In this document: one piece after another, positions 1 through 64,000 of the stretch | Layout of the letters: each line of letters begins with the position of its first letter | Position numbering within the stretch: position 1 is the stretch's first letter | Notes under the pieces: generated by a model | Told to the model about the DNA's origin: nothing | Seen by the model: the letters and a program-made list of their open reading frames with translations, nothing else | Databases searched by the model: none | Translations under genes and position numbers: made by a program | Assembly: GCA_021159185.1 (NCBI GenBank) | Contig: JAGGSH010000011.1 | Coordinates: 12,307-76,306 of the forward strand | Direction of reading: 5' to 3' | Origin: a bacterium | GTDB lineage: Bacteria; Patescibacteriota; Minisyncoccia; Moranbacterales; UBA9337 | Length of the DNA: 64,000 nt

Positions 1-86
1 CCTGTTTAATTTTATCAATCGCTTTAATGATTCCCTGGGTATTCTGCCGGAAGTGGAGTAGGAAGTTTTATAAAAATTATTTAAAA

Positions 87-116
87 ATCCCCAAGCTTAA
101 ATGCTGGGGATTTTAT
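87..116. terminator. Bidirectional hairpin terminator (ccccaagc/gcttgggg stem with flanking T and A runs)
   Basis: Inverted repeat aatccccaagcttaaatgctggggatttt read directly. Confidence 0.35.
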
Positions 117-118
117 TA

Positions 119-260
119 TGTCATTCCCGCGAAGGCGGGAATCTAGGATGAGAAAACGCGAATACAATGAAATAACTAGCTAACTTAGATACGCTTACAA
201 TTCCATCCTAGATTCCGGATATTTTTCTTCGCTACTGCTACAAAAAATTCCGGAATGACA
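119..260. repeat. MITE-like palindromic repeat element, family 1 (gtcattcccgcgaaggcgggaatctagg...ttccggaatgaca)
   Basis: Shares the terminal motifs gtcattcccg / cgggaatgaca and the internal agattccggata...ttccggaatgaca unit with at least 12 other loci in this window. Confidence 0.7.
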
Positions 261-314
261 CAAAGAAAGTAAATGAAAAAATATAAATAGTATTTTAAAT
301 TCAATCCAATATGT

Positions 315-671
315 TTAATCCTCAACAACGCTATTTAACATAAAATTAACTAAAGATAAAATCAAACCGAATAACAGCGCCCACCAGAAGCTGGTTACTT
401 CAAACCCCGGAACAATAATGCCGGTGAGCATTATCAACAGCGCGTTGATAATAAAAGTGAATAATCCCAGAGTTAAAACATTCAGCGGCAAAGTTAAAAT
501 TATCAGCACCGGTTTTATGAAAGCGTTTATTATTCCCAGCACAACCGCTGTCACGAACGCTGCGAAAAAGCTTAAAACGGTTACTCCGGGAAGAAGATAA
601 GCGGAAACGATAATGGCCAAAGTGGCCGCCAGCCAGCTTATAATTTTGTTTTTCATAATGATATAAATCAC
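315..671 (-). CDS. Phage-holin-family / DUF360-like 4-TM small membrane protein
   Basis: 118 aa and almost entirely hydrophobic helices. The pattern LPGV...FxxALLxGxxNAFIKPxLxxLTLP resembles the holin family 4 / YvlD-like membrane proteins. Confidence 0.55.
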   Translation of the reverse strand: MIYIIMKNKIISWLAATLAIIVSAYLLPGVTVLSFFAAFVTAVVLGIINAFIKPVLIILTLPLNVLTLGLFTFIINALLIMLTGIIVPGFEVTSFWWALLFGLILSLVNFMLNSVVED

Positions 672-860
672 TAATCAACGCTAATTTTATCCCGAATAAT
701 CTCTAATAAGCAATGATTAATTTAGATAAATTCTTATGAATAAATTATACCATAAAAATCCCCAATATCTAAGAGCGTATCATATAAACAAACCACTACT
801 ACAATATAATGTTATATTGTAGTGAGAATAATTTTTCTTATCCTACTCTCAAAGGAATTT

Positions 861-1445
861 TTAATTCACCAACTTCCGAAAATACCAATCCACATCGCTA
901 ATCCATTTATTGACGCTTTTTGGATTTTGCCCGGCGCAAGATGATCCGCATTTCCAAACAACCATTTTCCTGGGAGTGTCCAGCTTATTTTCATAAACGA
1001 GCTTGTCTATTCTGCCAGCCACCGTATTAACCGCGTCTCTGGGATTATTAAAGCAAGTGTGTCCGTCTGTTCCCATTCGTTCTCTTTTTTCTCTGTATCC
1101 CCAATAATTATAGCAGTCTTGCCCGTTAAGCACCGGCACGCGTTTTCCCCAATCGCTTTCCTTTTTGGCAATGCTCACCATAAAGGCCGCCACTTTTTCA
1201 TCCTTCCGCGCGATATAACGAGCCATATTTTCCATCGGATAGCCTGCTACCATTTCATTTATTTTATTTTCTAAATCCTTATTTACTTCAGCTTTAACCA
1301 CAATAACCTTGTTTTCTTTTTGAATATCTCGATTGAATGAATAAACAAACAGCATTAAAGAGTCTAGCAGTATAATAAGCAAAATAGCCAGAAAAGTTTT
1401 AAGGCGCGCTTCGCTTAAAAGCTTTTTAAACTTAAAATGTTTCAT
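861..1445 (-). CDS. Hypothetical membrane-anchored protein (N-terminal TM, Cys-containing extracytoplasmic domain)
   Basis: 194-aa ORF with an N-terminal hydrophobic anchor. The SIAKKESDWG motif is weakly reminiscent of lysozyme-like or transglycosylase folds, which is not decisive. Confidence 0.4.
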   Translation of the reverse strand: MKHFKFKKLLSEARLKTFLAILLIILLDSLMLFVYSFNRDIQKENKVIVVKAEVNKDLENKINEMVAGYPMENMARYIARKDEKVAAFMVSIAKKESDWGKRVPVLNGQDCYNYWGYREKRERMGTDGHTCFNNPRDAVNTVAGRIDKLVYENKLDTPRKMVVWKCGSSCAGQNPKSVNKWISDVDWYFRKLVN

Positions 1446-1597
1446 ATTCTAAAATAAAAACACAAAAACGGGCTTTCACCCGTTTTTAATTTAGCTTACC
1501 TCTATTATACACTATTTTGCGTAAAAAGCAAGTTGCGCGTTTTAAAAAGTATTGTATAATAAAAGAGTTTAAAAAACTAAAAAATAAAAACAAAAAA

Positions 1598-4500
1598 ATG
1601 AAAACAAAAAAAAGAAATGTGAAAAAAATTCTTCTGGGAAATTTTATCGGGTTGCTTATTTTATCGGGCGCCTTTTTTATTTTTTGGAAAGTTAAATTAT
1701 CTCAAGCCGGAACCATTGCTAATATAGCAGCTTCCGTTTCGGGAACGACTTACACCATAACGCTAACTCCTGAAACAACCATTCCAGTAAATGGAAAAAT
1801 TCACATACAATTCCAGCAAAATGGCGCGGAAGGCACCCAAGTTCCCGCTTCTCTCGCTAAAGGCGCCGCTACTACGGCTAATATAAGTTCCTTAACCCAA
1901 GGATCAACCAGTGAGGTTCGCGCCGAAGCGGGAAGTGAAATATCCGGAGGAACAGCCATAACCATTGAAGCGGAGGGACTGACTAATCCCGGAACGGGAA
2001 AGTATTATCTAACCGTTTGGACATCAAACGCGAACGGAGAAATACTGGACGGAACCAGCAGTCCGACATCCAGCTACCGCGCTTATTACACGATTGGCAC
2101 CCCTCTGGCTACCGGACAAGTTTTAGATCCGGACGGAAATCCTGTTCAAGGCGCTTGGGTAAACATCCATGAGTATAATAGCGCGGAAGGGCAGCCTTTC
2201 TTTGGTTATGATGACACTGACGATTTGGGATATTACGCGATTGGATCGGCCGAATACGGCGCTGTTGTTGCTAACGGAACGCAAGTAAAGATTGTTGCCA
2301 ACGCCCCGCCGGAAAATTTTCAATGGGGAATGACCGAAGAATTTATTCACACTTACAACGGATCTACCATAAGCCAGAATCTCCAATTTACTCTCCCCGT
2401 CAAAACCATTTTAGGAACGCTTACTTATTCGGACGGAGCGCCTGTAGTCGGCGCTACTATTAATTTTTGGTCTAGCGACGGAAACGGGTTCACTAATGAC
2501 ACCACCGATTCTACCGGAAGTTATTCCGCTTTAGTTAAGGGAGGAAAATGGGATGTGATGCCCCAGTCGGAATCAAGCAGTGATTGGTCGTATGGAATGC
2601 CCCCTATGAGCGTGTCTTTTGAAAAAAATACTACGGCTGAATCCCAAACAGTCAATTTTACGGTTTTAAGAGCTAATGCTACTGTGGCAGGATCAGTTCG
2701 CTTTCCTGATGGATCAATACCTTCCAATCCTGACAAATTTGGTGTTGATATCTGTTCAATGATAGGAATGGGCGCGCACGGACAACTGGACAGTAACGGA
2801 AATTTCAGCCTTAATGTTCCGGCTGGCTCTTATCAAGTGGATGTTATGGATATGGACCAGGATTATGCCGCTCCCGAAATGACACCTTTTAGTATTAGTG
2901 AAAATGAAACCGTCAATGTGGGAATGATTACTTTAATTGCCCGAGACGCCTATATCACGGGAACAATTTCGGACGAAAATGGAAATGGAATCGTTGGTAT
3001 GAGTGTTGACGCATTCAGGATAAAAGGAATGGGCTGGGGGCAAGGAACTGTCAATAATTCCGGCACGGCTTTTACTATAAAAGTTTTTCCCGGAAAATGG
3101 ATGGTAAATGTGCCTCCTTTCACGGGTGGCGGGGATAGTTATGTGTTGGATGGCAATCCCCAGCAAGTGGAAATAGCTTCGGGGGAAACAGTTACGGTTA
3201 ATATAAAACTGGTAGCGGCTACTGCCACTATTCGGGGAAGCATACTTGATACCAACGGAAATATGGTCGCTGACAGTTACGGTTTTGTTTTCGCCGACCG
3301 CGCCGGAACAGCTCCTTTTATGGGACCCGGACTGGGTGGTACGGTTAGTCGAGGTAGCTATACTGTCAGTGTCCCTCCCGGAACTTACAATGTGGGAATG
3401 GGAATGATGCCGGGATCTGATTATTCAGCCGGAGAGCCAACCGAAATAACCGTTACTGACAATCAAACTGTCACTAATAATATTACCGTCTATGAAAATG
3501 ATATGACTGTTTCCGGGGAAATTAGAGATGAGAATGGAAATAAGGTTACTAACGCTTTTATGGAAATATTCGCTACCAATAACACCGGCGCTTGGCAAAA
3601 CGCTTTCGTAAATCAGGCGGATGGAACTTATTTATTGAATTTATCGTCAGCGGTTGATCCTTGGAGTTTGGGATACTTCATTGACCCGTCCACCGGATAT
3701 TTTTCAGAAAAATTAACCGATAATTCTATTTCGGGAAACTCCGGCGACACCCTGACTAAAAATATAACTATCCGCCGGGCTGACGCTACAATTTCCGGGC
3801 GGGTATTGGACGGGAACGGTAACCCGATGGAAGGAGTTAAAGTATTCGCGGACAACAGAAGCAGTTCCCATGAAAGAGACGAGGCTATGTTTATGGGACC
3901 GATGTTTATGAACGACAATGTTTCAAATTCCAACGGAGAATTTACTATCCAAGTGCCCTGCGGAACTTATTTCGTGAACGCTTCTCTCCCCCGTTCCAGC
4001 CGTCCGGATCTTATCAATCCTGATAGAATCGAGGTGGTCTTGGAAGAAAACCAAACCATAAGCGGAATTGAGCTGGCATTTAAGCAATCTGATTCAACTA
4101 TAAGCGGAACAGTTGCTTTAGACGGCGCATCCAATGGAAACGCTTATGTCTGGGCTTGGTCCGAAAGCGGAGGCTATAACGAAGCCGAAGCGGAAGATGA
4201 TGGAAGCTTTATTCTTAATGTTACTCAAAACGACACTTGGCATATAGGAGTTAACAACGATGTTGAAGGTTCAACTGATTATGTAAAATCCGGCGAAGAA
4301 GTTATTGAAACGGAAGACCAAGCGGCTATTACCCAAAACATTAATCTGGAAACAGTCAGTGATGGATTGGCCGATCCTCTTTCCACGACATTTTCTTCAA
4401 CTAATTCAAAGGTGGCTAACTTAAGCGACGGTTCAAGAATATCTATTCCCGCCAATGCTATGGGAACTAGCGGGAATGTTACTTTAAACGCTTCCACCAC

Positions 4501-5380
4501 TTCTGAAGTTCCCCGCACCACCAGCGCCAAACCGATAGGGACGGGCATGGAATTAACGGCGTTTGACAGCTCGGGCTCCTCGGTTACTTCATTTAATTCC
4601 AATGTAACTATTTCCATCCCTTATGATGAAGATGAACTGGATGATATGCTTGTTACCGAGGATGATCTAGTGGCGGCCTATTGGGATGAAAATAACGGAA
4701 TATGGGAACCTTTGGATAATTATTCTATTGATAAAGAAAACAATAAAGTAGTTTTTTCCACGAGCCACTTTACCACCTTTGCTCTGGTGTCTGATACGGC
4801 CACAAGTTCGGATTCTTCCGAAGACAGCGAAAGCAGTAGTGATAGAAGCCGACCCAAAATTTATCGCTGGAAAGCGGAGCGATATTATCCTCAAACGGAA
4901 GAACTTAAGGAAAAACTTAAAATGGCTATCTGGGGCTTGCACTTTAGAAAGAACGCTACCGTGACTATCGGAAACGAGGAAGCTGATTCTGATGATGTAA
5001 AAGTGAGCCCGGGCGGTAAAAAACTAATTGCCAAGTTTGAAATGAAAGATTTGCTGAAAAAATATCATCCCAAAAGGCTTGTTTGCGTAATCAATCCCGA
5101 CGGCAAAAACCGCAAGTCCGCCAAGAGAATAGACCTGCGCGATATTCCTTTAAGAATTGAATCTGATGAAATAAACGCTGGCACGCCGGAAGGAATTACC
5201 GTTATCCAGAATATTCTCAAAAATCTGGGTTTTTTCAATCACCCCAACGCGACCGGTTATTACGGTCCGATTACTCGGCAAGCGGTCATTGAATTTCAAA
5301 AAGCAAATGGGATTGATCCGGTGGGAGTAGTGGGACCAATCACCAGCGCCAAACTCCTTGAGCTTAAAAGTAATCTATAA
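1598..5380 (+). CDS. Large secreted/surface protein with repeated CarboxypepD_reg-like beta-sandwich modules and a C-terminal peptidoglycan-binding domain
   Basis: The real start is probably MKTKKRNVKKILLGNFIGLLILSGAFFIFW (signal/TM) at 1598, inside the longer track ORF starting 1517. The motif GxIxDxNGNxVxGAxV recurs more than 8 times. The C-terminus ILKNLGFFNHPNATGYYGPITRQAVIEFQKANGIDPVGVVGPITSAKL matches the PG_binding_1 fold. Confidence 0.6.
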   Translation: MKTKKRNVKKILLGNFIGLLILSGAFFIFWKVKLSQAGTIANIAASVSGTTYTITLTPETTIPVNGKIHIQFQQNGAEGTQVPASLAKGAATTANISSLTQGSTSEVRAEAGSEISGGTAITIEAEGLTNPGTGKYYLTVWTSNANGEILDGTSSPTSSYRAYYTIGTPLATGQVLDPDGNPVQGAWVNIHEYNSAEGQPFFGYDDTDDLGYYAIGSAEYGAVVANGTQVKIVANAPPENFQWGMTEEFIHTYNGSTISQNLQFTLPVKTILGTLTYSDGAPVVGATINFWSSDGNGFTNDTTDSTGSYSALVKGGKWDVMPQSESSSDWSYGMPPMSVSFEKNTTAESQTVNFTVLRANATVAGSVRFPDGSIPSNPDKFGVDICSMIGMGAHGQLDSNGNFSLNVPAGSYQVDVMDMDQDYAAPEMTPFSISENETVNVGMITLIARDAYITGTISDENGNGIVGMSVDAFRIKGMGWGQGTVNNSGTAFTIKVFPGKWMVNVPPFTGGGDSYVLDGNPQQVEIASGETVTVNIKLVAATATIRGSILDTNGNMVADSYGFVFADRAGTAPFMGPGLGGTVSRGSYTVSVPPGTYNVGMGMMPGSDYSAGEPTEITVTDNQTVTNNITVYENDMTVSGEIRDENGNKVTNAFMEIFATNNTGAWQNAFVNQADGTYLLNLSSAVDPWSLGYFIDPSTGYFSEKLTDNSISGNSGDTLTKNITIRRADATISGRVLDGNGNPMEGVKVFADNRSSSHERDEAMFMGPMFMNDNVSNSNGEFTIQVPCGTYFVNASLPRSSRPDLINPDRIEVVLEENQTISGIELAFKQSDSTISGTVALDGASNGNAYVWAWSESGGYNEAEAEDDGSFILNVTQNDTWHIGVNNDVEGSTDYVKSGEEVIETEDQAAITQNINLETVSDGLADPLSTTFSSTNSKVANLSDGSRISIPANAMGTSGNVTLNASTTSEVPRTTSAKPIGTGMELTAFDSSGSSVTSFNSNVTISIPYDEDELDDMLVTEDDLVAAYWDENNGIWEPLDNYSIDKENNKVVFSTSHFTTFALVSDTATSSDSSEDSESSSDRSRPKIYRWKAERYYPQTEELKEKLKMAIWGLHFRKNATVTIGNEEADSDDVKVSPGGKKLIAKFEMKDLLKKYHPKRLVCVINPDGKNRKSAKRIDLRDIPLRIESDEINAGTPEGITVIQNILKNLGFFNHPNATGYYGPITRQAVIEFQKANGIDPVGVVGPITSAKLLELKSNL

Positions 5381-5475
5381 TTCTGCAAGTTGACTTGATA
5401 TAAAACCGTCCTGCCAATTCAGCGGGCGGTTTTTGTTTTACAGAAATTTATCCCACTGTATATTTTATATTTTTC

Positions 5476-5515
5476 TAGATACCATTAGATTGCGACCGCA
5501 ACCTAATGGTATCTA
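5476..5515. promoter_or_regulatory. 40-bp near-perfect palindrome upstream of feoAB (candidate metalloregulator operator)
   Basis: tagataccattag-attgcgaccgcaac-ctaatggtatcta. The 13-bp arms are perfectly complementary, and a TATAAT box lies at 5557-5562. Confidence 0.4.
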
Positions 5516-5569
5516 TTATTTGAGTAGGTTTTGCGGACAATAAAGTTAAAATGTTGTATAATGAGATTT

Positions 5570-5794
5570 ATGAAATTATCACTCCTGCAACTTCCCATAG
5601 GAAAGCAAGGCGTTATTGAAAAAATAAGCGCTGAGCAGGCTATTAGAGAAAGACTGCACAGCTTCGGTTTGATTGAAGGCGTAAAAATAGTTCCCGTAAA
5701 AAATACTCCGCTGGGCTGTCCCAGAATTTATCAGTGCCTAAATACTTTTATAGCCATACGAAACAGCACCGCCAAGCAAATATATTTAAAATAA
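5570..5794 (+). CDS. feoA: Ferrous iron transport protein A (FeoA, SH3-like)
   Basis: 75 aa, MKLSLLQLPIGKQGVIEKISAEQAIRERLHSFGLIEGVKIVPVKNTPLGCP, the typical FeoA pattern, immediately upstream of feoB. Confidence 0.65.
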   Translation: MKLSLLQLPIGKQGVIEKISAEQAIRERLHSFGLIEGVKIVPVKNTPLGCPRIYQCLNTFIAIRNSTAKQIYLK

Positions 5795-5796
5795 AA

Positions 5797-7608
5797 ATGA
5801 TGGGGAATAAAAACACAATCACCATCGGTTTAATTGGAAATCCTAACACAGGAAAAACTTCCCTTTTAAATTCTTTAACCGGTTCCAGTTTGCATGTGGG
5901 AAACTGGCCGGGAAAAACCGTGGAAAAAAAAGAAGGGGAAATTAACTTTCGGGACAAAAAAATAAAAGTGGTGGATCTGCCCGGAACTTATGACATCTCG
6001 CCTTACAGCGATGAAGAAAAGGTATCCAAAAATTTTATTACCCGCCCAAATTGCGATATTATTATTCAGATCGTTGATGTGAACGCATTAGAAAGAAATT
6101 TACTTTTAACTTTAGAGCTTCTAACTCTTAAAAAACCTATTATCTTGACTTTTAATTTCAACAAAGAAGCGGCTAAACGGGGCGTAAAAATCAATATCGC
6201 GAAAATAGAAAAAGTCTTAAATATTCCTATCGTTCAGATAGAGGCTAATACTGGAGAAAACAAAGAAGAACTACTGGAAGAAATTATTCGGGTTTCCAAA
6301 AGCGAATTTAAAGAGCCAAGTTATATTGAGGCGCTTTTAAAAAACAAAGAAGAAATAAGCCATCGCGAATCTATCCGGTTTATTAAAAACGAAATCGGAC
6401 ACTTCTACTCAACCGAAAAACAAAATCGTAAAACAGAAAAAATTGATTCTATTATCTTGAATAAATATACCGCCTTTCCTATTTTTCTGGCGGTTATGTT
6501 TTTGATGTTTAAAATATCATTTTCCATCTCAATTCCCATAGTTGATTTTATTGGGATTTCATTGGGACACCTCGGAGAATTAATCAGAGATTTAAATCTG
6601 CCGGACTTTCTCATTTCTTTCTTAACAGAAGGAATAGTGGGTGGCATGGGATCCGTAATCGCTTTCATACCCCTTATTTTCTTTCTTTTCATAGCTATTG
6701 CCGTGCTTGAAGATAGCGGATATTTATCCCGGACAGTAGTTTTAATTGACAGACTGTTTCAAACCTTTGGTGTTTCCGGGCGGACTTTTATTCCAATGAT
6801 TTTGGGATTTGGATGCAATGTTCCCGCCATTATGGCTACCAGAATAATACGCTACAAAAAAGAAAGGATGATTGCCATATTTACTAATTCTTTTATTTCA
6901 TGCAGCGCTAAATTACCTGCCTATGTTTTATTCGCTACCATTTTTTTCCCCGAAAATGCGGTAAATGTTATTATGTCCCTTTATCTTTTGGGAATTATCG
7001 TTGCTCTCGCGGCAAGTTTAATTCTTTCAAAACTTATTAAAAATAATCGGGAGAAAGCCCTGATTATTGAATTGCCGCCATACAGAATGCCCACAGTGGT
7101 TAATGTTGTGAAGCACGCGTGGCATCAAACAAGCTTATTTATTAAAAAGGCCGGCACTATAATTTTTGCCGCCGTTGTTATTATCTGGGTTTTAGCCAAT
7201 CTGCCGGCAGGAACTGAATATGGTTCTCAAGAAACTATTATAGGGATCGTGGGAGAAAAACTTTCTTGTATTTTTGAACCACTCGGTTTCGGGCATTGGA
7301 CATTCGCGGTAACTCTATTGTTCGGGGTGGCGGCCAAGGAAATTATTATCGGAACACTGGGAACGCTTCATGGTGTTTCCGGCGAGGGGCTTCTCTCCGT
7401 TATTCCTAATTGTATTACGCCACTGGGCGCTCTCTCCTTTTTGATTTTTGTTCTCTTGTATAGTCCTTGTGTCGCTACGATAGCCGTTATTAAAAAAGAA
7501 ACCGATAGCTGGAAATTTACAATAGCGCAAGTCGCGGCTACACTGATAATTGCTTGGATTGTCTCATTTCTATTTTATAATACCGGATTGCTGTTGGGAT
7601 TTAAATAG
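5797..7608 (+). CDS. feoB: Ferrous iron transporter B (FeoB), G-domain plus polytopic permease
   Basis: G1 motif GNPNTGKTSLLNSLTG, G domain, then nucleoside-recognition/Gate membrane domains. The internal ATG at 5797 was chosen over the upstream track start. Confidence 0.9.
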   Translation: MMGNKNTITIGLIGNPNTGKTSLLNSLTGSSLHVGNWPGKTVEKKEGEINFRDKKIKVVDLPGTYDISPYSDEEKVSKNFITRPNCDIIIQIVDVNALERNLLLTLELLTLKKPIILTFNFNKEAAKRGVKINIAKIEKVLNIPIVQIEANTGENKEELLEEIIRVSKSEFKEPSYIEALLKNKEEISHRESIRFIKNEIGHFYSTEKQNRKTEKIDSIILNKYTAFPIFLAVMFLMFKISFSISIPIVDFIGISLGHLGELIRDLNLPDFLISFLTEGIVGGMGSVIAFIPLIFFLFIAIAVLEDSGYLSRTVVLIDRLFQTFGVSGRTFIPMILGFGCNVPAIMATRIIRYKKERMIAIFTNSFISCSAKLPAYVLFATIFFPENAVNVIMSLYLLGIIVALAASLILSKLIKNNREKALIIELPPYRMPTVVNVVKHAWHQTSLFIKKAGTIIFAAVVIIWVLANLPAGTEYGSQETIIGIVGEKLSCIFEPLGFGHWTFAVTLLFGVAAKEIIIGTLGTLHGVSGEGLLSVIPNCITPLGALSFLIFVLLYSPCVATIAVIKKETDSWKFTIAQVAATLIIAWIVSFLFYNTGLLLGFK

Positions 7609-7657
7609 GTATTTTCCGCCAAAGGCGGATCAGCCTCAGGCTGAAAATAAATGTTTT

Positions 7658-8686
7658 ATGAAATCATTTGATGTAATAATTATCGGCGCCGGGCCGGCCG
7701 GATTGCAATGCGCTAAAATTTTGGCGGGAAGCCAAAAGAGTGTTTTGCTGATTGAAAAAAATAAAATAATCGGTCCCAAGGTGTGCGCGGGAGGCTTAAC
7801 CAGAAAATGTTTTAATTACCTTCAGCTTCCTGATTATTTAGTTGAGCGAACTTATCAAAAAATTATTTTCCAAACTCCTTTTAATAAGACGATTCTCCGA
7901 TTCGGAGAAAATTTTTTATACACGGTGGATAGAAAAAAGCTCGGGCAATGGCAATTGGAAAAATTGCGTTCCGCTGAAAATATTGAAATAAAAAACGGAT
8001 CAGCGGTTACGGAATTTAAAAAAAATTATATCATCGTTAACGGTTCGGAAAAAATAGGCTATAAATATTTGGTGGGCGCCGACGGGTCAAATTCAGCCGT
8101 TAGAAGATTCTTGGGCGTTAAAACGAAATTAACAGGCATTGCTTTTCAATATATTGTTCCAGGAAGAAAATTTAAAGATATTCAAATATTTTTAAATTCG
8201 CGACTGTTTGGCGCTTGGTACGCTTGGATTTTTCCTTATAAAAATTCTGCGTCCATTGGCTATGGCTGTTTTCCAATGGTTATTTCTCCCAAAAAAGCCA
8301 AAGAAAACTTTTTAAAATGGGCAAAATCCCAAAAAATAGATCTTTCGCAAGGTGAATATCAAGCAGCGGCTATAAATTGCGATTATCGCGGACATAAATT
8401 CGGCAATGTTTTTTTGGTCGGCGACGCGGCCGGACTAGTGTCCGGACTCACCGGAGAAGGAATATATCAAGCGCTTATTTCCGGAGAAGAAATCGCCAAG
8501 TTAATATTAAATTCATCTTACAAATGCGAGGAAATTAAAAAAGCGCGGGCGGAAATCAGGATACATAAAATATTGCTTGTAACAATTTATATCTTCGGTC
8601 CCCTGCGCTGGATGCTTTACGAAATAGTTGTCCTGGCAGTAAAAAATAAATTCCTGGCCAGAATATTGTTAAGAGTTTTAACTTGA
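7658..8686 (+). CDS. FAD-dependent oxidoreductase, geranylgeranyl reductase family
   Basis: Rossmann motif VIIIGAGPAGLQCAKIL and the GDAAG motif (LVGDAAGLVSGLTGEGI) near the C-terminus. Confidence 0.7.
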   Translation: MKSFDVIIIGAGPAGLQCAKILAGSQKSVLLIEKNKIIGPKVCAGGLTRKCFNYLQLPDYLVERTYQKIIFQTPFNKTILRFGENFLYTVDRKKLGQWQLEKLRSAENIEIKNGSAVTEFKKNYIIVNGSEKIGYKYLVGADGSNSAVRRFLGVKTKLTGIAFQYIVPGRKFKDIQIFLNSRLFGAWYAWIFPYKNSASIGYGCFPMVISPKKAKENFLKWAKSQKIDLSQGEYQAAAINCDYRGHKFGNVFLVGDAAGLVSGLTGEGIYQALISGEEIAKLILNSSYKCEEIKKARAEIRIHKILLVTIYIFGPLRWMLYEIVVLAVKNKFLARILLRVLT

Positions 8687-8698
8687 TTTTTGTAAATC

Positions 8699-8998
8699 TT
8701 ATTTTCTTATTATTCTTATCGCTTTTCCATTAATTAAAGCGTAGCTGATTTTTTTATAAGTTTTTGATAATATGCGCTGAAAAGTACTTTGGGATATATT
8801 CATTTTTTTCGCGCATTCATTTTGATCCAAGTCTTTAATGTTTTTCAATCTTAGCGTCTCTAACTCTTCAACGGAAATTTCTTCCACTTCCAAATCACGC
8901 AGAGGCATTCCCCGCGGTTTATAGTAATTTATTCTATGGCTAAATCTTATCCGCCTGCGTTTTCGCGGGCGGCCCAGTTCTATATTTTTTCCATTCAT
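8699..8998 (-). CDS. DUF134 (UPF0251) family putative DNA-binding protein
   Basis: GRPRKRRRIRF...YKPRG...EELETLRLKNIKDLDQNECAKKMNISQSTFQRIL matches the DUF134 consensus, including its sigma-70 region-4-like HTH. Confidence 0.7.
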   Translation of the reverse strand: MNGKNIELGRPRKRRRIRFSHRINYYKPRGMPLRDLEVEEISVEELETLRLKNIKDLDQNECAKKMNISQSTFQRILSKTYKKISYALINGKAIRIIRK

Positions 8999-9063
8999 AA
9001 CTTTATTTATTTAAAAAAGAAAAACGAGATGACTTATTTTAAAAACAAGCCATCCCGATTTTT

Positions 9064-9231
9064 TTATCTATTTCTTCCCATTCCTCTTCCATTACCTCTT
9101 TGCCCTAATCCTCTGCCACTGCCATCCCTTTTTCCAATTGGTCGCCTTTCACTTTTATCTCCGCAATCTCCCATTCCTCTGCCTGTTTTCGGTCCCTCGC
9201 CTTGAGGTCCGGTTTTGTCTCTATTAGGCAT
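9064..9231 (-). CDS. DUF5320-like small Gly/Arg-rich protein (55 aa; absent from the ORF track because it is under 60 aa)
   Basis: Manual translation of the minus strand gives MPNRDKTGPQGEGPKTGRGMGDCGDKSERRPIGKRDGSGRGLGQRGNGRGMGRNR. The MPxxDxTGPxGxGPxTGRGxGxC signature is that of the DUF5320 family, which typically sits beside DUF134 genes. The plus-strand 89-aa Pro-rich track ORF is its antisense. Confidence 0.5.
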   Translation of the reverse strand: MPNRDKTGPQGEGPKTGRGMGDCGDKSERRPIGKRDGSGRGLGQRGNGRGMGRNR

Positions 9232-9344
9232 ACATTTTTTCGCAAAGCATAAAATAAAATTTCGCGTTATTCTATGTTTCGCGCAGTTAATTGATTACAT
9301 TATGAGTATATACCCATAAGTATTTCTTGTCAAGAGCCATTTTT

Positions 9345-9881
9345 TTATCCCTTATTTCTTGTCTGTCCCGCAAGTTTCTCAACCAATACCCCGTTTAGTA
9401 TTGAAAACGCGATAATATAAAAAGATATAATCAGGGTAAATGCCAAACCGAAATAGTAAATCATAACCGGAATGAAAGGGATTTTTACATTCCGGTTATA
9501 TAAAAACACGGCCAATAAAGAATTTTTCATACCGTGCTTTTTTAATTCTCCTAAAAAAGGATATAAAACATAAGGAGGTCCTGAGATGAGGATGCCTGAA
9601 ATTATAGCGTAAATCCAGCCTTTGATTCCCGATTGTTGGCCAAAGTATTTTTTTATTCTTTTTTCCGTGAAGTAAAAGTTGATTAAAATCATCGCCAAAA
9701 AGACGACCATTAGAATAGGAATAATTTTCCAAATCATTCGCAGAAAGTTTATTAAGGCAATCTCTGCCGCTTCAGCGTTAAATAAGGCGATAATAAAATA
9801 CGCAATCAAAACAATTAAAAAAAACTTCATCCCGCCGGAAAATTTTTGTTTTGGCTTGTTTTTAATTTTATTAAATTCCAT
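9345..9881 (-). CDS. Predicted permease (DUF318/YraQ-like), C-terminal half
   Basis: 6-TM hydrophobic protein, overlapping the upstream half-gene by 11 nt. The two halves total about 317 aa, the length of single-chain DUF318 permeases. Confidence 0.55.
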   Translation of the reverse strand: MEFNKIKNKPKQKFSGGMKFFLIVLIAYFIIALFNAEAAEIALINFLRMIWKIIPILMVVFLAMILINFYFTEKRIKKYFGQQSGIKGWIYAIISGILISGPPYVLYPFLGELKKHGMKNSLLAVFLYNRNVKIPFIPVMIYYFGLAFTLIISFYIIAFSILNGVLVEKLAGQTRNKG

Positions 9882-10290
9882 TAAATATATTTAAAGTATA
9901 AATCGTCAAAATAGCTATTATAATTGAAAAAATAAAATTTATTCCATTTCGCGCGAAGGCGAAATGTTTTCCAAGATACATAGCTTCCAGTGGAAGCATA
10001 GCCACTCCTACTGTCGCCCACGCCATTATAAATGCCGCGACTGCTAATAAACTTACTCCTTGCAGCAATAATTCCCCGCCGATTATATAACTGGTAAGAG
10101 GGATGCCAAATGAGACACTGCCCGCCAGCGCGCCAATAAGCGGATCAATCAGCGCGTTTCCGGTGAATATTTTCCCGTACCAATCTTGCAGAAAAACATT
10201 AAGCAGATTTATAATCAATAAAATACCCACTGTTATGGGAATAGAAATTCTAAAAACCCGCCAGGATTTTTTTATCGCTTGCTTAATCAT
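9871..10290 (-). CDS. Predicted permease (DUF318/YraQ-like), N-terminal half
   Basis: 4-5 TM with the Gly-rich GALAGSVSFGIPLTSYIIGGELL motif. Either a two-gene split permease or a frameshifted gene. Confidence 0.55.
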   Translation of the reverse strand: MIKQAIKKSWRVFRISIPITVGILLIINLLNVFLQDWYGKIFTGNALIDPLIGALAGSVSFGIPLTSYIIGGELLLQGVSLLAVAAFIMAWATVGVAMLPLEAMYLGKHFAFARNGINFIFSIIIAILTIYTLNIFNGI

Positions 10291-10360
10291 TTCGTGTTTA
10301 TTTTAGCATAAAAAAGCAACTCTAAAAAATAACAAATTAATTTTACTAAACAGTTGCTTC

Positions 10361-11710
10361 GTGCCAATTACTCATCTAAAATGTTTATATAAGCTGATCG
10401 CTATGCTTTATAAAATACTTTTATTTTTTTGCCTGTATCTTCCTTTTCAGCTGGCTCTAAATCCGGCGGAAGGAATTGATTTGGCGTCGGGAAGGGCGGT
10501 AATTTTGTTTTTGTTTTTCTTCTGGATAGTTCGGGGGCTTAAAAATAAAAAAATAATAATTGCTCCAAGAATTCAAACGCTTTTAATTATTTCCTTTTTG
10601 TTTTTAAGCGCTTTTTCTCTGATGGTTTCCCAGAATTTAGAATGGTCGCTTCGTAAATTATTCTTTTTACTTTCCATATTCCCGCTTTATTTTATAATTT
10701 CGGGAATTGAATTTAGCAGTGGGAAAATAAAGAAAATAACTCAATGTTTAGTATGGGGAGCGGGATTAGCCGGGCTTTTGGGAATCTTCCAGTTTTTAAT
10801 CCAGTTCTTTTTTGGAATAAAGAAAACTTTTGAATTCTGGGCGGCGGTTATTACTCCTTTCTTAGGCGATGCTTTCGCGCAAGCGGTTTTAGAAAATCCC
10901 AGTTGGCTGGTTAATATCGGCGGGCAGAATTTTCTTCGCGCTACGGCTTTTTTCCCCGATCCGCATATGTTTTCCTTTTATTTAAATATGGCTTTTTTTC
11001 TAGCTCTAGGATTATGTTTTACAAAATTTAAAAATAAAAAAACTTACTTATTTTTAGCCGGAATTATTTTACTGGCGGACTTGCTCACTTTTTCCCGAGG
11101 CGGCTATATCGGTTTGTTGGCGGGAATAATTTTCAGCATATTGTTATTTTGGAAAAAAGCAGGCGTAAGTTATAAAAAAATATTAGCGGGCGGAATAATT
11201 TTTTTAGGACTAATTATAATTATTCCCAATCCTATCGGGAAAAGGCTGATTTCCAGTTTTGACTTAAATGAAGGATCCAACCAAGGGCGAATAGAAACCT
11301 GGAAAAATTCCATAGAGGTGGTAAAAAATAATCCTGTTCTGGGCGTGGGTTTAGGCGGATATTCTCTGGAAATAAAGCCCAGCGCTGATTATCGGGAGCC
11401 GATTTATTCTCATAATATTTATCTGGACATCGCGGCAGAAACGGGAATTTTAAATAGTTTAATTTGGGCAGGGATAATATTGGCGGCTATTTCTTCTTTT
11501 TTAAAGAAGAGGAAAAACGCGGATGGTTTAAAATATATTTATATCGCCATGGCAGCCGGACTAACCGCTTTTTCCGTTCATTCTTTTTTTGAAACCGCCT
11601 TATTTTCCGCGCGGGTTCTGCCGTTAGTGGTTATTTTAATTGCCTTAAGCGCTTTAAATCGCAAGTTTTTTTTATGCCATTCCCGTCCGTCGCAGCGGAC
11701 GAGGATTTAG
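10361..11710 (+). CDS. O-antigen ligase / Wzy_C-family polytopic membrane protein
   Basis: More than 10 TM. TFSRGGYIGLLAGIIF and YSHNIYLDIAAETGILN (the HN..L....E.G motif) are typical of Wzy_C. The start may be the internal MLYKILLFF at about 10403. The C-terminal codons run into a repeat element. Confidence 0.6.
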   Translation: MPITHLKCLYKLIAMLYKILLFFCLYLPFQLALNPAEGIDLASGRAVILFLFFFWIVRGLKNKKIIIAPRIQTLLIISFLFLSAFSLMVSQNLEWSLRKLFFLLSIFPLYFIISGIEFSSGKIKKITQCLVWGAGLAGLLGIFQFLIQFFFGIKKTFEFWAAVITPFLGDAFAQAVLENPSWLVNIGGQNFLRATAFFPDPHMFSFYLNMAFFLALGLCFTKFKNKKTYLFLAGIILLADLLTFSRGGYIGLLAGIIFSILLFWKKAGVSYKKILAGGIIFLGLIIIIPNPIGKRLISSFDLNEGSNQGRIETWKNSIEVVKNNPVLGVGLGGYSLEIKPSADYREPIYSHNIYLDIAAETGILNSLIWAGIILAAISSFLKKRKNADGLKYIYIAMAAGLTAFSVHSFFETALFSARVLPLVVILIALSALNRKFFLCHSRPSQRTRI

Positions 11711-11714
11711 GAAA

Positions 11715-11912
11715 GTGTCATTCCTATGAAGCTTATCCTCAACTTGATCGGGGAACGGGAATCCAGAATGTCATTCCCGCGAAAGCGGGAATCCAGAACA
11801 TTAATAAAAAAAATTAGTAATTCTATTCTAGATTCCCGCCTACGCGGGAATGACATAAAAAAGTCGGGAATGACATAAAAAAGTCGGGAATGACAGAAAA
11901 AAGTCGGGAATG
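11715..11912. repeat. Cluster of family-1 MITE-like elements with tandem gtcgggaatgacataaaaaa units
   Basis: gtcattcc...gggaatccagaatgtcattcccgcgaaagcgggaatccaga...attcccgcctacgcgggaatgacat, followed by three copies of aaaaagtcgggaatgaca. Confidence 0.7.
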
Positions 11913-11953
11913 GCAAAAAGAAGAGATAAGAATGGCATTAAAGAATATCACAG

Positions 11954-13294
11954 ATGTTTATGAGCATCATTAACGCTAAAAATTTAATCTGGCTTTCAGC
12001 GCTTTCAACCCCATTGTATTTGGTGAAATTTTCTTTTTTTGGACTGCCGTTTAATATCCCGGAAGTTTTAATTATAACCGCTTTTGTATTTTGGCTCGCG
12101 GAAAATAGAAATTTTTCTTGGAAGATTTTTTATCGCCGGCATAAAAAATTTTTAGCGGGAATTTTTCTTATGCTTTTAGGTTTGGTGATTTCCGCTTTAA
12201 TCAATCCGAATCGTCTGGCGGAATGGGGAATTATAAAAAGCTGGCTTATAATTCCTTTAATTTTATCTTTTGTTATCGTGAATGAGATTAAAAATAAAAG
12301 GGATATAGAAAATATTTTTAAAGCCCTTTATTTTTCCGCGGCAGCAGTCAGTTTTATCGGATTGATTTATTTTTTTAAGGGCGATTTAACTTATGATTTC
12401 AGATTAAAAGCTTTTTTTCTGTCTCCTAATTATTTGGCTATGTTTTTGTCTCCTGCGGTTTTTATGGGAAATTATTTTATAGTTTCGCGGATTAAAAACG
12501 GCCTTCGGCATTTAATTGAGAAGCGCGTGGCAATTATTTTATTTATTTTATTTCTTTTAAGCCAAGCGGCTGTGTTAGCAGCGCTTTATCTCACTTATTC
12601 TTACGCCGCCTGGATAGCTGTAATTTTAAGTTTCATTATCGTTAATTTAATAATCAAAAATGGTGAAATATTTAAGAAAATTAAAATCGCTGCCGTTTTG
12701 TTAATTATCTTATCAATTATTTTAATAACTCAAGCGGGCAATTCTAAGTTCAATGAATTGTTTAATTGGCAAGCCGAATCGCGATCTTCTTTAGCTTCGC
12801 GAATTATGATTTGGCAATCGGCGGAAAAAATACTGGAAGATAATTTTTTATGGGGCATCGGGCCGGGAAATTTCCAGTCCGAATATTTGGAATACCAAAA
12901 ATACTTCCCGCCTTATTTGGAATGGGCGGTTCCCCAGCCGCACAATCTGTGTCTGGCTTTTTGGCTGCAGGGCGGGATATTGGGATTAGCCGGCTTTCTC
13001 TATTTGGTTTTTTATTGGATTAGAGAGATAGTAAAAATTGCTAAAAGCAAAATTTCTCCTGAGAATGATTTTAAAAAAACAGCGCCGGTGTTGCTGGGAA
13101 TTATGATTTACATTTTACTCCACGGGATAGCCGACACGCCTTATTGGAAAAACGATCTGGCGATTGTGTTCTGGACTGTTTTTTCTCTGGGAGCGGTAAG
13201 CATAAATTTTAACAAAAAAATTGGGTTTAAAACTCCCCCTTTGGAAAAGAGGGAAAGCGAGCGAAGCGAAGCAGGGGGATTTGAAAAGCGTTAA
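11954..13294 (+). CDS. O-antigen ligase / Wzy_C-family polytopic membrane protein (second paralog)
   Basis: More than 10 TM. WGIGPGNF and PHNLCLAFWLQGGILGLAGFLY are Wzy_C motifs. The last 20 or so codons (PPLEKRESERSEAGGFEKR) are encoded by a family-2 GC-rich repeat. Confidence 0.6.
   Translation: MFMSIINAKNLIWLSALSTPLYLVKFSFFGLPFNIPEVLIITAFVFWLAENRNFSWKIFYRRHKKFLAGIFLMLLGLVISALINPNRLAEWGIIKSWLIIPLILSFVIVNEIKNKRDIENIFKALYFSAAAVSFIGLIYFFKGDLTYDFRLKAFFLSPNYLAMFLSPAVFMGNYFIVSRIKNGLRHLIEKRVAIILFILFLLSQAAVLAALYLTYSYAAWIAVILSFIIVNLIIKNGEIFKKIKIAAVLLIILSIILITQAGNSKFNELFNWQAESRSSLASRIMIWQSAEKILEDNFLWGIGPGNFQSEYLEYQKYFPPYLEWAVPQPHNLCLAFWLQGGILGLAGFLYLVFYWIREIVKIAKSKISPENDFKKTAPVLLGIMIYILLHGIADTPYWKNDLAIVFWTVFSLGAVSINFNKKIGFKTPPLEKRESERSEAGGFEKR
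13232..13287. repeat. Family-2 GC-rich hairpin repeat (actccccctttggaaaagagggaaagcgagcgaagcgaagcagggggatttgaaaa)
   Basis: An identical 56-bp copy lies at 14171-14226 inside ksgA. Related copies are at 22741-22800, 22965-23012, 45241-45290 and 56700-56820. Confidence 0.7.
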
Positions 13295-13442
13295 ATAATT
13301 GAGTGTGCAGATTTTCAGCTCCAGCATAAATTAAGAAACCCCCTCTGTCCTTCGGACATCTCCCCCTTAGTAAAGGAGGAGAGGAAAGTAAATTATGAAT
13401 TATTAGCGGGCAAATTCGTGTTGATTGGCGATTTAAATCCTT

Positions 13443-14468
13443 ATGCCGGAAAAACTGGGACAAAATTTTTTAAAAGACAAAACAATCGCTGAGAGGATTG
13501 TTAAAGCGGCCGATTTAAAGCCGTCCGATTTTGTGATTGAAATCGGTCCGGGAAAAGGAATTCTTACAAAAAAACTGGCTGAACGCGCTGAAAAAGTAAT
13601 CGCCGTTGAAATTGACAGGAAGCTGGTTGATTATTTGCAGAGGAAATTCATAAATAAAAAAAATATTGAAATCATAAATAACAATATTTTAAAAATAAAT
13701 CTACTGGAATTACAAAACCTTTTTTCTGTCATTCCCGCGCAGGCGGGAATCCAGAATGTTAACACAAAGCCTAATAATTCTATCCTAGGTTCCCGCTCCC
13801 CGATCGGAGCCGAGGACAAGCTTCGCGGGAATGACATGGAACGCAAGAGTGACATAGAAGATAAATACTTACGCTATAAAGTTGTCGCCAATCTTCCCTA
13901 CTACATTACTTCTCCCGTTATCAGGATGTTTTTAGAATCTGAATATTCTCCGCGGGAAATGATTTTAATGGTCCAAAAAGAAGTGGCGGAAAGAATTACC
14001 GCCGCTCCGGGTAAAATGAGCCTTTTGTCCGTTTCCGTTCAGTATTACGCCCGTCCGGAAATTTTATTTTATGTTGATAAAAAATCTTTTAATCCGGTTC
14101 CTAAAGTGGACAGCGCCGTAATAAAAGCAGTAAGTAGAAAGTATCAAGTATTAAACGGGGGAGATAAAAAACTCCCCCTTTGGAAAAGAGGGAAAGCGAG
14201 CGAAGCGAAGCAGGGGGATTTGAAAATAAGCAAGAAAGGCAAGCTATCTGAAAATAGCAAAGCCAAGGAAAAGAGCAAAAAATTTTTCAAAATAGTTCGG
14301 GCGGGGTTTTGCGCCAGAAGAAAAACCTTAGTTAATAATTTGTCTAATAGTTTGCAATTGGACAAAAAAGAAGTTCAAGAAAAATTAAAAGCGGTTGGTC
14401 TTCCACTAACCGCGAGAGCGCAGGAGTTGAGTATTGAGGACTGGAAGAAATTAACAAAATTGTTTTAA
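13443..14468 (+). CDS. rsmA: 16S rRNA (adenine1518/1519-N6)-dimethyltransferase RsmA/KsgA with two in-frame repeat-derived insertions
   Basis: LGQNFLKD...VIEIGPGKGILTKKLAERAEKVIAVEID (SAM-binding) and VVANLPYYITSPVI are KsgA motifs. At 341 aa it is longer than the usual 260-290 aa, the excess coming from the two repeat elements. Confidence 0.85.
   Translation: MPEKLGQNFLKDKTIAERIVKAADLKPSDFVIEIGPGKGILTKKLAERAEKVIAVEIDRKLVDYLQRKFINKKNIEIINNNILKINLLELQNLFSVIPAQAGIQNVNTKPNNSILGSRSPIGAEDKLRGNDMERKSDIEDKYLRYKVVANLPYYITSPVIRMFLESEYSPREMILMVQKEVAERITAAPGKMSLLSVSVQYYARPEILFYVDKKSFNPVPKVDSAVIKAVSRKYQVLNGGDKKLPLWKRGKASEAKQGDLKISKKGKLSENSKAKEKSKKFFKIVRAGFCARRKTLVNNLSNSLQLDKKEVQEKLKAVGLPLTARAQELSIEDWKKLTKLF
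13728..13836. repeat. Family-1 MITE-like element inserted in-frame within ksgA
   Basis: gtcattcccgcgcaggcgggaatccagaatg...ggttcccgctccccgatcggagccgaggacaagcttcgcgggaatgacat, translated as SVIPAQAGIQNV...RSPIGAEDKLRGNDME inside the KsgA ORF. Confidence 0.7.
14172..14226. repeat. Family-2 GC-rich hairpin repeat inserted in-frame in the ksgA 3' region
   Basis: Identical to 13232-13287 and encodes PLWKRGKASEAKQGDLKI. Confidence 0.7.
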
Positions 14469-14622
14469 AATTATTTTTTGGGTTGAGTTTTTTACGAAAT
14501 GAGGAAAGTTTAAATCCTTAAAAGTGTTGCCTTGAGATTTTGCGATTCTATTGTCATAAAAATAAAATAAAAATTATTGATTGATTCACTTTTTAGTTTG
14601 TTATACTGAAACCTAAAACTTT

Positions 14623-14668
14623 AAAAGGCACTTCTTCATACGACCGTTTTAAGAAGTGCCTTTTAAAA
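14623..14668. terminator. Rho-independent bidirectional terminator after ksgA
   Basis: aaaaggcacttctt...aagaagtgcctttt, a perfect 14-bp stem with flanking A and T runs. Confidence 0.6.
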
Positions 14669-14787
14669 ATTCCAAAAAGCCAAAGAAACTTTAATAAGAC
14701 TTTAAAAGCTTCTGTAAATTTCTTGCTATAGCAAGAAATTTACCAATCTATTTTAATTTTTAAGTTTCGCAATTAAATGAATAAAAA

Positions 14788-14815
14788 ACGCCAGACCTTA
14801 AATCTGGCGTATGCG
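14788..14815 (-). terminator. Rho-independent terminator for the minus-strand 72-aa gene
   Basis: cgccagaccttaaatctggcg hairpin, followed on the minus strand by TTTTTT. Confidence 0.5.
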
Positions 14816-14833
14816 CTGATATGGAAACTTGTC

Positions 14834-15052
14834 TTACGCTTTTATATGCCTGAGTATGCAAGATCCGAATACCGTTTTTCCTCTCAAAGTTTTCACATTA
14901 AATGAAACTTTTTCTCCATTAGCTTCAACAAGGATATCTGAAGAACCAAATGGATAAGCTGAGCAAACGATCCCTTGGACTTCTCTGCCACTTCCCATGT
15001 CCATAATCAGCACCATTTGTCCTGGGGAAAATCCTTTTTCTTTTCTTGCCAT
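14834..15052 (-). CDS. Hypothetical small protein (72 aa)
   Basis: ORF with an AGGAGG-like RBS (aaaaaactaaaggaggattt) upstream and a terminator downstream. No recognised family. Confidence 0.4.
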   Translation of the reverse strand: MARKEKGFSPGQMVLIMDMGSGREVQGIVCSAYPFGSSDILVEANGEKVSFNVKTLRGKTVFGSCILRHIKA

Positions 15053-15096
15053 GATAATAAATCCTCCTTTAGTTTTTTTATTTTAAAGAACCAATA

Positions 15097-16731
15097 CTAC
15101 ACTTTACCTTCTAAAATAATTTTTGTCAAAATAAGCAAGTAAATAATTATCCACGATAAAATCCACCAAATGACATTGCGGGAGTTAATTCTGGCGGAAG
15201 AATCGGATCTCATATTAACAACTGTCCAGAATGACGCCCCGCCGAGCAGGATCGCCCACCAGAAAAGGCGGAATTCGTTTAGCAAAATGACGCTGGAAAT
15301 AAAAGAAATAAAAATTCCGCTTCCCACGATAACTTTTCCCCAATATTCCCCGAAAATTACCGGAATGGTCCAAACACCTTCTTGCCTATCCCCTCTTACA
15401 TCTTTAAAATCTTTAGCCGGAAGCGACAGAGTAAGTCCGACAACTAACAGCGCCGCGATAGAAAAAGGCAACCGAGAAATATTTTGGTCCGAGGAAACTA
15501 AAATAAAACCGGAAATTAAAATCAGGAGTGTGGCTACGGCGCTCACGAAAGACGCCAGATAAGCAAATCTTTTGAACCGCAAAGGCCAAGCGGAATAAAT
15601 CCAAGCCAACGCTTGGTAAGCTATCAGCAATAAAGCAACTTTAAAATTTACAATAGCGGAAAATAAAACAGAAAAGGCGAATAGAATTATTCCGATCGTT
15701 TTGTATTCGCTAGCCGTAAAAATGTTTTTAATCAGCGGGCGTTTCTTGTTCGTTTCTTTGTCAATTTTCCGGTCGGCGATATCGTTCACTGTCACTGAAG
15801 CCATCCAAGCCAGACATACCGCTAGCAAGACAACTAAAAAAGCGACTATATTAAAAAAATTCACTTCCCAAATCGGATGGGTGAAAATTATTCCCAGTCC
15901 GGCTCCCGCGCACAACATCCCTCCGTGGTAAACAAGCTGGGGAAGCCGCGAGTTTTTCAAAAAAGCCAGAAACTTTTCTTTGTAATTTGAAAACAATCCC
16001 GCCGAAATAATGGCTGTAAAAACCAAAGAATAAATCAGACTCATTTTAATGCTAAGCGCGTTCAAAAAACTTCCTTTTTTCTGCGAAAATAATTTAACCG
16101 GAGTCAAGAACATTTTCGCTATGTCCATTTCATTCACTGTCAAAAAACCCTTGGAAAATCCATCTATCACGATGGTTATCCATGAAGGAAAAGTGCTTAG
16201 CATAAAAAGAGTAAAATACACAAAAAGAGATAAAAACAAAGAGCGAACAATGCTTCTATTTTTAATATAAGCGTATATCAAAACAAAAAGCATGGTTATT
16301 GCTACCTCAACTCTAACCCCGTAAGTTATTCCAAATTCCGGACTATCTCCAAAAAAAGTAAAAAATCTTTGTGTCAATTCTCTTAGCCCGTACAGTCCGT
16401 AAAAACTCAAAAAACCTCTTCCGTGAGAAATAAAATAATCAATCAAGGGAGGAAATAAAATTATTAGATAGCCCCAAAGCAAAACATTGGCGGTTTTCTT
16501 AAGGCTTATTTTTAGGAACCTTTTAATTATTTCTATAAATAAAAGATAGGTAGTGAAGAAAAATAACAAATTATAAGTCAGATGATAAAAAAAACTCATG
16601 CCGTTTTTCCCTGAAAAAGCCCCCAGCCAATTTTCAATTAGCACTCTCGCAATAATTAAGCATAAAAGGGAAAGCACGCATGAATAAAAATTTATAGGAG
16701 TATTTTCTATTTTTTGGATTAGTTTAAGCAT
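15097..16731 (-). CDS. UbiA-family prenyltransferase domain (C-terminal) fused to an N-terminal ~270-aa polytopic membrane domain
   Basis: C-terminal half has NDIADRKIDKETNKKRPL (NDxxDxxxD...RPL) and KDFKDVRGDRQEGVWTIP (DxxDxxGDxxxG), the two Asp-rich UbiA motifs. The N-terminal half has 7-8 additional TM helices. Confidence 0.6.
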   Translation of the reverse strand: MLKLIQKIENTPINFYSCVLSLLCLIIARVLIENWLGAFSGKNGMSFFYHLTYNLLFFFTTYLLFIEIIKRFLKISLKKTANVLLWGYLIILFPPLIDYFISHGRGFLSFYGLYGLRELTQRFFTFFGDSPEFGITYGVRVEVAITMLFVLIYAYIKNRSIVRSLFLSLFVYFTLFMLSTFPSWITIVIDGFSKGFLTVNEMDIAKMFLTPVKLFSQKKGSFLNALSIKMSLIYSLVFTAIISAGLFSNYKEKFLAFLKNSRLPQLVYHGGMLCAGAGLGIIFTHPIWEVNFFNIVAFLVVLLAVCLAWMASVTVNDIADRKIDKETNKKRPLIKNIFTASEYKTIGIILFAFSVLFSAIVNFKVALLLIAYQALAWIYSAWPLRFKRFAYLASFVSAVATLLILISGFILVSSDQNISRLPFSIAALLVVGLTLSLPAKDFKDVRGDRQEGVWTIPVIFGEYWGKVIVGSGIFISFISSVILLNEFRLFWWAILLGGASFWTVVNMRSDSSARINSRNVIWWILSWIIIYLLILTKIILEGKV

Positions 16732-16740
16732 AAGCCGGTA

Positions 16741-16830
16741 ATTGGCAACTAGTAACTGGTAATCAGGGCGGGAAATGTCAAGATTAAAATTCCCCCAGTT
16801 ACAAGTTACTGATTACTAGTTACTAATAAT
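16741..16830. repeat. Long imperfect hairpin (aactagtaactggtaatcag ... ctgattactagttact) in a divergent intergenic region
   Basis: Arms of about 17 bp with a ~45-nt loop. A related motif, ctgattactaattgctagttactgattcc, lies at 36441-36475. Confidence 0.4.
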
Positions 16831-16902
16831 AATCTATCATTAAAACAATTGGCTAGGCAAGCGAACTTGTGGTATAATTTTGTTTAAGGTAACATAGAAA
16901 CA

Positions 16903-17925
16903 ATGAAAGCTAAAAACATAAAAATATCATTGGCAATTTTTTCAGCGCTGGTTATCGCCAGCTTCGCGCTTTTCACCGCGGCGCAAGAAAACTCTTCCAG
17001 CAATAAAAGCATTTTTTTGGACTCCGATCAAGATGGATTAAGCGATAAAGAGGAAAAAATGCGTGGAACTGATCCCGAAAACAAAGACACTGACGGGGAC
17101 GGCTATTCCGACGGAACCGAAGTAAGCAGTGGCTATGACCCGCTCAAGCCGGCGCCGGGAGATAAAATAATCAGCCAAGAACAGTCGGATTCAGAACTGG
17201 AAGCGCTGGGAGCGGTTAAGGGCGTTACGGATGAAAATGGAGAAACTGAAGAGAATCAAGCGGAAAACAAGAATCTAACAGAAGAAGTCTCTTACAAAGT
17301 AGCTGAATTAGTTTCCGGTACCGATGCGGAAAATCAAAAGATAACTCTGGAAAACATTGAAAGTTTAATACAAGAATCAATGGAAGGCGAAATAACTTTT
17401 GAGGATTTGCCCGAAATTAACGAAGACGAAATAAAAATCAAGGAACAGGACTATTCATCATTAAGTAAAGAAAAAAGGGAAGATAAGGAAAAAGAAGATG
17501 CGGTTGAATATTTAACCAGTGTTTCATACCTTATTTTAAATAGTTTGCCTCATCAAGTTAATTCTATAGACGACTTGGAAAAATTTTCAGAAGAAATATT
17601 AGAACAAGTTTCGCTTTTTTCGTCTTCTCTTTCCGACATTTCTTATTTCAAGGATTTGGCTGACAGAGGAGAGGATGCTTTGGAACAATTGAAAGATATA
17701 GAAGTTCCTGAAAATCTTTTGGAGCTGCATACAAGAGGATTGCAAATAACAAAGTATGCTATATCTTTATGTGATGAAAGTGATTTTGACTCTCAAGATC
17801 CTATCGCCACCATAACCAACCTTTCTAAAGTTAACGGCTTGGTGATCTTGGGAACGGATTTCTTGGAAGAAATAGACACTGAATTAAAAGAAATGGGAAT
17901 TTCTGAAATTCCTATTGATTTATAA
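16903..17925 (+). CDS. Secreted acidic protein with thrombospondin-type-3-like Ca-binding Asp repeats
   Basis: N-terminal signal peptide, then DSDQDGLSDKEEKMRGTDPENKDTDGDGYSDGTEVSSGYDP, followed by a very acidic (Glu-rich) region. Confidence 0.5.
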   Translation: MKAKNIKISLAIFSALVIASFALFTAAQENSSSNKSIFLDSDQDGLSDKEEKMRGTDPENKDTDGDGYSDGTEVSSGYDPLKPAPGDKIISQEQSDSELEALGAVKGVTDENGETEENQAENKNLTEEVSYKVAELVSGTDAENQKITLENIESLIQESMEGEITFEDLPEINEDEIKIKEQDYSSLSKEKREDKEKEDAVEYLTSVSYLILNSLPHQVNSIDDLEKFSEEILEQVSLFSSSLSDISYFKDLADRGEDALEQLKDIEVPENLLELHTRGLQITKYAISLCDESDFDSQDPIATITNLSKVNGLVILGTDFLEEIDTELKEMGISEIPIDL

Positions 17926-17930
17926 ACAAA

Positions 17931-18932
17931 ATGAAAACTAAATTCAAGATTACTATATTTAGCTTGATGCTGGGCATATCTGTTTTTTCTTTTGCCGGCA
18001 ATGCCTCTGCCTATGTGACATGGCCGGACATAACGGCGATGTCATACAAAGAAGTTTTGGAAAAAATAACCGGTATGATCCATGGAATAATTATGGGCGC
18101 TCTAAAGCAGGCGGCGGTGCAAACCATTAACGACAGTGTTAATAATTTAATTTCGGGGACTACGATGGCTGGGTCTATGTTTATCAGCGATTGGGACAAT
18201 TATCTTCGTATGGGACCTCAAAGAGAGAACGCTCTTTATATGAATGATTTTTTTACTATGACTACCCGTGGCCGGGCGTCGGGATTGAATTACCGATCTA
18301 ATTGCGGACGAGATTTCGCGCGAAGCGACTATTCCAGCTATCTTACTGACCGCGCTCAAAAATATACTATCGCGATAGAAATGCCTACGGTGGATCTTCA
18401 GGAATATGTTTGCGATGCCGCCAATATGTTTGAAGATGAAACATGGGGAGCTTTTGACGCTTTTACAGGTAAGGCAATTAATAATCCCCTCGGATACACC
18501 TTAACCGCTCAGGGAGTTCAGCAAGCGGATGAAGCTAGAAGAAAAAAAGAAGCAGAAATTAGAGCTATCGCTTATCAAGGATTTAAGCCGCAAACCAAAG
18601 GAGATATGGTGGTAACTCCGGGATCAACCATAAAAGATGTGGTATCTAATGTGAAAGATCTTCCCAATAAAGCGTTAGCTGCCGCTAAAGATATGCCTGA
18701 AGTAATTACAAGCATCGTGACAAGCATCCTCACCAAAACAATTCAGCAAGGCATAGGAAACGCGCGCGGAAATATCCAAAGGGAAATAGACGGTAAAATC
18801 TGTAATTTTTCCAAAGGAATTAATGGCAAGCTGAATGGATTCAGTCCCGAAGGAAGATTTGATATGCCGTCATTTTCAAGGGGCAGTTCCAGTTCTAGCC
18901 AATACAGAGGAATGAATTGCAATATAAGATAA
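17931..18932 (+). CDS. Secreted hypothetical protein (signal peptide, 333 aa)
   Basis: Signal peptide MKTKFKITIFSLMLGISVFSFAGNASA. Starts 6 nt after the previous gene, which suggests an operon. No recognised family. Confidence 0.5.
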   Translation: MKTKFKITIFSLMLGISVFSFAGNASAYVTWPDITAMSYKEVLEKITGMIHGIIMGALKQAAVQTINDSVNNLISGTTMAGSMFISDWDNYLRMGPQRENALYMNDFFTMTTRGRASGLNYRSNCGRDFARSDYSSYLTDRAQKYTIAIEMPTVDLQEYVCDAANMFEDETWGAFDAFTGKAINNPLGYTLTAQGVQQADEARRKKEAEIRAIAYQGFKPQTKGDMVVTPGSTIKDVVSNVKDLPNKALAAAKDMPEVITSIVTSILTKTIQQGIGNARGNIQREIDGKICNFSKGINGKLNGFSPEGRFDMPSFSRGSSSSSQYRGMNCNIR

Positions 18933-18971
18933 CGCCAGATTTTTAATTTCCGTTTCAATATAAAAAATAAA

Positions 18972-19004
18972 AAAACCGCCTTGATTTGATGGCGGTTTTT
19001 TTAT
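18972..19004 (+). terminator. Rho-independent terminator (aaaaccgcc...ggcggttttttt)
   Basis: Perfect 8-bp stem plus a T-run directly after the 17931-18932 gene. Confidence 0.65.
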
Positions 19005-19009
19005 TTTCT

Positions 19010-19188
19010 ATGTCATTCCGGAATTTTTTCTGAAACGCAGCGGAAGAAAAAATATCCGGAATCTAGAATTAATTTACAAAACTTTCTTTATGTCATTCCC
19101 GACTTGATTGGGAATCTTTCTTTTGTTTTACGCGTAGATTCCGGATAAATTTCTCTGTTGCTACTCCGAAATTTTCCGGAATGACAAC
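19010..19188. repeat. Family-1 MITE-like elements (two adjacent units plus the tacgcgtagattccggata...ttccggaatgaca unit)
   Basis: tgtcattccggaat..., tgtcattcccgacttgattgggaatc, and cgcgtagattccggataaatttctctgttgctactccgaaattttccggaatgaca. Confidence 0.7.
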
Positions 19189-19197
19189 GACATTGTA

Positions 19198-20178
19198 CTA
19201 CGCTTTTTCCATCCCGGGAACTTTTTCTTCAGCAATTTTATTTTCCAATTCACTGCCAACCTCTTCAGATTTAAGAGCGGCGATTTCTTGAAAAAACAAA
19301 AGCCATGCTGTTTGGCGAAAAGCCGTTACGGCTGAGCTTAATAAGAAAGCGATTAAAATAAAAATTAGTATTCCCAAAACCGCCGTAATAAAAATTCCCA
19401 CCTTAGCTAGGATGAAATATAAAACTAATCCTATCAAAATAAACACAAGCGCCAATGGCAGAATTAGCATAATTATGGCAATGCCCGCTATTATTCCGAT
19501 AGCCAATAAAAGCAATGCCATAATCAGGCTGGGTAATGTATTTTTGCGGAAAACTTGATAAGCGTTTTCTATGGATGATTTAATCCCGGATTTAGCCAGC
19601 ACCAGGTAAAAATAAGCGTACTTTTTCAGAAATGAAACTAGGATTATTAAAGGAATGAAAATCAGAATTGCCAGAATTAATAACAGTGAAGCGGCAATGT
19701 AAGACTTTACATGAAATAGAAACACAACCGGAAGGAAAAGAACAATTAATATTCCAAACGTAAAAAATCCTAAAATCAGATCAATCGCCAAAAGTTTCCA
19801 AAAATATTTCCGTCCTTTCTTAAATCCAATGGAAAAATTTGACTTTCCGCCCTTTTTTATACTACTTACCGATTTGATTATAGCCGCCTGGCTGATTATT
19901 CTCAATACCAAAAGAGCGATTGCAATGGCAGTTAAAATAATCAATCCCGCCGCTATCCATTCAAAATGACCGTTTATAAAACTCAAAATCTCTTCTTTGC
20001 CCGCTTTCGTTTTTTCTTCCCATTTCCCATTATTGTTCATTGGCAACTGGAAATTAGAGCTCCCTCCTCCGCCTAAAGCGATAAAAAAACCAAACCACCA
20101 AAGATATTTATTGTTCCAAATAATTTGCCAAGCGTCTTTGATAATTGCCAAATATTTTATTTCTTTTTTCTTATTCAT
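19198..20178 (-). CDS. Hypothetical polytopic membrane protein (~6 TM, Gly-zipper-like segments)
   Basis: Start set to the internal MNKKKEIKYL at 20178, because the longer track ORF extends into the MITE at 20199-20284. No recognised family. Confidence 0.45.
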   Translation of the reverse strand: MNKKKEIKYLAIIKDAWQIIWNNKYLWWFGFFIALGGGGSSNFQLPMNNNGKWEEKTKAGKEEILSFINGHFEWIAAGLIILTAIAIALLVLRIISQAAIIKSVSSIKKGGKSNFSIGFKKGRKYFWKLLAIDLILGFFTFGILIVLFLPVVFLFHVKSYIAASLLLILAILIFIPLIILVSFLKKYAYFYLVLAKSGIKSSIENAYQVFRKNTLPSLIMALLLLAIGIIAGIAIIMLILPLALVFILIGLVLYFILAKVGIFITAVLGILIFILIAFLLSSAVTAFRQTAWLLFFQEIAALKSEEVGSELENKIAEEKVPGMEKA

Positions 20179-20198
20179 TTTTTCGCATTCTTCTAGTT

Positions 20199-20284
20199 TG
20201 TCATTCCCGACTTGATCGGGAATCCAGAATGAAATCACTGACTTCAAAAATTACTCTAGATTCCCGCCTGCGCGGGAATGACAT
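20199..20284. repeat. Family-1 MITE-like element (canonical ~85-bp unit)
   Basis: gtcattcccgacttgatcgggaatccagaatgaaatcactgacttcaaaaattactctagattcccgcctgcgcgggaatgacat. Confidence 0.75.
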
Positions 20285-20321
20285 AAAAGCGTAATTTTCT
20301 TATCAAGTGTGTAATTTCTAA

Positions 20322-22154
20322 TTATGAATTATGGCTTATAGCTTCACCCACCAACTTATCAAACTCTTCTTTTTCAATAGTTTCTTTTTTCAGCAAAGTC
20401 TCGGCGATTTTATTTAAAATCCCCCTTTTTTCATTAATAATTTTTTCCGCAGTTTGCCTGGCCTCTTCAAGAAAGCGGGAAACTTCCATGTCAATTTCCA
20501 AAGCGGTTTGCTCTGAGTAATCTTTTTCTTCGCTAATTTCCTTTCCTAGAAAAACTAACTCTTCTTTCTTGCCGAAAGTTCTGGGACCGAGCCGGCTCAT
20601 TCCATAACGAGTAATAAGATTTCTGGCCATGTGAGTGGCTCTTTCCAGATCGTTAGACGCGCCCGTAGTTATATCACTGAACACGATTTTTTCGCTCACA
20701 TATCCTCCCAGCAAGATAGCCAGCTCATCAATAAAATAAGCTCTGGACTGGAGATACTTGTCTTCAGTGGGAACAGCCATAGTATATCCTCCCGCCTTGC
20801 CGCGGGAAATAATGGAAACTTTTTGAATCGGGTCGGCGTGAGAAAGGCTGGCGGTTACCAAAGCGTGTCCGGCTTCGTGATAAGCCACTATTTTCTTCTC
20901 TTCTTTACTCATTATTTTACTTTTGCGTTCCGGCCCCATAATAACTTTTTCAATAGATTCTTTTAACTCTTTTATTCCTATAGTTTTTTTCTCCCGGCGC
21001 GCGCTAAGTATAGCCGCTTCATTAACAAGATTGGCCAAATCCGCTCCGGAAAAACCGGGAGTGCGTTGAGCAATAACTTTTAGCTCCACTCCTTTTCTTA
21101 AGGGTTTGTTCTTGGCGTGAATTCTAAGAATGGCTTCTCTCTCCTTAATATCGGGAAGATCTATAACCACTCTTCTGTCAAACCTTCCCGGACGCAAAAG
21201 CGCTGGATCTAAAACATCGGGGCGGTTAGTGGCTGCCATTACAATTACATTAGTGTCAGTTTCAAATCCATCCATTTCCACCAAAATTTGATTTAAGGTT
21301 TGTTCTCGTTCGTCATGTCCGCCGCCCAGACCGGCTCCGCGATGCCGCCCCACCGCGTCAATTTCATCAATAAATACGATAGACGGAGCGTTTTTTTTGG
21401 CCTTCTTGAAAAGATCGCGCACGCGGGAAGCTCCCACGCCCACAAACATTTCCACAAACTCGGATCCGCTGATATTAAAGAATGGAACTTCAGCCTCTCC
21501 CGCTACTGCTTTCGCCATTAAAGTTTTTCCCGTTCCCGGCGGTCCCAATAAAAGCACGCCCTTGGGAATTTTAGCGCCGACAGCCAGAAATTTTTTGGGA
21601 TGTTTTAAAAATTCAACGACTTCCAATAATTCTTCCTTAGCTTCTTTAGCTCCAGCAACATCTTTAAAGGTAGTTTTCTTCTTTTTGTCTTTGGGGTCGG
21701 TCATTCTAGCGCGGCTCATCCCGAAAGAGAGCGCTTGAGTATTCCCTCTTTGAGCTTGGCGCATCATAAACCAGATAAATCCGGCAATTAAAATGAATGG
21801 CAGTAAAAATGGCAAAATAAGCCCCGCCCAAACGGCGGCGGAAGATTCTTTCTTTACCTCAACTTTTACGCCTTTGAGTTTTTCTTTATCCACGCCGTAA
21901 TTATCCAACGATTCGCCTAGAGAACTTTCCATTTCTTTGCTTGTTTTTTCTTTTTCTCCATTATTAAGTTCAATTTTCAGCTCATTTCCCTCAATAATAA
22001 TTTCTTTTACTGCTCCCTCATTTATCTGGCTAACCAACTGGCTTAATGAGGTATCTTCATATTTCTGGGCGGGCGCGTTATAAAGCACCAGTATTCCCGA
22101 AACAAACAAAAAAAACAAAATAATTAATCCTATATTTTTTAATAATTTATCCAT
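20322..22154 (-). CDS. ftsH: ATP-dependent zinc metalloprotease FtsH
   Basis: Two N-terminal TM, Walker [19 protein letters not shown], a second region of homology, and the HEAGHALV zinc motif. Confidence 0.95.
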
Positions 22155-22244
22155 TATATTATCTTAATTTTCTCTATATCCTCTCCTCCTTTACTAAGGG
22201 GGAGATGTCCGTAGGACAGAGGGGGTTTCTTAAATTTAAAAAAT

Positions 22245-23306
22245 CTACATTTTCACTACGCTCACTTTATCACCTTTCTTTTCTATTTTCAACCCTTTGA
22301 ATTCTATTCTTTGAATTTTACTTTTTTTACTTTCAATTATTTTAATAATTTCTTCAATGTGGCAGGTCTCAATGTCGGTTAAATCTGCTCTGATCTGAAA
22401 AATCATCTGGCGCAAAACTTGCCTTTGCATTGCCGGATGTAATTTTTGAAATTTTCCCGCGCTAAAAATAATTTTATCCGTCTTAGTCGCATTTATTTGT
22501 TTAATCATTCGCTTCCCATTCGCGGACAAGCAATCATAATCGTCAGCGACAATCAGCGACATATTAGCTAAAGTTTTTTTAATATTAGGATTGTAATTTT
22601 TTTCCAGATAAGGAATTAACCGATGGCGGATTTTATTGCGGGAGATCTTAATATCTTTATTGGTAATGTCAGTTTGATATTTTAATTTATTTTCTTTAAG
22701 ATATTCTAAAATTTCTTTTCGGCTTGTATTTAACAACGGACGAATAATAATATTCTCCCCCTCCCCTTTGGGGAGAGGGCTGGGGTGAGGGGTTTTCGGT
22801 CTCATAACTGCCAACCCTTGCAATCCTGCTCCTCGCAAAACCCGCATCAAAACCGTTTCGGCTTGGTCGTCCCGATTATGCGCCACCGCGATTAAATTAT
22901 ATTTTTTTCTTTTCCTAATTTTCTCAAAAAAATCATACCGAATCTCCCGCAACCAATTCTCCAAATTCTCCCCCTTTGGAAAAGGGGGGTTAGGGGGGAT
23001 TTGAAAAACCTTCGCATTCTCGTAAATTTTATTTTTCGCAATACTTAAAACGCTAACCCCCAACTCGTACTTTCCTGCCAACTCTCTCACAAACTCCTCA
23101 TCCCTATCCGAATCCTTTCCCCGCAAACCGTAATTCACATGGGCAATGTATAATTTAAAATTATATTTAGGCGCCAGCTTTACCAAAATATCCAAAAGAC
23201 AGGCGCTGTCCGGCCCGCCCGAAACACCGACAATAATCCTTGAGCCTTCCTCCCAAAGCCCATACCGCCCGGAAAAACTTTGAATTTTTTTAACCAAACT
23301 TTTCAT
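22245..23306 (-). CDS. tilS: tRNA(Ile)-lysidine synthetase TilS with two in-frame repeat-derived insertions
   Basis: PP-loop IIVGVSGGPDSACLLDIL and HNRDDQAETVLMRVLRGAGLQGLAVMRP. The inserted segments IPPNPPFPKGENLENW and KTPHPSPLPKGEGENII are encoded by family-2 repeats at 22965-23012 and 22741-22800. Confidence 0.85.
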   Translation of the reverse strand: MKSLVKKIQSFSGRYGLWEEGSRIIVGVSGGPDSACLLDILVKLAPKYNFKLYIAHVNYGLRGKDSDRDEEFVRELAGKYELGVSVLSIAKNKIYENAKVFQIPPNPPFPKGENLENWLREIRYDFFEKIRKRKKYNLIAVAHNRDDQAETVLMRVLRGAGLQGLAVMRPKTPHPSPLPKGEGENIIIRPLLNTSRKEILEYLKENKLKYQTDITNKDIKISRNKIRHRLIPYLEKNYNPNIKKTLANMSLIVADDYDCLSANGKRMIKQINATKTDKIIFSAGKFQKLHPAMQRQVLRQMIFQIRADLTDIETCHIEEIIKIIESKKSKIQRIEFKGLKIEKKGDKVSVVKM

Positions 23307-23430
23307 TTTGTGTTTTTTCTATCTACCGCTACTGCGCGATCGCGCAGTAGCGGTAGATAGAATTAAGCCGGATAAGTTAATTTTAGAGGCATCTATAGAT
23401 GCCTCTATTCTCTATTTTAAATCTCTGATT

Positions 23431-23991
23431 TTATTTCAGATCGTTTTTGATAATCTTTGCCACTTTTAAAACTGTTTCATCTAACTTTCCCTCTTCATTC
23501 TCCACGCTATAATCAAAAGCGTTTTTGTTTTTCGTCCAGCCTTGGGCGTACTTTATTCTTTTTTGTATAAATTTTTCCGAAACTCTGCCTCTGTTTCTGA
23601 TCCTTTTTTCAATAATATCCAAAGGAGCGTTAATCAATATGGCTGGTATTTCCGGCATCATTTTTTTCAGGTTCAGCACTCCCTTATAATCAACTTTCCA
23701 GATGACAATCTTTTCACTATTTCTGGCGCGCTTAATTTCTTTATGAGTCACGCCGTAAAAATTATTATTGTCTTCTTCCGCCCATTCAAAAAAATCCCCG
23801 TTCTTTACGCCTTTTTTAAATTCTTCTTTGGGAATGAAATAATAAGGCCGGCCTTGGGATTCTCCCGGGCGCATTTCCCGCGTGGTAGTGGTGATAACCC
23901 TTTCAATGTCAAGATATTTTTTCAATCCTTTAATGACGGAATCTTCCCCCGCGCCGGACGGACCGGAAATGATAAAAACGTTGGATTTCAT
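23431..23991 (-). CDS. gmk: Guanylate kinase homolog with a degenerate P-loop (GPSGAGEDS instead of GxSGxGKxT)
   Basis: ITTTTREMRPGESQGRPYYFI and FFEWAEEDNNNFYGVT align with the GMK GMP-binding region, but the Walker-A Lys and Ser/Thr are replaced by Glu and Asp. Confidence 0.7.
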   Translation of the reverse strand: MKSNVFIISGPSGAGEDSVIKGLKKYLDIERVITTTTREMRPGESQGRPYYFIPKEEFKKGVKNGDFFEWAEEDNNNFYGVTHKEIKRARNSEKIVIWKVDYKGVLNLKKMMPEIPAILINAPLDIIEKRIRNRGRVSEKFIQKRIKYAQGWTKNKNAFDYSVENEEGKLDETVLKVAKIIKNDLK

Positions 23992-24075
23992 ATTTTTTAT
24001 TTGCTTTAATTTTAAATTATTTCTATAATCTGATTATAGCCATAATTTTCTAAAAAAGGCAAAAGCTATAGTTTT

Positions 24076-24618
24076 TTGTATATGTATAACCTTGAAAAAA
24101 ATACTTTTAAACAAAATTACAATGCGTATGATAACGCATATGTAAAAAATAGCAGTGAGAAAATCTGGGAAAAATTTAAAAAAGGACTAAATAATGAAAA
24201 AGAGAAGAAGTTAACGGAATTTGAAAAAGAAATAAAAAAGGGGGTGCCGTTTGAAGATGCTGACGATGTAGTGGAAGAAGTAAGAAGAATTGTTCCCCCT
24301 ATATTGTCCGTTCCCAAGAAATACTTTAATAAGATAAAAAGCAAAGGTTTTATAGAGCCGAAGCCGGACTGGACTGGATATAGATCAGTAGCGGCTGTAT
24401 TGGGAAGATCCCCCTATACTCCAAAAAATGAAGAAAGGATTTATTTTAAATTAAGCCCTCAAGTTAAGGTTGAACCTAGGTTTATGCCTAAAAATAAAAT
24501 AAGGAAAACAACAAGCGAACTAAATAAAGATGACGCGATGTTTTACGGAGTAGTTCTTGTTTCAGACGATCAAAAACGGCTTCGTTTAGGACATGACTTA
24601 AAACAAATCAGCAATTAA
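24076..24618 (+). CDS. Hypothetical protein (180 aa)
   Basis: ORF in AT-rich host-like codon usage with no recognised motif. Confidence 0.4.
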   Translation: MYMYNLEKNTFKQNYNAYDNAYVKNSSEKIWEKFKKGLNNEKEKKLTEFEKEIKKGVPFEDADDVVEEVRRIVPPILSVPKKYFNKIKSKGFIEPKPDWTGYRSVAAVLGRSPYTPKNEERIYFKLSPQVKVEPRFMPKNKIRKTTSELNKDDAMFYGVVLVSDDQKRLRLGHDLKQISN

Positions 24619-24640
24619 AAGCGCGATATTTCATATAAAT

Positions 24641-26158
24641 TTACTTAGCGCTTTTTTTATTTTTTTCTGGCTTTGCTAGATCTGGCGTAGCCAGACTTTT
24701 CTTTTCTCCTGCCTTTTTCTCTATGACTTTCTTTACTTTTTTCTTTTCCTCTTTCTTTCTTGCTTTCTTACTTACTGCCTGTTGCTTATCGCTTACTTCT
24801 TTATGCTTACTTTCTGCTTCTTTCTTCTTACTGCTCTTATCTTTAACCAGCGCCAATCCCATCCTATGATTTTTCGGCTCTATAGAAAGAATTTTCCATT
24901 GGTAGGATTCGCCTTCTTTTATCACATCGTCCATTCTTTTGCCGGGATACATTTCCTGAAACTCGCTCACATGCGCCAGTCCGTGTATGTTTTTGTCCAG
25001 ATATACAAAAACTCCGAAGCGGTTAATTTTATCCACTTTGCCTTTCACAACATTGCCTGTCTCATATTTCTTTTCAATATTTTCCCATGGGTCTTTTTCC
25101 AGCGCTTTTAAAGAAAGAGAAACGCGCATGTTATTAATTCCAATAATCTGGGCCTTAACTATGTCTCCTTTTTTTATAACCTCTCTTGGGTCATTAATTA
25201 ATTGCCATGCTAATTCTGAAATATGCACCAGCCCCTCCAGTTTATCATCTTCTTTGCCTGAATCTTTTTTGGATGGAGGAAAAAATTTCACAAAAGCTCC
25301 GAAGTCTACTACTCCGCTCACTTCGCCCTCAACGATATCCCCCGCTTTCATTTTGGCGACAGTTTCTTTCTCTTCACTGCTCATAACCGCTTTCTCGCTA
25401 ACAATCAGTTTTTCCTCATCCCTGTCAGCGCTGATGATTTTTACTTTGAGCTCGCGGCCGATTAAATTTTTAAGCATTTCCAAAATTCTGCTCTTGCTCC
25501 CGTCTTCCACGCGGGGATAATTTTTGCTGGATAACTGGGACACGGGCAAAAAGCTTGATATTCCGTTAATTTCAACTATTAATCCTCCTCTGTTAGCGTC
25601 AAGCACTTTCGTAATAATTGTTTTTTGGGCGTCTCTTTTGTATTCTATGTCTTCCCAAGCTTTTTCATAAGAAGCTTCTCTAACGGAAAGTTCCATATAA
25701 CCGCTTTCATCTCCTAAACTAGTTAAAGTCGCGCTGACCGTATCGCCTTCTTTTATTTTCCCGTCAATATTCAATCCGTCTTTCATTTCTTTTCCTAAAA
25801 CTATTCCTGTTCCCAATGGGCCTAAATCAAGCAAGATATAGCTAGAGGAAATTTCAATCACCTTTCCTTCCAAAACATCTCCCACTTCCGGAATTTCTAT
25901 AGGATTCTCTTTCAGTAATTCTTCCATAGAAAGTTCATTTTTCCCTTTCTTGCCTGCCTGCCGGCGAGGCAGGCTTTTTTCAGACGAGCTTTTTTTTACT
26001 TTTACTTTTACTTTTACTTTCTTTTTCTTTATGCTTGTTTCTTGCTTCTTTTTCCTTCCCAGTTCTCGCTTCTCGCTTACTTCTTTTTTCTTCCCGCTTA
26101 TTTCTATTTTATCCACCTCTTCCGCCAGTTTGTCTAAAATGTTTTTTTTGCCAGCCAT
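24641..26158 (-). CDS. rpsA: 30S ribosomal protein S1-like, multiple S1 domains with Lys-rich terminal extensions
   Basis: Four or more S1 repeats (GDVLEGKVIEIS..., GDIVEGEVSGVVDFGAFV, GDIVKAQIIGIN..., GNVVKGKVDKINRFGVFV). The N-terminal region contains an in-frame 27-bp GC hairpin repeat. Confidence 0.8.
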   Translation of the reverse strand: MAGKKNILDKLAEEVDKIEISGKKKEVSEKRELGRKKKQETSIKKKKVKVKVKVKKSSSEKSLPRRQAGKKGKNELSMEELLKENPIEIPEVGDVLEGKVIEISSSYILLDLGPLGTGIVLGKEMKDGLNIDGKIKEGDTVSATLTSLGDESGYMELSVREASYEKAWEDIEYKRDAQKTIITKVLDANRGGLIVEINGISSFLPVSQLSSKNYPRVEDGSKSRILEMLKNLIGRELKVKIISADRDEEKLIVSEKAVMSSEEKETVAKMKAGDIVEGEVSGVVDFGAFVKFFPPSKKDSGKEDDKLEGLVHISELAWQLINDPREVIKKGDIVKAQIIGINNMRVSLSLKALEKDPWENIEKKYETGNVVKGKVDKINRFGVFVYLDKNIHGLAHVSEFQEMYPGKRMDDVIKEGESYQWKILSIEPKNHRMGLALVKDKSSKKKEAESKHKEVSDKQQAVSKKARKKEEKKKVKKVIEKKAGEKKSLATPDLAKPEKNKKSAK

Positions 26159-26554
26159 TTTATTGATTTTAATGCTTAAGCGGAAACGCTGACCGCTTTC
26201 TTAAATAATTAACAGCGTTTTTTCTTTTTAGCCCCCTTTCCCTTCGGGAGAGGATTAAAGTGAAAGTTCTTTTAATCAGCCTTTCCTTTTGCGAAAGGGT
26301 TGCAGGGCTTTATTAAAACAAAAAATTCCCTACCAAATAGGAAACTATCAAGAAAACTGAAAAGATTAATTCCATTTCTCATATTCCCTTTTCTTTTTAT
26401 TAAAGGAGGGATTAAGAGAAGGTTCATCTTTGCTTATTCAATTTTCTTAATAATTACGCTATTTAAGAGTGTATCTTATAAATTTATTTTTGGCAAGAGC
26501 TGTTTAAAATGATAGAATATCAACAGAGATTAATAAATTAATTTTTTAAAATTT

Positions 26555-27304
26555 ATGTTAGAAAAAGAACTTCAAGAAATCGGGCTTAATGAAAAAGAAG
26601 CCAAAGTTTATTTAGCTTCTTTGGAATTAGGGCAGTCCACTGTCCAAAAAATCTCCCAAAAAGCGGGAGTTAACCGGGCCACCGCCTATTTTATAATTGA
26701 AAGCCTGGCGAGAAAAGGACTCGTAAGCAGTTTTCATCAGAACAAAAAACAATTTTTCATCGCTGCCGATCCAAACAGGTTAAGCGAGCTTTTAGAACAA
26801 CAAAAAGAAAATATCAAGAAGAATGAAAAAAAGCTAAAAGAACTTCTTCCTCAGCTGCAATCAATGGATGCTAAGCAAAAAAATCGTCCGGTGGTTAAAT
26901 ATTATGAAGGGAAAGAAGGCCTTATTTCAATACAAGAGGAATTTCTTAAGTCAAGAAAGGGCATTGCGAGCATGGCTTATTCTGTTGACGCTGTAAATAG
27001 AGTATTTACAAACAATGAAATGTCTAGATTTAGAAGAAAAAGATTAAATAAGGATATTAAAAATAAAGTTATTTATACTTACAAAAAAGGTATTTTAGAA
27101 AGCGACAAAACTAGTAAAAGAAAAAAGGTGCCTTTTAGTAAATTTCCCATAACTTGTGATATAGCGATTTACGATAACAAGATAAGGCTTGCGTCGCTGG
27201 GAAAAAGATTGACAGGTATTATTATAGAAGATAAGGAATTGGCAGATTCAATGAAAGCAATTTTTAATTTAGCCTGGGAAGCTGCGGAAAAATACCAAAA
27301 ATAA
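26555..27304 (+). CDS. TrmB-family (winged-HTH) transcriptional regulator
   Basis: The N-terminus LQEIGLNEKEAKVYLASLELGQSTVQKISQKAGVNRATAYFIIESLARKGLVS matches the TrmB HTH domain. Confidence 0.6.
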   Translation: MLEKELQEIGLNEKEAKVYLASLELGQSTVQKISQKAGVNRATAYFIIESLARKGLVSSFHQNKKQFFIAADPNRLSELLEQQKENIKKNEKKLKELLPQLQSMDAKQKNRPVVKYYEGKEGLISIQEEFLKSRKGIASMAYSVDAVNRVFTNNEMSRFRRKRLNKDIKNKVIYTYKKGILESDKTSKRKKVPFSKFPITCDIAIYDNKIRLASLGKRLTGIIIEDKELADSMKAIFNLAWEAAEKYQK

Positions 27305-27578
27305 AAGGGCATCTGAATCTATATCTATTGATCCTGATGCCCATTTTTCCTTTGTCGCCGGCTATTTATTACCGGCAACACTAACAAGATAACCTCCTAG
27401 TCGCACACTTCTTTGTTCCTCCTTTTTTTAGATTTTTCGGGAGCATTCACAAGAGAATGTTTCAAGTTTTTCCTCCTACTAAGCGACGGCTTTAAAAGTC
27501 CGCCGCTTTTCGGCCGGCCAAACTCTCTACAAGTCTCCCATGGTTGACCCCTCCCCCGTAAAAGAACTGCTTTGGATG
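27300..27578 (-). ncRNA. Candidate ~280-nt structured non-coding RNA of unknown class, on the minus strand
   Basis: Flanked by a consensus-like promoter (TTGACA, 17 bp, TAGTAT at 27613-27585 on the minus strand) and the terminator at 27307-27348. It is GC-rich and hairpin-rich, for example ccggtaataaatagccgg and ggccggccgaaaagcggcgg. No ORF over 60 aa. Checked by eye against RNase P, tmRNA, SRP and 6S signatures without a match. Confidence 0.25.
27307..27348. terminator. Bidirectional rho-independent terminator (gggcatc...gatgccc with T-runs on both strands)
   Basis: Hairpin directly after the stop at 27304. The reverse complement is also followed by TTTTATTTTT. Confidence 0.5.
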
Positions 27579-27584
27579 TTTATG

Positions 27585-27613
27585 ATACTAGCAGATTAAA
27601 CAACTTTTGTCAA
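27585..27613 (-). promoter_or_regulatory. Sigma-70-like promoter (TTGACA, 17 bp, TAGTAT) on the minus strand
   Basis: The reverse complement reads ttgacaaaagttgtttaatctgctagtat. Confidence 0.45.
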
Positions 27614-27891
27614 CAGCCGTAAACATTTTTTTAGAATTTCTCAATTTATTCTTAAAATAAAGGAAAAGAGCTAAAAATTTATTTTTGAATAAGATTAACA
27701 AATAAATTATCCATACTAATATACTTTTTTTTATTTTTAGCATTTATATGCTATCGCTTATAAGTGCTAACTAGATAGTTTCCATTTAGCATCTTAAAAT
27801 AAAGTCTGCCTATTTAAACAAGATTTATTTTTGTTCTTTTCTTTATATAAAGCAAGAATTAGGAATTATCAAAATTAAGTGTTAAAAGGGC

Positions 27892-27919
27892 TTGACAAAT
27901 TTTGCCAGTCTGCTATACT
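27892..27919 (+). promoter_or_regulatory. Sigma-70-like promoter TTGACAAATTTT...TATACT, near-identical to the one at 56940-56967
   Basis: cttgacaaattttgccagtctgctatactgg. It drives a leader of about 790 nt upstream of the small-ORF operon. Confidence 0.5.
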
Positions 27920-28716
27920 GGCCTAACGCTGAAAAAGAGAGAAGTTCCTCAAGTTAAAAAGATAGTAATATTTTTCCAACACTGAATAACGCGCTGCTGA
28001 TCTGAAAACGGAAACAGCAAAAAACAGTCAGCCAAGCCGGTTATTTGGTTGAACGCGATCCTTAAAGAATTTGTCAGGCTTTAAATAAATTTATAATTGG
28101 CCTTAACAGAGCGAAAAAGGATTTAGCTCAAAAGGACGAAGTATTATTTTTTAATCCGGTAACATCGTGAAATTCCAGAACATTAACAATTTAACCCTCG
28201 CTTTTTTCCGTTAATTCCTAGCGGGAAGAAGCGAGGGATCCCTCTAAAACTTTGTAAGTAGAGCGTCTCAAGAAATTTGGATAAGGCGTATTTTCCAGCG
28301 AAGTTTTTACGCCCAATTGGCTCAAATTATTATTTGCGAAGTTTTAGAGGGAGGATAAGAAACGACGCAATTATCCTACCTGCAACTACCTCTGTATTGT
28401 TTGGAAAGTTAACAAACAATATAAGTAGAAATGGCAATGTGCCATGGCAAACAATGGGGCGATAGTCTGTTGTTTGTCTCAGTTTTCTGGATAGAAAAAA
28501 CTATCGGCCAGAAAACTGAATTGCGTTGTGGCTTACGAGCGGCGCCGTTGCCAAGTTCGCTCATTGCTTTTTTTAAAAACGCTGCCATGGGAACACAGCG
28601 TAAAGAAGCCGCTTTGAATTAAAAAGGTTTCATGTTCCCCTTTTTAAAAATTCCATAATTTTTTTGTGGAATTTTAGAGGGAAGTAAAAAATTCAAAAAA
28701 AGGAGAAGCAAAAAAA

Positions 28717-28944
28717 ATGAAAAACAAAAGCGCAAGCATTATTATGAGGAAAAGCTTTATTGGGATCATAATCTCATTATTAAGAGAGGACGATCTCGAA
28801 GCAGCCCAACTCATGGGCTACTGGGGTGCAGAGGGCAATGAGGAGGAGTACGATAAGTGCTTCGAGCGCTCTGAAAAACTTGAAACGGTCATCAGGCTCC
28901 TCGGTGAGTTATACCTCGAGGAGAAAAAGGAGGAGATGTCATGA
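28717..28944 (+). CDS. Small acidic hypothetical protein (75 aa), first gene of a foreign-like small-ORF operon
   Basis: Strong SD (aaaaaggagaagc). Codon usage is GAG/CTC/TAC/GGC-rich, unlike host genes. Its stop overlaps the next gene's start (ATGA). Confidence 0.5.
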   Translation: MKNKSASIIMRKSFIGIIISLLREDDLEAAQLMGYWGAEGNEEEYDKCFERSEKLETVIRLLGELYLEEKKEEMS

Positions 28945-29303
28945 AAATGATATACAGAAAAGAAATGAGTTTTGATGTTGATTCAGACTCAGGAGACAGG
29001 GTTGAATTGACATCAGACCGAGGTGAATTATTCGGTGTAAATGTTGATGAAATCAATGATCACACCCGCACGAATGCACGTTGTAGTAAGTGCGGAAAGA
29101 TAAAAGATGGATATGGTAAAGGCGATTTTATTGTGTCAAGTATCATCAATGTTAACACAATGATTCCCGTTAACTTTAGTAAAAAGGTTAGCGAGGTAAT
29201 TGCAAAAACCATACAAGATAGCAGAGATCGCAATTTTATTTGTGACGATTGCATAAATCTTTTGAGTAAACTTTCAGAGGAGGATGTTGCACATGAGAGA
29301 TAA
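28941..29303 (+). CDS. Hypothetical 120-aa protein with a CxxC...CxxC zinc-ribbon-like motif
   Basis: CSKCGK...CDDCINLL, translationally coupled to the upstream ORF. Confidence 0.5.
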   Translation: MKMIYRKEMSFDVDSDSGDRVELTSDRGELFGVNVDEINDHTRTNARCSKCGKIKDGYGKGDFIVSSIINVNTMIPVNFSKKVSEVIAKTIQDSRDRNFICDDCINLLSKLSEEDVAHER

Positions 29304-29484
29304 AAAAACCGAGGCGAAAATCCGGCGGGAGAGGAAGAGACTCGCCCGCCAAAAAATAAAAGCTTCCCCAGAATATTTTCTGGGGATTGAGGACAGTATT
29401 ATTCCCGAAATGTGCGACTGTGGAAGAGTCGCCATGGAGGGAGTCGGCCAGTGCTTAGGATGCTTTAGGCGCTTGTCGTCATAG
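29293..29484 (+). CDS. Small basic protein (63 aa) with a CxC...CxxC motif
   Basis: Start MRDKKTEAK is chosen because GAGGAGG sits 9 nt upstream. It has an Arg/Lys-rich N-terminus and CDCGRVAMEGVGQCLGC. Confidence 0.45.
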   Translation: MRDKKTEAKIRRERKRLARQKIKASPEYFLGIEDSIIPEMCDCGRVAMEGVGQCLGCFRRLSS

Positions 29485-29687
29485 AATTCAGCCCAATCCC
29501 ATGGCTTAAAACCGGGACTGTAATATTTCGGGGAAGCACCGAAGTGCTGGTTTTTCAAAATTTCCGGCGGTCATTAAAAAATCTCGGACAAGAAAATTAA
29601 CATATTTCCTTGTCCTTCCAATCAAGATCGTAAAATGGTTTGCGGTTTTGACGGGAAGAAAAATAGACAACCAAAGGGAGGTGTAAT

Positions 29688-29909
29688 ATGGAAAGCATAT
29701 TTGGTTTGATTGAGATGATGGCAAAATGGGTATGGTCATTTTCTGTAGGAAAGTACATTGTTACCTTTACATTAACCTCGATGATAATCTGGCTGACCGT
29801 GATTCTTTTTGAGTCTCCCAAGATGACAGTGGAGAGAAAGGAAAGAGAATTAAGGGATGCAGAAAGAATAGCAGAAAGATATAAGGCATTGAGAAAGGAG
29901 GTAAAATGA
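29688..29909 (+). CDS. Small single-TM protein (73 aa) with a charged coiled-coil tail (holin-like or membrane anchor)
   Basis: SD gggagg. One hydrophobic helix, IVTFTLTSMIIWLTVILF, then ERKERELRDAERIAERYKALRKEVK. ATGA overlap with the next ORF. Confidence 0.45.
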   Translation: MESIFGLIEMMAKWVWSFSVGKYIVTFTLTSMIIWLTVILFESPKMTVERKERELRDAERIAERYKALRKEVK

Positions 29910-30175
29910 AAATGAAAAAGAAAAAAAATTGGAAGCCTCGTCTCCCGCGGGAGACGATTGAAACTCTCCGCCATCGCGGCGGAGCGCACGGAAGCCCCAA
30001 AGGAAAAAAGGGCTATAGCCGCCAGCGGGAAAAATCCGCTTGGCGCAAACAGATGGATAACAACTCCGTCTGTTTTTTTATTTCCCAAATCTCGACAAAC
30101 CGCTTCTGGTGTGATAAGCTGGGGATATTGAAAAATTATTTGGTTGCAAGAAGACTATTTGCCAATAAAACATAA
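29906..30175 (+). CDS. Small highly basic protein (89 aa)
   Basis: SD aaggagg. KKKKNWKPRLPRETIETLRHRGGAHGSPKGKKGYSRQREKSAWRK. Translationally coupled to the previous ORF. Confidence 0.45.
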   Translation: MKMKKKKNWKPRLPRETIETLRHRGGAHGSPKGKKGYSRQREKSAWRKQMDNNSVCFFISQISTNRFWCDKLGILKNYLVARRLFANKT

Positions 30176-30274
30176 ATTCAGATGCGTCTGAAAAAGTTGT
30201 AAAAAACAACAAAAGTTTCAAGTACACTTGAAACTTTTGAAGAATTGAAAAAGTATAATTGGTGAGCTGTTTTA

Positions 30275-30337
30275 TTACGCGTAGATTCCGGATATTTTTT
30301 CTTTCGCTGTCACTTTAGAAAAAATTCCGGAATGACA
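30275..30337. repeat. Family-1-related element (tacgcgtagattccggatat...aaaattccggaatgaca)
   Basis: Third copy of the unit also seen at 200-260 and 19125-19188. Confidence 0.65.
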
Positions 30338-30437
30338 TGGGGAAAGTAAGCGAAAAACTGTAAACAACGCCGTGAAATATAACACAAAAATCTATTCGTA
30401 TATTCGTATTTTAATTAGTAATCAGTAAAGAGTTACT

Positions 30438-31097
30438 ATGAACATTCAATATTATGGGCATTCTTGCTTTAAAATAACTGCCAGGCCGGCTGGGCGGGCT
30501 ACTGAAGAAGTGGCGGTTTTTATGGATCCTTTTGATAAATCCATCGGACTTAAGCCTCCTTTCGGCCGGGCGGATATTATTTTTATTTCCCACCAGCATC
30601 CCGACCATAATAATGTTTCAGCATTGAAAGGAAGTCCCATAATTATTGACACGCCGGGAGAATATTCGGTAAAAGAAATCAGCGCTATCGGGATAGATTC
30701 TTTTCATGACGAAAAAGAAGGCGCGGAGCGGGGACGCAACACGATTTTCGTTTTGGAAACTGAGAATATCAGGCTGTGCCACTTGGGAGATCTAGGAACT
30801 GATCTTAGCTTAAAACAATTGGAAAAAATGAACGGCGTGGATATTCTATTTATTCCCGTTGGCGGAAAATATACTATTGATGGAAAAAAAGCGGCGGAAA
30901 TTGCCCGCAAAATTGAACCGGCTATGATAATTCCCATGCATTACAAAGTGCCGAATCTAAAAATAGATATAACTGATGAGAAAATGTTTTGCTCTGAAAT
31001 AGGAAGCTGTCCCAAAGAAAAAATTTCTAAAATAAATTTAAAGAAAAAAGATTTGGAGGGAAAGAGTTTGGAAGTGATGTTGATGGAGGTGAAATAA
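30438..31097 (+). CDS. Metallo-beta-lactamase-fold metal-dependent hydrolase (UPF0173-like)
   Basis: YYGHSCFKI...IFISHQHPDHNN (HxHxDH motif) and MIIPMHY. Confidence 0.7.
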   Translation: MNIQYYGHSCFKITARPAGRATEEVAVFMDPFDKSIGLKPPFGRADIIFISHQHPDHNNVSALKGSPIIIDTPGEYSVKEISAIGIDSFHDEKEGAERGRNTIFVLETENIRLCHLGDLGTDLSLKQLEKMNGVDILFIPVGGKYTIDGKKAAEIARKIEPAMIIPMHYKVPNLKIDITDEKMFCSEIGSCPKEKISKINLKKKDLEGKSLEVMLMEVK

Positions 31098-31182
31098 AAA
31101 ACCCGCGAATATACAAATCTTTTTACAAATATATAAATCCTCTCGGGAAAATTTGTAGGTTTGTAACGGTATTTGTAAATTT

Positions 31183-31479
31183 GTGGGTAATATGGATTTA
31201 AATAAAAAAATAGATGAAATAAGAAGCAAGCCGGAGCATATCCGTCTTCGTTATGTTTGGGGAGCGGTGGGGATATGTATGACATTTGTTTTGGTTCTCT
31301 GGGTATTCTCTGTAAGAGAAACTATAAAAACTATGAGCAATCAGGTGAAATCTTCAGGAAGCTGTATGACGGATTTTAAAAAGAAATTTGATGAGCAAGG
31401 TAAAGAAGAAGCGCCTTCCATTGGAGAAATATTAGATCAAACCGGTCAAAAACTGGAAGCGGGAATGTCTAACAACTAA
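31183..31479 (+). CDS. Small single-TM hypothetical protein upstream of gyrA
   Basis: 98 aa, with the TM helix YVWGAVGICMTFVLVLWVF. Confidence 0.4.
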   Translation: MGNMDLNKKIDEIRSKPEHIRLRYVWGAVGICMTFVLVLWVFSVRETIKTMSNQVKSSGSCMTDFKKKFDEQGKEEAPSIGEILDQTGQKLEAGMSNN

Positions 31480-31516
31480 CAACCTATAACTGACAATTTA
31501 CAGCCAAATAATTAAG

Positions 31517-33967
31517 ATGAATAAAATTGAAACCAGCAAACAAAAAAACATACAACCGCGAAAAATAACCGAGGAAGTCCAGCAATCCTATTTAGACTAT
31601 GCTATGAGCGTTATTGTGACGCGCGCTTTGCCGGATGTCCGGGACGGGCTTAAGCCGGTTCACCGCCGCATACTTTATTCCATGTGGAACACGGGGTTGA
31701 AATCCGGCGGAAGATTTAAAAAATCCGCTACCGTAGTTGGCGAAGTGCTGGGTAAATTCCATCCTCACGGAGATTCAGCGGTTTACTGTTCAATGGTGCG
31801 TATGGCTCAAGATTTTTCAATGAGATACCCGTTAATATGGGGTCAGGGAAACTTTGGATCAATGGATGGAGATAGCGCGGCTGCTTATCGTTATACTGAA
31901 GCAAAATTGGCGACTATTGCCGAGGAAATGCTCACCGATATTGAAAAAGACACGGTTGATTTCGTTCCCAATTTTGACGGAACGCACAAAGAGCCGTCCA
32001 TTCTTCCCGCCAAACTTCCCCAATTACTGCTCAATGGAACTATGGGAATTGCGGTGGGAATGGCCACCAATATCCCCCCCCATAATTTAAACGAGCTGGC
32101 GAACGCCATTATCTGCCTTATTGATAATCCAAAAGCGGATATTGATAACCTGATGAGATTTATAAAAGGTCCGGACTTTCCTACCGGCGGAATAATTTAC
32201 AATACCAAAGACATTAAAGAAGCTTATTCAACCGGAAGAGGAAAAATTATCACTCGAGCCAAAGCTAATATTGTGGAAGTTAAGTCGGGAATTTTTCACA
32301 TTATTATCAGTGAGATAACTTACGCTACCAATAAGGCGACGCTGATTGCTAAAATAGCCCAATTGGTAAAAGACGGAAAGATTAATGGAATAAAAGACTT
32401 GCGCGACGAATCCGATAAAGACGGAGTCAGAATCGTCATAGAACTTAAAAAAGACGCTTACCCCCAAAAAGTTTTAAACAAGCTTTATTCCACTACCGAT
32501 TTGCAAAAAAACTTTAATGTCAATATGCTGGCGTTAGTTAACGGAATTGAACCGCAAGTGCTTAATCTGAAATCTATTTTAGAGTATTATATTGAACATC
32601 GCCGTGTGATTGTTACGCGTCGCGCTCAATATGATCTTAAGAAAGCCAGAGAAAGAGCCCATATCCTGGAAGGTCTCAAAAAAGCGCTGGATCATATTGA
32701 CGCTGTAATTAAAATTATCAAAAAATCAGCCACCAAAAATGAAGCGCATAAAAACCTGGTGAAAAAGTTTAAACTTTCCGATATTCAAGCTGAGGCTATT
32801 TTAGAGATGAAGCTTCAAGCCCTTGCCGGACTGGAAAGAAAAAAGATAGAAGATGAATTAAAAGAAAAGAAAAAGTTAATTGGCGAGTTGGAATCTTTGC
32901 TTAAAAGCCAAATAAAAATTTTAGAGATAATTAAAAAAGAATTATTGGAAGTCAAGGAAAAATACGGAAATGAGCGCAAAACCAAAGCGATGCGCGGAGG
33001 AGTTGGAGAATTTAAAGAAGAAGATCTTGTTCCCAATGAAGAAGCTATCATCACGCTCACGCAAAACGGCTACATTAAAAGAATGGCTCCATCCGCTTAT
33101 CATGTGCAAAAACGCGGAGGAAAAGGAGTTATCGGAGCCGTAGCCAAAAATAGTGATGTGATAAAGCAAGTAAGCGCCGTATTGACCCACGATAATTTAA
33201 TGTTTTTTACCGATACGGGAAAGGTTTATCAAATTAAAGCTTATGAGATTCCTCAATCACAGCGGACAGCCAAAGGGCAGGCTATTGTAAATTTTTTGCA
33301 ACTGGCTACCAATGAAAAAATAACCGAAATGATCGCTTTCAATAAAGATGACAATTACAAATACTTATTTATGGCTACTGAGAAAGGAGTTGTTAAAAAA
33401 TCCAATCTTGAAGATTTCGGCAATGTTCGCCTTAGCGGACTTGTCGCCATTAAATTAAGCCAGAATGATAAATTAAACTGGGTAAAACCAACTACGGGAA
33501 ATGATGTAATAAGCATCACTACCGCCTTTGGACAAGCTATTAAATTTAAAGAATCGGATGTGAGAGCTATGGGAAGAGGCGCCGCCGGCGTAAGAGGAAT
33601 AAGATTGAAAACAGATGATTATGCTGTTGGAATGGACGCTGTCCTTAAAAGGCAAAAAGGAAACCAGCTTATGGTTATCGCTGAAAACGGATACGGCAAA
33701 AGAAGCAACCTTAATTTATACAAAATTCAAAAGCGGGGCGGATCTGGCATTAAAACCGCTAAAGTAACCGCCAAAACGGGAAAACTGATCGGAGCCAATA
33801 TTGTTAATGCTGATGATATTGAAGGCGATCTGATAATTACTTCCGAGAAAGGACAAATTATTAGAATTCCACTTAAAAGTATCCCTGTTTTAGGACGCGC
33901 CACGCAGGGCGTGCGCGTTATGAGACCAAGCGCCGGAGACAAAGTTTCCGCTTCAGCCGTTTTATAA
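31517..33967 (+). CDS. gyrA: DNA gyrase subunit A
   Basis: [30 protein letters not shown], the active-site Tyr region, and C-terminal beta-pinwheel repeats. Confidence 0.95.
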
Positions 33968-34156
33968 ATTTTCTTGCCAAAAAAGGACTTTAGTGATAGC
34001 GTATAAACAGATTGAAGTAAGAAGTGAGAAGTAAGCTAAAAATGCTTATGGCTTGTCGCCTACTTCTTATCGCTTATTAAATATTTAATCAGCAGACATT
34101 GGTTTTCGGTTTTGTGATTTTTTACAGCCGGAACGAATGTTTAGCTAAATAAAAAT

Positions 34157-34426
34157 ATGGCTTTAAACGCCAAGCAAAAAGAAAGAGTGACTAAGGAAGT
34201 AAAAAGGCATGTCAAAGATTCCGGATCACCGGAATATCAAATCGCTCTTTTTACCGAAAAAATTAAGAAACTCACCGCGCATCTTAAGAAAAATAAAAAA
34301 GACATTCATTCTAGGCGAGGTCTTTTAAAAATGGTTTCCAAAAGGCGGAAATTAATGTCTTATCTCCGAAGATCCAATGAGAAAGCTTACAAAAAACTAA
34401 TTAAAAAGCTTAAGATTAAAGGGTAA
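34157..34426 (+). CDS. rpsO: 30S ribosomal protein S15
   Basis: 89 aa, [48 protein letters not shown]. Confidence 0.9.
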
Positions 34427-34440
34427 GCGCATTCTCTTTA

Positions 34441-34524
34441 TGTCATTCCCGACTCGGTCGGGAATCTAGAATAAAATCGCTGGCTTAAAAAATTACTCTA
34501 GATTTCCGTTTTCGCGGGAATAAC
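34441..34524. repeat. Family-1 MITE-like element
   Basis: tgtcattcccgactcggtcgggaatctagaataaaatcgctggcttaaaaaattactctagatttccgttttcgcgggaataaca. Confidence 0.7.
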
Positions 34525-34545
34525 AAGGGAAAATATTAACATTTT

Positions 34546-35043
34546 ATGTCTAAATTTAAAGAACAGCGCGTGGGCGTGCTGGTTGACATTCAGAATTTAT
34601 ATTACAGCGCCAAGGTTTTGCACAATAAAAAAGTTAATTTTAAAGGCGTGCTGGATGAAGGTGTTTCAGGGAGGAAATTAATTCGCGCTGTGGCTTATGG
34701 CATCCGCACTTTGGAGGGTTCGGAGGAGAAATTTCTAGAGGCTTTGGAAAAACACGGATTTGAAGTTAGGACCAAAGACTTGCAAATTTTTCCCGGCGGA
34801 GCCAAGAAAGGCGATTGGGATGTGGGAATCGCGGTGGACGCCATTAAAATGTCCAAGAGCCTGGATGTGATTGTTTTGGTTTCCGGCGACGGAGACTATA
34901 TTCCCGTCGTGGAGTATGTTCAAAACACTACCGGTTGCCGTGTGGAAGGAATCGCTTTTCTGGAATCCACCAGCGCCAAATTAGTGGAAAGACTGGACGA
35001 TTTTACAAACTTGTCGGAAAATAAGAGGAAGTTTTTAATATAA
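34546..35043 (+). CDS. NYN-domain (LabA-like, PIN-related) protein
   Basis: VGVLVDIQNLYY...DVIVLVSGDGDYIPVVEYVQNTTGCRVEGIAF, the NYN/LabA signature with conserved acidic residues. Confidence 0.7.
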   Translation: MSKFKEQRVGVLVDIQNLYYSAKVLHNKKVNFKGVLDEGVSGRKLIRAVAYGIRTLEGSEEKFLEALEKHGFEVRTKDLQIFPGGAKKGDWDVGIAVDAIKMSKSLDVIVLVSGDGDYIPVVEYVQNTTGCRVEGIAFLESTSAKLVERLDDFTNLSENKRKFLI

Positions 35044-35056
35044 ATTTTGTAAATAT

Positions 35057-35096
35057 AAAACCGCTTCGACGAAGTTCCGTCAAAGCGGTTTTTTTA
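35057..35096. terminator. Bidirectional rho-independent terminator (aaaaccgctt...aagcggtttttttt)
   Basis: Stem-loop with a T-run after the NYN gene. Confidence 0.6.
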
Positions 35097-35719
35097 TTAG
35101 CTTATCCATTCGTTGCAGTAAAGCTTAGTCGGAATTCCCGGCTTTAGCTTTAAAGTGCAACATATTGGGAGATTCGGTCTTCTCCCGCGGGTTTTTCTTG
35201 GGAAAGAAAAGCGAATCACTCCTTTTTGTATTCTCGCCCGAGACAAAACTTTCCTAACCAGCTCCGCGCTTGCCAAAAAAGTTTCATCTTTTTTTGTTAT
35301 ATCTCCTTCATTTTCTGAAAAAATACCGAAGAGAAGAGAGATAAGCTCGTCCAGCGAGCTCAAAAAGTTATTATTTGTATATTTGCTTTTAGAACAACAG
35401 CAGCATGAAAGTCCTTTTACCGGGATTTTCCCTGCAATTTTCCATTCCTCTTGAAACATATTTGCCATATTCACTCTCCATTTTCTGAAAAACTTAATTG
35501 TTTTTTTCTAGTTCATTACTTACCTCTAAATGCGCTTTGGACGAAAAATTCACTTTTCTCCTTTCCAGTTTTCCTGTAATTAGTGAAACTCCGTTGATGA
35601 AAACCTTGCTTGATTCTTGCTGTTCCTTTAAAACATCTTCAGAATTTTTAAAAATATTCTTTTTTGGCTTTTGCGATTCCAATTTTCTTCCCCTTTCTAT
35701 TTTTATTTGTCAAAAAACT

Positions 35720-35803
35720 AGCTCACTTGTGCCTTGGGAGAGACTCGAACTCTCAATCTCTTGCGAGAACTAGTTCCTAAGACTAGCGTGTATACCAATT
35801 CCA
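35720..35803 (-). tRNA. tRNA-Leu (anticodon TAG), type II with a long variable arm
   Basis: Manual fold: acceptor GCCTTGG/CCAAGGC, anticodon loop CTTAGGA, long variable arm, T-loop GTTCGAGTC. 84 nt. Confidence 0.75.
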
Positions 35804-35875
35804 CCACCAAGGCAAAACACCACTCGTAAAATTCTATTCCACTTTTTAATTTTTGGCAACTATTTAGCCGGTTAT

Positions 35876-36169
35876 TTAGCCGATTATTGTTTTAATTCTA
35901 TCCGCTTCTTTTTTTAGCGCGCCGTCTTCTTCATACTCTCCGTGATGGCGGGTGGAATCTCCGTAAGTTTCTTTCTTTTGGTCTAAGTGAATATTAATTA
36001 TAAGATTGCCGCTATCCGCGTACGCGTAAATATGAAAACGGGGATAACCGCCTCGCGCCAGCGGCCTGATGAAGCTCATTTCTTCCCCTATATGCCGCTG
36101 GAAAATATAGCCGGCGCGCCGCAAAAAACTGGCCGGATTTTCTTTGATATTGTTGATTATGATTTTCAT
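35876..36169 (-). CDS. Hypothetical protein (97 aa) between tRNA genes
   Basis: ORF with no recognised family. Confidence 0.35.
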   Translation of the reverse strand: MKIIINNIKENPASFLRRAGYIFQRHIGEEMSFIRPLARGGYPRFHIYAYADSGNLIINIHLDQKKETYGDSTRHHGEYEEDGALKKEADRIKTIIG

Positions 36170-36493
36170 AATTGATTTTTGAATTTTTTTAAAGTGGAAA
36201 ATAACATTGATTTCCCGCTTTAGATTTTAGTCTAATACAGGGTAAATTCTTATACGACCTTCCTTTCTTTTAGCCTCTTCTTCTAATAATTTTAGAAGTG
36301 GCTTTCGCATTATCTCTAGATCTAGATTTTTTTAGTAGATTTCTTAATTTTAGTTGGCACGTAAATTGACGATAATGGTGATAATGGTTTTAGCTTTATT
36401 TTTTCCTCCATTTTTTTTCATTTTTTTAAAAAAGAACTTTAAAATAATTCCTGATTACTAATTGCTAGTTACTGATTCCTAATTATTATTTTG

Positions 36494-36577
36494 TGCCTTG
36501 GGCGAGACTTGAACTCGCATGGGATTGCTCCCACTAGCTCCTGAAGCTAGCGCGTCTGCCAATTCCGCCACCAAGGC
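36494..36577 (-). tRNA. tRNA-Leu (anticodon CAG), type II
   Basis: Acceptor GCCTTGG/CCAAGGC, anticodon loop TTCAGGA, long variable arm, T-loop GTTCAAGTC. Confidence 0.75.
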
Positions 36578-36592
36578 GATATGGTGTTTTTG

Positions 36593-36663
36593 TCGGACTG
36601 CCGAGAATCGAACTCGGTCTACGCCCACCCGAAGGGCGCGTACTGCCGGTATACTACAGTCCG
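36593..36663 (-). tRNA. tRNA-Pro (anticodon CGG)
   Basis: Acceptor CGGACTG/CAGTCCG, D-stem GTAT/GTAC, anticodon stem CGCCC/GGGCG with loop TTCGGGT, T-arm CCGAG-TTCGATT-CTCGG. 71 nt. Confidence 0.75.
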
Positions 36664-36680
36664 AAAACGCGAATTTTAAA

Positions 36681-37316
36681 CTATGCTATTTCTTCCGCCA
36701 CTCTTTCCAAAATATCAACCGCTTTTTCGTTTTTTTCTAATTCACTCACTGATTTTACTATATCTTCCGCCATATTCGCAAGCGCCGGCAAGCTGGACGC
36801 GAATTTTTTTATTATTTTACTGTCGGGCTTTTGGCTGATATATTCCGCCAGAATAGCGTACCAAAGTTTGAATGTTTCACGAGAAATATTTATTCCCGTA
36901 TCAATTTCGGGAGGATTTCTAAAAAAATCCGCCAGTTCTTTCCAATTATTATACTGGCCGTAGATAATTTTATCTTCCAGCAATTTTGACGGAATACACG
37001 CTAAATCTGCCGTTTCGTCCAGCGAATAAAAGCCATACCGGCCTAAAATTTCTTCCCTTTTCGCGTCACAATACAAATGAAATTTCCAGCCAGCCTGAAA
37101 AGATGACAAGCCGCTGAAAGTTAAATCAACTGAACTGAAAACGGAATGGGTGTCGCTCCTTTTTATATTTTCCGCCACTCTTCTGATATCCGGAAAAACC
37201 GTTCCCAAAATGAATTCATTCCCGTTAATTTTGTTAGAGGGATGCTTATCCAAATATTTTTTCGCGTAAACGATGTGGGAAATTTGAGAAGCCATAAATT
37301 TGGCGTTAATAATCAT
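36681..37316 (-). CDS. Hypothetical protein (211 aa)
   Basis: Intact ORF with no recognised motif. Confidence 0.4.
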   Translation of the reverse strand: MIINAKFMASQISHIVYAKKYLDKHPSNKINGNEFILGTVFPDIRRVAENIKRSDTHSVFSSVDLTFSGLSSFQAGWKFHLYCDAKREEILGRYGFYSLDETADLACIPSKLLEDKIIYGQYNNWKELADFFRNPPEIDTGINISRETFKLWYAILAEYISQKPDSKIIKKFASSLPALANMAEDIVKSVSELEKNEKAVDILERVAEEIA

Positions 37317-37323
37317 CTTAACT

Positions 37324-38037
37324 TCACGAAAGCGATTCTTGGTAATTTTTGAGTTGAAATATCGTTTCTTTTTTTAAATTTTGCCTGATCCAATTTTTTT
37401 CTTTTTCGTTTACCAATTCTCCCAATCCTTCTAAAAGCTTTTTGTTTGGCATTTTTTCAATGGCTTTGACGCAGTCCGCCAAATATTCCGCCGTATTTTT
37501 TCCGGTTTTTTTCTTTATTGCCTCCCCGTCAATATCCCATTTATTTTTCGCGAAAAAATAAATATCATACACATCGCGCGAAACCATAAACTTCCTGTCA
37601 ATAAGCGCTACCAATTTCATTGCGAACGCGTAACTTTGCTTGGCGGCTAAAACCGAAATACCAGCGTATTCTTTAATTTCATAATATTTTTTCAAGTTTT
37701 TCGCGCCGGTTCTGATTGATATTTCAATTTTAATATTATGGTCATCCTGTCCATATGACAAAAGCGTAAAAATTGTGTGCCGTTTAATTCTCGCGTCTTT
37801 AACGGTTCCATATTTTTCCGCTATTTTTTTTATTTTTCCTAAAACCTTTTCATAATCAAAATCTTCTCTGTCATCCAGTAAATCAAAATCCAAGTCCACG
37901 GAAAAGCGCGCCAATCCGTAAAAAAAATAAGCGCAAGTCCCGCCCTTAAAACCCAAAAGGGGCGCTAATGTGGTAGTGGTGTATATTTCCCTGATAATTT
38001 CACCCATTATTAAACGATGCTTTTGTTTATTGAGCAT
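37324..38037 (-). CDS. Nucleotidyltransferase AbiEii/AbiGii toxin family (DUF1814), type IV TA toxin
   Basis: GFKGGTCAYFFYGLARFSVDLDFDL, the AbiEii signature. The start overlaps the upstream antitoxin gene by 11 nt. Confidence 0.7.
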   Translation of the reverse strand: MLNKQKHRLIMGEIIREIYTTTTLAPLLGFKGGTCAYFFYGLARFSVDLDFDLLDDREDFDYEKVLGKIKKIAEKYGTVKDARIKRHTIFTLLSYGQDDHNIKIEISIRTGAKNLKKYYEIKEYAGISVLAAKQSYAFAMKLVALIDRKFMVSRDVYDIYFFAKNKWDIDGEAIKKKTGKNTAEYLADCVKAIEKMPNKKLLEGLGELVNEKEKNWIRQNLKKETIFQLKNYQESLS

Positions 38038-38635
38038 ATTTCTGTTCGTATATTCTTAAGTGTTTTACTAATTGCTTGCTTTGATAAATTTCGGCCATTT
38101 CAAAACATTTTTTCCAATCAAGTGAATCTAGATTGTCAAAATAATAATCCCCAAGCAAATATATCGTATCCAAAAAAGCTCTTTCGGGTAAAGCTATACT
38201 GAAATTATCTTTGTTTATAACACCAGCAGGATTATATAGAACCGATTTCTTCAAGCGGCGAAAAGCGAACTTATTTTTTCCTATTTGCAGATTTTTTGAC
38301 CAAGGAGCGGCAACAAAAATTGTTTCGTAATGTTGAAAAATCATACCGGCATCACGCAAAACCGTTTCAAAACTGATGTACGAAGGAGAATATAAACTGG
38401 TTGCCAATTCTCTTGAATTATACTCCATGGTTTTTGCGTAAACTCCCCGCCAAAGGCGAAAAAGATAACCTTTTTTTGTGTAATAATAAATTTTAGTTTT
38501 AAGCTTATTCGGACTGGTTTCTCCCCAAATTAAAGCCAGCTCTTTAGAGGTAAAAACTGTTTTTAAACTTCCATGCAATTTCAATATGGAATTATCCATT
38601 CTTATAATGCAAGTGTTAATTTTTAACACTTCCAT
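38027..38635 (-). CDS. AbiEi-family antitoxin/transcriptional regulator
   Basis: FTSKELALIW...YYYTKKGYLFRLWRGVYA...YSPSYISFETVLRDAGMIFQ resembles the N- and C-domains of AbiEi antitoxins, and it sits upstream of and overlapping the toxin. Confidence 0.6.
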   Translation of the reverse strand: MEVLKINTCIIRMDNSILKLHGSLKTVFTSKELALIWGETSPNKLKTKIYYYTKKGYLFRLWRGVYAKTMEYNSRELATSLYSPSYISFETVLRDAGMIFQHYETIFVAAPWSKNLQIGKNKFAFRRLKKSVLYNPAGVINKDNFSIALPERAFLDTIYLLGDYYFDNLDSLDWKKCFEMAEIYQSKQLVKHLRIYEQKYAQ

Positions 38636-38667
38636 TATACATCATTGAAATAATTTTGTCAAGTAAA

Positions 38668-40809
38668 TTATTTCAGAAATATTCTCGCCAACCGGATAAC
38701 TTCATAATCGTATTTCCCGCCCAAATTTTCATAAGCGGGGCTAAGTGTTTCTGTTCCGCATTTTTCAAACGCTTTTTTAATTTCGTTAAAAATTTCCGGT
38801 GATGGTTTAAGATATTTAATATCAATCTCTTGTCCGGAAGCGGATATTTTTTCAATATGCGAAACAATCGTGTCTTCGGCCAGCCCGCGCGCTTTGGCAA
38901 TACCGGCGATTGGGATTTTCTTTTCCAAAAATTCTCGCGTAATTTGGTATGTTCCGCTGCTAGCGGGTCTTAATTTTCTTTCCCTTTTTCGCCGCCGACC
39001 CAATATAAATTCTTTCGGTTGCAAATTATTTTTTGCGACATATTCTTTTATCACAAGCAAAAAGGCTTTTCCAAAATTTTTCACTTTTTGTTCGCCCACA
39101 CCGGTAATTTTCAGAAAACTATTTTCATCAGCCGGAAAGTAATACGCCATCTCGCGCAAAGAAACATCGGAAAAAATCACAAATGGAGGAACATTCAAAT
39201 TCTCGGCGATCTTTATTCTTAGCTCTCGCAATTTTTCAAACAGGTTTTCGTCGCAGTCAAAATCGCTTTCAACTTTAAGTTCATCATCAAAACTATCTTC
39301 CATTAATTTCGGCAATTCTAATTTTTCTTTTTTGTTTAAAAATACTTTCCCTTTGTTTGTAATAATCGGAATCGGATAATCGCCTGGCGCTTTTGCTAAT
39401 ATGCCGGCGCCCATCAGCGATTTGATTATTTCTTTTAGTTGCTCATCGGAAAAATCTTCCACGATTCCATAAACCGAAAGCGCGCTATGTCTTCTTTCCC
39501 GAATTTGTTTGGTGTTTTTTCCTTTCAGCACATCAATAATGTAATTCGCTCCAAAGCGGGCGCCGGTGCGAACAATCGCCGAAAGAATTTTTTGGGCGAC
39601 AATGGTCGCGTCAAAAGTTTCTTTTTTCGCCAAGCACGAATCGCATCCGCCGCAATTTTCGCTTTCATATTTTTCTCCGAAATATTCAAGCAGATACTTG
39701 CGGCGGCAGGAGCCAAGTTCGGCATATTCCATCACTTCCCGAAGTTTTTTCTCTGTCTGCCGCCTCAAATTTTCATCGCCTATATCGTTCAAAAAATATT
39801 CGTGCTTGCGCGTATCGGCGTAAGTATAAAACATAACGCATTCGGCTGGCAGTCCGTCCCGGCCGGCGCGCCCGACTTCCTGATAATAGCCTTCCAGCGA
39901 TTTGGGAAATGTGTAATGGACGACCAGCCGTATGTTCGGCTTGTCAATTCCCATTCCGAACGCGATAGTAGCCGTGATTATATTTACTTTATCTTTTATG
40001 AATAATTCTTGTGTCTCCTTTCTTTTAGCGCTATCCAGTCCGGCGTGATAAGGAAGCGCGGAAAATCCTTCCGCGCGAAGATCGGCTGCCAAATTTTCCG
40101 TGTCTTTTCTGGAAAAGCAATAAATTATAGCCGATTCTTTTTCACGCCCATCCAAGAGTCTTAAAAGTTTTTCAAAGGCGTTTCTTTTTTCCACAACGCG
40201 AAAAAACAAATTTTCCCGATTGAAACTGGAAACAAAAAATTTGGGATTTTCAAGATTGAGCTGGCTTAAAATATCTTGGCGGACTTTTTCCGTCGCTGTG
40301 GCGGTGAGCGCGATAATCGGCGCGCCGGGAAAAATATTTTTGAGCTTTTTCAGATTGCGGTAGTCCGGACGGAAATCATGCCCCCACTCGCTGATGCAAT
40401 GCGCTTCGTCCACCGCGATTAGACCGGGATTTAAATTTTTCAAAAAATTTTCAAAGTTACCCAAAGCCATCCGTTCAGGCGCGATGTAAAGTATTTTTAT
40501 TTTTCCGTCTAGCGCCTCATTTTTAATCCTTTCAATTTCACCGCCCGATAAGGTTGAATTTAAAAATTCCGCCGCGATGCCGCTTGCTTTCAAGAAATCA
40601 ACTTGGTCTTTCATTAACGCGATAAGAGGAGAAATGACCAAAGTGATTCCGGAAAGTTTCAGCGCCGGCAATTGGTAGCAAAGCGATTTTCCCCCGCCGG
40701 TTGGCATCAAAACAAAAGAGTCTTCGCCCGCCAAAACATTTTCAATAATTTCTTTCTGTAAAGGCCGAAACTCATCAAACCCGAAGTACTTTTTAAGAAT
40801 AGTCCGCAT
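38668..40809 (-). CDS. recQ: ATP-dependent DNA helicase RecQ
   Basis: FGFDEFRPLQKEII, MPTGGGKSLCYQLPAL, DEAHCISEWGHDFRPDY, a Zn-binding Cys cluster, and a C-terminal HRDC-like domain. Confidence 0.9.
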   Translation of the reverse strand: MRTILKKYFGFDEFRPLQKEIIENVLAGEDSFVLMPTGGGKSLCYQLPALKLSGITLVISPLIALMKDQVDFLKASGIAAEFLNSTLSGGEIERIKNEALDGKIKILYIAPERMALGNFENFLKNLNPGLIAVDEAHCISEWGHDFRPDYRNLKKLKNIFPGAPIIALTATATEKVRQDILSQLNLENPKFFVSSFNRENLFFRVVEKRNAFEKLLRLLDGREKESAIIYCFSRKDTENLAADLRAEGFSALPYHAGLDSAKRKETQELFIKDKVNIITATIAFGMGIDKPNIRLVVHYTFPKSLEGYYQEVGRAGRDGLPAECVMFYTYADTRKHEYFLNDIGDENLRRQTEKKLREVMEYAELGSCRRKYLLEYFGEKYESENCGGCDSCLAKKETFDATIVAQKILSAIVRTGARFGANYIIDVLKGKNTKQIRERRHSALSVYGIVEDFSDEQLKEIIKSLMGAGILAKAPGDYPIPIITNKGKVFLNKKEKLELPKLMEDSFDDELKVESDFDCDENLFEKLRELRIKIAENLNVPPFVIFSDVSLREMAYYFPADENSFLKITGVGEQKVKNFGKAFLLVIKEYVAKNNLQPKEFILGRRRKRERKLRPASSGTYQITREFLEKKIPIAGIAKARGLAEDTIVSHIEKISASGQEIDIKYLKPSPEIFNEIKKAFEKCGTETLSPAYENLGGKYDYEVIRLARIFLK

Positions 40810-40991
40810 TGGTTGTTTTTCTAAAAAAATTTCACTTCTCCATTATACCTCAAAAATATTTTATACACACATTCCCATAAATTTTCCGAAAAAAATTCCG
40901 CAGACTTATAGCATCCCCGGGCTTTTTCTTTTTTTTTGACTGATGCCCACTTTTCTTATAAGATGAAAATACCAAACAGATAAACAAACTA

Positions 40992-41564
40992 ATGGAAAAT
41001 AATTTGGAAAAATTAGCTTGGGAATGGATGGCGACCAATCCGGAAAAAGCGCGAGAGGAGAATGAATATTATTGCCCGACACGGGATGTTTTTCAGGCGC
41101 GGGTTGACAGATTTACTGCGGATTTGAACAGAAATAATATCAGCGAAGAAAATGCTTATATAATTTCCGCAATTGCCGGCGAGATCGGCAATAATTCCTT
41201 TGACCATAATTTGGGAAAATGGCCGGATGTGATCGGAATATTTTTTGGTTGTGAAAATTTTGATGGAAAATTCAAAATAATTTTGGCGGATAGAGGGCAA
41301 GGAATTTTAGCAACATTAAAAAAGGTTAAGCCTGAACTTAAAAATGACAGCCAATCATTAGAAACGGCTTTTACGGAGAGAATATCGGGAAGAATGCCGG
41401 AAAGGCGCGGCAACGGCCTAAAATTCGTAAAAGAGAATGTTGAAGCAAAAAAAATGCGCCTTTCTTTTTTTTCAGGAAATGCTCAAGCGGAATTGAACGA
41501 TAAAATGGAAATAAAAAAAGCGGAACGCGCCATCAGAGGTTGCTTGGCAATCTTAGTTTTCTAA
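40992..41564 (+). CDS. GHKL-family ATPase (histidine-kinase-like / anti-sigma-factor-like ATP-binding protein)
   Basis: N-box IISAIAGEIGNNSFDHN, G1 ILADRGQGI, G2 RRGNGLKFV. Confidence 0.65.
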   Translation: MENNLEKLAWEWMATNPEKAREENEYYCPTRDVFQARVDRFTADLNRNNISEENAYIISAIAGEIGNNSFDHNLGKWPDVIGIFFGCENFDGKFKIILADRGQGILATLKKVKPELKNDSQSLETAFTERISGRMPERRGNGLKFVKENVEAKKMRLSFFSGNAQAELNDKMEIKKAERAIRGCLAILVF

Positions 41565-41569
41565 AAAGT

Positions 41570-41851
41570 ATGCGTATTGAACTGAAAAAATTTGGAGATA
41601 TTCTAATTTCTCGCCCAGCGGGCAGAGAAGCGTATTTAGCTATGTCGGCCTATATAACAAAAGATGTCGGCAAAGATGAAATAGTGGAAATTGACTTTAC
41701 CGGAGTGAAAGTTTTGACTCCTTCTTGGGCGGACGAGGTAATAACACCGCTGGCGGAAAAATTCAAAAACACAAAACTTCTTAATACCGACAATTCGTCG
41801 GTTCAAGCTACCTTGAAAACCTTGCGGGAATACTCAGATTTAAAGATCTAA
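41570..41851 (+). CDS. STAS-like DUF4325 protein, the usual partner of the upstream GHKL ATPase
   Basis: 93 aa starting MRIELKKFGDILISRPAGREA, 5 nt after the ATPase stop. DUF4325 is characteristically adjacent to such ATPases. Confidence 0.5.
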   Translation: MRIELKKFGDILISRPAGREAYLAMSAYITKDVGKDEIVEIDFTGVKVLTPSWADEVITPLAEKFKNTKLLNTDNSSVQATLKTLREYSDLKI

Positions 41852-41944
41852 AATTTTTTACCGATAACGCCAAATAAAAAAACCCGCGGATTTATCGCAG
41901 TCCCGGGCTTTTTCTTTTTTCAAACAATTTAACAATATAGCAAT

Positions 41945-43621
41945 TTAACTAACCCAATGCTTTCCCTTCAACTCCTCATCTTCCTCTTCTTTTTTTTCTT
42001 CAATCTTTTCTTTAGCCAACTCGCGGAGACGGGAAATGTCTTCATTGATCAATTCCTTGGCGCGTTTTAAAAGGCGCGAACGGCTGTTTTTAGAAGTATC
42101 TTCAATCACTTCCGCCAATAAAACATCCAGTATGGCGCCGATTTTCGGTCCCGGCTTAATATCCAAGTTTTTTATGAGATCATTGCCGTTTACTTTAAGC
42201 ATCTTCACAGAAATAGGATCACGGCTGACTTTATCAATAAGATATTCCAAATAGCGAAGTTTATAGGGCTTGGCTTTGGGGACGCCGGAGCCTAACCGGT
42301 CAGCTACGCGGAGATCAATCAGATCTTTCATATTTTCCAAACCCACTTTTTTAATTAGTTTCCTTACGGAAGCTTCGCCCACTTCTTCGGGATTGTAATA
42401 AAACATATGATTATCAACCAAAATTTTCACTTTTTGGACTACTTCGCCGGGAAATCGCAGGCGTTTTAGAATTTTTTCCGCCACTCGCGCTCCCACATGA
42501 TCATGGTTGTAAAAAGTGGCGTAGTAGCCCTCTCCGCGTTTGGTTTGCGGCTTGGCAATGTCATGCAGAAGCGCCGCTAAACGCGTTTCTAACTTTTTAG
42601 ACGGGCAATACTTCAAAGCCATAAAGCCGTGCTTATAGATAGTATAAATATGATGGCGATTTTGCCGCATTCCTACGCCTTTTTCTAATTCGGGGATGAT
42701 GCAGGTTAGAAGTCCCGCTTTCCGAAGCGTGTCAATTCCTTCCGCGGGCTGGCCGGAAAGAATTATTTTGCTCAATTCGTCTCTTATCCTTTCTTGGGAA
42801 ATATATTTTAAGTTTTTAGCGTTTTTTTTGATCGCTTCAAAAGTTTTTTTCTCAATTTTCCAATTCAAATCATTTTTCTCTGTCTTTTCGCTTACTACTT
42901 GCTTCTTAATGCTTGCTACCTGGTTAAGCGTACTCGCGAAGCGGATCGCTCTCATCATTCTCAAAGCGTCCTCGTCAAACCTTTCATCCGCATCTCCCAC
43001 CGCCCGAATAATCTTGTCCTTAATATCTTTTTGGCCGCCAAACAAATCAATAACCTCGTAGCTACTTTTCGTGTCGTTCGTATTTGTTCGTAGGTTGGTA
43101 TCGGCAATAATTCGTAGAGCAATAGCGTTCATCGTAAAATCCCTCCTTGATAAATCTTCCTCTAAAGTTTTAGCAAACTTTACCTTATCCGGGCGCCTTT
43201 TGTCCGAATATTTAGATTCAATCCTAAAAGTAGTGATTTCCACGATTTCATAATCAGTTTTTAACTTCGTTAGATTTTCATTTTTATTAGTTTCTTCTTT
43301 TTTCTTTTTTCCAATTGAAGATTGAGTTGTTTTTGATGGAGATTTCTGTATCTTAGAATTTGCAATTTTGCTTGCTGCTTGCTGCTTGCTGCTTGCTGCT
43401 TTTATCCCGACTGTTCCGAAATTGTTTTCATAGAAACTGTTTTCTTTTCCGAAAACCGCCATTATTTCTTCCGGACGGGCGTTTGTAGTGATATCCCAAT
43501 CATTTGGTTTTCTGCCCATTAGCAAATCCCGCGCGCATCCGCCAACAATATAGGCTTCATAACCCGCTTTCTCCAGCTCTCGCAGAATTTCAATAATATG
43601 TTTTGGAATTTTTTTGATCAT
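41945..43621 (-). CDS. cca: CCA-adding tRNA nucleotidyltransferase / poly(A) polymerase family with a C-terminal HD domain and a low-complexity insertion
   Basis: AYIVGGCARDLLMGRKPNDWDITT (PolB-type NT domain), an HD motif LAALLHDIAKP, and an insertion containing a KQQAAS repeat from the tandem gcttgctgctt run at 43370-43400. Confidence 0.8.
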   Translation of the reverse strand: MIKKIPKHIIEILRELEKAGYEAYIVGGCARDLLMGRKPNDWDITTNARPEEIMAVFGKENSFYENNFGTVGIKAASSKQQAASKIANSKIQKSPSKTTQSSIGKKKKEETNKNENLTKLKTDYEIVEITTFRIESKYSDKRRPDKVKFAKTLEEDLSRRDFTMNAIALRIIADTNLRTNTNDTKSSYEVIDLFGGQKDIKDKIIRAVGDADERFDEDALRMMRAIRFASTLNQVASIKKQVVSEKTEKNDLNWKIEKKTFEAIKKNAKNLKYISQERIRDELSKIILSGQPAEGIDTLRKAGLLTCIIPELEKGVGMRQNRHHIYTIYKHGFMALKYCPSKKLETRLAALLHDIAKPQTKRGEGYYATFYNHDHVGARVAEKILKRLRFPGEVVQKVKILVDNHMFYYNPEEVGEASVRKLIKKVGLENMKDLIDLRVADRLGSGVPKAKPYKLRYLEYLIDKVSRDPISVKMLKVNGNDLIKNLDIKPGPKIGAILDVLLAEVIEDTSKNSRSRLLKRAKELINEDISRLRELAKEKIEEKKEEEDEELKGKHWVS

Positions 43622-43635
43622 AAAGTTTCATTCTG

Positions 43636-43707
43636 TGCCCTCACTAGGAATCGAACCTGGATCTCAGACTTAGGAGGTCTTTGCTCTATCCATTGAGCTA
43701 TGAGGGC
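43636..43707 (-). tRNA. tRNA-Arg (anticodon CCT)
   Basis: Acceptor GCCCTCA/TGAGGGC, D-arm GCTCAATGGATAGAGC, anticodon loop CTCCTAA, T-loop GGTTCGATTCC. Confidence 0.7.
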
Positions 43708-43735
43708 TTGTTATGTTATGTTATATTATATAATG

Positions 43736-43807
43736 TGGAGATAGAGGGATTTGAACCCTCGACTTCTTGCATGCCATGCAAACGCTCTACCCCTGAGCTA
43801 TATCCCC
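43736..43807 (-). tRNA. tRNA-Ala (anticodon GGC)
   Basis: Acceptor GGGGATA/TATCTCC with the G3:U70 identity pair, D-arm GCTCAGGGGTAGAGC, anticodon loop ATGGCAT, T-loop GGTTCAAATCC. Confidence 0.75.
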
Positions 43808-44023
43808 AAAACAAGATTTCATTATTTTAATCATAAGCGAGTTAAAAGAGTTAGTCAATTTAATCTCAAAAGCGGAATATAATCTTTTGCGGTAAAAATA
43901 AATGGAATAACTTGTGTATAACTCTCTAAATGATTCTTTTAAACAGCTTATCCACAGATTTAAGGGCTTTGAGGAAAATAAAAAAGGGGACCGCGCTGAA
44001 TTTAGCGTGATTCCCCTAATAAA

Positions 44024-44941
44024 CTAGAAGTCAAAGAATAGCTCGTTGATTTTTTTGATCACTCGCTCACTTTCTTCACGCGAGCAATATTCTTGCTTTT
44101 GTAAATAGTCCTCCTTTACATTTTTATAAGAATTACATTCCTTATTGTATCCCTTAGATCTGACGATTTCAAAGAGACTATTTGGCCATAACCCGTTTAT
44201 TGAGCGCAGTTTCTCCAGTACATCAGCTGGATCAATCTTGCCCGGACGAGGTTCGCCGAATAAATCAAAAGCCAGAAAATAGACAAACTCCGCATATTTC
44301 GGATGACTTTCTATATAGGGCATCATAAATTTCAACTCGCCCATGTCCGCTTCCGGAATTTCAAGCACAACTTTATCCCACAATGCTTTGACAATAGCGG
44401 AATATCTGTAAACTCCAGCCTTCGCAAAAATATACAGAAAATTGTTTAATTTATGATTCAGAACTGATCCCCCGCATGTTAATTGGTTGTAAGAAAACAA
44501 TACCGTATTTCTGATCAGCTGAATGATAACTTCTTGCGGTATTGTTTCCAGCGCTTTTGTCATTATTGCCTGCGGTTTATCGGGATTGATTTCCCTAAGC
44601 ATGCAAAGCCAATCCGCTCTTTCATCTATGTTTGCCGATTTGATATTCGCAAACAATACTTCAATCCTAATCAATTCCGCTAACTTATCGGCGTATTGCT
44701 GTTTTGCACTTTCTTGCCCCATTCTTATCTTATAGATTGTTTCAATGATTACATCTTGCGATGCGCCGATTTTGGCCACATCGTAAGCGTATAGTTCATT
44801 ATCGTTAGATAAACATTTTTTCAAAGCTTCATCAATTTCCTGAACAGTAATTTGATCCCCTTTATCTGCTCTGTTTATTAAACTTCTTATCAATCTGTTG
44901 CTATCCATCCTCATTTTGGCGTAATCTGTAAATTTTCCCAT
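44024..44941 (-). CDS. Hypothetical protein (305 aa)
   Basis: ORF next to the tRNA cluster with no recognised family. Confidence 0.4.
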   Translation of the reverse strand: MGKFTDYAKMRMDSNRLIRSLINRADKGDQITVQEIDEALKKCLSNDNELYAYDVAKIGASQDVIIETIYKIRMGQESAKQQYADKLAELIRIEVLFANIKSANIDERADWLCMLREINPDKPQAIMTKALETIPQEVIIQLIRNTVLFSYNQLTCGGSVLNHKLNNFLYIFAKAGVYRYSAIVKALWDKVVLEIPEADMGELKFMMPYIESHPKYAEFVYFLAFDLFGEPRPGKIDPADVLEKLRSINGLWPNSLFEIVRSKGYNKECNSYKNVKEDYLQKQEYCSREESERVIKKINELFFDF

Positions 44942-45162
44942 TTTCCTTTCCTCCTGCTTGGGTTTAAATTTTTAAAGAACTTCAAGGAAATTTGCCGCTC
45001 AAAAATCCTTGACTTGCAAATTTATCATAAATATGCTATTATGTAAAAAGTATCCTCCATTTTTGGAGGATATAGAAATAATGCTTTATATAAGCAGTTA
45101 TTTGATTTGTGCGGTATAAATTAAATTTCAGCTAAAAATATTCCGGTTTTTATTTTCTCTAA

Positions 45163-45178
45163 TGTTCCACGTGGAACA
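45163..45178. promoter_or_regulatory. Palindromic site TGTTCCACGTGGAACA (copy 1 of 6)
   Basis: Perfect 16-bp palindrome with a CACGTG core. Confidence 0.55.
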
Positions 45179-45207
45179 ATATAGTAGAAACTAAAAACGC
45201 GATCAAT

Positions 45208-45223
45208 TGTTCCACGTGGAACA
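45208..45223. promoter_or_regulatory. Palindromic site TGTTCCACGTGGAACA (copy 2 of 6)
   Basis: Perfect palindrome, 45 bp from copy 1. Confidence 0.55.
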
Positions 45224-45437
45224 ATGAAAAATTTTCTTCCTTTAGAAAAGGGAGATGTCTAGAGGACAAGGGATTTGAAAAAATTCAGTTAATTATCCTT
45301 CTTTCTTTTTCAGCGCTTATTTAACGAAGTATTTCAAATCTTCCTTAAATTCCTCCCAGTCATCCAATGGGACAGGCTTTTTTCCAAAAAGGGGAGAATA
45401 ACTTTCTATTTTTTCCAAGGGAGGAAGGAAATATAAA

Positions 45438-45453
45438 TGTTCCACGTGGAACA
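45438..45453. promoter_or_regulatory. Palindromic site TGTTCCACGTGGAACA (copy 3 of 6), ~107 bp upstream of the TrmB-like gene start
   Basis: Perfect palindrome in the operator position relative to the proposed start at 45560. Confidence 0.55.
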
Positions 45454-45559
45454 TTATAATAAAAACTCCCCCACTCCCTCTTTAAAAAAGAAGGAAAGGA
45501 ATAAGATTGTTCCACTATCCAAAGGCGGGCAGGCATGGAACAATTTGAACTTCAAAAGC

Positions 45560-46276
45560 ATGGACATAACAATATTAGAAGATATTGGCTTTACTAAGGC
45601 GGAAATAAAGGTTTATTTCGCGCTTTTAGAGATGGGGAAAAGCGGCGCCGGAATGATTATTTCCAAAACAGGTTTGCAAAATTCGGTGGTACATATGACT
45701 TTAAATAGGCTTTTAGAGAAAGGAGTTATTTCTTATGTAAAAAAAGGGCGATTTAGGGAATATTATCCGCAAGATCCAAATACGATTTTGGAAATCATAG
45801 AAAAGAAAAAAGAAAGTTTTGAAAAATTGCTTCCGGAAATTTTAGCCAAACAAAAACCGATTGAAAAAAACGAGGCAGAAGTGTTTAAGGGTATGAAAGG
45901 GCTTAAAACCGCTCTATATGATTTAATTGATGACGCGCAAAAAGGCGATGAATTCTTATTTTTCTCCTTTTTTGCCCAAAACCCGGACGATTTTGACGAA
46001 GTTTATGATTTTTACAAAGAATTCGCCAAAGATCGCGAAGAATATGGCATAATTACCAAAGGAATTGCTCCGGCAAGCATTAAAGATAAATTTGCCGGAA
46101 GAAAACTGCGTAACATTACTTTTGTTAATTTCCCTATACCGACAAATATCTCTGTTTTTAGAAATAAAGTGCTAATGACGCCATGGGAGGAAGAAAAAAT
46201 AACTTTCTTGATCCGATCACGCCAGTTAGCCGAATCATTTAGAGCTTATTTTTACTCCATTTGGAGTAAAAAATAG
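45560..46276 (+). CDS. TrmB-family (winged-HTH) transcriptional regulator, second paralog
   Basis: ITILEDIGFTKAEIKVYFALLEMGKSGAGMIISKTGLQNSVVHMTLNRLLEKGVISYVKKGRFREY. The internal start MDITILED is chosen because the longer track ORF begins inside palindrome copy 3. Confidence 0.55.
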   Translation: MDITILEDIGFTKAEIKVYFALLEMGKSGAGMIISKTGLQNSVVHMTLNRLLEKGVISYVKKGRFREYYPQDPNTILEIIEKKKESFEKLLPEILAKQKPIEKNEAEVFKGMKGLKTALYDLIDDAQKGDEFLFFSFFAQNPDDFDEVYDFYKEFAKDREEYGIITKGIAPASIKDKFAGRKLRNITFVNFPIPTNISVFRNKVLMTPWEEEKITFLIRSRQLAESFRAYFYSIWSKK

Positions 46277-46292
46277 AATAAAAAATAAAAAT

Positions 46293-46308
46293 TGTTCCAC
46301 GTGGAACA
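46293..46308. promoter_or_regulatory. Palindromic site TGTTCCACGTGGAACA (copy 4 of 6)
   Basis: Perfect palindrome 17 bp after the regulator stop. Confidence 0.55.
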
Positions 46309-46421
46309 ATAAAAGTACATAACCATAAAGATAAAACAATCGTTTATTTTTAATGGTTTTTTTATAATAAAGTATCTACGAACGATTTATTTAAAATGTC
46401 TTACTAAAAAACAAATCAAAT

Positions 46422-46437
46422 TGTTCCACGTGGAACA
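46422..46437. promoter_or_regulatory. Palindromic site TGTTCCACGTGGAACA (copy 5 of 6)
   Basis: Perfect palindrome. Confidence 0.55.
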
Positions 46438-46520
46438 ATTTGATGTATATAATGTAATCAATAGTGACATATTGCCTTTTTAAACCTCTTTTGGATTATA
46501 TTTTTTGTGATTTACCATGA

Positions 46521-46573
46521 TGTCATTCCCGCGAAACTTGTCCTCGGTTCCGATCGGGGAGCGGGAATCTAGA
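46521..46573. repeat. Family-1 MITE-like element (short unit)
   Basis: tgtcattcccgcgaaacttgtcctcggttccgatcggggagcgggaatctaga. Confidence 0.65.
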
Positions 46574-46704
46574 CTTCGGATAATCTCTTCGAGCTTTCCA
46601 GAATGATAATAGATACTCCATTGGCTTGCTATGGGAGAAAAATTCATTATAAAATTAAAATAGTCATAATATTCTAAGCTGTAAAAATGAATACACATTT
46701 AAAA

Positions 46705-46720
46705 TGTTCCACGTGGAACA
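46705..46720. promoter_or_regulatory. Palindromic site TGTTCCACGTGGAACA (copy 6 of 6)
   Basis: Perfect palindrome about 165 bp downstream of the integrase gene's 3' end. Confidence 0.55.
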
Positions 46721-46885
46721 TTAAGTCGTGAAACTCAAAATTTACCAACACTTTAATGTAAAATCTGTGGATAAGTTGTTTAAAAAAATATTATATAAAT
46801 TTCTTATAAGTTTTATGTCAGTTATTATTTTAATATTACCCGAGCTTCTTGACAGAATGTCTTAAAAATGGTGTGATATACTGGA

Positions 46886-47704
46886 TCAATCCAACGGGCT
46901 TTTAATGTTTTTTAGCTTAGGATTGGTAACTTTAGTATAAAGCTGTGTCGTGCGAATGTTCTGATGTTTCAGTAATTTCTGCACATATCGCACATCTACG
47001 CCATTTTCCAGCAAATGAGTGGCAAAACTGTGCCTTAACGAGTGAAAAGTGGCATCTTTCTTTATTTTAGCCAATTTTAAGGCTCTTTCAAAAACTTTCT
47101 GCGCTGTTCGCGTTGACAATTTTCCGCCACGATTACTTTCAAATAACAAATCATTTTTCTTTTTGCCAGCCATTAAACTCTGAATATCAATCTTTAACTT
47201 TTCCGGAAAAATGGCAATGCGGTCTTTTTTGCCCTTAGTGTTTTTAATATGGATAGTCAGTTCTTCTAAAGCAATATCTTTCACTTTTAAATTTATAATT
47301 TCGCTAACTCGCAATCCTGCTCCATAAGCCAAAGATAATAGCAAACGATGTTTGCTATTGGTAATAGCTAAAATAATTTTTTTAATTTCCCGGCGGGATA
47401 ATACAATAGGCAATTTCCGGCTTCTTTTGGCGAATTTTAAGTCAATTTTTTCCGGCGATTTTAAAATTTCTCTATATAAAAATTTTACTGAGTTTAACGC
47501 TAAATTAATTGTCTGGGGCGATAATTTTTTCTTTTGCTTTTTTAATAAAAATTCTCTTACGGCATCATTTTTAGATATAAATTTTTTACTTTTCACAAAT
47601 CGCAGATATTCCGCGATATAATATAAATAAGCCTTGATTGTTCCACGGCTATAATTTCGCAATAACATATTTTCTTTAATTTTTTTGAGGCTTATTTTTT
47701 GCAT
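46886..47704 (-). CDS. Tyrosine-type site-specific recombinase/integrase
   Basis: R...HxxR...Y catalytic pattern: AYGAGLRVSEIINLKVKDI, HSLRHSFATHLLENGVDVRYVQKLLKHQNIRTTQLYTKV. Confidence 0.8.
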   Translation of the reverse strand: MQKISLKKIKENMLLRNYSRGTIKAYLYYIAEYLRFVKSKKFISKNDAVREFLLKKQKKKLSPQTINLALNSVKFLYREILKSPEKIDLKFAKRSRKLPIVLSRREIKKIILAITNSKHRLLLSLAYGAGLRVSEIINLKVKDIALEELTIHIKNTKGKKDRIAIFPEKLKIDIQSLMAGKKKNDLLFESNRGGKLSTRTAQKVFERALKLAKIKKDATFHSLRHSFATHLLENGVDVRYVQKLLKHQNIRTTQLYTKVTNPKLKNIKSPLD

Positions 47705-47772
47705 ACGATGAAAATATTTGATACAGTATGATTATTATAGTGGATGTTTTTGTCCATTAATATTATACCATA

Positions 47773-47810
47773 CTTCATATAATATACAAATATTTGTATA
47801 TTATATGAAG
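47773..47810. repeat. Perfect 38-bp palindrome (cttcatataatatacaaat|atttgtatattatatgaag) just upstream of the integrase gene
   Basis: The 19-bp arms are exact reverse complements. Candidate recombinase core/arm site or operator. Confidence 0.5.
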
Positions 47811-47866
47811 ATAGTTCGCATAATAACCAGTTGTGACGAAATTCCGCTCCGCTTCATTTCATCACA

Positions 47867-48002
47867 ATGCCCGCCGTTACACGGCTATCGTGCTCCGCAG
47901 AGCTTCGCACAACAACCGTTTATGCACCGCTTACGCTACATTTTCATTTTCCCAAAAGTAAAACTTTTGTTAAAATGAAAACGTTGCATAAACGGCGGGC
48001 AT
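47867..48002. other. GC-rich long imperfect hairpin region (arms atgcccgccgtt / aacggcgggcat ~110 nt apart, nested ttttcatttt/aaaatgaaaa arms)
   Basis: Compositional island in AT-rich DNA with nested inverted repeats. Possible structured RNA or decayed foreign fragment. Confidence 0.3.
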
Positions 48003-48189
48003 TAGGCGAAATCAATTTTTACTTTTTAGATTTTGCTCCAGAGACTTTTTCTTTTTTTAAGAATAAGGAAAGAAAGTTTGATTTTCATTTTTTAATTAGG
48101 GGAGGGATAAGATAAGCGGATATTTTTTGTTCCGTACTTCCGCAAAAAATGAATTATTAAATTTTAAGTAGAAATGTTAAGATAAATTT

Positions 48190-48720
48190 ATGAATAAAAA
48201 AATCATATTTACAATCTTAATTATCATCATTGTTATTGGCGGAATATATTTATGGCAAAAAAACCAACAGAATCAAAGCCCCATTGAAAATAATTCTATT
48301 GAACAAATTCCGACTGGAACAACAAATGGCATAAATAATTTTCAACTTCTAGAAATTGCAAAGCAACATGTTCTAAGCAAACCGCAATTATATTTGAACA
48401 GAGATAAATTCGTTGCATGGGATGATTATAATGAAATAGATTCTAGTTTTTCCAAAGCCACTCCTGAATGGATTATTTCTCAAAAGTCAGATATAAGATA
48501 CATTGAACCAAATAAATATCCTGCACCGCATGACAATTTAAATGATAAATACATTGTTAGTTGGTTCTTCATTCCTAGATGCGAAGAAAATCCAAGTAGT
48601 AATAATAAACCAAATTGGTTTGATAAAAAAGGTCGTCAATGTGTTGGGGGTTATCAATTAAGTGTAATGATAAATCCTAATGAAACAATTGATTATGTAG
48701 CATTAGACGCTCTTGACTAA
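48190..48720 (+). CDS. Hypothetical N-terminally anchored or secreted protein (176 aa)
   Basis: N-terminal hydrophobic segment IIFTILIIIIVIGGIYLW. Confidence 0.45.
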   Translation: MNKKIIFTILIIIIVIGGIYLWQKNQQNQSPIENNSIEQIPTGTTNGINNFQLLEIAKQHVLSKPQLYLNRDKFVAWDDYNEIDSSFSKATPEWIISQKSDIRYIEPNKYPAPHDNLNDKYIVSWFFIPRCEENPSSNNKPNWFDKKGRQCVGGYQLSVMINPNETIDYVALDALD

Positions 48721-49628
48721 TTCGCTAATGAAAATTTGCCCTGAAAAAACTTGCTCACTATTGTTCGCACCACATTGCGTTCTCGCTTCACTTCGTTACA
48801 CTTGGGTCACTTAACAAGAAATAAAAGAAAAATTGCTTGGCTCGCAATTTTCCCAAATTTTCTCCACTACACTCCGAAAACTTCTTTTATCCCTGATGTT
48901 ATTCGCAATTCCGTTTTACTCTATTGCGAATAACGCGCGCGGATGTCTCTCTGCTGTCATACTCCATTCCGCTCCCCTCCAAGGGCGGACAAGCGCGGAA
49001 CTTCGTATAACTTCGGATCATCCGCGCGCGTTAAATATAGTTCGCCAAGTTGTAGAAGATGCGGATATTATTAACGAACTTTTCACCAGCTTTAGCAAGA
49101 AGAAGGGTCTGGCTAAAAAACTTTAATGGCTGCTATAAAAAATATCAAGGGAATTTACCTTTGCCTGCCAGTAGGAAGACTTTTGATTTCCACTTTAGTC
49201 AGATAACCAAAAAAATTGCCCCATTTTCTTAATATGGTATACTGTAAATAATTGATTAAATCATATTAAGCATTTATATAAATTATTTATCACTCAATCA
49301 ATAGAGCGCTCTCTTGATATTTATCTCAAAACTTTAACGCCTGCGAATCAAAAACAAGAAAAATTTTTAACTTTAAAAAAATATCCAAAATTACTCCATT
49401 CTCCGCAAAATATCTTAACTTGCTTGCCAGACAAGGGAAACTTGAGGCATTCAAAGAGGATAGAGACTGGCTAACTTCAAGAGAGGCTGTTGAGCGGTAT
49501 CTTAAAAACCGAACCAGAAAAAGAAAAACTATAAAATAAAAAAATCAAATTTTCTTTTATCCCTGATGTGAAATTACAAATCCACTTAACGCGACTAAAA
49601 AATTTGATAAATCTAACTAACAAATATT

Positions 49629-50501
49629 ATGAAAAAAAACGCGATAACTTTAATTTTACTGGGACTATTTTTAGTTTCATCTTTGGCCTTAGCTCAAGAA
49701 CAAGCTCCAATTCAAGAACAAGCTCCAATTCAAGAACAAGCTAAAATATATTCCGGCTTTAACAGGTTCGTAGATAATGTCAGAATGTTTTTTTCTTTCA
49801 GAGATAAAAAAGTAATGCTGGCATTGGACATTAGAGATAAAGAATTAAGCTCCGCTATTGTGAATACAAAAAATGGAGCTAATGAAAAAGCGGAAAAAAA
49901 TCTTGAAAGAGCGAGAAAGAAGCTTCAATTTATTCAAAATAAAGTCTCAAAAGATATAGCGGAAAATGTAAAAACCAATATCAATAAAACAATCAGTAAA
50001 ATCAATGAAGATAAAGATTTATCAAATAATTTTGGAACATATCTCTTAGAAGAGAAGAAAACTCAACTTACGGCAGAATTAGCTATTGAGAAAGATGATA
50101 AAAGCGGAAAAAATAAAGTTGAAATAACCGTAGACGGGGAAAACGGACAATCAAAAATTATGGAAATTGAGGGAAAAATTATGGAAATTGATAATCAAAT
50201 TAAAGAAAGAGTGATTAATAATGTTATTGAAGACGGGAATAATAATAGCGATGGCGGCCTATTTCCGGAAGTTGAAATAGATAAAGCGCCCACTGAAGAA
50301 AAGAAAGATTTCATTAAAAAAGAAATTACGGTAGAAGATGGAATTATTGATGTGGTTGAGGATAACAAAAATAGGATAGACGAGGTGTTGGAAAATAAAG
50401 AAAATGAGGATATGTCTTCAACCGTTAATAATATTGATGGCAAAATAGATGATAAAATAAATGGCGGACCCGGAGAATTGGGCGCAGTTGATAAAGATTA
50501 A
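49629..50501 (+). CDS. Secreted hypothetical protein with a [18 protein letters not shown] tandem repeat
   Basis: Signal peptide, then a direct peptide repeat from the tandem 15-bp DNA repeat at 49690-49740. Lys/Glu/Asp-rich. Confidence 0.5.
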
Positions 50502-50523
50502 ATATTATGAAAGATTAAATATT

Positions 50524-51099
50524 ATGAAAACTTTAAAAAGAACCAAAACCGAAAAAAACCTGCTTAAATCTTTTGCCGGCGAGTCGCAGGCCAGAATGAG
50601 ATATGATTATTTTTCCAAGCAAGCCAAAAAAGACGGATTGGAGCAAATTTCCGCTATTTTCGCGGAAACAGCGCTGAACGAAAAAGAGCACGCCAAAAGA
50701 TTTTTTAAATTTTTAGAAGGAAGACCTGTTGAAATCTCCGCTGTTTACCCCGCCGGGAAAATAGGAACCACTTTGGAAAATTTAAAAGCCGCGGCTGAAG
50801 GAGAAAATGAAGAATGGACGGAATTATATCCGAAATTTGCGGAAGTTGCGGAAGAAGAAGGGTTTGACGAGATCGCGACTGCTTTTAAAATGATAGCCAA
50901 AGTTGAAAAAGCTCATGAAGAAAGATATAAAAAACTATATAACAATCTTGAAACGGGAAAAGTTTTTAAACGCGAGGAAAAAATAATTTGGAAATGCAGG
51001 AATTGCGGCTATTTGCATGAAGGAAATTCCGCGCCGGAAAAATGTCCCGCCTGTCTGCATCCGCAAGCTTATTTTCAGATTAAAGAAAGTAATTATTAA
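50524..51099 (+). CDS. rbr: Rubrerythrin (ferritin-like diiron domain plus C-terminal rubredoxin-like CxxC...CxxC)
   Basis: [29 protein letters not shown]...EKEHAKRFF..., and the C-terminus [22 protein letters not shown]. Confidence 0.85.
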
Positions 51100-51175
51100 A
51101 AATCTTTTTTTATTTGCCACTAAGTTACGATCGTGAGCTAATGGTAAATTGAACAATATCTAATTAGAGGCGGAA

Positions 51176-51208
51176 TTAAAAACTACAGAGTTAACTCTGT
51201 AGTTTTTA
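51176..51208. terminator. Bidirectional rho-independent terminator (aaaaactacagag ttaa ctctgtagttttt)
   Basis: Perfect 12-bp stem between the convergent rbr and rnpA genes. Confidence 0.65.
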
Positions 51209-51547
51209 ATTTAGTAAATTTATTTCTCCGGCAATTCCCAATATTTCTTTTTCTATTTCTTGATAATTTTTTTCCGTAATTCCCGGGTGGCAGACTATAA
51301 CTACATCCAGTCCGTTTTTAATATCGCTTAAATTTGATTGGATGATTTCTCTGGCTTGTCGCTTGATTTTATTTCTAACCACCGCTTTAGGGGAAACTTT
51401 TTTGGAAACGATAAAACCGAACCGGGAATTTCCCAAGTTGTTTTTAGCGAATTTTATTCCCAGAATTTTAGCGTGCCGCCCTTGCCCGAATTTAAAGACT
51501 TTTTCAAAATCTTTTTTGCCGGTAAGGCGGTATTTTTTTGGAAGCAT
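51206..51547 (-). CDS. rnpA: Ribonuclease P protein component
   Basis: 113 aa, MLPKKYRL...SRFGFIVSKKVSPKAVVRNKIKRQAREII, the RnpA signature. Confidence 0.8.
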   Translation of the reverse strand: MLPKKYRLTGKKDFEKVFKFGQGRHAKILGIKFAKNNLGNSRFGFIVSKKVSPKAVVRNKIKRQAREIIQSNLSDIKNGLDVVIVCHPGITEKNYQEIEKEILGIAGEINLLN

Positions 51548-51629
51548 AGGTTTATTGTTAATTTTTAATGCGTTTATCTATTCTCTCTTTAATTTCCTCC
51601 TCTTTAGTTTGGGCAAAATAGAGTATTTA

Positions 51630-51715
51630 TGTCATTCCCGACCCAGTCGGGAATCCAGGATAAAATCGCTAACTTAAAAAGATATTCTGGATTCCCGCTT
51701 GCGCGGGAATGACAT
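51630..51715. repeat. Family-1 MITE-like element
   Basis: gtcattcccgacccagtcgggaatccaggataaaatcgctaacttaaaaagatattctggattcccgcttgcgcgggaatgacat. Confidence 0.75.
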
Positions 51716-51819
51716 GGGAAACATTCTGGATTCCTAGGTCAAGTCTAGAGATGACATAGAAGGAAAAGCGAATAGCGTAGAAGATTTTCATAATACAAGG
51801 CAATAATGGGAATAGTTTG

Positions 51820-54117
51820 TTATATTCTTTCCAGCGGAGCGTAGGTGGCGGAAAGTTTCTTAATTCCGGTTTTCATAAAAGCTATGGTAATAATATCATC
51901 TTGCGTGGAAATAACCACTCCTTCGCCAAAATCCGGATGGCGGACGCGCTGGCCATCGCTGTAACTCGTAACTCGGGATGGTTTGAATTCTTTTAGGTCA
52001 TGGTTATTTTGATTTGAGATTTGTTTGGGATTTGAAGTTTGGGATTTAGAATCTGTTTGGAAATTGGAAATTGGAAATTGGAAATTCCGCACAAGGTGCG
52101 GCGGTATATCATCCAAAAACCGCGATGGCGGGTTGGCTTGGGTTGATCCGAAAATTACGCGCATTTCCGCGTGGAGAAGACAGACTTTTTCTTTGGCGCG
52201 GGTAATTCCCACATACATCAGCCTTCTCTCTTCCTCCATTTCATCCGCGTTTAACATACTGCGGGAATGCGGCAGAATTCCTTCTTCTAGCCCCGCGATA
52301 AAAACAATGGGGAATTCCAAACCTTTAGCGCTGTGCAGGGTCATTAAATGAACTGTGTCTTGATTTTGGTCAATATTATCTGTGTCCGCCACCAGCGCCA
52401 CTTCTTCCAAAAATAATTCCAAAGACATATTGGCGTTTTCGCCCCGATGTTTTTCAGCTACGCTCAAAAGTTCCCGCACATTTTCTATTCGCGTCTCTCC
52501 TTCAATTCCCATTTTCTCCAAGCTAGTTTCGTAACCGCTGCCTTTAAAAATTTTCTCAATCAAATTAGCTAATCCGGCTCTGTCTTTAAAATCTCTCATT
52601 TGAAAAATAAAATCACAGAACTGCTTAATTGCTTTAATTTTAGCTTCTTTTAATTCTGAATTTTGAGGGCTGATTTTAGCGCTTGCGTCCAGTAAGTTCA
52701 GATCGTTTTCTTTGGCGAAAGCCGCCCATTTTGCTAAAGTTTTTTTTCCAATGCCCCGCCGCGGTTCGTTAATAATCCGTTCCAAAGAAATATAATCGTT
52801 TCCGTTTTGAATAACGCGGAGGTAAGCGACAATATCTTTAATTTCTTTTCTTTGATAAAATTTCAGCCCGCCGATAATGCGATAGGGGATAGATTCTTTC
52901 AGGAAAATTTCCTCTATAATTCTTGATTGGGCGTTGGTGCGGTATAAAACCGCGAAATCGGAATAATTATATTTCTTATTTTTATCGCTAACTTTATTTT
53001 TAATTTCCTCGGCAATAAATTCAGCCTCGTCTTTTTCGTCGTTAGCCTCATAAACAGCCACGGGATGCCCTTTTTTATTTTCCGTCCACACTTTCTTGTC
53101 CTTGCGGTTTACATTTTTGGAAATTATTTCATGGGCCGCGTCTAAAATAATTTGAGTAGAGCGATAATTTTGTTCCAATTTAATAACCTTGGCGCCGGGA
53201 TAATCTTTTTCAAAACTTAAAATATTTTTAATATCCGCTTGTCTAAACATATAAATTGATTGCCAGTCATCACCCACGACGCAGAGATTGCGGTGTTTTT
53301 GGGAAAGCAGTTTTACCAAAAGGTATTGGGCGTGGTTGGTATCCTGGTATTCGTCCACTAAAATATAGCGGAATAAATTTTGGTATTTTGCCAGCACTTC
53401 GGGAAATTCCTGGAATATTTTCACCGCAAGCCGTATTAAATCGTCAAAATCCAGAATATTATTTTTTTTAAGCTCTTCTTGGTAAGCGTTGTAAACTTTA
53501 GCAACAGTTTCTTCGTAAAATCCTTCCGCTTGCCGGGAAAACGCTTCCTCGTCAATAAATTTATTTTTAGCTTCGCTGATAGCGGTTAAAAATGACGCGG
53601 GATTAAATTGGTCTTTACTGATACTCAATTCTTTAAAAATTCTTTTTACTAAAGCTAATTGGTCTTGAGCGTCAAAAATATTAAAAGATTTTTTGTATCC
53701 CAGTTTGTCTATTTCCCGCCGCAAAATTCTGGCGCAAACGCTGTGGAAAGTGCCAACAGTAGGTAGTTTGTAGCTTGTAGTTTGTATCTTAGGATTTGAA
53801 AATTGAGAATTGGAAATTTTACTTGTTGCTTGCCTGCCTGCCGGCGAGGCAGGCTGCTTACTTCTTGCTTCTAACAATTTGGCAATTCTTTCCTTCATTT
53901 CTTGGGCGGCTTTGTTGGTAAAAGTTACCGCCAGAATATTAAGCGGATTTATTTTCTTCTTTTTTATTAAATAAGCCACCCGATGGGTGAGTGTTCTGGT
54001 TTTTCCCGATCCGGCTCCGGCGATAATCAAAACGGGGCCCTCTGTGGCCTTGACCGCTTCTTGTTGCGCGGAATTGAGATTTTTGAGCAGATCGTTCATA
54101 ATTTTATGATATATCAT
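51820..54117 (-). CDS. pcrA: ATP-dependent DNA helicase PcrA/UvrD family, with a repeat-derived internal insertion and a low-complexity C-terminal tail
   Basis: IIAGAGSGKTRTLTHRVAYLI (Walker A), DEYQDTN, and the other helicase motifs. The insertion QPASPAGRQATSK is encoded by the 27-bp GC hairpin also found in rpsA. The C-terminal FQFPISNFQ comes from the ggaaattggaaatt tandem repeat at 52040-52085. Confidence 0.9.
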   Translation of the reverse strand: MIYHKIMNDLLKNLNSAQQEAVKATEGPVLIIAGAGSGKTRTLTHRVAYLIKKKKINPLNILAVTFTNKAAQEMKERIAKLLEARSKQPASPAGRQATSKISNSQFSNPKIQTTSYKLPTVGTFHSVCARILRREIDKLGYKKSFNIFDAQDQLALVKRIFKELSISKDQFNPASFLTAISEAKNKFIDEEAFSRQAEGFYEETVAKVYNAYQEELKKNNILDFDDLIRLAVKIFQEFPEVLAKYQNLFRYILVDEYQDTNHAQYLLVKLLSQKHRNLCVVGDDWQSIYMFRQADIKNILSFEKDYPGAKVIKLEQNYRSTQIILDAAHEIISKNVNRKDKKVWTENKKGHPVAVYEANDEKDEAEFIAEEIKNKVSDKNKKYNYSDFAVLYRTNAQSRIIEEIFLKESIPYRIIGGLKFYQRKEIKDIVAYLRVIQNGNDYISLERIINEPRRGIGKKTLAKWAAFAKENDLNLLDASAKISPQNSELKEAKIKAIKQFCDFIFQMRDFKDRAGLANLIEKIFKGSGYETSLEKMGIEGETRIENVRELLSVAEKHRGENANMSLELFLEEVALVADTDNIDQNQDTVHLMTLHSAKGLEFPIVFIAGLEEGILPHSRSMLNADEMEEERRLMYVGITRAKEKVCLLHAEMRVIFGSTQANPPSRFLDDIPPHLVRNFQFPISNFQTDSKSQTSNPKQISNQNNHDLKEFKPSRVTSYSDGQRVRHPDFGEGVVISTQDDIITIAFMKTGIKKLSATYAPLERI

Positions 54118-54195
54118 TCCCGCCCGCCGCGGCGGACGGGAATCTGGAGTACTTATTTAGACCAGCGATTATATCCTAGATTCCCGATCAAGTCG
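54104..54195. repeat. Family-1 MITE-like element
   Basis: tcattcccgcccgccgcggcggacgggaatctggag...tcctagattcccgatcaagtcgggaatgaca. Confidence 0.7.
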
Positions 54196-54319
54196 GGAAT
54201 GACAAAAATATTTCCCACAACCATTATAGCATACTGCCAAATGAGAAAATTGTTAAATAAAAAAAGCTAAGCTTCTGCATAGAAATTTAGCTTTTTTATA
54301 TGTTACGCTGTCACTCTTT

Positions 54320-55096
54320 CTACAGTTTCTGCTCAATGTATTCCCGAAAACCGGAAACCCTTTCTTTTTCGTCCGGGTTGATTAAAAACGGCTCTACATC
54401 TTTAGCCAAGCTCTTCAGGTCAATTTCGGAAATTTTTTCCAATAACCTGCTTTTTAAATCCTGCCGATTTTTAATATTAAATTTCTCCTTTAAATATTTA
54501 TAATTAAAATCAGCCAACTCCATTAAAAAAGCAATGTCGTAGAAATCTCTGCCCTTAGCTCTTTTACGGCCAAAAACAGCTCCGACTTTCTTGGACAAAA
54601 CTATATTAATCGGCGTTAAATTAATATTTCTGAATACATCAAATTTTGTCAACAAAAAATTTTTGGAATTATAACCGATATTTTCCCGCGCCGTATCAAT
54701 CTGAATCATCATTTTCTCATTTTTCATCGGACTCAATTTACTTTCAAATAAAATATCGGAAAATTTTATGTAAGCGTGGCAAGCCAATTTATAAACGGTT
54801 CTAATTTCAATATTATATCCCTCCCGACTCAATTCTTTTTTAATTAAATCAGCCATTTCTTCAAATTCGCTTTTGTTTAGATGAAAATTATCAAAATCCA
54901 GATCTTCCGAAAATCTTCTGCCTTGGTAACAAATTCTAATGGCTGTTCCGCCTAAAAAAGACATTTTTCCGCCAAACTTGCTTTTAAATATCACATCCAA
55001 TATTTTATATTGCAGATATTCTCTTAAAATACTTTTTTCAAACCCCTGTAATTTTGGATAATACTTTTTTATCTCATTAAGATCTAACATAGGCAT
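54320..55096 (-). CDS. Nucleotidyltransferase AbiEii/AbiGii toxin family (second copy)
   Basis: KFGGKMSFLGGTAIRICYQGRRFSEDLDFD, the AbiEii (DUF1814) signature. Confidence 0.7.
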   Translation of the reverse strand: MPMLDLNEIKKYYPKLQGFEKSILREYLQYKILDVIFKSKFGGKMSFLGGTAIRICYQGRRFSEDLDFDNFHLNKSEFEEMADLIKKELSREGYNIEIRTVYKLACHAYIKFSDILFESKLSPMKNEKMMIQIDTARENIGYNSKNFLLTKFDVFRNINLTPINIVLSKKVGAVFGRKRAKGRDFYDIAFLMELADFNYKYLKEKFNIKNRQDLKSRLLEKISEIDLKSLAKDVEPFLINPDEKERVSGFREYIEQKL

Positions 55097-55691
55097 TAAT
55101 TAATTTTATCTTTTGAGTTATTTTTTTTGAGTCAAATTTTCTTAAATAGTTATTTAATTTGCCACAGCCTATTGTTTCCTTAAAAACTTCCTTATTAAGC
55201 CTTAATTCATAAACATCGTTTTTATTAACTATATCGTTCCTAAAATACAAAAAATCCAGTAAAGCTTTTTCCGGATCGGCGATTTTAAAGGAAATTTTTT
55301 CATTTTTAATTAACCTATAACCAAAAAATAGTTCTGTTTTAATATTGCGATATGAAAAGTTTCCAATTTCCGATTTTATCATTCTTGTTTTTTTTGTGGT
55401 AACGGAAGTGTACAAAAAAACAGTTTCCGGAATTAAATTATAGTAACTCAAAGCGTATTCAAGACTTAGATAAGATGGTTCGTAAAGCTTGTTGGATATA
55501 AAATTCATTTCAAAATCAGATAATTGCTTGTCGGCAAAAATATAAAAATTATTGGCTACTTTTTTCAAATAATGCTTTTTTTGCCATTCATACAAGCGGC
55601 GATGATCAAAATCGCTCTCCGCATTTTTAATATCCGATAAATGAATAATCGGATATTCCTTGAAGTGATTAGAAAAGTCAATGTATTTCAT
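55077..55691 (-). CDS. AbiEi-family antitoxin (second copy), overlapping the toxin gene by 20 nt
   Basis: Roughly 200 aa, positioned upstream of and overlapping the AbiEii gene, with the same architecture as the 38027-38635 / 37324-38037 pair. YEPSYLSLEYALSYYNLIPE parallels YSPSYISFETVLRDAGMIFQ. Confidence 0.5.
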   Translation of the reverse strand: MKYIDFSNHFKEYPIIHLSDIKNAESDFDHRRLYEWQKKHYLKKVANNFYIFADKQLSDFEMNFISNKLYEPSYLSLEYALSYYNLIPETVFLYTSVTTKKTRMIKSEIGNFSYRNIKTELFFGYRLIKNEKISFKIADPEKALLDFLYFRNDIVNKNDVYELRLNKEVFKETIGCGKLNNYLRKFDSKKITQKIKLINAYVRS

Positions 55692-55762
55692 TTCTATTTT
55701 TAGTTATTTTTAACTAATTTCTGAAATAAGTATAACACCGGCTAAAGCAATGGTCAAGTTTT

Positions 55763-56668
55763 TCACCGCTTTCTGTGAAATTTTTGATAAACTCCTTCCA
55801 AGCGACGGTTAGTTATATGGGTGTAAATTTGGGTGGTGGTGATAGACGAATGCCCCAGCATTTCTTGGACACTGCGGATATCGGCGCCGTTGGCCAATAA
55901 ATCAGTGGCAAAAGTGTGGCGTAAAGTATGCGGATGGACATTTTTTATAATCCCGGCTTTAATCGCGTATTCTTTCACTATTCTTTGGACGCTTCTGGGC
56001 GTTAATCTTAAATCAGCGTCTTTGGGAATTTTTTTCACAACGCGGACGAATAATGCCGGGTCAGTGTCTATTCTCTCTTCAAGATATTTTCTTATCGCTT
56101 CTTTGGCTGTGTCGGAGATAAAAACAATTCTGGTTTTTCTGCCTTTTCCCTTAACGCTAAAATTTTGCTTTTCCAGATTGATTTTATCCCGGTCTATATT
56201 TACCAGCTCCGAAACGCGCAGGCCGGCTGAAAAAAGAAGCTCCAAAATGGCGCGGTCGCGCAAAGATTTTAAATCCGTTCCATTGGCTGAATTCAAAAGG
56301 CGATCCACTTCTTCCGGCTCCAAGAATTCCACTTCGCGTTGCGAACTTTTCCCTATTTCCACTTTTTCCGCTGAAAGCGTTTCAATGTCCTGCTTCGCCA
56401 AATATTTTAAAAACCCGCGGAGAACGATGACATAATTATTTTGAGTAACTTGTTTTAAGCAATTTCCCTTTGCGTCTTGGCGGCGGTTAAGGTAAAGTCG
56501 GTACTTTTTTACCAAGCCTAAATCAATATCGCCGGGATTTTTAATTTTAGACCAATTTAAAAAATAAATTAAACAGCGATGATAATTTTCCACTGTTTTG
56601 GGTGAGCGGCTTAATTCAATTTCCAGATGCTCTAAAAATTCTATGAGAAGAGTTTTGATGTTTGACAT
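55763..56668 (-). CDS. Tyrosine recombinase, XerC/XerD-like
   Basis: N-terminal SAM-like core-binding domain. LRDRAILELLFSAGLRVSELVNI...HTLRHTFATDLLANGADIRSVQEMLGHSSITTTQIYTHI. Confidence 0.8.
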   Translation of the reverse strand: MSNIKTLLIEFLEHLEIELSRSPKTVENYHRCLIYFLNWSKIKNPGDIDLGLVKKYRLYLNRRQDAKGNCLKQVTQNNYVIVLRGFLKYLAKQDIETLSAEKVEIGKSSQREVEFLEPEEVDRLLNSANGTDLKSLRDRAILELLFSAGLRVSELVNIDRDKINLEKQNFSVKGKGRKTRIVFISDTAKEAIRKYLEERIDTDPALFVRVVKKIPKDADLRLTPRSVQRIVKEYAIKAGIIKNVHPHTLRHTFATDLLANGADIRSVQEMLGHSSITTTQIYTHITNRRLEGVYQKFHRKR

Positions 56669-56699
56669 ATTTCTATGAAGGATCTCTACGAATTACTTT

Positions 56700-56820
56700 T
56701 TTCTTCTCCCCCTCCTCTTTGAGGAGGGGATTGAGGGGTGGTGTTATTTCCACCAGCGATATTTCACACCCCTCCGCCCTACGGGCACCTCCCCTCAAAG
56801 AGGGGAGGAAGTAAAAGCTA
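56700..56820. repeat. GC-rich palindromic repeat (family 2-like: ctccccctcctctttgaggaggggattgagggg ... cccctcaaagaggggagg)
   Basis: Long inverted-repeat structure related to the gggga/tcccc hairpins at 22741-22800 and 22965-23012. Confidence 0.6.
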
Positions 56821-56939
56821 ACTTTATCTTACCCCAATCTGCCGAAAATAAAAAGAAATTTGCTGAAAGCAAAAATATTCCCGCTTTTTAGCTTATTCAA
56901 GCTAAAATTACGCGCTGTGAATAAGTCCGCAAAAATTAT

Positions 56940-56967
56940 TTGACAAATTTTCAGCATCTCCTATACT
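56940..56967 (+). promoter_or_regulatory. Sigma-70-like promoter TTGACAAATTTT...TATACT upstream of the T4SS-like cluster
   Basis: ttgacaaattttcagcatctcctatact. The -35 region, 12 bp downstream of it, the spacer length and the -10 match the 27892-27919 promoter. Confidence 0.5.
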
Positions 56968-57113
56968 ACCCGTTAAGCGTAAAAGTTAGAGTTTTAGCCG
57001 ATAGGCGGATAGCAATATAGGCAACTGTGAAAAAACGCTTTAAAGCTAAAACTAAATGAAAGATAAATATTATTAGTAGACAAATCCTTGTTTGTCATTC
57101 AAGACCGGAACGA

Positions 57114-58271
57114 TTGAGTCTGAAGCTGAAAGATCTTCAAACTAAAATTTATCACTGGCAAGCGAATTTCGCCAGCTTGGTTAAAGAACGCAGGACCATA
57201 AAATTGCTGCATGTTTTGAGAAATTATTCTGCTTTAGCGGTAGTAGTTTCCAGCGCCATTTTGGTAATAGCTACCAATATGGCGTCCGGCAAAGAGTCTC
57301 GCGGTTTTTTGTTTGGACACTGGAACGACAGTGAAGAAGTTGAAAGCCCTCGGAAAAATAAGATTAGCGGACAAATAAACCGCGAAAGCGGATTGGTTTT
57401 CGTTCCTTTGGCGCAGGCTAGCGCCGCGGTAGATGTGGAGCTTAAAAAAGATGACGAGGAAGAAGTTTCCATTATTCAGGGAAATCAAGGGCAAGTAATG
57501 GTAGCTAATAACAGTCCTGTTTTAAAAGATCCTAAAGAAGGTGAAGGGGTGATTATCTATGAAGTGGAAGAAGGGGATACAGTGAGTTCTATTGCCATCG
57601 CTCACGGAATTACCGTAAATACTATTCTTTGGGCTAATGACATAGATGATATTGATTCTATAATGCCCGGAGACAAGATATTTATTCTTCCCGTAGCCGG
57701 ATTATCTTATACTGTCAAAAAAGGCGATTCGCTTAAAAGCATTGCCAAAGAATATGAAGCTGATGAGAAAAAAATTATCGCTTTCAATGATCTTCCGGCC
57801 AATGGAAAAATAGAAGCCGGGCAGGAAATAATTATACCCGGCGGGAAGAAAGAAATTCCGCTAAGCGCTACTGAATCTTCAAGAATCGCGCGAAGGCAAT
57901 ATGCCACTCCTTCCGGAGGCGCTCCCGCAGTTTCCGGCTGGAAAAAGCTGGATGGGAAAGCCGGCACGGGACACAAATTTCCTTATGGTTATTGCACCTG
58001 GTATGTTTCCCAAAAACGATATATTCCATGGGGAGGGAATGCCGGAACTTGGCTGTATCACGCTAAAGTTAGCGGATACAAAACAAGCAAAACGCCAAGA
58101 AAAGGCTCTATTATCGTAACTTCCGAATCTTGGTGGGGGCATGTCGGCATTGTGGAAAAAATAGACAAGGGAACAGTCACTATTTCCGAAATGAACCACC
58201 GCGGCTGGGGCAAAGTTTCCCGCCGAACACTATCTTCTAAGAGTAGAGTGATTAAAGGATATATTCGTTAG
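57114..58271 (+). CDS. Membrane-anchored peptidoglycan hydrolase: two LysM domains plus a C-terminal CHAP domain
   Basis: TTG start. TM ALAVVVSSAILVIATNMASG. LysM YEVEEGDTVSSIAIAHGITVNTILWAN and YTVKKGDSLKSIAKEYEADEKKIIAFN. CHAP with GYCTWYV (Cys) ... WWGHVGIV (His). Confidence 0.75.
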   Translation: MSLKLKDLQTKIYHWQANFASLVKERRTIKLLHVLRNYSALAVVVSSAILVIATNMASGKESRGFLFGHWNDSEEVESPRKNKISGQINRESGLVFVPLAQASAAVDVELKKDDEEEVSIIQGNQGQVMVANNSPVLKDPKEGEGVIIYEVEEGDTVSSIAIAHGITVNTILWANDIDDIDSIMPGDKIFILPVAGLSYTVKKGDSLKSIAKEYEADEKKIIAFNDLPANGKIEAGQEIIIPGGKKEIPLSATESSRIARRQYATPSGGAPAVSGWKKLDGKAGTGHKFPYGYCTWYVSQKRYIPWGGNAGTWLYHAKVSGYKTSKTPRKGSIIVTSESWWGHVGIVEKIDKGTVTISEMNHRGWGKVSRRTLSSKSRVIKGYIR

Positions 58272-58410
58272 AATTTTTAATTTTGTAATTTTCAATTTTA
58301 AATAAAGGCAGGCGTTAAGCCTGTCTTTATGTTTCATACAACGCTTCGTGAATTCTAAAATCGTGGTATAATAAAATAAATTTTTTGTACTATTCGCACT
58401 AGATAAAATT

Positions 58411-58842
58411 ATGCCTGAGCAAAATGAAGATCGGAGAGATATTATTAGGAAAACATCCTTGTCTTTGGAAAGAATTGCTAGCGGACCTAAATGGAAGATG
58501 CCCGTGGAAGCGTTCAGGTTAGCTCGGGAATACAGAAGACAAATTAACGAACATAAAAACGCCCCATGGTTAATTATAATTTTAGTATCGGCATGCGTTG
58601 ATTTTTTAGGTGATGCCATTTTTATAGGATATTTCATTAAGCCTTTTTTATTTTTTGCTCTTTGGGGAAAAGGAGCATGGAAAGCTAAAATATTTATTAG
58701 ATTTCTTTTATTTATTGAACTTGTTCCCGGATTGAACTTGCTTCCATTGCAAACATTAGCAGCGGTATACGCATGGAAACATACTGCCCAAAGAGCCAAT
58801 GAAGCTGAAAAAAAATTAGCGAAAATTAAAAAGAATATATAA
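58411..58842 (+). CDS. Small membrane protein (143 aa, 3 TM)
   Basis: Hydrophobic helices. Lies between the CHAP hydrolase and the VirB6-like gene. Confidence 0.4.
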   Translation: MPEQNEDRRDIIRKTSLSLERIASGPKWKMPVEAFRLAREYRRQINEHKNAPWLIIILVSACVDFLGDAIFIGYFIKPFLFFALWGKGAWKAKIFIRFLLFIELVPGLNLLPLQTLAAVYAWKHTAQRANEAEKKLAKIKKNI

Positions 58843-58896
58843 TCTACATCCATATCACCAGTTTTCTTTTTTCCATTTTCTGGTATAATAAATGCG

Positions 58897-60948
58897 ATGA
58901 GACAAAAAACAAAAAGCAAAAAAATTAAAAAGAATAAAGTTTTAAAAAGAGCGCTGGCTTTCTTTTGCTTTTTTATTTTTGCTTTTTCTTTATTGAATTT
59001 AAATTTGGCTTTTTCGGATTTTTCAGGCAGTGGTTTGGATTTTTCTATTGTTAATGAGGCTAATGCAGGAACAGAACATATAGATTTAGCTGAAGAAAGT
59101 GGTGGCTGGTGGCCTTTTGATAACCCTTTTGTGGTGGGCATTAACTGGATACTATACGGATTTTTTAGGCTTCTTGCGCTGTTGCTTGGCATAGCCGGTT
59201 TTCTTTTTGACTGGGCGATAGACGCCAATAATATCCGGGATGTTATTCATCGGCAAGCTATTTATGACGCTTGGAAAATGGTAAGGGATTTTCTTAATTT
59301 GGGATTTATTTTAATTCTTTTATATTCGGCTTTTTGCACTATATTTCAAATAGAAAAGTATCATCTTAAAAAAATTCTTTTGATGCTAGTGCTAATGGCG
59401 CTTTTGGTTAATTTCAGTTTTCCCATTTCCCGCTTTATCGTGGACGCTTCCAATGTGACTATGTATTATTTTCTGAATTCAGCTTTTAACCAGGAAGAAA
59501 CGAAAAGTTTTTCCGCCGGACTTACGGGACCTACCGGAATCGCTGATATGCTAGTTCCCAGAGAAAGTGATGGAGATTTTGATTCAGGCGGTTCTACTGT
59601 CCAGATAATGATGGCGATATTTTTCATATTTTGTTTGATGATCACTATGTTTGTGATCGCGGCCATATTTGTAATCCGCATAGTGGCGCTGGCCGTGTTG
59701 ATTATTTTTTCTTCCATCGGATTCGTGGCGGCGGTTTTCCCGGATACTAAATCGTTTGCCAATCAATGGTGGTCTAATCTTTTTAAGTACGCTTTTACTG
59801 GACCCATTTTAGTTTTTATGATGCTGATCGCCTATAATTTAATGAGAGAAATGGCCGCGGAGGGAACAAAAGAATCAATGAAGCAATACGCGCAAAATTA
59901 TGGGCACAATCCGAGCTTATTAGCCAATGCCGCTTATTTCTTTATACCTATAGTTATTCTTTGGATGGGTATTATCGCCACGCAAAAAATGGGTATTGCC
60001 GGGGCCGACTGGACGGTGAAAAAAGCTACCGGCGCCCGCGACTGGTTCGCGAAGATTCCGGTGAATACAGCAAGAGGGGCGGGGATGGCTACTGGAATCC
60101 CAGGTGGAGCAAAACAAGCAACTGAATATTATAAAAAGAAAGGTTTACCTGGCCGTTTAGGAAAAATATGGGGTTTGAGAGGAACAGACAAAAGAGAAGA
60201 ATCGGAAGCTAAATTTGAGGGGGCTTTTGTTGGAGCTGGCAAAGGGGAAACTCCGTGGGGAAGTTTGAAAGAAATGAAAAAAAGATGGGAAGGCGGAAGT
60301 AAGAGTGCTCGCGACAAACGCATCGGAGAAAAAGTTAAAGAGAATAAAGATCTCAATGTCAGTGCTTCTCAGTTATCTCAAGATCTTGGCTCTGAAAACG
60401 AAGTGGCCAAAACAGCTGCCGCTATTACTATGGCTGAAAAAGGATTGCTAACTGATATTGACAGATTTAAAAAAGCGCTGGAAGCGGTCGGAAATGATGA
60501 AGACCTAAAGAAGAAAATTATAGACAAAGCGCCGAAAGAAATAACCAGAGATGTGATAAAAGATGGTAAAAGTTTAAATACGGCGCTGACAGCGGCAGTT
60601 ATAAAAGATGAAAAGGGAAATGAAGATAAAGAAGCTACGAAGAGAGTGCAAGAAACAATCAAAGGCAAAATTAAAGCGGACAATAATGTAAAGATCCTGA
60701 TTGACTATGATGAAAGATATGGCGGTAAATCCAAAGATGATGCTTATCGCGACAATTTGGAAAAAATGTCCGCGGAAAATCTAGCTAAACAGAAAAATTT
60801 GCTTGATACCCAAGAATTTCATGAGTTCTTCTTGCGAGATAAAGCTTCTGGAGGGCTAAACGAGGATCCCGATTTCATTGCAAAGACTGCCGAAAATATG
60901 AATATGAAAGACAGGCTGGATTGGAGGAAGAGAGGATATAAGATTTAG
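58897..60948 (+). CDS. VirB6/TrbL-like polytopic membrane protein with a hydrophilic C-terminal domain (T4SS inner-membrane component candidate)
   Basis: 683 aa. Signal/TM, an extracytoplasmic loop, then 6 or more TM helices (GFFRLLALLLGIAGFLFDW, LGFILILLYSAFCTIF, LLMLVLMALLVNF, IMMAIFFIFCLMITMFVIAAIFVIRIVALAVLIIFSSIGFVAAVF, GPILVFMMLIAYNLM), and a ~300-aa charged C-terminal tail. This architecture is typical of VirB6/TrbL/PrgH-like proteins. Confidence 0.45.
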   Translation: MRQKTKSKKIKKNKVLKRALAFFCFFIFAFSLLNLNLAFSDFSGSGLDFSIVNEANAGTEHIDLAEESGGWWPFDNPFVVGINWILYGFFRLLALLLGIAGFLFDWAIDANNIRDVIHRQAIYDAWKMVRDFLNLGFILILLYSAFCTIFQIEKYHLKKILLMLVLMALLVNFSFPISRFIVDASNVTMYYFLNSAFNQEETKSFSAGLTGPTGIADMLVPRESDGDFDSGGSTVQIMMAIFFIFCLMITMFVIAAIFVIRIVALAVLIIFSSIGFVAAVFPDTKSFANQWWSNLFKYAFTGPILVFMMLIAYNLMREMAAEGTKESMKQYAQNYGHNPSLLANAAYFFIPIVILWMGIIATQKMGIAGADWTVKKATGARDWFAKIPVNTARGAGMATGIPGGAKQATEYYKKKGLPGRLGKIWGLRGTDKREESEAKFEGAFVGAGKGETPWGSLKEMKKRWEGGSKSARDKRIGEKVKENKDLNVSASQLSQDLGSENEVAKTAAAITMAEKGLLTDIDRFKKALEAVGNDEDLKKKIIDKAPKEITRDVIKDGKSLNTALTAAVIKDEKGNEDKEATKRVQETIKGKIKADNNVKILIDYDERYGGKSKDDAYRDNLEKMSAENLAKQKNLLDTQEFHEFFLRDKASGGLNEDPDFIAKTAENMNMKDRLDWRKRGYKI

Positions 60949-60968
60949 ATTATTTAAAGTTTCCGTTT

Positions 60969-61052
60969 TGTCATTCTCGTGAAAACGGGAATCCAGGATG
61001 GAATCACTAACTTCAGAAATTACTCTGGATTCCCGCCTGCGCGGGAATGACA
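60969..61052. repeat. Family-1 MITE-like element
   Basis: tgtcattctcgtgaaaacgggaatccaggatggaatcactaacttcagaaattactctggattcccgcctgcgcgggaatgacat. Confidence 0.75.
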
Positions 61053-61088
61053 TAGAGACAGAAATAATAGCAGCAAATTAAGAAAATT

Positions 61089-62204
61089 ATGTTTAAAGAA
61101 ACAAAAAATTATTCCAGCTTTTCTCCGATGATTGTTCCTGTTGCGGAAAATGAAACAGAGGAAGAGTTTTTGCTAAGATGGAAAAAATTTGACGCGTTGC
61201 CAAAAGAAATAAAAAGCAAACTCTCCGCCAGTGAAACACTGAGAGAAATGGAGAATGTAAAACGGATTTTTAATCTGGAGTTGTCGCAAGTAGCCAGTAT
61301 TTCCAGATTAATTAGAAGCTATTATTTCGGCGAAGTGAAAATAGAAAATTTTGTATCCATTCTGTCAAAAGAAATGGAAATTGATTTATCCAAAGCCCAA
61401 GAAATAGCCAAGCATATTACGGAAAAAATAATTAACCAAAGAATACAGAGTAATAGTGGCGCCGGCGACGAAGCTATCGTCAAACTTCCCATTCTTGAAG
61501 CTCTTAAAAAATATCCTAAGTTAGGCAACCAGAGAATTTCCGTCAATAATATAAAGCTCAAAATTTTTCCCGATCCAGTCAGGCCTTCCATTAAAAACTG
61601 GATCGCCGATTATCGCCAAGTTATGGGGACCGGAAATTACGGAGCCATAGAGAAAAGCAATTATTTATTTCACGGTGAGAACGCCAAAAAACTGAATTCC
61701 CAAGAACTGCAAAAGCTGTCGCTGATTTTAAAATCGCTGGACGGCCATATTCCTCTGACTATTAACGCCAAAGATCAGCAAGTAGTATTTCCGTTATTGG
61801 AAGCAAATGAAGAAGCAGCAAGAAGCAAGCATTATGCGACAAGCAAAGAATCAGAAATTAAAACGCCAAGGATGAAATATTTAGCAAAAGAAAGTAATGA
61901 ACCAGAAATTAGAAAAATAATGCCAAACAGCCAAACAGCCAAACAGCCAAATAAAAATAATACCGGCAGTTTCCGTTTTTCATCTCCCCAAACCCTTGAA
62001 TCGGAAAAGGAAGGAAAAAAGAAAATAAAAGTGGACAAGAAAGAGAAAATAGATAAAGTAAATAAAATAAATAAAGCAAGTAAGGTAAGCAAAAATCCTC
62101 GCTACTATCAAATTTATCCCATGGGAATTAATCATAATAGCGAAAAAGAAGAAAGCCGTCCAAAAACAAAAGGGAATGTCGTAAATCTTAGAGAAGATTT
62201 TTAA
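61089..62204 (+). CDS. Hypothetical soluble protein (371 aa) with a Lys-rich repetitive C-terminus
   Basis: Contains a caaacagccaaacagccaaacagcc tandem repeat (QTAKQPNK). Sits in an operon position between the VirB6-like and PrgI-like genes. Confidence 0.4.
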   Translation: MFKETKNYSSFSPMIVPVAENETEEEFLLRWKKFDALPKEIKSKLSASETLREMENVKRIFNLELSQVASISRLIRSYYFGEVKIENFVSILSKEMEIDLSKAQEIAKHITEKIINQRIQSNSGAGDEAIVKLPILEALKKYPKLGNQRISVNNIKLKIFPDPVRPSIKNWIADYRQVMGTGNYGAIEKSNYLFHGENAKKLNSQELQKLSLILKSLDGHIPLTINAKDQQVVFPLLEANEEAARSKHYATSKESEIKTPRMKYLAKESNEPEIRKIMPNSQTAKQPNKNNTGSFRFSSPQTLESEKEGKKKIKVDKKEKIDKVNKINKASKVSKNPRYYQIYPMGINHNSEKEESRPKTKGNVVNLREDF

Positions 62205-62208
62205 TATT

Positions 62209-62616
62209 ATGTTATTCAATGTCCCGCAATTTATCAATGTTGAAGATAAAATAGTCGGACCTTTTACTGGCAAGCAACTATTGTGGCTGGCCGGGCTGGG
62301 AGCCGTTCTGCTTGTTTTATGGAATGTTCTGGAAAAAGCTGTCTTTATTGTTGCCGCTATTCCCATATCCTTAATTTTTTTAGCTTTTACATTTTACCGC
62401 CCATACAATCAGTCACTCGTAAAATTCGTGGCGGCGGGAATCATGTTTCTTTTTCGTCCCAAAACCTATGTCTGGGAAAGAAAAACACTTAAAGTTAAAG
62501 TTCTTCCGGTTAAGAAAAATAAACAAGATTCGGAAATGAATAAAAATAAAGTTATAACTCCCGAAGAAATTAAAGAGCTGGCGGAAACATTAGATAGCAG
62601 GGGAGGGGAGAAATAA
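62209..62616 (+). CDS. PrgI/VirB3-like small two-TM membrane protein immediately upstream of the VirB4-like gene
   Basis: 135 aa with two adjacent TM helices (LLWLAGLGAVLLVLW, FIVAAIPISLIFLAFTFY). Starts 5 nt after the previous stop. Identified by position and topology only. Confidence 0.4.
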   Translation: MLFNVPQFINVEDKIVGPFTGKQLLWLAGLGAVLLVLWNVLEKAVFIVAAIPISLIFLAFTFYRPYNQSLVKFVAAGIMFLFRPKTYVWERKTLKVKVLPVKKNKQDSEMNKNKVITPEEIKELAETLDSRGGEK

Positions 62617-62647
62617 CAAAGAGGGATAGGTAAGAGGAAAATAATAT

Positions 62648-63340
62648 ATGGAATTTCTACACTCAAAAAAATTAGCTTTCGGCGGAAGCGGAAACAGTAC
62701 CCAGAAATATGTGGATGTGAAAGAAGTGAAAGACGATGTGATTATTTTGAAAAACGGGTCGCTAAGAGCTGTCCTTTTGGTTTCCTCTATTAATTTTGAC
62801 CTTAAATCAAGTGAGGAACAGGACGCCATAATCAGCCAATACCAGAATTTTCTTAATTCGCTTGACTTTCCCATTCAGATAATGATTAGTTCGCGGAAAT
62901 TTAATATAAAGCCTTATCTAGACCTTTTGGAAAAAAAAGAAGTTCAGCAGGAAAACGAGCTTTTAAAATTTCAGATCTCTGAATATAAAAAGTTTATTGA
63001 AAATTTGATAAAAGTTTCCAATATCGTTTCTAAATTTTTCTATATTGTGGTTCCTTTTTATCCCGTGGAGAGCCATGAGCAGGGGGCGCTGGACAAAATT
63101 ATGGCTCTATTTAATTCCCGCCAGATTGTGGCTGAAAACAAAGTCTTGTTTGAAACTTACAAAAACCAATTATGGCAAAGAGTGGACCATATTAACGCTG
63201 GGCTTAGCGGAATCGGAGTGCGTGTGACTTCGCTCAAGACCGAAGAAATAATTGAGCTTTTATATAATTCCTACAATCCTTCCGTTTTCACGAATGCCAT
63301 AATAAATAAAATAGAAGAAGTTGATCTTGAAAAACAGTAG
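62648..63340 (+). CDS. VirB4/TrbE-like ATPase, N-terminal fragment (CagE_TrbE_VirB-type), truncated before a MITE
   Basis: DDVIILKNGSLRAVLLVSSINFDLKSSEEQDAIISQYQNFLNSLDFPIQIMISSRKFNIKPYL follows the VirB4 N-terminal pattern (xDGSlxaxlxlxGxxFELxSxeE...Ln.L...iqi). No Walker A, as expected for a fragment. Confidence 0.5.
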   Translation: MEFLHSKKLAFGGSGNSTQKYVDVKEVKDDVIILKNGSLRAVLLVSSINFDLKSSEEQDAIISQYQNFLNSLDFPIQIMISSRKFNIKPYLDLLEKKEVQQENELLKFQISEYKKFIENLIKVSNIVSKFFYIVVPFYPVESHEQGALDKIMALFNSRQIVAENKVLFETYKNQLWQRVDHINAGLSGIGVRVTSLKTEEIIELLYNSYNPSVFTNAIINKIEEVDLEKQ

Positions 63341-63367
63341 ACTTGCCTAAATTAAGAAACTCTCTTT

Positions 63368-63453
63368 TGTCATTCCCGGCTTGATCGGGAATCTAGGATG
63401 GAATTGCTGGCTTTAGAAATTACTCTAGATTCCCGCTTTCGCGGGAATGACAT
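63368..63453. repeat. Family-1 MITE-like element between two VirB4-like ORFs
   Basis: gtcattcccggcttgatcgggaatctaggatggaattgctggctttagaaattactctagattcccgctttcgcgggaatgacat. Confidence 0.75.
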
Positions 63454-63498
63454 AAAAAAGGGAAGGAAATGACATAGAAAAAATGAAGATGATAAAAT

Positions 63499-64000
63499 AT
63501 GTTTAAATTACGAAAACAAAAAAATATTGAAAACAGCGCTCCCGACAGCGAAGAAATTTATCGCCGGGGAGTGGCTAAAGTGGAGGGGCTTATCGCTCCC
63601 GCGGCTTTAAGAATCAATGCCAATTATATTCAAGTGGGAGAAATATGCGCCCGAACGATTTTCGTAATCGCTTATCCCCATTATCTTGGCACCAATTGGT
63701 TTTCTCCTATCGTCAATGTTGATTTCTCTTTAGACATTGCTATGTTCATCCATCCGATGGAAACTGCCGATGTTTTAAAAAATTTGCGGAAGAGCGCCAC
63801 CCAAGTTCAATCTACTATCCACTTGGAAGAAGAAAGCGGCAAAATCCGCGATCCTATGCTGGAAACAGCCATGAAAAATATTGAAGAACTGCGCACCAAA
63901 CTTCAGCAGGGAACTGAAAAATTTTTCCGTTTCGGGCTTTATATGACCGTTTATGGGAAAAGTGTTAAAGAATTGGACAAAACCACTCGATCGATAGAAG
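63499..64000 (+). CDS. VirB4/TrsE/PrgJ-like ATPase, continuation of the N-terminal domain (partial; runs off the window end)
   Basis: Manual translation gives MFKLRKQKN...GLIAPAALRINANYIQVGEICARTIFVIAYPHYLGTNWFSPIVNVDFSLDIAMFIHPMETADVLKNLRKSATQVQSTIHLEEESGKIRDPMLETAMKNIEELRTKLQQGTEKFFRFGLYMTVYGKSVKELDKTT. The y.RtlfV..YP.yl...Wl.pl and LD...fI.P blocks are typical of the VirB4 N-terminal domain. The ORF is still open at 64000. Confidence 0.55.
   Translation, partial: MFKLRKQKNIENSAPDSEEIYRRGVAKVEGLIAPAALRINANYIQVGEICARTIFVIAYPHYLGTNWFSPIVNVDFSLDIAMFIHPMETADVLKNLRKSATQVQSTIHLEEESGKIRDPMLETAMKNIEELRTKLQQGTEKFFRFGLYMTVYGKSVKELDKTTRSIE

Follow-up and report, generated by a model that had tools for sequence, protein, structure and literature searches.

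Two divergent conserved RNAs, a structured candidate leader and a twin mini-ORF small RNA, beside a TrmB-family gene in an uncultured Moranbacteria bacterium

The question raised by this locus is what an uncultured Moranbacteria (CPR) bacterium encodes in a gene-free stretch of 1.4 kb next to a TrmB-family regulator gene. Patescibacteria (CPR) account for a large part of bacterial diversity; their genomes are tiny, and hardly any of them has been cultured. To our knowledge, very little is known about their gene regulation, and our literature searches turned up no report of a structured RNA specific to these lineages. Comparison of the window (the whole 64,000-nucleotide stretch of DNA analyzed) with homologous loci, designated here by L and a number, reveals that the 1.4 kb harbors two divergent RNAs that are evolutionarily conserved and previously undescribed. 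Their existence and structure are well supported, and their function is inferred. An earlier note on this DNA had proposed candidate novel ncRNAs and a long leader, which is borne out in that both transcription units and their promoters are conserved in 16-17 lineages.

The same note stated that the region contains no open reading frame (ORF) over 60 aa. Strictly, this does not hold, since mechanically called ORFs of 62 aa (28277-28465) and 63 aa (28431-28622) exist, along with one of 59 aa on the minus strand; what stands is that there is no conserved gene. The segment carrying the 62- and 63-aa ORFs is absent from relatives, and they were rejected as hidden genes on that ground; a 22-aa minus-strand frame was discarded because an indel breaks it in L003. 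Alternative genetic codes, including TGA as sense, opened no frame (at most 73 codons). A short conserved protein gene, the observation held in advance to speak against the proposal, appears only as two conserved frames of 3-4 codons on the leftward RNA, which are far below ordinary gene length and make that RNA more unusual, not less. The elements of the locus up to the rightward core are as follows.

26555-27304, + strand: gene for a TrmB-family wHTH regulator of 249 aa (Pfam TrmB, E = 4e-16)
27307-27348, both strands: bidirectional intrinsic terminator, GGGCAUC(A)GGAUC...GAUUC(A)GAUGCCC, which ends trmB (+) and the leftward RNA (-)
27307-27579, - strand: leftward small RNA ('twin mini-ORF RNA'), ~270 nt, with its own promoter and terminator
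27585-27613, - strand: leftward promoter, TTGACA-17-(TGC)TAGTAT, 10/12 matches, TG-extended
27614-27891, no strand: AT-rich control region (22% GC) between the divergent promoters, with palindromes at 27737-27770 and CTTTATATAAAG (27841-27852)
27892-27919, + strand: rightward promoter, TTGACA-16-TATACT, 11/12 matches, TG-extended (TGC)
27926-28237, + strand: conserved core of the rightward RNA, ~310 nt, found by nhmmer in 17 distinct Moranbacteria loci

The TrmB-family gene is the conserved neighbor of both RNAs and itself lies outside the finding. Its product gives a weak full-length match to TrmBL2, and orthologues with 56-78% identity are located 0.5-0.8 kb upstream of the plus-strand promoter in 16 loci; among the 17 loci with the rightward RNA, this RNA lies downstream of trmB and on the same strand wherever trmB falls within the fetched DNA. 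The bidirectional terminator described earlier is real, its GGGCAUC...GAUGCCC stem being flanked by an A-run and a T-run and followed by UUUUAUUUUU on the minus strand and AUUUUU on the plus strand. The automatic scanner missed it because its loop exceeds 8 nt, and an equivalent strong terminator stands beside the trmB stop in every relative. Within the trmB-to-promoter intergenic stretch, the part of the control region nearest the plus-strand promoter shares 81-85% identity with the closest relatives. All 17 lineages carry GCTTTAnnTAAAGC ~45 nt upstream of the -35 box, a TGTT..AACA element, and a TGTT adjoining the -35 box, and these conserved elements may be sites of protein binding.

Both promoters named in the earlier note were recovered by a promoter scan of the window. 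In relatives, the rightward promoter reads CTTGACA-16/17-TATACT, with an invariant -35 box and a nearly invariant -10 box in 13 aligned loci. The RNA predicted to start there contains the following elements.

27953-27960 / 28148-28155, + strand: helix P2, preceded by a conserved GUUCCUC (27944-27950)
27956-27965, + strand: junction AAAAAGAUAG, in the core of the rightward RNA
27965-27977 / 28134-28147, + strand: helix P3, covarying
27981-27990 / 28040-28049, inner hairpin 27996-28032, + strand: helix P4, covarying
28057-28123, + strand: helix P5 with an AU-rich loop, covarying
28178-28190, + strand: tail GAACAUUAACAAU, in the core of the rightward RNA
28195-28213 / 28219-28237, + strand: helix P7, the ccctcgc.../...gcgaggg hairpin of 19 bp, covarying

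The plus strand of 27926-28716 has a minimum free energy (MFE) of -252.4 kcal/mol (z = -10.4 against shuffles), and its reverse complement reaches only -201.2 kcal/mol (z = -4.0). The plus strand thus folds better by 51 kcal/mol, and the pairing is therefore G-U dependent and strand-specific. MFE folds recover the same architecture in all cores, namely a modeled three-way junction (P3/P4/P5) closed by P2, and the alignment holds ~40 invariant nucleotides, including those of the junction. The hairpins noticed earlier are present as well, comprising P7, the ttgtttg/caaacaa pairs, and the ccagaaaactga hairpin. For P4 and P7, 91.8% of cells are paired, compared with 75.7% after shuffling and 40-50% after sliding the partner, and 17 pairs display compensatory changes on both sides. 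Since MAFFT could not align the long-range helices, alignment-free duplex tests were devised for this analysis. On helix boundaries picked by the analyst, these gave cognate versus permuted energies of -175.9 vs -89.7 +/- 11.9 kcal/mol for P3, -60.8 vs -36.9 +/- 5.5 kcal/mol for P4, -277.3 vs -161.0 +/- 16.1 kcal/mol for P5, and -102.3 vs -57.1 +/- 8.9 kcal/mol for P7, and for each helix at most one permutation in 20000 matched the observed energy. Compensatory changes keep the helices across 13 lineages, so that the conservation of structure in relatives, a check called for in the earlier note, is answered by covariation, and the four covarying helices support the proposal of an ncRNA.

Other pairings were considered for this RNA. 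Pairing of the tail (UUUGA) with the P5 loop (UCAAA) as a pseudoknot was rejected, as it displays no covariation, and the window and L003 combine the same loop with different tails. The idea that CCUC acts as an anti-Shine-Dalgarno sequence sequestering the next gene's Shine-Dalgarno was also dropped, as the pairing fails in L013 and is not general. Neither mutually exclusive switch helices nor competing pairings were found in the rightward RNA. A search of one metagenome and one viral set with the pattern GTTCCTC-N0-12-AAAAGATRG, which is too loose, returned chance matches only, none confirmed by nhmmer.

The leader of 790 nt that had been proposed is a composite, in which only 27926-28352 is common to relatives; beyond the core it consists of three parts.

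28239-28352, + strand: hairpin 2, with arms UCCCUCUAAAACUUUGUAAGUA and UAUUUGCGAAGUUUUAGAGGGA of 22 nt, 86% complementary
28353-28518, + strand: window-specific structured insert with no homologue in any fetched locus, the site of the 62- and 63-aa ORFs; the terminator scan finds a terminator-like hairpin (28446-28478) with a U-run behind it
28519-28716, + strand: 'Module A', a paralogous leader ending in a hairpin that carries the third motif copy (28672-28682) in its 3' arm

The motif TTTTAGAGGGA has exactly three perfect copies in the 64 kb window, as had been noticed, at 28239-28249 (-), 28342-28352 (+), and 28672-28682 (+); allowing one mismatch, there are 8 matches against 3.0 expected, a number reached in 0 of 100 shuffles. 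The suggestion that this GTTTTAGAGGGA (gttttagaggga) triplet represents conserved binding sites gives way to a simpler description. Copies 1 and 2 are opposite arms of hairpin 2, and the third belongs to the 3' arm of a duplicated, paralogous hairpin ahead of a ribosome-binding site. A 32-nt direct repeat joins 28330-28361 with 28660-28691. Hairpin 2 is kept in L003, L006, and L010, with a ribosome-binding site and ORF directly after it in L003 and L006, and L015 and L012 possess an analogous covarying hairpin, CAAC(A/G)CGAC...GUCG(U/C)GUUG. In the window, the Module A hairpin is followed by an A-rich spacer, a Shine-Dalgarno sequence AAGGAG (28700-28705), and an ATG at 28717. L003 contains two further Module A copies (10761-10962 and 12902-13141), each ahead of a small ORF.

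The rightward RNA stands at the head of operons that encode tiny proteins. Most of the 17 loci have a Shine-Dalgarno-led ORF that starts no further than ~100 nt from the tail, P7, or hairpin 2; in L010, L018, and the window itself, the core is separated from the next credible ORF by 0.5-0.7 kb of further non-coding RNA, and in L015 and L012 an intrinsic terminator stands ~410-430 nt after the -10 box, directly ahead of the next ORF. The genes concerned encode heterogeneous small proteins of variable content, including the RHKGGAH family, Cys-rich peptides, and zinc-ribbon proteins. One of them lies further along the window, outside the finding and linked to the rightward RNA.

29906-30175, + strand: gene for a small basic 'RHKGGAH..KGKKGY.R' protein

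In five lineages (L020, L011, L328, L013, and L009), the RHKGGAH gene, for a basic protein of ~55 aa, begins ~30-100 nt past the RNA core. The family comprises 114 clusters from Moranbacteria and Parcubacteria, all named 'hypothetical', and has no Pfam, NCBIfam, or PDB match. A resemblance to ArfA, suggested by a KGKGSY motif, was rejected as unsupported, given that a profile search of all PDB chains returned nothing at E <= 10 and neither Pfam nor NCBIfam returned anything.

The leftward RNA is of a different kind, being a rod-like molecule whose conserved elements are Shine-Dalgarno sequences, AUG, and stop codons. Its main features are listed below.

27527-27541, - strand: mini-ORF 1, AUG GGA GAC UUG UAG (M-G-D-L-stop), with Shine-Dalgarno GGGGGAGGGG at 27548-27557
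27483-27506, - strand: GC-rich apical hairpin between the mini-ORFs, GCGGCGGAC-UUUUAAA-GCCGUCGC, with conserved flanks GAAAAG and UAGUAGGAGG
27397-27408, - strand: mini-ORF 2, GUG UGC GAC UAG (M-C-D-stop), with Shine-Dalgarno AGGAGG at 27418-27423

Its promoter, TTGACA-17-TAnnnT with an extended -10, occupies the same place in 16/16 loci and also occurs in more distant Moranbacteria. The minus strand of 27300-27580 folds with z = -5.1, the RNA is 79-82% conserved with the closest relatives, and the hairpin at 27354-27379 is perfect only on the minus strand, through a G-U pair. The apical hairpin shows compensatory changes relative to L003 (GCGGUGAUC/GAUCACCGC) and L006 (GCGGCAGGC/GCUGCCGC), and other lineages carry a similar 'GAAA-hairpin-AGUAGG/AGUAAG'. 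Mini-ORF 1 pairs with UCUCUUGUG at 27448-27456, and this pairing with the downstream arm covaries (-131.4 vs -106.4 +/- 7.0 kcal/mol; 4/20000 permutations).

Twin mini-ORFs of 3-4 codons, reading Met-X-Asp-stop and each preceded by a strong ribosome-binding site, occur in 16/16 loci. When mini-ORF 2 is aligned with the second mini-ORF of the 15 other loci, the ATG/GTG column is invariant. Across ~35 mini-ORFs, the start is only ever AUG or GUG, the third codon is, with two exceptions, GAC or GAU, each of the four Gly codons turns up at codon 2, and there is one Asp codon per frame, occasionally two (MDD). UAA, UAG, and UGA interchange as stops, and frames that have lost the codon-4 stop have a new one, which lies one codon further on in six of them and two codons further on in another. 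The start, the Asp codon, and the stop persist beside freely varying wobble positions, and the distance from Shine-Dalgarno to start is canonical, ~4-10 nt beyond the motif core. These frames are concentrated beside trmB: 24 lie within 1.3 kb of it in 53 loci, against ~0.6 expected from 1.78 Mb of unrelated DNA. In L042, L038, and L039, the mini-ORF unit precedes trmB and shares its strand, so the link to trmB is independent of orientation; such tandem units have their own promoter in L042 and L039 and their own terminator in L042 and L038. In the distant Moranbacteria L022, L026, and L050, the Shine-Dalgarno/mini-ORF layout is kept with MGAS, MIT, and MVT in place of M-X-D, which suggests that what matters is probably some product other than the peptide itself.

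Taken together, these features point, with a probability of roughly 50%, to a conserved control locus beside the TrmB-family gene, in which the rightward RNA would be a cis-acting leader and the leftward one a translation-sensing small RNA. A strong, probably regulated promoter would drive the rightward RNA, whose first ~310 nt would fold as the P2-closed junction, followed by the single-stranded conserved tail and then by one or two stable hairpins, P7 and hairpin 2. As the 5' leader of a tiny-protein operon, acting most likely in cis, it may bind a ligand or a protein, with the RHKGGAH and TrmB-like proteins as candidates, and the hairpins or terminators behind the core would control the amount of transcript and the number of ribosomes arriving at the small-protein genes. 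Variation of these platforms behind a constant core (terminators in L015/L012, ORFs with a Shine-Dalgarno elsewhere) is the pattern of cis-regulators; the heterogeneity of the downstream genes, unlike the coherent regulons of known riboswitches, speaks against a leader. On the leftward RNA, mini-ORF 1 sits in the base of the long hairpin, which initiating ribosomes would have to open, so that the fold, and hence stability or activity, could report the state of translation, be it free ribosomes, Asp-tRNA, or release factors. Against such sensing, there is no downstream gene to control, as the leftward RNA has none on its strand and its terminator abuts the 3' end of the convergent trmB. Both RNAs may be linked to the TrmB-like regulator. 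A more far-reaching version, offered tentatively and with the odds against it, is that the leftward RNA is the founding member of an unrecognized class of Patescibacteria small RNAs that act through translation of two Met-X-Asp frames, sensing ribosomes, Asp-tRNA, or release factors, and that are tied genetically to TrmB-like regulators. The rightward RNA would then be a new riboswitch-like or protein-binding leader controlling tiny proteins, possibly including a ribosome-associated basic protein, and the two together would form a translation-status control locus peculiar to these bacteria with their reduced genomes.

Several of the same observations can be accommodated by a rightward RNA that is an abundant, free-standing structured ncRNA, serving as an RNP scaffold or trans regulator and merely co-transcribed with, or processed from, the small-protein mRNA; in E. 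coli, 6S RNA is co-transcribed with ygfA. This is possible, albeit on balance doubtful. The non-coding gap seen in L010, L018, and the window suits a free-standing RNA more than a leader, and the near-consensus invariant promoter, the large ornate core with its invariant nucleotides, the terminators in L015 and L012, the terminator-like site in the insert, and the variable gene content downstream agree with it. However, most lineages have a Shine-Dalgarno-led ORF no more than ~100 nt on with no terminator between, and neither a trans target nor a partner protein was identified. For the leftward RNA, it is conceivable, if unlikely, that the mini-ORFs remain untranslated and that GGAGG...AUGGnnGAYU is a recognition motif for RNA or protein, acting as a 30S or CsrA-like sponge or as a STAB-SD-like stabilizer. 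The window RNA carries four AGGAGG-type sites (2-4 Shine-Dalgarno-like sites per RNA across loci), the extended Shine-Dalgarno AAAGGGGGUGA is complementary to a longer part of the 16S 3' tail than ordinary genes require, mini-ORF 1 belongs to a covarying stem, and distant lineages encode a different peptide. Yet a mere recognition motif accounts poorly for three interchanging stops that are replaced within one or two codons when lost, for wobble freedom beside a persistent start, Asp codon, and stop, and for canonical spacing. Several copies also have no GGA where CsrA would bind (e.g., AUGAAUGAC), which weighs somewhat against a sponge of the CsrB/RsmZ type, in which many GGA motifs are exposed in hairpin loops.

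A reading of the region as mobile-element, prophage, or decayed-gene debris with functionless hairpins, or as a DNA-level element such as an origin, is already disfavored and highly improbable. Repeated leader modules and variable small-ORF content do point to recombination, and the cumulative GC skew has its minimum near 26.3 kb, where gene orientation flips. Debris would nonetheless be expected to show neither the compensatory changes preserving helices across 13 lineages nor the strand-asymmetric, G-U dependent pairing, and the locus has no phage or plasmid similarity. The absence of any frame opening under alternative codes counts against a decayed gene. A chromosomal replication origin, suggested by the skew turn, was rejected, as there is no DnaA-box cluster and the spacer holds a single one-mismatch box (27707-27715).

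The locus provides two concrete RNA elements that are backed by covariation, and for both of them the promoter, structure, and gene partner are defined. Of these, the twin Met-X-Asp mini-ORF RNA stands out more. If the translation-sensing interpretation is true, conserved three-codon frames in a dedicated small RNA would constitute a minimal translation-coupled sensor, one approachable in vitro without culturing the organism. The rightward RNA may be regarded as an orphan ornate RNA pointing to uncharacterized tiny proteins (RHKGGAH, Cys-rich, and zinc-ribbon).

How do these RNAs relate to known systems? The Rfam comparison that had been recommended (Rfam 15, 4227 models, gathering and permissive thresholds) returned tRNAs only in the window and 14 homologous loci, in keeping with the claim of novelty. 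The models cover 6S, tmRNA, RNase P, SRP, raiA, OLE, GOLLD, ROOL, HEARO, riboswitches, and ribozymes, among others; within 27000-29000, the strongest sub-threshold match is to a microRNA model, whose 24 bits fall short of the 86 required. A tmRNA was excluded with ARAGORN, which finds five tRNAs and no tmRNA in the window. 6S RNA is a rod of ~180 nt whose large central bubble imitates an open promoter; the rightward RNA folds instead as a three-way junction, the leftward RNA conserves Shine-Dalgarno, AUG, and stop, and no Rfam 6S match was obtained, so this identity was rejected. A CRISPR or tracrRNA origin, suggested by GTTTTAGAG, was rejected too: the window has tandem repeats without an array and no cas genes. 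That sequence has just two occurrences, one in each arm of hairpin 2, and the only 'Cas12f TNB' match is a sub-threshold zinc-ribbon (17 bits against a cut-off of 26).

The raiA motif RNA, a family in Rfam, lies upstream of the ribosome-hibernation gene raiA. Such orphan ornate RNAs share with the rightward RNA a multi-helix junction of a few hundred nt, conserved junction or loop nucleotides, covarying helices, and a position upstream of small, possibly ribosome-related genes, and both may act in cis or in trans. The rightward RNA differs from the raiA motif and from Rfam families in its P2-closed three-way junction, tail, and CCCUC/GAGGG hairpin, and from the raiA motif in its limitation to one Moranbacteria clade and in the uncharacterized tiny proteins downstream. 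Riboswitches and ribosomal-protein leaders likewise have a constant structured 5' domain with covarying helices behind the promoter, followed, in riboswitches and protein-binding leaders, by a variable part that is a ribosome-binding site or an intrinsic terminator depending on the lineage. As in autoregulatory leaders, the rightward RNA lies in five lineages directly upstream of a small, very basic protein, a candidate RNA binder. Unlike riboswitches, it has no detected alternative-pairing switch, its regulon is heterogeneous, and it is sometimes far from the next ORF.

For the conserved twin mini-ORF RNA, our literature searches found nothing similar. Leader-peptide attenuators (trpL, pheL; erm, cat) also place a short, Shine-Dalgarno-led frame within a structure that the ribosome must remodel, and the last sense codon is conserved (Asp in the leftward RNA). 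The leftward RNA departs from them in having only 3-4 codons, two frames per RNA, and no run of regulatory codons, and in having no structural gene downstream; instead it carries its own terminator and is convergent or in tandem with trmB. Dual-function small RNAs such as SgrS/SgrT, RNAIII/delta-hemolysin, and SR1/SR1P encode peptides of ~26-43 aa. They share the possession of an own promoter, a terminator, and an embedded frame, whereas the leftward frames encode tripeptides whose sequence is lost in distant relatives. A further analogy is with minigenes, exemplified by the bar minigenes of phage lambda, and with start-stop sites. In both, frames of 2-4 codons behind a strong Shine-Dalgarno sequence would capture ribosomes and yield no useful protein, and the leftward RNA does present frames of at most ~4 codons behind such a sequence. 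Start-stop sites are reportedly discussed in a bioRxiv preprint (10.1101/520783). It is set apart from minigenes by a conserved pair of frames in a dedicated small RNA, found in several Patescibacteria lineages, with Asp as codon 3 and trmB as its neighbor.

The gene-free interval of about 1.4 kb (27300-28716), in the genome of an uncultured member of the Moranbacteria (Patescibacteria/CPR), very probably holds two new conserved RNA elements; on comparative evidence, we put the probability of their existence and structure at about 0.9, which bears out an earlier proposal of candidate novel ncRNAs in this region. A promoter scan placed the two divergent promoters where they had been read by eye, and both are near-consensus and TG-extended. 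The main landmarks are as follows:

27613-27585, minus strand: promoter of the leftward RNA
27579-27307, minus strand: leftward small RNA, about 270 nt
27892-27919, plus strand: promoter of the rightward RNA
27926-28237, plus strand: conserved core of the rightward RNA

Readings of the interval as tmRNA, 6S RNA, CRISPR/tracrRNA, replication origin or mobile element were tested and dismissed, and alternative genetic codes reveal no open frame in it. The earlier note had seen no ORF over 60 aa, which is marginally off, since two ORFs, of 62 and 63 aa, exceed that length; they are no hidden genes, as their segment is missing from relatives. No Rfam model fits the rightward RNA, whether in the window or at the 14 homologous loci scanned. 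A literature search found no description of either RNA, which is no proof of novelty because coverage was incomplete.

The rightward RNA was traced by iterated nhmmer through 80 genome loci fetched via the TrmB protein, plus loci fetched via a downstream protein. Its first ~310 nt (27926-28237) were detected in 17 distinct loci, always on the trmB strand and 0.5-0.8 kb downstream of trmB wherever that gene lies within the fetched DNA. The promoter, CTTGACA-17-TATACT, is essentially invariant among relatives, and all minimum-energy folds share one architecture, given here by element:

5' end: small hairpin
P2: outer helix, with conserved (G)UUCCUC or CACCUC within its 5' strand
Junction: invariant AAAAGAUAG
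P3: long-range helix
P4: CUG.../...UGG, with an inner hairpin; GCGC and AAGYCGG are conserved in it
P5: long helix with a conserved AU-rich loop
Tail: conserved, single-stranded GAACUUUGACAAU
P7: hairpin, CCCUC...GAGGG

In a MAFFT alignment of 11 sequences, 91.8% of cells in P4 and P7 are paired, against 75.7 ± 1.5% in column shuffles (0/500 reaching the observed value) and 40-50% with a slid partner, and both sides have changed in 17 pairs. Because MAFFT fails to align the long-range helices, duplex energies of each sequence's own strands were compared with those of partners permuted among 13 lineage representatives. The results were -175.9 versus -89.7 ± 11.9 kcal/mol for P3, -60.8 versus -36.9 ± 5.5 for the variable part of P4, and -277.3 versus -161.0 ± 16.1 for P5 (0/20000 permutations each), and -102.3 versus -57.1 ± 8.9 for the inner part of P7 (1/20000). 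The P3 strands are wholly unlike in sequence between lineages and complementary every time. The rightward RNA is a genuine structured RNA.

Folding energies distinguish the strands. For 27926-28716 the folding energy is -252.4 kcal/mol (z = -10.4) on the plus strand and -201.2 kcal/mol (z = -4.0) on the reverse complement, a difference of 51 kcal/mol that arises because G-U pairs occur on the plus strand only; the 19-bp hairpin at 28195-28237, for example, has three U-G pairs that become A-C on the opposite strand. The pairing is thus RNA structure and not a DNA palindrome. On the other side, the minus strand of 27300-27580 folds with z = -5.1.

The leftward RNA is marked by a promoter of the form TTGACA-17-(TGC)TAnnnT, present in 16/16 loci at 140-310 nt from the plus-strand promoter. 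Each of the 16 transcripts carries two strong, often extended Shine-Dalgarno (SD) sequences (AAAGGAGG, AAAGGGGGUGA), each followed at canonical spacing by a frame of 3-4 codons, the two frames lying 98-140 nt apart. In the window these are:

27541-27527, minus strand: mini-ORF 1, AUG GGA GAC UUG UAG
27408-27397, minus strand: mini-ORF 2, GUG UGC GAC UAG

Peptides at other loci are MGD, MDD, MND, MED, MGN, MNN, MGDW, MGDC, MGDF and MGDY. The main rival explanation for the leftward RNA is that its SD-like motifs are untranslated. Among about 35 frames (for one, from L030, the sequence was taken from its peptide alone), about 27 begin with AUG and 8 with GUG, codon 3 is GAC or GAU with two exceptions, and all four Gly codons are represented at codon 2. 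Codon 4 is UAA, UAG or UGA in about 28; the stop falls one codon further in six of the remainder and two codons further in one. Free wobble and swapped stops, combined with a fixed start, Asp codon and stop, appear to be the signature of selection on translation and not on a motif in the RNA sequence. Mini-ORF 1 makes up the 5' side of a long hairpin and covaries with the 3' arm opposite it, so that a ribosome translating this frame would have to open the structure. The leftward unit stops at a bidirectional terminator beside the trmB stop codon and therefore controls no downstream gene in cis. At one homologous locus (L008 3211-3500, minus strand), an SD-preceded frame (start AAGGAGGTGAGAAAAAGTG; by eye, some 90 codons) lies 5' of both mini-ORFs on the same transcript, and the element may there sit within a 3' UTR.

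The association with trmB extends beyond these loci. Against a background of 4.5 SD-M-X-D-stop frames per Mb in 240 unrelated loci, 24 such frames lie within 1.3 kb of trmB in 53 loci where about 0.6 would be expected, an enrichment of about 40-fold. In L042 (MGD/MSD), L038 (MCD/MFD) and L039, a Falkowbacteria record (MGD/MED), twin frames precede trmB in the same orientation, with their own promoter visible in L042 and L039 and their own terminator in L042 and L038. At the distant Moranbacteria loci L022, L026 and L050, the promoter persists beside trmB together with an SD-antiSD-AUG-SD-mini-ORF order (peptides MGAS, MIT and MVT), and a Mur ligase gene stands in place of the rightward RNA. 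Given these same-strand units and loci free of the rightward RNA, the leftward RNA is probably the older partner of trmB, through a link independent of orientation, and the rightward RNA, together with the island of small proteins behind it, is probably a clade-specific addition. In the distant leftward RNAs, an anti-SD (CUCC or UCCUUCC) lies between the two SDs on the minus strand, as AAGGAG..CUCC..AUGAAGGAGA..AUG (L022 5760-5800, L050 6880-6905, L026 6850-6880); it could pair with either SD, a compact switch-like layout 5' of the mini-ORF.

The AT-rich spacer between the promoters contains motifs recurring in 17/17 lineages:

27841-27852: palindrome GCTTTAnnTAAAGC, some 45 nt 5' of the -35 element
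Farther upstream: TGTT...AACA element
Abutting the -35 element: TGTT

The window has an additional 34-bp palindrome at 27737-27770. Conserved synteny suggests that the spacer may be bound by the adjacent TrmB-like protein.

In the close relatives L003-L007 (TrmB orthologues of 77-78% identity), the stretch is likewise gene-free over ~1.2 kb. Identity to window 27561-28350 is 87-89%, equal to that of gyrA (89%) and above that of trmB (77-82%). Their leader stops just past the first GTTTTAGAGGGA, with a ribosome-binding site and ORF directly after. In the window, 166 additional nt (28353-28518) have no counterpart elsewhere and are followed by module A (28519-28716), of which L003 has two more copies, both 5' of a small ORF. 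The hairpins named in the earlier note are present, as are three perfect copies of TTTTAGAGGGA, all inside the gene-free interval; the suggestion of three binding sites fails, because the copies are the two arms of one hairpin (28239-28352) and the 3' arm of a paralogous hairpin before the ribosome-binding site.

What follows the core varies. In L020, L011, L328, L013 and L009, a very basic protein of ~55 aa (consensus ..PRLP.EVVE.LRHKGGAHS..KGKKGYDRK..; window copy 29906-30175) begins about 30-100 nt past it. This RHKGGAH family comprises 114 clusters from Moranbacteria and Parcubacteria, every one hypothetical, has no relative in Pfam, NCBIfam or PDB, and in Parcubacteria is also found without the rightward RNA. 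Elsewhere the next gene is:

L019, L016, L008: small membrane protein
L331: 20-aa Cys-rich peptide
L003: 115-aa protein

An intrinsic terminator lies about 410-430 nt past the -10 element in L015 and L012, immediately 5' of the next ORF, and the window, L010 and L018 have a further 0.5-0.7 kb of non-coding RNA after the core. A cis-acting leader best accounts for a constant core and variable platforms at the front of small-protein operons. No switch helices were found in the rightward RNA, and a free-standing ncRNA is a serious rival.

The tiny-gene island behind the rightward RNA (window 28717-30175; L003 9950-14500) encodes in the window ORFs of 75, 120 (zinc ribbon), 66, 73 (membrane) and 89 aa, none in a Pfam family, followed by an MBL-fold gene and gyrA. 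Island content varies among close relatives and the leaders between its genes consist of repeated modules (L003 contains 4-5 copies of module B, 29485-29687), which looks like cassette shuffling through recombination between leaders. Some lineages have Cys-rich mini-proteins immediately behind the rightward RNA (L331 ~464-526, L008 ~4970-5033, L015 7013-7114), with sequences MKCLNCPRSGKGCQYGCPKY and ..CCTCPRGGKGCQYGCPKR and a 33-aa Cys-rich ORF. A ~105-aa family (..CNILPGCKG..PLKRDK..W..PVCSGCRKSLEREARAQGKT..F..LE.SKREAE.RNAE..), without Pfam or NCBIfam match and missing from the window, occurs in islands at L010 5293-5604, L008 6127-6441, L015 7605-7931, L017 8259-8651, L016 8000-8317 and L012 7940-8413.

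Other features of the window were also recorded. Cumulative GC skew has its minimum near 26.3-26.4 kb (region 26200-26600), where gene orientation switches (19198-26158 on the minus strand, 26555 onward on the plus strand); this may indicate proximity to a replication origin or terminus. DnaA-box-like 9-mers are twofold enriched over the whole window (28 versus 13.8 expected), with no cluster at 26200-26600. An ~85-nt intergenic element 3' of the RHKGGAH gene (30281-30365) repeats at 18988-19067 (minus) and 207-287 (plus) (nhmmer E = 7e-8 and 2e-5). A 20-nt tandem unit, CGGGAATGACATAAAAAAGT, stands in four copies at 11845-11923 (93% matches), and a related repeat, AATGACATAAAAAAAGGAAGGA, lies near the window end (63446-63488).

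As to mechanism, we give even odds to a proposal in which the rightward RNA is a cis-acting sensing leader and the leftward small RNA senses translation through its twin mini-ORFs, each of them linked to the TrmB-like regulator. That regulator, directly left of the interval (26555-27304), is a 249-aa TrmB-family winged-helix protein (Pfam TrmB, E = 4e-16) with identical copies on metagenome contigs and close homologues labelled Candidatus Moranbacteria. Its full-length alignment (residues 8-246) to the TrmBL2 model NF041141 has E = 2e-4, far below the cut-off. TrmBL2 in Thermococcales is a chromatin-type protein, not a sugar sensor, and the resemblance may inform the role of the TrmB-like protein beside both RNAs.

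Follow-up and report, generated by a model that had tools for sequence, protein, structure and literature searches.

In Bacteroidia, ribosomes are blind to the Shine-Dalgarno (SD) sequence, bS21, bS18 and bS6 keep the canonical 16S anti-SD sequestered in the majority of ribosomes, and rpsU is the one gene with a strong SD (PMC7797042, PMC9976891, PMC13000453). The retention of an anti-SD by SD-poor lineages is an open problem, and experiments on it have so far been confined to Bacteroidia, where rpsU is the known client. A different kind of precedent is the early region of phage T7, a polycistronic early operon with RNase III stem-loops between its cistrons. Here we examined five small ORFs in a 64-kb stretch of DNA, referred to throughout as the window, from an uncultured, small-genome bacterium of the CPR/Parcubacteria type. 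As with rpsU, ordinary genes lack an SD and a small, specific set has extended SDs complementary to the canonical 16S tail. Unlike the situation in Bacteroidia, the host belongs to the CPR/Parcubacteria, the SD-led genes encode orphan small proteins as opposed to ribosomal proteins, there are 3 to 11 or more of them per locus, and each unit carries a hairpin that mimics an SD/anti-SD pair. From sequence comparison, we consider the five ORFs to be real genes and, more likely than not, the payload, variable between lineages, of a conserved chromosomal module in Moranbacteria-like CPR bacteria. The real novelty of the locus is its expression architecture.

The five plus-strand ORFs and an SD site before each had been called in the original prediction, and both were confirmed, positions included. 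In the window, each SD has 6-9 nt of complementarity to the canonical 16S tail, from which the host's own tail may differ, and sits at the correct spacing. An SD precedes 5/5 module ORFs and 2/33 core genes of the window (Fisher p = 4e-5), and of the roughly 7 SD-led genes found there, 5 belong to the module. The same comparison at three related loci (L003, L006 and L009) gave 26 SD-led genes out of 29 in the module against 3 of 29 in the flanks (p = 9e-10). Exact complementarity over 7 nt or more to CACCUCCUUU, the canonical tail, which again may not be the host's own, was found at 36 of the 46 module starts. An SD-poor background with extended SDs on a specific gene set was found both in the window and at related loci, and, as in Bacteroidia, this combination implies a separate translational regime. 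The initiation signals are thus split within one genome, with extended SDs confined to the module apart from the two core genes just counted. The use of SDs in an SD-poor genome is the most striking foreign-looking trait of the region; the original prediction recorded the SDs and not their significance. The CCUCCU motif is reportedly missing from about half of Parcubacteria, and bS21 is often absent (PMC9297842). If the present lineage lacks the motif, the SD-like strings must serve another purpose. Neither the window nor the related loci that were retrieved contain an rRNA gene.

All five ORFs are under purifying selection when compared with the orthologous cassette of L003, with dN/dS between 0.07 and 0.27 (gyrA 0.075 and the MBL-fold gene 0.14 as yardsticks), 12-36 synonymous differences per ORF and in-frame indels, and on this ground we regard them as genes; the conservation that the original prediction had left to be checked is borne out. 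ORF1 (28717..28944) encodes a 75-aa acidic protein (pI 4.7; dN/dS 0.13) with homologues solely in the window's own lineage and in L003. ORF2 (28941..29303; dN/dS 0.18), which is ATGA-coupled to ORF1 by the stop-start overlap at 28941, encodes a 120-aa zinc-ribbon-like protein with two CxxC pairs, and its family, whose members keep the Cys pairs, amounts to 4 clusters in a set of 5.8 billion proteins. ORF3 (29293..29484; dN/dS 0.27) encodes 63 aa that begin with a basic stretch, MRDKK, and carry four Cys at the C-terminal end (CxC + CxxC). We place its start at 29293, where homologues also begin MRDKK, and not at 29284 (66 aa), which gives an 11-nt overlap with ORF2. When ORF3 is aligned with its partners in L003, L134 and L113, D3, K4, K5 and the Cys residues are invariant, and the ORF2-ORF3 pair recurs in L134 and L136/L113. 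Searches of Pfam, NCBIfam, PHROGs and PADLOC with all five proteins returned nothing past zinc-knuckle noise, in agreement with the earlier view that they match no recognizable family and may be novel.

Several readings of the cysteine-rich proteins were considered and dropped. In PADLOC, ORF2 has a match to the Cas12f TNB domain at the level of the zinc knuckle only (E = 0.003), and through this Cas12f/TnpB match we considered whether the region is what is left of an IS200/IS605 or OMEGA element, the leader being its omega RNA; the matches, however, reach just E 0.003-0.006 and span a CxxC knuckle, the ORFs are complete and under selection, and neither TnpA nor TnpB has left a remnant. The CGR...CxxCFR pattern of ORF3 recalls ribosomal protein S14, without Pfam support, and nothing was found in support of a role in metal homeostasis, an idea prompted by the many Cys4 proteins. 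The AF2 model of ORF2, built from a two-sequence alignment, has a pLDDT of 35 and is unusable.

ORF4 (29688..29909; dN/dS 0.22) is predicted to encode a membrane protein of 73 aa that crosses the bilayer once and ends in a charged helix; it has one hydrophobic segment (Kyte-Doolittle 19-residue maximum 2.08) followed by a charged tail. ORF5 (29906..30175; dN/dS 0.07) encodes a basic protein of 89 aa with a pI of 11.1, and its start overlaps the upstream stop by 4 nt in the window, L005, L009, L133 and L135. The ATGA overlaps of the original prediction, at 28941 and 29906, are therefore both present, and its descriptions of the five products (acidic, CxxC, CxC plus CxxC, one hydrophobic segment, basic) hold. 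The upstream partner of ORF5 is a small TM protein in the window, L003, L009 and L135; in L005 it is a Zn ribbon, and in L133 a soluble protein of 110 aa. The conserved core of ORF5 is its first ~48 aa (29906-30049), with the consensus MKKKK..RLPxEAVExLRHRGGAHxSxKGKKGYxRxxEK. It has 22 close homologues and belongs to a family of 116 clusters at 50% identity, nearly all of them stand-alone proteins of 40-90 aa, for which Pfam gave no match. The AF2 model (pLDDT 74) shows two helices with a Gly/Lys loop between them, Foldseek against the PDB returned 0 matches and the best hit of a PDB profile search has E = 0.7, so the structural route proposed earlier yielded a model without a PDB neighbor for ORF5 and no usable one for ORF2. 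An RHH fold, suggested by the RLPxE..L N-terminus, was dropped given that there is no predicted beta-strand and no hydrophobic second helix. The module ends inside the 3′ end of ORF5, at an intrinsic terminator with an 11-bp stem and a run of seven T (30047..30083); ORF5 codons 48-59 lie in this hairpin and T-run, homology to L003 stops near 30090, and several ORF5 homologues end with ..FF.. residues read from a T-run.

Upstream of these genes and on the same strand is a gene for a TrmB-family winged-helix regulator (26555..27304) that has no SD. It matches PF01978 with E = 4e-16 and 59 bits against a gathering cut-off of 25.6, which places it in the TrmB family. It shares the winged helix with that family, and its linkage to the promoter and leader described below is without exception. 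It falls far short of the sugar-sensing equivalogs: against NCBIfam TrmB, TrmBL1 and TrmBL2 it reaches 35 bits where the cut-offs are 530-650, and a sugar-sensing function cannot be assumed. Wherever a locus has the leader and the DNA ahead of it is available, a TrmB homologue precedes the promoter and leader by 600-750 nt. Its dN/dS against L003 is 0.065, but with a dS of 2.2, and its GC3 is ~0.34 irrespective of host GC3. A second TrmB paralogue in the window is SD-led and adjoins tRNAs and a tyrosine recombinase; the sole tyrosine recombinase of the window lies at 46886-47704, 17 kb from the module.

About 590 nt downstream of the TrmB-family gene is a strong sigma-70-type promoter with an extended -10 (27892..27920, plus strand; TTGACA-16-(TG)CTATACT, 11/12 consensus positions), and the pattern TTGACAAAT-N9-CTGCTATAMTG is invariant across 9/9 distinct module loci. 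Repeated TGACAAAT/TGACAATTT boxes occur within 27850-28200. Downstream of the promoter comes a leader RNA of ~435 nt, conserved and structured, with no ORF inside (27921..28355, plus strand). It includes hairpin P4 (28195-28237) and a long terminal hairpin (arms 28239-28260 and 28331-28352) that ends in GUUUUAGAGGGA. Leader identity to L003 is ~93% vs 89% for the gyrA region, with a dS of 0.3-2.2 in the neighboring genes. The leader folds with an MFE of -128 kcal/mol (z = -5.8), and it has homologues in 9 loci. In the covariation test, 40 pairs had a change in both partners, where shuffles gave 23 (0/500); the best support was for helices 5, 8 and 14. Like riboswitches and OLE RNA, it is a long 5′ leader (330-435 nt, depending on the locus) conserved in sequence and structure. 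Unlike them, it matches no Rfam family even at E<=10, and its 3′ domain varies by sub-type. At the gathering threshold, the Rfam matches in the window are 5 tRNAs and no leader family; at E<=10, positions 27300-30450 gave merely sub-threshold chance matches, and the related loci nothing relevant. At some loci an intrinsic terminator comes after the leader, ahead of a small ORF. A Cys-rich 21-aa peptide trails the leader in other loci and is absent from the window. The spacer that follows here (28356..28529, plus strand) is not conserved in L003, where cassettes occupy the same position; it holds terminator-like and overlapping hairpins (28446-28478 and 28479-28519) and may be what remains of a lost cassette, or else an attenuator.

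The original prediction described a single five-gene coupled operon. Neighboring genes do overlap within a unit, but the five genes form two hairpin-led units, ORF1-2-3 and ORF4-5, as opposed to one coupled chain, because a conserved structured element of 203 nt separates ORF3 from ORF4. The leader of the first unit, IG-A (28530..28716, plus strand), contains a cassette hairpin, HP2 (28635-28691; covariance model R1, 57.6 bits, E = 1e-11), an A-rich spacer and the SD of ORF1, and it is >90% identical to two copies in L003, each of which precedes a different ORF. The 203-nt leader of the second, IG-B (29485..29687, plus strand), contains a weak terminator-like hairpin (29524-29548), HP1 (29586-29615) and its own cassette hairpin HP2 (29610-29667; R1, 51.4 bits, E = 3e-10), and ends with the SD of ORF4; four more copies in L003, with compensatory changes, stand before different ORFs. 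The arms of the cassette hairpin read 5′ CCUCUCU (anti-SD-like) ... AGAGGGA 3′ (SD-like).

The hairpin model has 27 matches at E<1e-3 across 10 loci, all on the ORF strand, and exactly two in the 64-kb window, before ORF1 and before ORF4. In the alignment 93.6% of cells are paired, and 107 have a change in both partners, where shuffles gave 34 (0/500). G-U pairs are common in the stems, and an SD-led ORF lies 11-61 nt downstream of 23 of the 27 hairpins. Together, the G-U pairs and the strand bias argue that the hairpins act as RNA, though they could alternatively act as DNA. An RNA-thermometer reading was dropped, since the stems have 17-20 bp and -20 to -40 kcal/mol and leave the true SD uncovered. 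As in the T7 early operon, a strong promoter is followed by serial small genes, each after a long, near-perfect hairpin on the sense strand. Unlike T7, there is no sequence relation and no phage context, and here the base of the hairpin mimics an SD/anti-SD pair, with an A-rich spacer and an SD always coming after the hairpin.

At least nine distinct CPR (Moranbacteria-like) loci carry the module, and the five ORFs appear to be the variable part of this larger entity, not a free-standing cassette. The order is a TrmB-family gene, the invariant strong promoter, the structured leader of ~430 nt, the translation units (covarying hairpin, A-rich spacer and extended SD of up to AAAGGAGGUG), often the gene for the conserved ~48-aa basic protein of the ORF5 family as the final gene, and a terminator. 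TrmB, promoter and leader co-occur in the window, L003, L013, L004/5, L009, L113/L136, L068, L112 and L086. Flanking genes differ among loci (S1 and MBL-gyrA; gyrA and S15; tig-clpP and iPGM; groEL), and in the window and L005 the module occupies the same S1 ... MBL-gyrA chromosomal site between housekeeping genes. The parts can occur separately, with hairpins and no ORF5 at L068 and ORF5 without detectable hairpins at L010. The cassette set of L003 has the same five genes and ~6 extra ORFs, every extra behind a copy of IG-A or IG-B. Among the neighbors of ORF5 homologues at other loci are an SNF2 helicase, an AAA_5 ATPase and methyltransferases. An AbiEii gene 7 kb off is unrelated to the module. 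A literature search on Moranbacteria or Patescibacteria with TrmB found nothing, and one on structured intergenic RNAs of CPR found nothing relevant.

We hypothesize that the adjacent TrmB protein controls the promoter and that the entire stretch is one regulated transcript, which the internal terminator-like hairpins (28446-28478 and 29524-29548) could split. The cassette hairpins would work as sense-strand RNA, either as processing or stability elements in the manner of the T7 intercistronic sites or as anti-anti-SD elements that keep the true SD free. Translation of the module would rely on SD/anti-SD pairing, unlike that of almost all other host genes, and would thereby constitute a separate regime. 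Most plausibly, ORF5 is an RNA- or ribosome-binding component of the framework, a guess from its composition (RGG/KGKKGY) and position, whereas the Zn-ribbon, membrane and acidic proteins would be exchangeable cargo, with cassette content shifting by duplication and replacement between conserved unit leaders. We speculate further, and with considerable doubt, that the module is a translationally insulated platform whose SD-led genes are translated only when the 16S anti-SD tail is free (depending on ribosome state, stress or growth phase), that ORF5 is a new ribosome- or RNA-binding factor that sets or senses this state, and that the TrmB-linked ~435-nt leader represents a new class of large cis-regulatory RNA.

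This CPR genome contains a set of orphan small ORFs that are real and under selection, and they come with three undescribed conserved elements: the TrmB-linked structured leader, the covarying 5′-UTR hairpin motif and the 116-cluster family of small basic proteins. If the proposal is true, a multi-gene SD-dependent module in Parcubacteria would provide a second, independent setting for asking what purpose free anti-SD tails serve, and it would open a way to study regulation in organisms not yet cultivable on their own.

The original prediction favored a cassette derived from a phage, plasmid or defence island. On this reading the small genes would belong to an element that had integrated or decayed, with early, regulatory, lysis or anti-defence roles, and the SDs and GC3 would mark a foreign source. 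We judge such an origin unlikely, even though GC3 is raised in ORF1, ORF3 and ORF5, the SD regime differs from the host's, cassette content varies between close relatives, and the TrmB gene keeps its own GC3 whatever that of the host. The early regions of viruses and plasmids typically encode small proteins of the Zn-ribbon, TM and basic kinds, so the products would fit as well, and the helicase, ATPase and methyltransferase genes near ORF5 homologues elsewhere and the SD-led TrmB paralogue beside tRNAs and the recombinase point the same way. Against this, the metagenomic phage search proposed earlier was negative, as IMG/VR gave no locus for the ORF5 profile, TrmB or the leader and INPHARED gave no match by blastn or tblastn. 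PHROGs returned nothing better than E = 0.01, and no integrase, terminase, capsid or portal gene is in the gene lists of any locus. For a plasmid, tblastn of the ORF5 core against PLSDB found no match and there are no rep or mob genes nearby; for a defence island, PADLOC found no system, and TrmB matches Csa3/CasR at the HTH level only. Integrase, replication and structural genes are absent from the module in all loci, the window and L005 share one chromosomal site with housekeeping flanks, the module is in every case tied to a TrmB gene and a conserved leader, and the leader and hairpins are strongly constrained across lineages, which is unexpected for decaying foreign DNA. If the coupled genes were instead toxin-antitoxin-like pairs, which is quite unlikely, ORF4 would be a small membrane toxin neutralized or regulated by basic ORF5, with ORF2/ORF3 as a second pair. 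The two- and three-gene units with 4-nt or 11-nt overlaps and the small TM protein upstream of ORF5 at four loci agree with this, as does the cassette-like variability, which is typical of such loci. However, Pfam, NCBIfam and PADLOC gave no toxin or antitoxin family (the best was ToxN, E = 0.15); ORF5 is at some loci paired with something other than a TM protein, its model shows none of the RHH, HTH and AbrB folds, and the units appear to sit in a long leader-controlled transcript as opposed to being autoregulated from their own promoter. The lysis or toxin role put forward earlier finds no support.

An integron-like array of the CALIN type, in which the hairpins are recombination sites that catch promoterless cassettes behind a common promoter, resembles the locus in its variable small ORFs of one orientation behind one strong promoter, its between-unit palindromes conserved in structure and variable in sequence, and its units duplicated, replaced or exchanged between relatives, as in L003. 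We nonetheless find it highly improbable. No IntI or other recombinase is adjacent at any locus, and the intergenic elements have no R''/R' cores (RYYYAAC ... GTTRRRY) or extrahelical bases; an attC regex scan of both strands of 27305-30437 gave one spurious pair in the leader (6/14 arm complementarity) and none in IG-A or IG-B. The hairpins are near-perfect, G-U-rich and strand-specific and lie 11-61 nt before an SD, as expected of a 5′-UTR RNA element, and entire leaders of ~200 nt are conserved, not the palindromes alone, which fits homologous recombination. Finally, the region is rich in conserved structure and no protein family matches the five ORFs, which would suit chance reading frames within a long non-coding RNA, but this is already contradicted and retains next to no probability: the dN/dS values, synonymous differences and in-frame indels given above, the Cys ligands kept in distant homologues, the 116 ORF5 clusters and the extended SD at the correct spacing before every start all speak for coding sequence. 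The payload of a conserved chromosomal module is the reading we favor.

The codon usage of the ORFs, called foreign in the original prediction, is so in part. GC3 is raised in ORF1 (0.60, p<0.001), ORF3 (0.56, p=0.012) and ORF5 (0.56, p=0.02), while ORF2 (0.32) and ORF4 (0.43) are host-like (core-gene mean 0.38). Among the codons singled out earlier, GAG, CTC and TAC are enriched, but GGC and AGG are not, and half of the GAG/AGG codons fall within SD-like GGAGG/AGGAG strings.

The five small plus-strand ORFs (ORF1 to ORF5, 28717-30175) lie in a 3.1-kb stretch without long ORFs (27305-30437), in a window of low GC content (about 38%). The stretch is bounded upstream by a TrmB-family regulator gene (26555-27304) and downstream by an MBL-fold hydrolase gene followed by gyrA. 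The ORFs fall exactly where the original prediction placed them, with ATGA overlaps at 28941 and 29906, and each of the five starts has upstream of it a Shine-Dalgarno (SD) site that could pair with the canonical 16S tail over 6-9 nt. The product descriptions also held: ORF1 is acidic (pI 4.7), ORF2 has two CxxC pairs, ORF3, previously called zinc-ribbon-like, is basic at its N-terminus and contains four Cys residues, ORF4 has a single hydrophobic helix and a charged tail, and ORF5 is very basic (pI 11). We revised the ORF3 start to 29293 (MRDKK, matching homologues). Conservation of ORF5 is limited to the first ~48 residues, the codons beyond being an intrinsic terminator (30047-30083) read as protein. 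Since a conserved 203-nt element separates ORF3 from ORF4, ORF1-ORF2-ORF3 and ORF4-ORF5 constitute two units.

An exact-sequence look-up found the locus in two other metagenomes (L001 and L002), and ORF2 has one homologue at 73% identity, on contig L003. L003, from a relative whose MBL-gyrA region is about 89% identical at the nucleotide level, carries all five ORFs in unchanged order; homology to the window stops near 30090. Nei-Gojobori dN/dS between the window and L003 is 0.13 for ORF1, 0.18 for ORF2, 0.27 for ORF3, 0.22 for ORF4 and 0.07 for the ORF5 core, compared with 0.075 for gyrA and 0.14 for the MBL-fold gene, and ORF indels keep the frame. These values (0.07-0.27 across the ORFs) and the in-frame indels indicate that all five are protein-coding and under purifying selection. 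The probability that they are spurious is close to nil.

Codon usage had been described as foreign-looking throughout. Core genes have a GC3 of 0.37 +/- 0.04; tested against contiguous core-gene windows of equal length, GC3 is elevated in ORF1 (0.60, p <0.001), ORF3 (0.56, p 0.012) and ORF5 (0.56, p 0.02), whereas ORF2 (0.32) and ORF4 (0.43) are host-like (not significant). The codon list was likewise right for GAG, CTC and TAC and wrong for GGC and AGG, which are not enriched. Half of the GAG/AGG codons in the ORFs fall within GGAGG/AGGAG strings, and with those codons removed ORF1, ORF3 and ORF5 remain elevated at 0.51-0.56.

Strong SD sites distinguish the module from its host. In the window they precede 2/33 core genes of at least 150 aa (3/33 when all starts up to codon 60 are allowed) and 5/5 module ORFs (Fisher p = 4e-5). 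On L003 and two further module contigs, L006 and L009, they precede 3/29 flanking genes and 26/29 module genes by gene-caller coordinates (p = 9e-10). The TrmB gene upstream of the module lacks one. Exact complementarity to CACCUCCUUU, the canonical 16S tail, which may not be the host's, reaches at least 7 nt at 36 of 46 module starts and at least 8 nt at 23 of 46, in most cases at a distance of 4-9 nt from the start codon. That the motif extends to GGAGGUG is an argument for a canonical tail in this lineage. The sense strand of the module has about nine times the density of SD-like pentamers seen elsewhere. A scan of both strands of the window, with in-frame internal positions of larger genes set aside, found only two SD-led genes outside the module, a 72-aa orphan ORF (14834-15052, minus strand; strong SD AAAGGAGG) and a 305-aa orphan gene (44024-44941, minus strand). 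Judged by this 64-kb window, the host genome is essentially SD-free, which fits reports of SD-poor Parcubacteria; bS21 is missing from many Parcubacteria and the CCUCCU motif from about half (PMC9297842). In Bacteroidia, ribosomes sequester the anti-SD, and rpsU is the sole strong-SD client (PMC7797042, PMC9976891, PMC13000453).

A near-consensus promoter (27892-27920, TTGACA-16-TGCTATACT) is followed directly by an ORF-free leader of about 435 nt. The leader is ~93% identical to that of L003, against 89% for the gyrA region, its folding relative to shuffled controls gives z = -5.8, and it matched no Rfam family. Relatives were sought with a TrmB genome scan, which returned L004 (Candidatus Moranbacteria RIFCSPHIGHO2_02_FULL_40_12b), and with a promoter-pattern metagenome scan followed by an nhmmer filter, which returned leader homologues on L013, L113, L068, L112 and L086; L009 was identified through its ORF5 homologue. 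In nine distinct loci, all from Moranbacteria-like CPR, a same-strand TrmB gene is present 600-750 nt upstream in every case where the contig covers that DNA. The flanks are S1 and MBL-gyrA in the window and L005, gyrA and S15 in L003, tig-clpP and iPGM in L009, and groEL in L136. Proteostasis genes recur among these neighbours (tig-clpP at 731-2628 of L009, groEL at 2697-4304 of L136, and the proteostasis-type ftsH and S1 at 20322-26158 of the window), which may be a coincidence in small genomes.

When the minimum free energy structure of the window leader was mapped onto a nine-sequence MAFFT alignment, 40 pairs showed changes on both sides, compared with 23 in shuffles (0/500), and slid controls reached about half the score. 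Because the structure derives from one sequence and the alignment from MAFFT, this lends the structure moderate support, best for a helix of the optional block-2 domain, a GGC/GCC helix and hairpin P4 (28195-28237). Three TGACAAAT/TGACAATTT boxes, at 27892-27901 (the -35 region), 28068-28079 (inverted) and 28180-28190 (just before P4; kept in 9/9 loci as TTGACAATTTA), are candidate protein-binding sites, possibly for TrmB. The TrmB gene itself is far less conserved than the adjacent leader: the window and L003 copies (26555-27304 and 4662-5411) share 77% nucleotide identity with a saturated dS of 2.2 (gyrA, 0.33), and TrmB GC3 stays at about 0.34 even where host GC3 is 0.38-0.6. Saturation beside a ~93% identical leader, together with constant GC3 across hosts, suggests that the regulator gene was transferred or underwent allele replacement. 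Between TrmB and the promoter, the spacer (27399-27613) is 82-87% conserved with L003. A promoter-like site on its minus strand (27613-27585, TTGACA-17-TAGTAT) is accompanied by a bidirectional terminator hairpin (27440-27463), and the spacer could encode a small RNA, about 130 nt long, that converges on TrmB.

Each unit has its own leader, IG-A (28530-28716) before ORF1 and IG-B (29485-29687) before ORF4, and L003 carries two further copies of IG-A and four of IG-B, each before a different ORF. Comparison of the 90 nt 5′ of every small ORF in all loci revealed a shared cassette hairpin of 17-20 bp (5′ arm CCUCUCU..., 3′ arm ...AGAGGGA(A)). Between it and the start codon come 15-30 nt of A-rich spacer and then an extended SD, and its 5′ side often adjoins a second hairpin, of the GGCAAGAAA...UUCUUGCC type. 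With 15 copies as input, a covariance model gave 27 matches (E<1e-3) in 10 loci, always on the ORF strand, and its only matches in the 64-kb window are at 28635-28691 (before ORF1) and 29610-29667 (before ORF4). An SD-led ORF lies within 11-61 nt 3′ of 23/27 copies. Paired cells make up 93.6% (shuffles, 68.7%), changes on both sides affect 107 cells (shuffles, 34; 0/500), and the covariation score is 0.745 (slid partners, 0.07-0.27). G-U pairs are common, which points to a sense-strand RNA. The main leader has a long terminal hairpin (28239-28352) that is an enlarged form of the same element.

As predicted, none of the five ORFs belongs to a recognisable family; neither they nor the other recurrent module families matched Pfam, NCBIfam, PHROGs or PADLOC. 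ORF5 (MKKKK..RLPxEAVExLRHRGGAHxSxKGKKGYxRxxEK) has 22 close homologues and 116 clusters at 50% identity among 1.84 billion representatives, nearly all stand-alone proteins of 40-90 aa. Its start overlaps the upstream stop by 4 nt in five loci. The upstream partner is not constant: the window, L003, L009 and L135 have a TM protein there, L005 a Zn ribbon and L133 a soluble protein. AF2 predicts two helices with a Gly/Lys loop between them (pLDDT 74), with no PDB neighbour by fold or sequence. ORF2-ORF3 is a conserved pair that recurs in L134 and L113/L136 with its Cys ligands kept; the ORF2 family has only four clusters among 5.8 billion proteins, and its AF2 model was unusable. ORF1 and ORF4 are restricted to the window's lineage and L003. 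Three further families recur in other loci but are absent from the window: a Zn-ribbon protein of ~100 aa (CVVCGG..NPKF...RFKPFL) and a Zn-finger protein of ~205 aa, the latter often downstream of the ORF5 homologue (these two at L005 8131-8436 and 11133-11747, L009 6124-6447 and 7239-7871, L068, L135 358-708, and L012 204-830), and a 21-24-aa Cys-rich peptide (MSQCCTCRRGGKGCQYGCPRR). The peptide, absent from the window and L003, directly follows the leader and an intrinsic terminator hairpin in four loci (L004 4971-5033, L009 4685-4750, L068 at about 3374 on the minus strand, L086 1437), an order resembling a riboswitch layout.

The best-supported reading is that the five ORFs are part of a conserved chromosomal module, in which a framework of TrmB, promoter, leader, unit hairpins, extended SDs, frequently ORF5, and terminator carries a small-protein payload that varies by lineage. 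The original prediction instead proposed a phage-, plasmid- or defence-derived cassette. The compositional and SD oddities favour such an origin, as does the region at 43.6-47.7 kb, where another SD-led TrmB paralogue neighbours tRNAs and a recombinase; however, the homology searches were negative without exception, housekeeping genes flank the syntenic locus, and we consider this origin unlikely. Toxin-antitoxin pairs appear very improbable, and an integron-like array, for which an integrase and the attC core motif are both missing, still more so.

The layout of the module is demonstrated; as to how it works, we hypothesize that TrmB governs the promoter and that the whole module is one transcript translated under an SD-dependent regime. 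The hairpins may act as RNA, either by influencing processing or stability or by serving as an anti-anti-SD that leaves the true SD free, and ORF5 may bind RNA or ribosomes. Cassettes would turn over by recombination between conserved unit leaders. This fits L003, where a unit of IG-A, a 68-aa Zn ribbon, a broken ORF3 copy and IG-B mirrors IG-A, ORF1-ORF2-ORF3 and IG-B. That second ORF3 copy (about 7785-8030), split over two frames behind a different Zn-ribbon gene, is evidence that units are duplicated or replaced between the leaders IG-A and IG-B. The general type, a regulator-linked operon with cis-acting RNA elements, is already known. We found no description of the locus in the literature searched; what is new is the expression architecture and three uncatalogued conserved elements (leader, hairpin motif and ORF5 family). 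It is doubtful that the module is something more fundamental, a translationally insulated gene set in an SD-poor lineage.

Elsewhere in the window, an AbiEii-type nucleotidyltransferase gene and its overlapping upstream partner (37324-38635, minus strand), adjoining recQ, are an AbiE-like toxin-antitoxin or abortive-infection pair unrelated to the module. The stretch at 43635-47704 contains tRNA-Arg and tRNA-Ala, the 305-aa orphan gene, the second TrmB paralogue (45437-46276), which shares 28% identity with the first, and a tyrosine recombinase (46886-47704). GC drops to 0.31-0.34 up to about 50 kb. This stretch is probably an integrated element with its own TrmB-type regulator.

What the first reader, a model, noticed from the sequence alone, without database searches (positions are those of the whole stretch)
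46886..49570. Integrase-associated region with a perfect 38-bp palindrome, GC-rich inverted-repeat islands and an 18-bp direct repeat
Immediately upstream of the tyrosine integrase start lies a perfect 38-bp palindrome (47773-47810). GC-rich segments that stand out from the AT-rich background follow. One is at 47840-48010, with 12-bp arms atgcccgccgtt/aacggcgggcat 110 nt apart. Another is at 48925-49035, with 14-bp arms aacgcgcgcggatg/catccgcgcgcgtt. The segments share the short word attccgctcc. An 18-bp direct repeat, ttcttttatccctgatgt, occurs at 48883-48900 and 49550-49567. Together these suggest att-type recombination sites and/or structured RNAs belonging to an integrated element. The element probably also comprises the TrmB-like regulator and the 44024-44941 gene, and lies 3 kb from a tRNA-Arg/tRNA-Ala pair.
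Basis: seen in the sequence. Interest (0 to 1): 0.5.

Follow-up and report, generated by a model that had tools for sequence, protein, structure and literature searches.

The report
Compact integron-like gene-cassette platform
The palindrome, GC-rich hairpin islands and 18-bp repeat beside this recombinase gene are the insertion site and folded cassette-end sites of a small integron-like gene-capture array, run by an integron-integrase-like enzyme that lacks the extra domain thought to define integron integrases.

Summary
All the reported sequence features are real; a few coordinates are off by 1-2 bases. They are not attL/attR sites of an island next to a tRNA. The 272-aa tyrosine recombinase (46886-47704, minus strand) best matches integron integrases, but it lacks the ~42-aa IntI-specific domain.

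Every homologue (60-90% identity, thousands in Patescibacteria) has the same site upstream: TTCGYATAA-7 bp-TTAKRYGAAAT, plus an accessory box 41 bp away. The window's 38-bp palindrome is that box plus its mirror copy.

Beyond the site lie co-oriented ORFs, each followed by a conserved three-way-junction element:
- 24 of 30 base pairs show compensatory changes.
- All 14 new model matches fall on the same strand and the same side of the recombinase.
- Each cassette's first bases are the reverse complement of its own AAC box (5.6/6 versus 3.2/6 for non-cognate pairs; 0 of 20000 permutations).

In two pairs of related genomes, homology stops exactly at the G|TT crossover. A ~205-bp ORF-less unit sits at different sites in the two genomes of one pair.

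In the window, 47831-49568 holds four cassettes. The two GC-rich islands are ORF-less cassettes. The 18-bp repeat is the 3' end of two cassette sites.

No report of such arrays in candidate-phyla bacteria was found. Recombination itself has not been shown.

The parts
46886..47704 (-). 272-aa tyrosine recombinase, integron-integrase-like but lacking the IntI-specific additional domain
   Evidence: Pfam Phage_int_SAM_4 plus Phage_integrase. Best NCBIfam hit is TIGR02249 integron integrase, 213.6 bits against a cut-off of 265, in 2 stretches. Best PDB hit is VchIntIA 2a3v, 4e-47. Query residues 195->197 align to IntI4 200->243, so about 42 residues are missing. The catalytic motifs align: GLRvsE, KGkkdR, HslRHsfATH, H...LYT.
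47762..47770 (-). TGGTATAAT, an extended -10-like element for the recombinase gene (inferred)
   Evidence: Read from the sequence. TGATATAAT/TATAAT-like elements sit at the same place in homologous loci. The promoter scan as a whole was not above chance.
47773..47810 (.). 38-bp perfect palindrome: the conserved accessory box (TTCATATAATATACAA, family consensus TTCGTATAATATACAA) plus its inverted copy
   Evidence: The box is conserved about 41 bp from the L arm in 14 loci. The relative L041 carries CTTCATAAAATATACAAAT|ATTTGTATATTTTATGAAG, two mirror-image substitutions that keep the palindrome perfect.
47815..47842 (+). attI-like core site: L arm TTCGCATAA (47815-47823), 7-bp spacer TAACCAG (47824-47830), crossover G47830|T47831, R arm TTGTGACGAAAT (47831-47842)
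   Evidence: Consensus TTCGYATAA-AAACSAG-TTAKRYGAAAT lies upstream of every homologue. Homology with L041 ends at 47844. Homology between L037 and L039 ends at the same site.
47831..48001 (+). Layout: R' hairpin with the TCCGCTCCGCTTC loop, GC clamp, internal AAC box (GCACAAC), L''/L' pair (GTTTATGCA/TGCATAAAC), ending GGGCA|TT
   Evidence: Folds. Model R1 match at 47878-48012, 20.3 bits, E 0.0013 locally. The consensus R arm TTAGGCGAAAT follows at 48002. Units of the same architecture lie next to the site in L012, L037 and L039.
48002..48898 (+). Cassette 2: ORF 48190-48720 (176 aa, N-terminal hydrophobic segment, no Pfam family) plus its cassette-end site
   Evidence: ORF and Pfam. Layout ORF -> site as in the other loci.
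48771..48909 (+). attC-like cassette-end site: motif, R'' GGGTCACTTAAC (48804-48815), L'' ATAAAAGAA (48821-48829), hairpin 1, CCCAAATT, hairpin 2, L' TTCTTTTAT (48882-48890), spacer CCCTGATG, then G48898|TT. Contains copy 1 of the 18-bp repeat (48882-48899)
   Evidence: R1 score 124.5 bits. Covariation.
48899..49030 (+).
   Evidence: Its start is complementary to its own AAC box at 11 of 11 positions. Model R1 does not recognise it (4.6 bits).
49031..49568 (+). Cassette 4, decayed. Holds an HTH_17-like reading frame without a normal start codon (49318-49539). Ends in a vestigial site of which only the L'-spacer-G|T part survives: copy 2 of the 18-bp repeat, 49552-49569
   Evidence: HTH_17 E 3.5e-4, 21.2 bits, below the Pfam cut-off. 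No R1 match.

Best explanation
The region is an integron-like gene-cassette platform.

How it is built:
- The recombinase gene (minus strand) faces an attI-like site. The site has two inverted 9-bp arms around a 7-bp spacer, plus an accessory box 41 bp away. In this lineage that box is duplicated into the 38-bp palindrome.
- Circular cassettes insert at [G/A]|TT of this site, or at the same point in the site of a resident cassette.
- Each cassette carries a folded three-way-junction site: AAC box, L''/L' stem and two hairpins.
- The window array (47831-49568) holds four cassettes: ORF-less unit A, the ORF176 cassette, ORF-less unit B, and a decayed HTH cassette.

Shown here:
- the conserved site
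- the co-oriented ORF-plus-site layout
- base-pair covariation in the sites
- complementarity between each cassette's start and its own AAC box
- homology breakpoints at the crossover
- the same ORF-less unit at different sites in related genomes

Inferred, not shown:
- that this recombinase catalyses the exchange
- that the site acts as folded single-stranded DNA, probably the bottom strand
- that cassettes are expressed from a platform promoter
- that the palindrome is a recombinase-binding or autoregulatory element
For: Recombinase:
- It is closest to integron integrases (TIGR02249 213.6 bits; VchIntIA 4e-47) and its catalytic residues align.

Insertion site:
- One copy of the site sits upstream of each of more than 20 homologues, at a fixed distance.

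Cassette-end sites:
- In six MAFFT-aligned sites, 20 of 31 pairs change on both sides and 89.5% of cells are paired, against 29-47% when partners are slid. No shuffle of 500 reached this.
- In 13 sites from 9 loci, 24 of 30 pairs are compensatory and AAC...GTT is invariant.
- Model R1 found 14 further sites beyond its six seed sites, with E between 2e-9 and 3e-4. Every one lies on the outward strand and the outward side of the recombinase. The rest of the 64-kb window has none.

Cassette layout and content:
- The pattern site -> outward ORF -> cassette-end site, about 20-50 nt after the stop codon, holds in L006, L009, L012, L014, L020 and the window.
- Cassette genes are varied and accessory: Ldh_2, methyltransferases, glyoxalase, CYTH, DHO_dh, restriction-modification operons, and many with no Pfam family.
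- Cassette start versus its own AAC box: 5.59 of 6 variable positions match, against 3.19 of 6 for non-cognate pairs; 0 of 20000 permutations reached this.

Comparison of relatives:
- Window versus L041 (core 79-95% nucleotide identity): homology ends at 47844 and the arrays share nothing.
- L037 versus L039: homology ends at the site. A ~205-bp ORF-less unit is 93% identical, while the core is 75-79%. It sits at attI in one genome and after a cassette site in the other, bounded by N|TT on both sides.

Strand and molecule:
- Pairing is almost purely Watson-Crick (318 of 363 cells). There are 3 G.T against 13 A.C cells, which points to DNA and hints at the bottom strand.
Against: - The IntI-specific additional domain is absent. 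The literature treats it as necessary for attC recombination (Messier & Roy 2001, cited in PMC9668308).
- Only AAC/GTT of the canonical RYYYAAC/GTTRRRY cores is kept. The sites are three-way junctions of 100-220 nt.
- In the window, the ORF176 cassette start matches its own AAC box at only 4 of 6 variable positions. Model R1 does not score B. The last site is vestigial.
- No population variants of the window array were seen; contigs L001-L004 are identical to it.
- The family is very large and conserved, which would also fit a housekeeping role.
- Seed sites were picked by eye, and alignment A2 is fitted to the model.
- No experiment shows recombination.
Confidence: 0.75

Rival explanations
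1. The recombinase is the housekeeping chromosome-dimer resolvase (a single-Xer system like XerS/difSL or XerH/difH). The adjacent site is the dif site, and the cassettes are small elements that exploit Xer, inserting there as IMEX elements do.
For: - The family is very widespread and conserved in Patescibacteria: at least 6435 clusters, with the 120 best hits 64-90% identical. JGI names members XerD.
- The site is an inverted pair of arms around a short spacer, immediately upstream of the gene, in every locus.
- Smyshlyaev 2021 (PMC8138268) groups candidate-phyla recombinases as Xer-related.
- From own knowledge, CTX phage shows that Xer can recombine folded single-stranded DNA.
Against: - XerC and XerD models score lower than the integron model (167 and 166 bits against 214) and fall far below their own cut-offs.
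- The window encodes a second recombinase (55763-56668) that passes the XerA-type cut-off (244.6 against 220).
- The locus lies beside six parS-like sites and the window's only two perfect DnaA boxes. That suggests origin-proximal, not terminus.
- The R arm varies between genomes in step with the first cassette.
- This rival concerns the enzyme's primary role. It does not remove the cassette array.
Confidence: 0.12
2. A classical integrated mobile element (prophage, ICE or island) inserted near the tRNA-Arg/tRNA-Ala pair. The repeats are attL/attR, and the TrmB-like and 305-aa genes are cargo.
For: - A tyrosine recombinase lies 3 kb from two tRNA genes.
- The stretch 43.8-46.8 kb differs between the window and its relative L041.
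Against: - No second copy of the core site exists anywhere in the window.
- The 18-bp repeat lies wholly on the far side of the recombinase, within cassette-end sites.
- The recombinase has no arm-binding domain.
- No neighbour gene travels with the recombinase in 30 other loci.
- No close relatives were found in IMG/VR.
- L041 keeps the recombinase and site without the TrmB and 305-aa genes.
Confidence: 0.04
3. The GC-rich structured islands are structured RNAs (3'-UTR elements, terminators, sRNAs) or REP/MITE-like repeats, with no role in recombination.
For: - Folding z-scores are strong, and stronger on the minus strand with RNA parameters.
- The genome has many other GC-rich hairpin repeats.
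- The elements sit just after stop codons.
Against: - No Rfam family matches.
- G.U-type pairs are almost absent: 3 of 363 cells.
- The elements occur only next to the recombinase and in one orientation.
- Complementarity between a cassette's first bases and its AAC box spans up to 4 kb.
- Homology breakpoints fall exactly at N|TT.
- An RNA or REP element explains none of the last three points.
Confidence: 0.05
4. A phase-variation switch: the recombinase inverts DNA between inverted repeats (the palindrome or the 12-14-nt arms) to switch expression of the downstream ORF.
For: - Weak hits to tyrosine-type DNA invertase models (64 and 55 bits against cut-offs of about 220).
- Inverted repeats lie next to a divergent gene.
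Against: - The inverted arms are stems of a covarying fold, not isolated recombination half-sites.
- No contig shows the opposite orientation.
- The architecture in other loci is direct arrays, not invertible segments.
Confidence: 0.03

Closest known systems
Bacterial integrons (IntI + attI + attC cassette arrays; for example the Vibrio cholerae chromosomal integron with VchIntIA, PDB 2a3v)
   Same: - The recombinase is the closest sequence relative.
- The recombinase gene is divergent from an adjacent insertion site with accessory boxes.
- The crossover is at G|TT.
- Cassettes are co-oriented ORFs, each ending in an imperfect-palindrome site with AAC...GTT cores and an L''/L' stem.
- The cassette start is complementary to its own R'' box.
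- ORF-less cassettes occur.
- The array is hypervariable beside a fixed platform.
   Different: - The ~42-aa IntI-specific domain is absent.
- Beyond AAC/GTT, the RYYY/RRRY consensus is not kept.
- R boxes are longer (9-11 nt).
- Sites are three-way junctions with a conserved upstream CGCT-rich motif.
- Some cassettes are 3-4-kb multi-gene operons.
- Arrays are short (1-7 cassettes in the loci seen).
- Hosts are Patescibacteria.
Archaeal integrons (Ghaly et al. 2022, PMC9668308)
   Same: Integron architecture outside the classical bacterial phyla, found in metagenome-assembled genomes, including DPANN lineages.
   Different: That paper states that archaeal IntIs carry the IntI-specific additional domain and that their attCs have the bacterial folding. 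Here the domain is missing and the site family is distinct.
Single-recombinase Xer systems with dif next to the gene (XerS/difSL, XerH/difH), and elements that exploit Xer (IMEX, e.g. CTX phage; pdif modules of Acinetobacter plasmids). From own knowledge.
   Same: - A simple tyrosine recombinase with its inverted-arm site immediately upstream of its own gene.
- Foreign DNA inserted at that site.
- For CTX phage, a folded single-stranded substrate.
   Different: - Here the inserts are arrays of single-gene cassettes, each with its own conserved folded site in direct orientation.
- The locus is beside parS-like sites rather than at a terminus.
- Xer family models score below the integron model.
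'Integron-like' and 'Cand' subgroups of simple tyrosine recombinases (Smyshlyaev et al. 2021, PMC8138268)
   Same: [quoted passage not shown] This protein fits that grey zone.
   Different: That is a protein classification only. In the passages retrieved by my term search, no associated site or cassette array is described for such proteins.

Membership tests
Integron | Integrase is a tyrosine recombinase carrying the IntI-specific additional domain around patch III | tested here: not met
   Query residues 195->197 align to VchIntIA 200->243, so about 42 residues are missing. TIGR02249 scores 213.6 bits in two stretches, below the 265 cut-off. Homologues are all about 270 aa.
Integron | attI insertion site adjacent to, and divergent from, the integrase gene, with crossover at G|TT | tested here: met
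   The site is conserved at a fixed distance upstream of all homologues. Homology between relatives ends at the G|TT.
Integron | Cassettes end in attC sites: R''...AAC / GTT...R' and L''/L' inverted boxes forming a folded structure | tested here: met
   AAC/GTT is invariant in 12-13 of 13 sites. The L''/L' stem is 95.7% paired and 8 of its 9 pairs are compensatory. The MAFFT-only alignment gives the same picture.
Integron | Canonical attC consensus (RYYYAAC / GTTRRRY), a single bulged hairpin with extrahelical bases, 57-141 nt | tested here: inconclusive
   The typical R' is GTTATACGAAAT and the typical R'' is ..TATAAC, so only the triplets match. The window's own site does fit (ACTTAAC / GTTAAAT). 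The structure is a three-way junction of 100-220 nt, with an asymmetric 3-nt versus 6-7-nt spacer. IntegronFinder's attC model could not be run.
Integron | The cassette's first bases derive from its own attC (circular intermediate) | tested here: met
   5.59 of 6 cognate positions match, against 3.19 of 6 non-cognate; 0 of 20000 permutations.
Integron | Co-oriented, mostly promoterless cassette ORFs expressed from a platform promoter (Pc) | tested here: inconclusive
   Orientation and the short 28-78-nt leaders fit. A TATAAT lies in the accessory box reading outward, but the promoter scan is not above chance.
Integron | Cassettes are mobile: excision and insertion by the integrase, using the folded bottom strand | not testable with these tools
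   Indirect evidence only: different arrays in close relatives, and the same ORF-less unit at different sites. The bias of 13 A.C against 3 G.T cells hints at the bottom strand.
Xer/dif chromosome-dimer resolution | Recombinase is an equivalog of XerC/XerD/XerS/XerA | tested here: not met
   XerC 167.5 bits against a cut-off of 335; XerD 165.7 against 330; XerS 72 against 267; XerA_Arch 211.1 against 220. All fall below cut-off.
Xer/dif chromosome-dimer resolution | A single conserved dif site in the replication terminus | tested here: inconclusive
   The site is single per locus, but its R arm varies. The neighbourhood has six parS-like sites and two perfect DnaA boxes. GC skew in 64 kb is uninformative. 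The whole genome is not available.
Phage/ICE-type integrase with attL/attR | Direct repeats of the core flank an element that carries the integrase. The integrase has an arm-binding domain and travels with its cargo. | tested here: not met
   No second core copy. Only SAM_4 plus the catalytic domain are present. Neighbours are not conserved with the recombinase. No close viral relatives.
Any Rfam RNA family | Covariance-model match at or near the gathering score | tested here: not met
   Only tRNAs reach gathering score in the window. In 46300-49800 there are only sub-threshold miRNA-type hairpin matches.

The most novel reading that the evidence does not exclude
Patescibacteria, and perhaps DPANN archaea, carry a very widespread and so far unrecognised class of integron. 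Its integrase works without the IntI-specific domain, on a distinct family of three-way-junction cassette sites. This would be either a proto-integron close to the Xer-to-IntI transition or an independent invention. It would supply these tiny, host-dependent genomes with restriction-modification and metabolic accessory genes.
Probability: 0.45. Interest if true: 0.85.

Novelty: new variant of a known kind. Interest (0 to 1): 0.72.

Why it matters
Integron integrases are defined by an extra domain held to be essential for recognising folded attC sites. A large family that lacks this domain, yet sits beside arrays of folded, covarying cassette sites, matters for three reasons.
- It would change that definition.
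- It would bear on how integrons arose from Xer-like recombinases.
- Standard integron finders require the IntI domain, so they would miss a major route of gene exchange in candidate-phyla bacteria, whose genomes are otherwise thought to be streamlined and static.

It also gives a directly testable system: one 272-aa enzyme, a ~70-bp attI-like region and a ~130-nt cassette site.

Tried and rejected
- Rfam at gathering and permissive thresholds gave nothing relevant.
- Treating the 18-bp repeat as att direct repeats flanking an element was rejected. Both copies lie outward of the recombinase and are the 3' ends of cassette sites.
- A search for a second copy of the core site in the window found none.
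- The shared word ATTCCGCTCC is at chance level as a 10-mer. In island A it lies in the 13-nt hairpin loop; nearly the same loop, with this word in it, recurs in the units of L037 and L039, and L012 has similar loops without it.
- The promoter/terminator scan was not above shuffles.
- GC skew over 64 kb follows gene orientation and says nothing about origin or terminus.
- Contigs L001-L004, which carry the identical recombinase, are 100% identical to the window, so they give no population variants. L004 ends inside the palindrome.
Divergent sites such as B, and several in L039, therefore stay unscored and were read by eye.
- Cassette 4 has no recognisable 5' half of a site.
- The viral-contig scan found no close relatives.
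- Six literature searches for integrons in candidate-phyla bacteria found nothing.
Full report
**1. Observation**

- The 38-bp palindrome (47773-47810) is perfect and unique in the window.
- The two GC-rich islands carry the stated 12-nt arms (47867-47878 / 47991-48002) and 14-nt arms (48932-48945 / 49019-49032).
- Both islands stand out in composition. They fold far better than shuffled controls on both strands, and best on the minus strand.
- The 18-bp direct repeat is exact, at 48882-48899 and 49552-49569.
- The shared 10-mer is at chance level on its own.
- Other kinds of GC-rich hairpin repeat occur in many intergenic regions of this AT-rich genome. Composition alone is therefore not diagnostic.
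- No Rfam family matches.

**2. The recombinase**

ORF 46886-47704 (minus strand, 272 aa) has Phage_int_SAM_4 plus Phage_integrase.
- Its best NCBIfam model is the integron integrase TIGR02249: 213.6 bits, in two stretches, below the 265 cut-off. XerC and XerD score about 166 bits.
- Its best solved relative is the Vibrio integron integrase VchIntIA.
- The residue alignment shows that about 42 residues of VchIntIA (201-242), the IntI-specific additional domain, have no counterpart. The catalytic motifs align.
- The family is very large: at least 6435 clusters at E<=1e-40, all about 270 aa, from Patescibacteria. Sources name the proteins 'tyrosine recombinase/integron integrase' or 'XerD'.

**3. 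A conserved site upstream of every homologue**

I collected homologous loci from species genomes and metagenomes.
- All carry one copy of the same sequence at a fixed distance from the start codon. Read away from the gene it is TTCGYATAA-AAACSAG-TTAKRYGAAAT, that is, inverted 9-bp arms around a 7-bp spacer.
- A further box, TTCGTATAATATACAA, lies about 41 bp nearer the gene.
- In the window the core is 47815-47842.
- The further box is the left half of the 38-bp palindrome, and in this lineage the palindrome adds its perfect mirror copy.
- The close relative L041 has two substitutions in the palindrome, at mirror positions, so it stays perfect there. This is evidence that the symmetry is selected.
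- Several contigs end at or within about 230 nt upstream of the recombinase start codon. L005 and L024 end at the L arm itself, and L004 ends inside the palindrome.

**4. Cassette-end sites**

Beyond the site, on the strand pointing away from the recombinase, ORFs are followed about 20-50 nt after the stop codon by a conserved element. Its parts, in order:
- a CGCT-rich motif
- an ...AAC box (R'')
- 3 nt
- L''
- hairpin 1
- CCCAAATT
- hairpin 2
- AACTTC plus L'
- a 6-7-nt spacer
- [G/A]|TT

The structure is supported by covariation.
- Six such elements aligned by MAFFT give 20 of 31 proposed pairs with changes on both sides. Paired cells are 89.5%, against 29-47% when partners are slid by 1-3 columns. 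No shuffle of 500 reached this.
- A covariance model built from them (R1) found 14 further sites beyond its six seed sites, with E between 2e-9 and 3e-4: seven, four and three. One of the 14 (L040) is a second contig of the L039 locus. Every one lies on the outward strand and the outward side of the recombinase. The rest of the 64-kb window has none.
- With 13 sites, 24 of 30 pairs are compensatory and AAC...GTT is invariant. This alignment is fitted to the model.
- Pairing is almost purely Watson-Crick, with 3 G.T cells against 13 A.C cells. That points to DNA rather than RNA, and weakly to the bottom strand.

**5. The cassette signature**

In 17 cassettes, the bases right after the boundary are the reverse complement of the cassette's own AAC box.
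- At the six variable positions the mean match is 5.59, against 3.19 for non-cognate pairs. No permutation of 20000 reached this.
- This is what results when a circular cassette with a single site is opened at [G/A]|TT on insertion, as in integrons.
- Cassette genes are diverse and accessory.
- Some cassettes are 3-4-kb restriction-modification operons (L011, L019, L041).

**6. Relatives**

*Window versus L041.*
- L041 is a close relative of the window genome, with core regions 79-95% identical.
- Homology covers the CCA-adding enzyme, the tRNAs, the recombinase and the site, and stops at 47844.
- Beyond that point the two arrays share nothing. L041 has three cassettes, each with an R1 hit.
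- L041 lacks the TrmB-like and 305-aa genes but keeps a parS-like cluster.

*L037 versus L039.*
- These two share recombinase-Fic-dnaG-rpoD at 75-79% identity, and homology again ends at the site.
- A ~205-bp ORF-less unit is 93% identical in the two genomes. It sits at the insertion site in L037 and after a cassette site in L039, bounded by N|TT on both sides.
- It has the same architecture as window island A: an R' hairpin with the loop TCCGCTCCGCT(T/C)C, a GC clamp, and an internal AAC box with L''/L'.

*Other loci.* None of the window's neighbour genes accompanies the recombinase elsewhere.

**7. Reading the window**

The array is 47831-49568.

| Cassette | Coordinates | Content |
|---|---|---|
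| 1 | 47831-48001 | Island A, ORF-less. The consensus R arm TTAGGCGAAAT follows it. |
| 2 | 48002-48898 | ORF176 plus a full site (48771-48909, 124.5 bits). |
| 3 | 48899-49030 | Island B, ORF-less. |
| 4 | 49031-49568 | Decayed. |

- Cassette 2: the L'-spacer-G|T end of its site is copy 1 of the 18-bp repeat. Its R'' (ACTTAAC), and the GTTAAAT that would follow if B were removed, fit the canonical integron cores.
- Cassette 3: its start matches its own AAC box at 11 of 11 positions. The model does not score it.
- Cassette 4: it holds an HTH_17-like frame without a start codon. Its vestigial site end is copy 2 of the repeat.

**8. Rivals**

- *Classical island with attL/attR.* Not supported: there is no second core, no cargo is conserved with the recombinase, the protein has no arm-binding domain, and there are no close viral relatives.
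- *Housekeeping Xer/dif role.* This cannot be excluded, given how widespread the family is. Against it: Xer models score lower, a second Xer-like gene passes the XerA cut-off, and the locus sits beside six parS-like sites and the only two perfect DnaA boxes in the window. This rival would change the enzyme's primary role, not the existence of the cassette array.
- *RNA or REP-like repeats.* These fail to explain the orientation bias, the long-range complementarity and the breakpoints.

**9. Known or new**

- Integrons are well known, and archaeal ones were reported in 2022. That paper states that archaeal IntIs have the additional domain.
[quoted passage not shown] In the passages my term search retrieved, it describes no sites or arrays for them.
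- Six full-text searches found no report of integrons or cassette arrays in Patescibacteria. The library does not cover all journals.
- I therefore file this as a new variant of a known kind. It works like an integron but fails the defining integrase-domain test.

**10. Limits**

- No recombination has been observed.
- Seed sites were chosen by eye.
- MAG taxonomic labels (for example 'Pacearchaeota', 'Gammaproteobacteria') may be binning errors.
- The window's own array is small and partly decayed.

Noticed in passing
window 45163, 45208, 45438, 46293, 46422, 46705 (16 bp each): There are six perfect copies of TGTTCCACGTGGAACA, a parS-like palindrome, around the TrmB-like ORF; 0.11 are expected by chance. 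The relative L041 has seven copies in the equivalent region, without the TrmB-like gene. The annotated start of ORF 45437 (MFHVEH...) is itself one of these palindromes.
   Followed up: partly
window 43948-43956 and 46766-46774: The only two perfect DnaA boxes (TTATCCACA) in the 64 kb flank the parS-like cluster. L041 has several TGTGGATAA boxes there. With rnpA at 51206-51547, this may be the replication origin region.
   Followed up: partly
window 27305-28940: A stretch of about 1.6 kb has no ORF of 90 aa or more. Its plus strand folds very strongly at 28180-28600 (-159.7 kcal/mol). No Rfam match appears even at a permissive threshold. It may be an unannotated structured RNA.
   Followed up: partly
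window 54320-63340: This region holds a second tyrosine recombinase (55763-56668, 301 aa) that passes the XerA-type cut-off. Next to it lie an AbiEii toxin gene, a LysM-CHAP hydrolase, TrbL/VirB6 and PrgI-like genes, i.e. type IV secretion-like genes. It could be a conjugative-element remnant or the usual candidate-phyla T4SS cluster.
   Followed up: no
window 11720-11860, 46520-46570, 51620-51720, 56700-56810: Families of GC-rich hairpin repeats (TGTCATTCCCGCG...GCGGGAATCCAGA, and CCCCTCCTCTTTGAGGAGGGG types) are scattered in intergenic regions. They are unrelated to the cassette sites; model R1 does not score them.
   Followed up: partly
window 49694-49747: Three tandem 18-bp copies (TCAAGAACAAGCTCCAAT) lie inside ORF 49629-50501 and encode QEQAPI repeats (D1). 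Contig L003 ends here.
   Followed up: no
L011 (cassette 1), L019 (cassette 1), L041 7175-9679: The largest cassettes carry DNA methyltransferases or an MmeI-like fused restriction-modification enzyme plus an AAA ATPase. Defence systems appear to be common cargo of these arrays.
   Followed up: partly
L009 (JADHVH010000026.1), L008, L016: Homologous platforms occur in MAGs labelled Pacearchaeota archaeon and 'Gammaproteobacteria'. This could mean cross-domain spread or mis-binning; it was not resolved.
   Followed up: no
L025 out 8937-9030, L011 contig end, L041 out 10959-10990 and 15215-15240: In some cassettes the start (TTATACGNAATTCAAAAAATATTTTTC) also pairs with a GAAAAATATTTTTTGAA block upstream of the cassette-end motif. 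This extra long-range complementarity is not captured by model R1.
   Followed up: no
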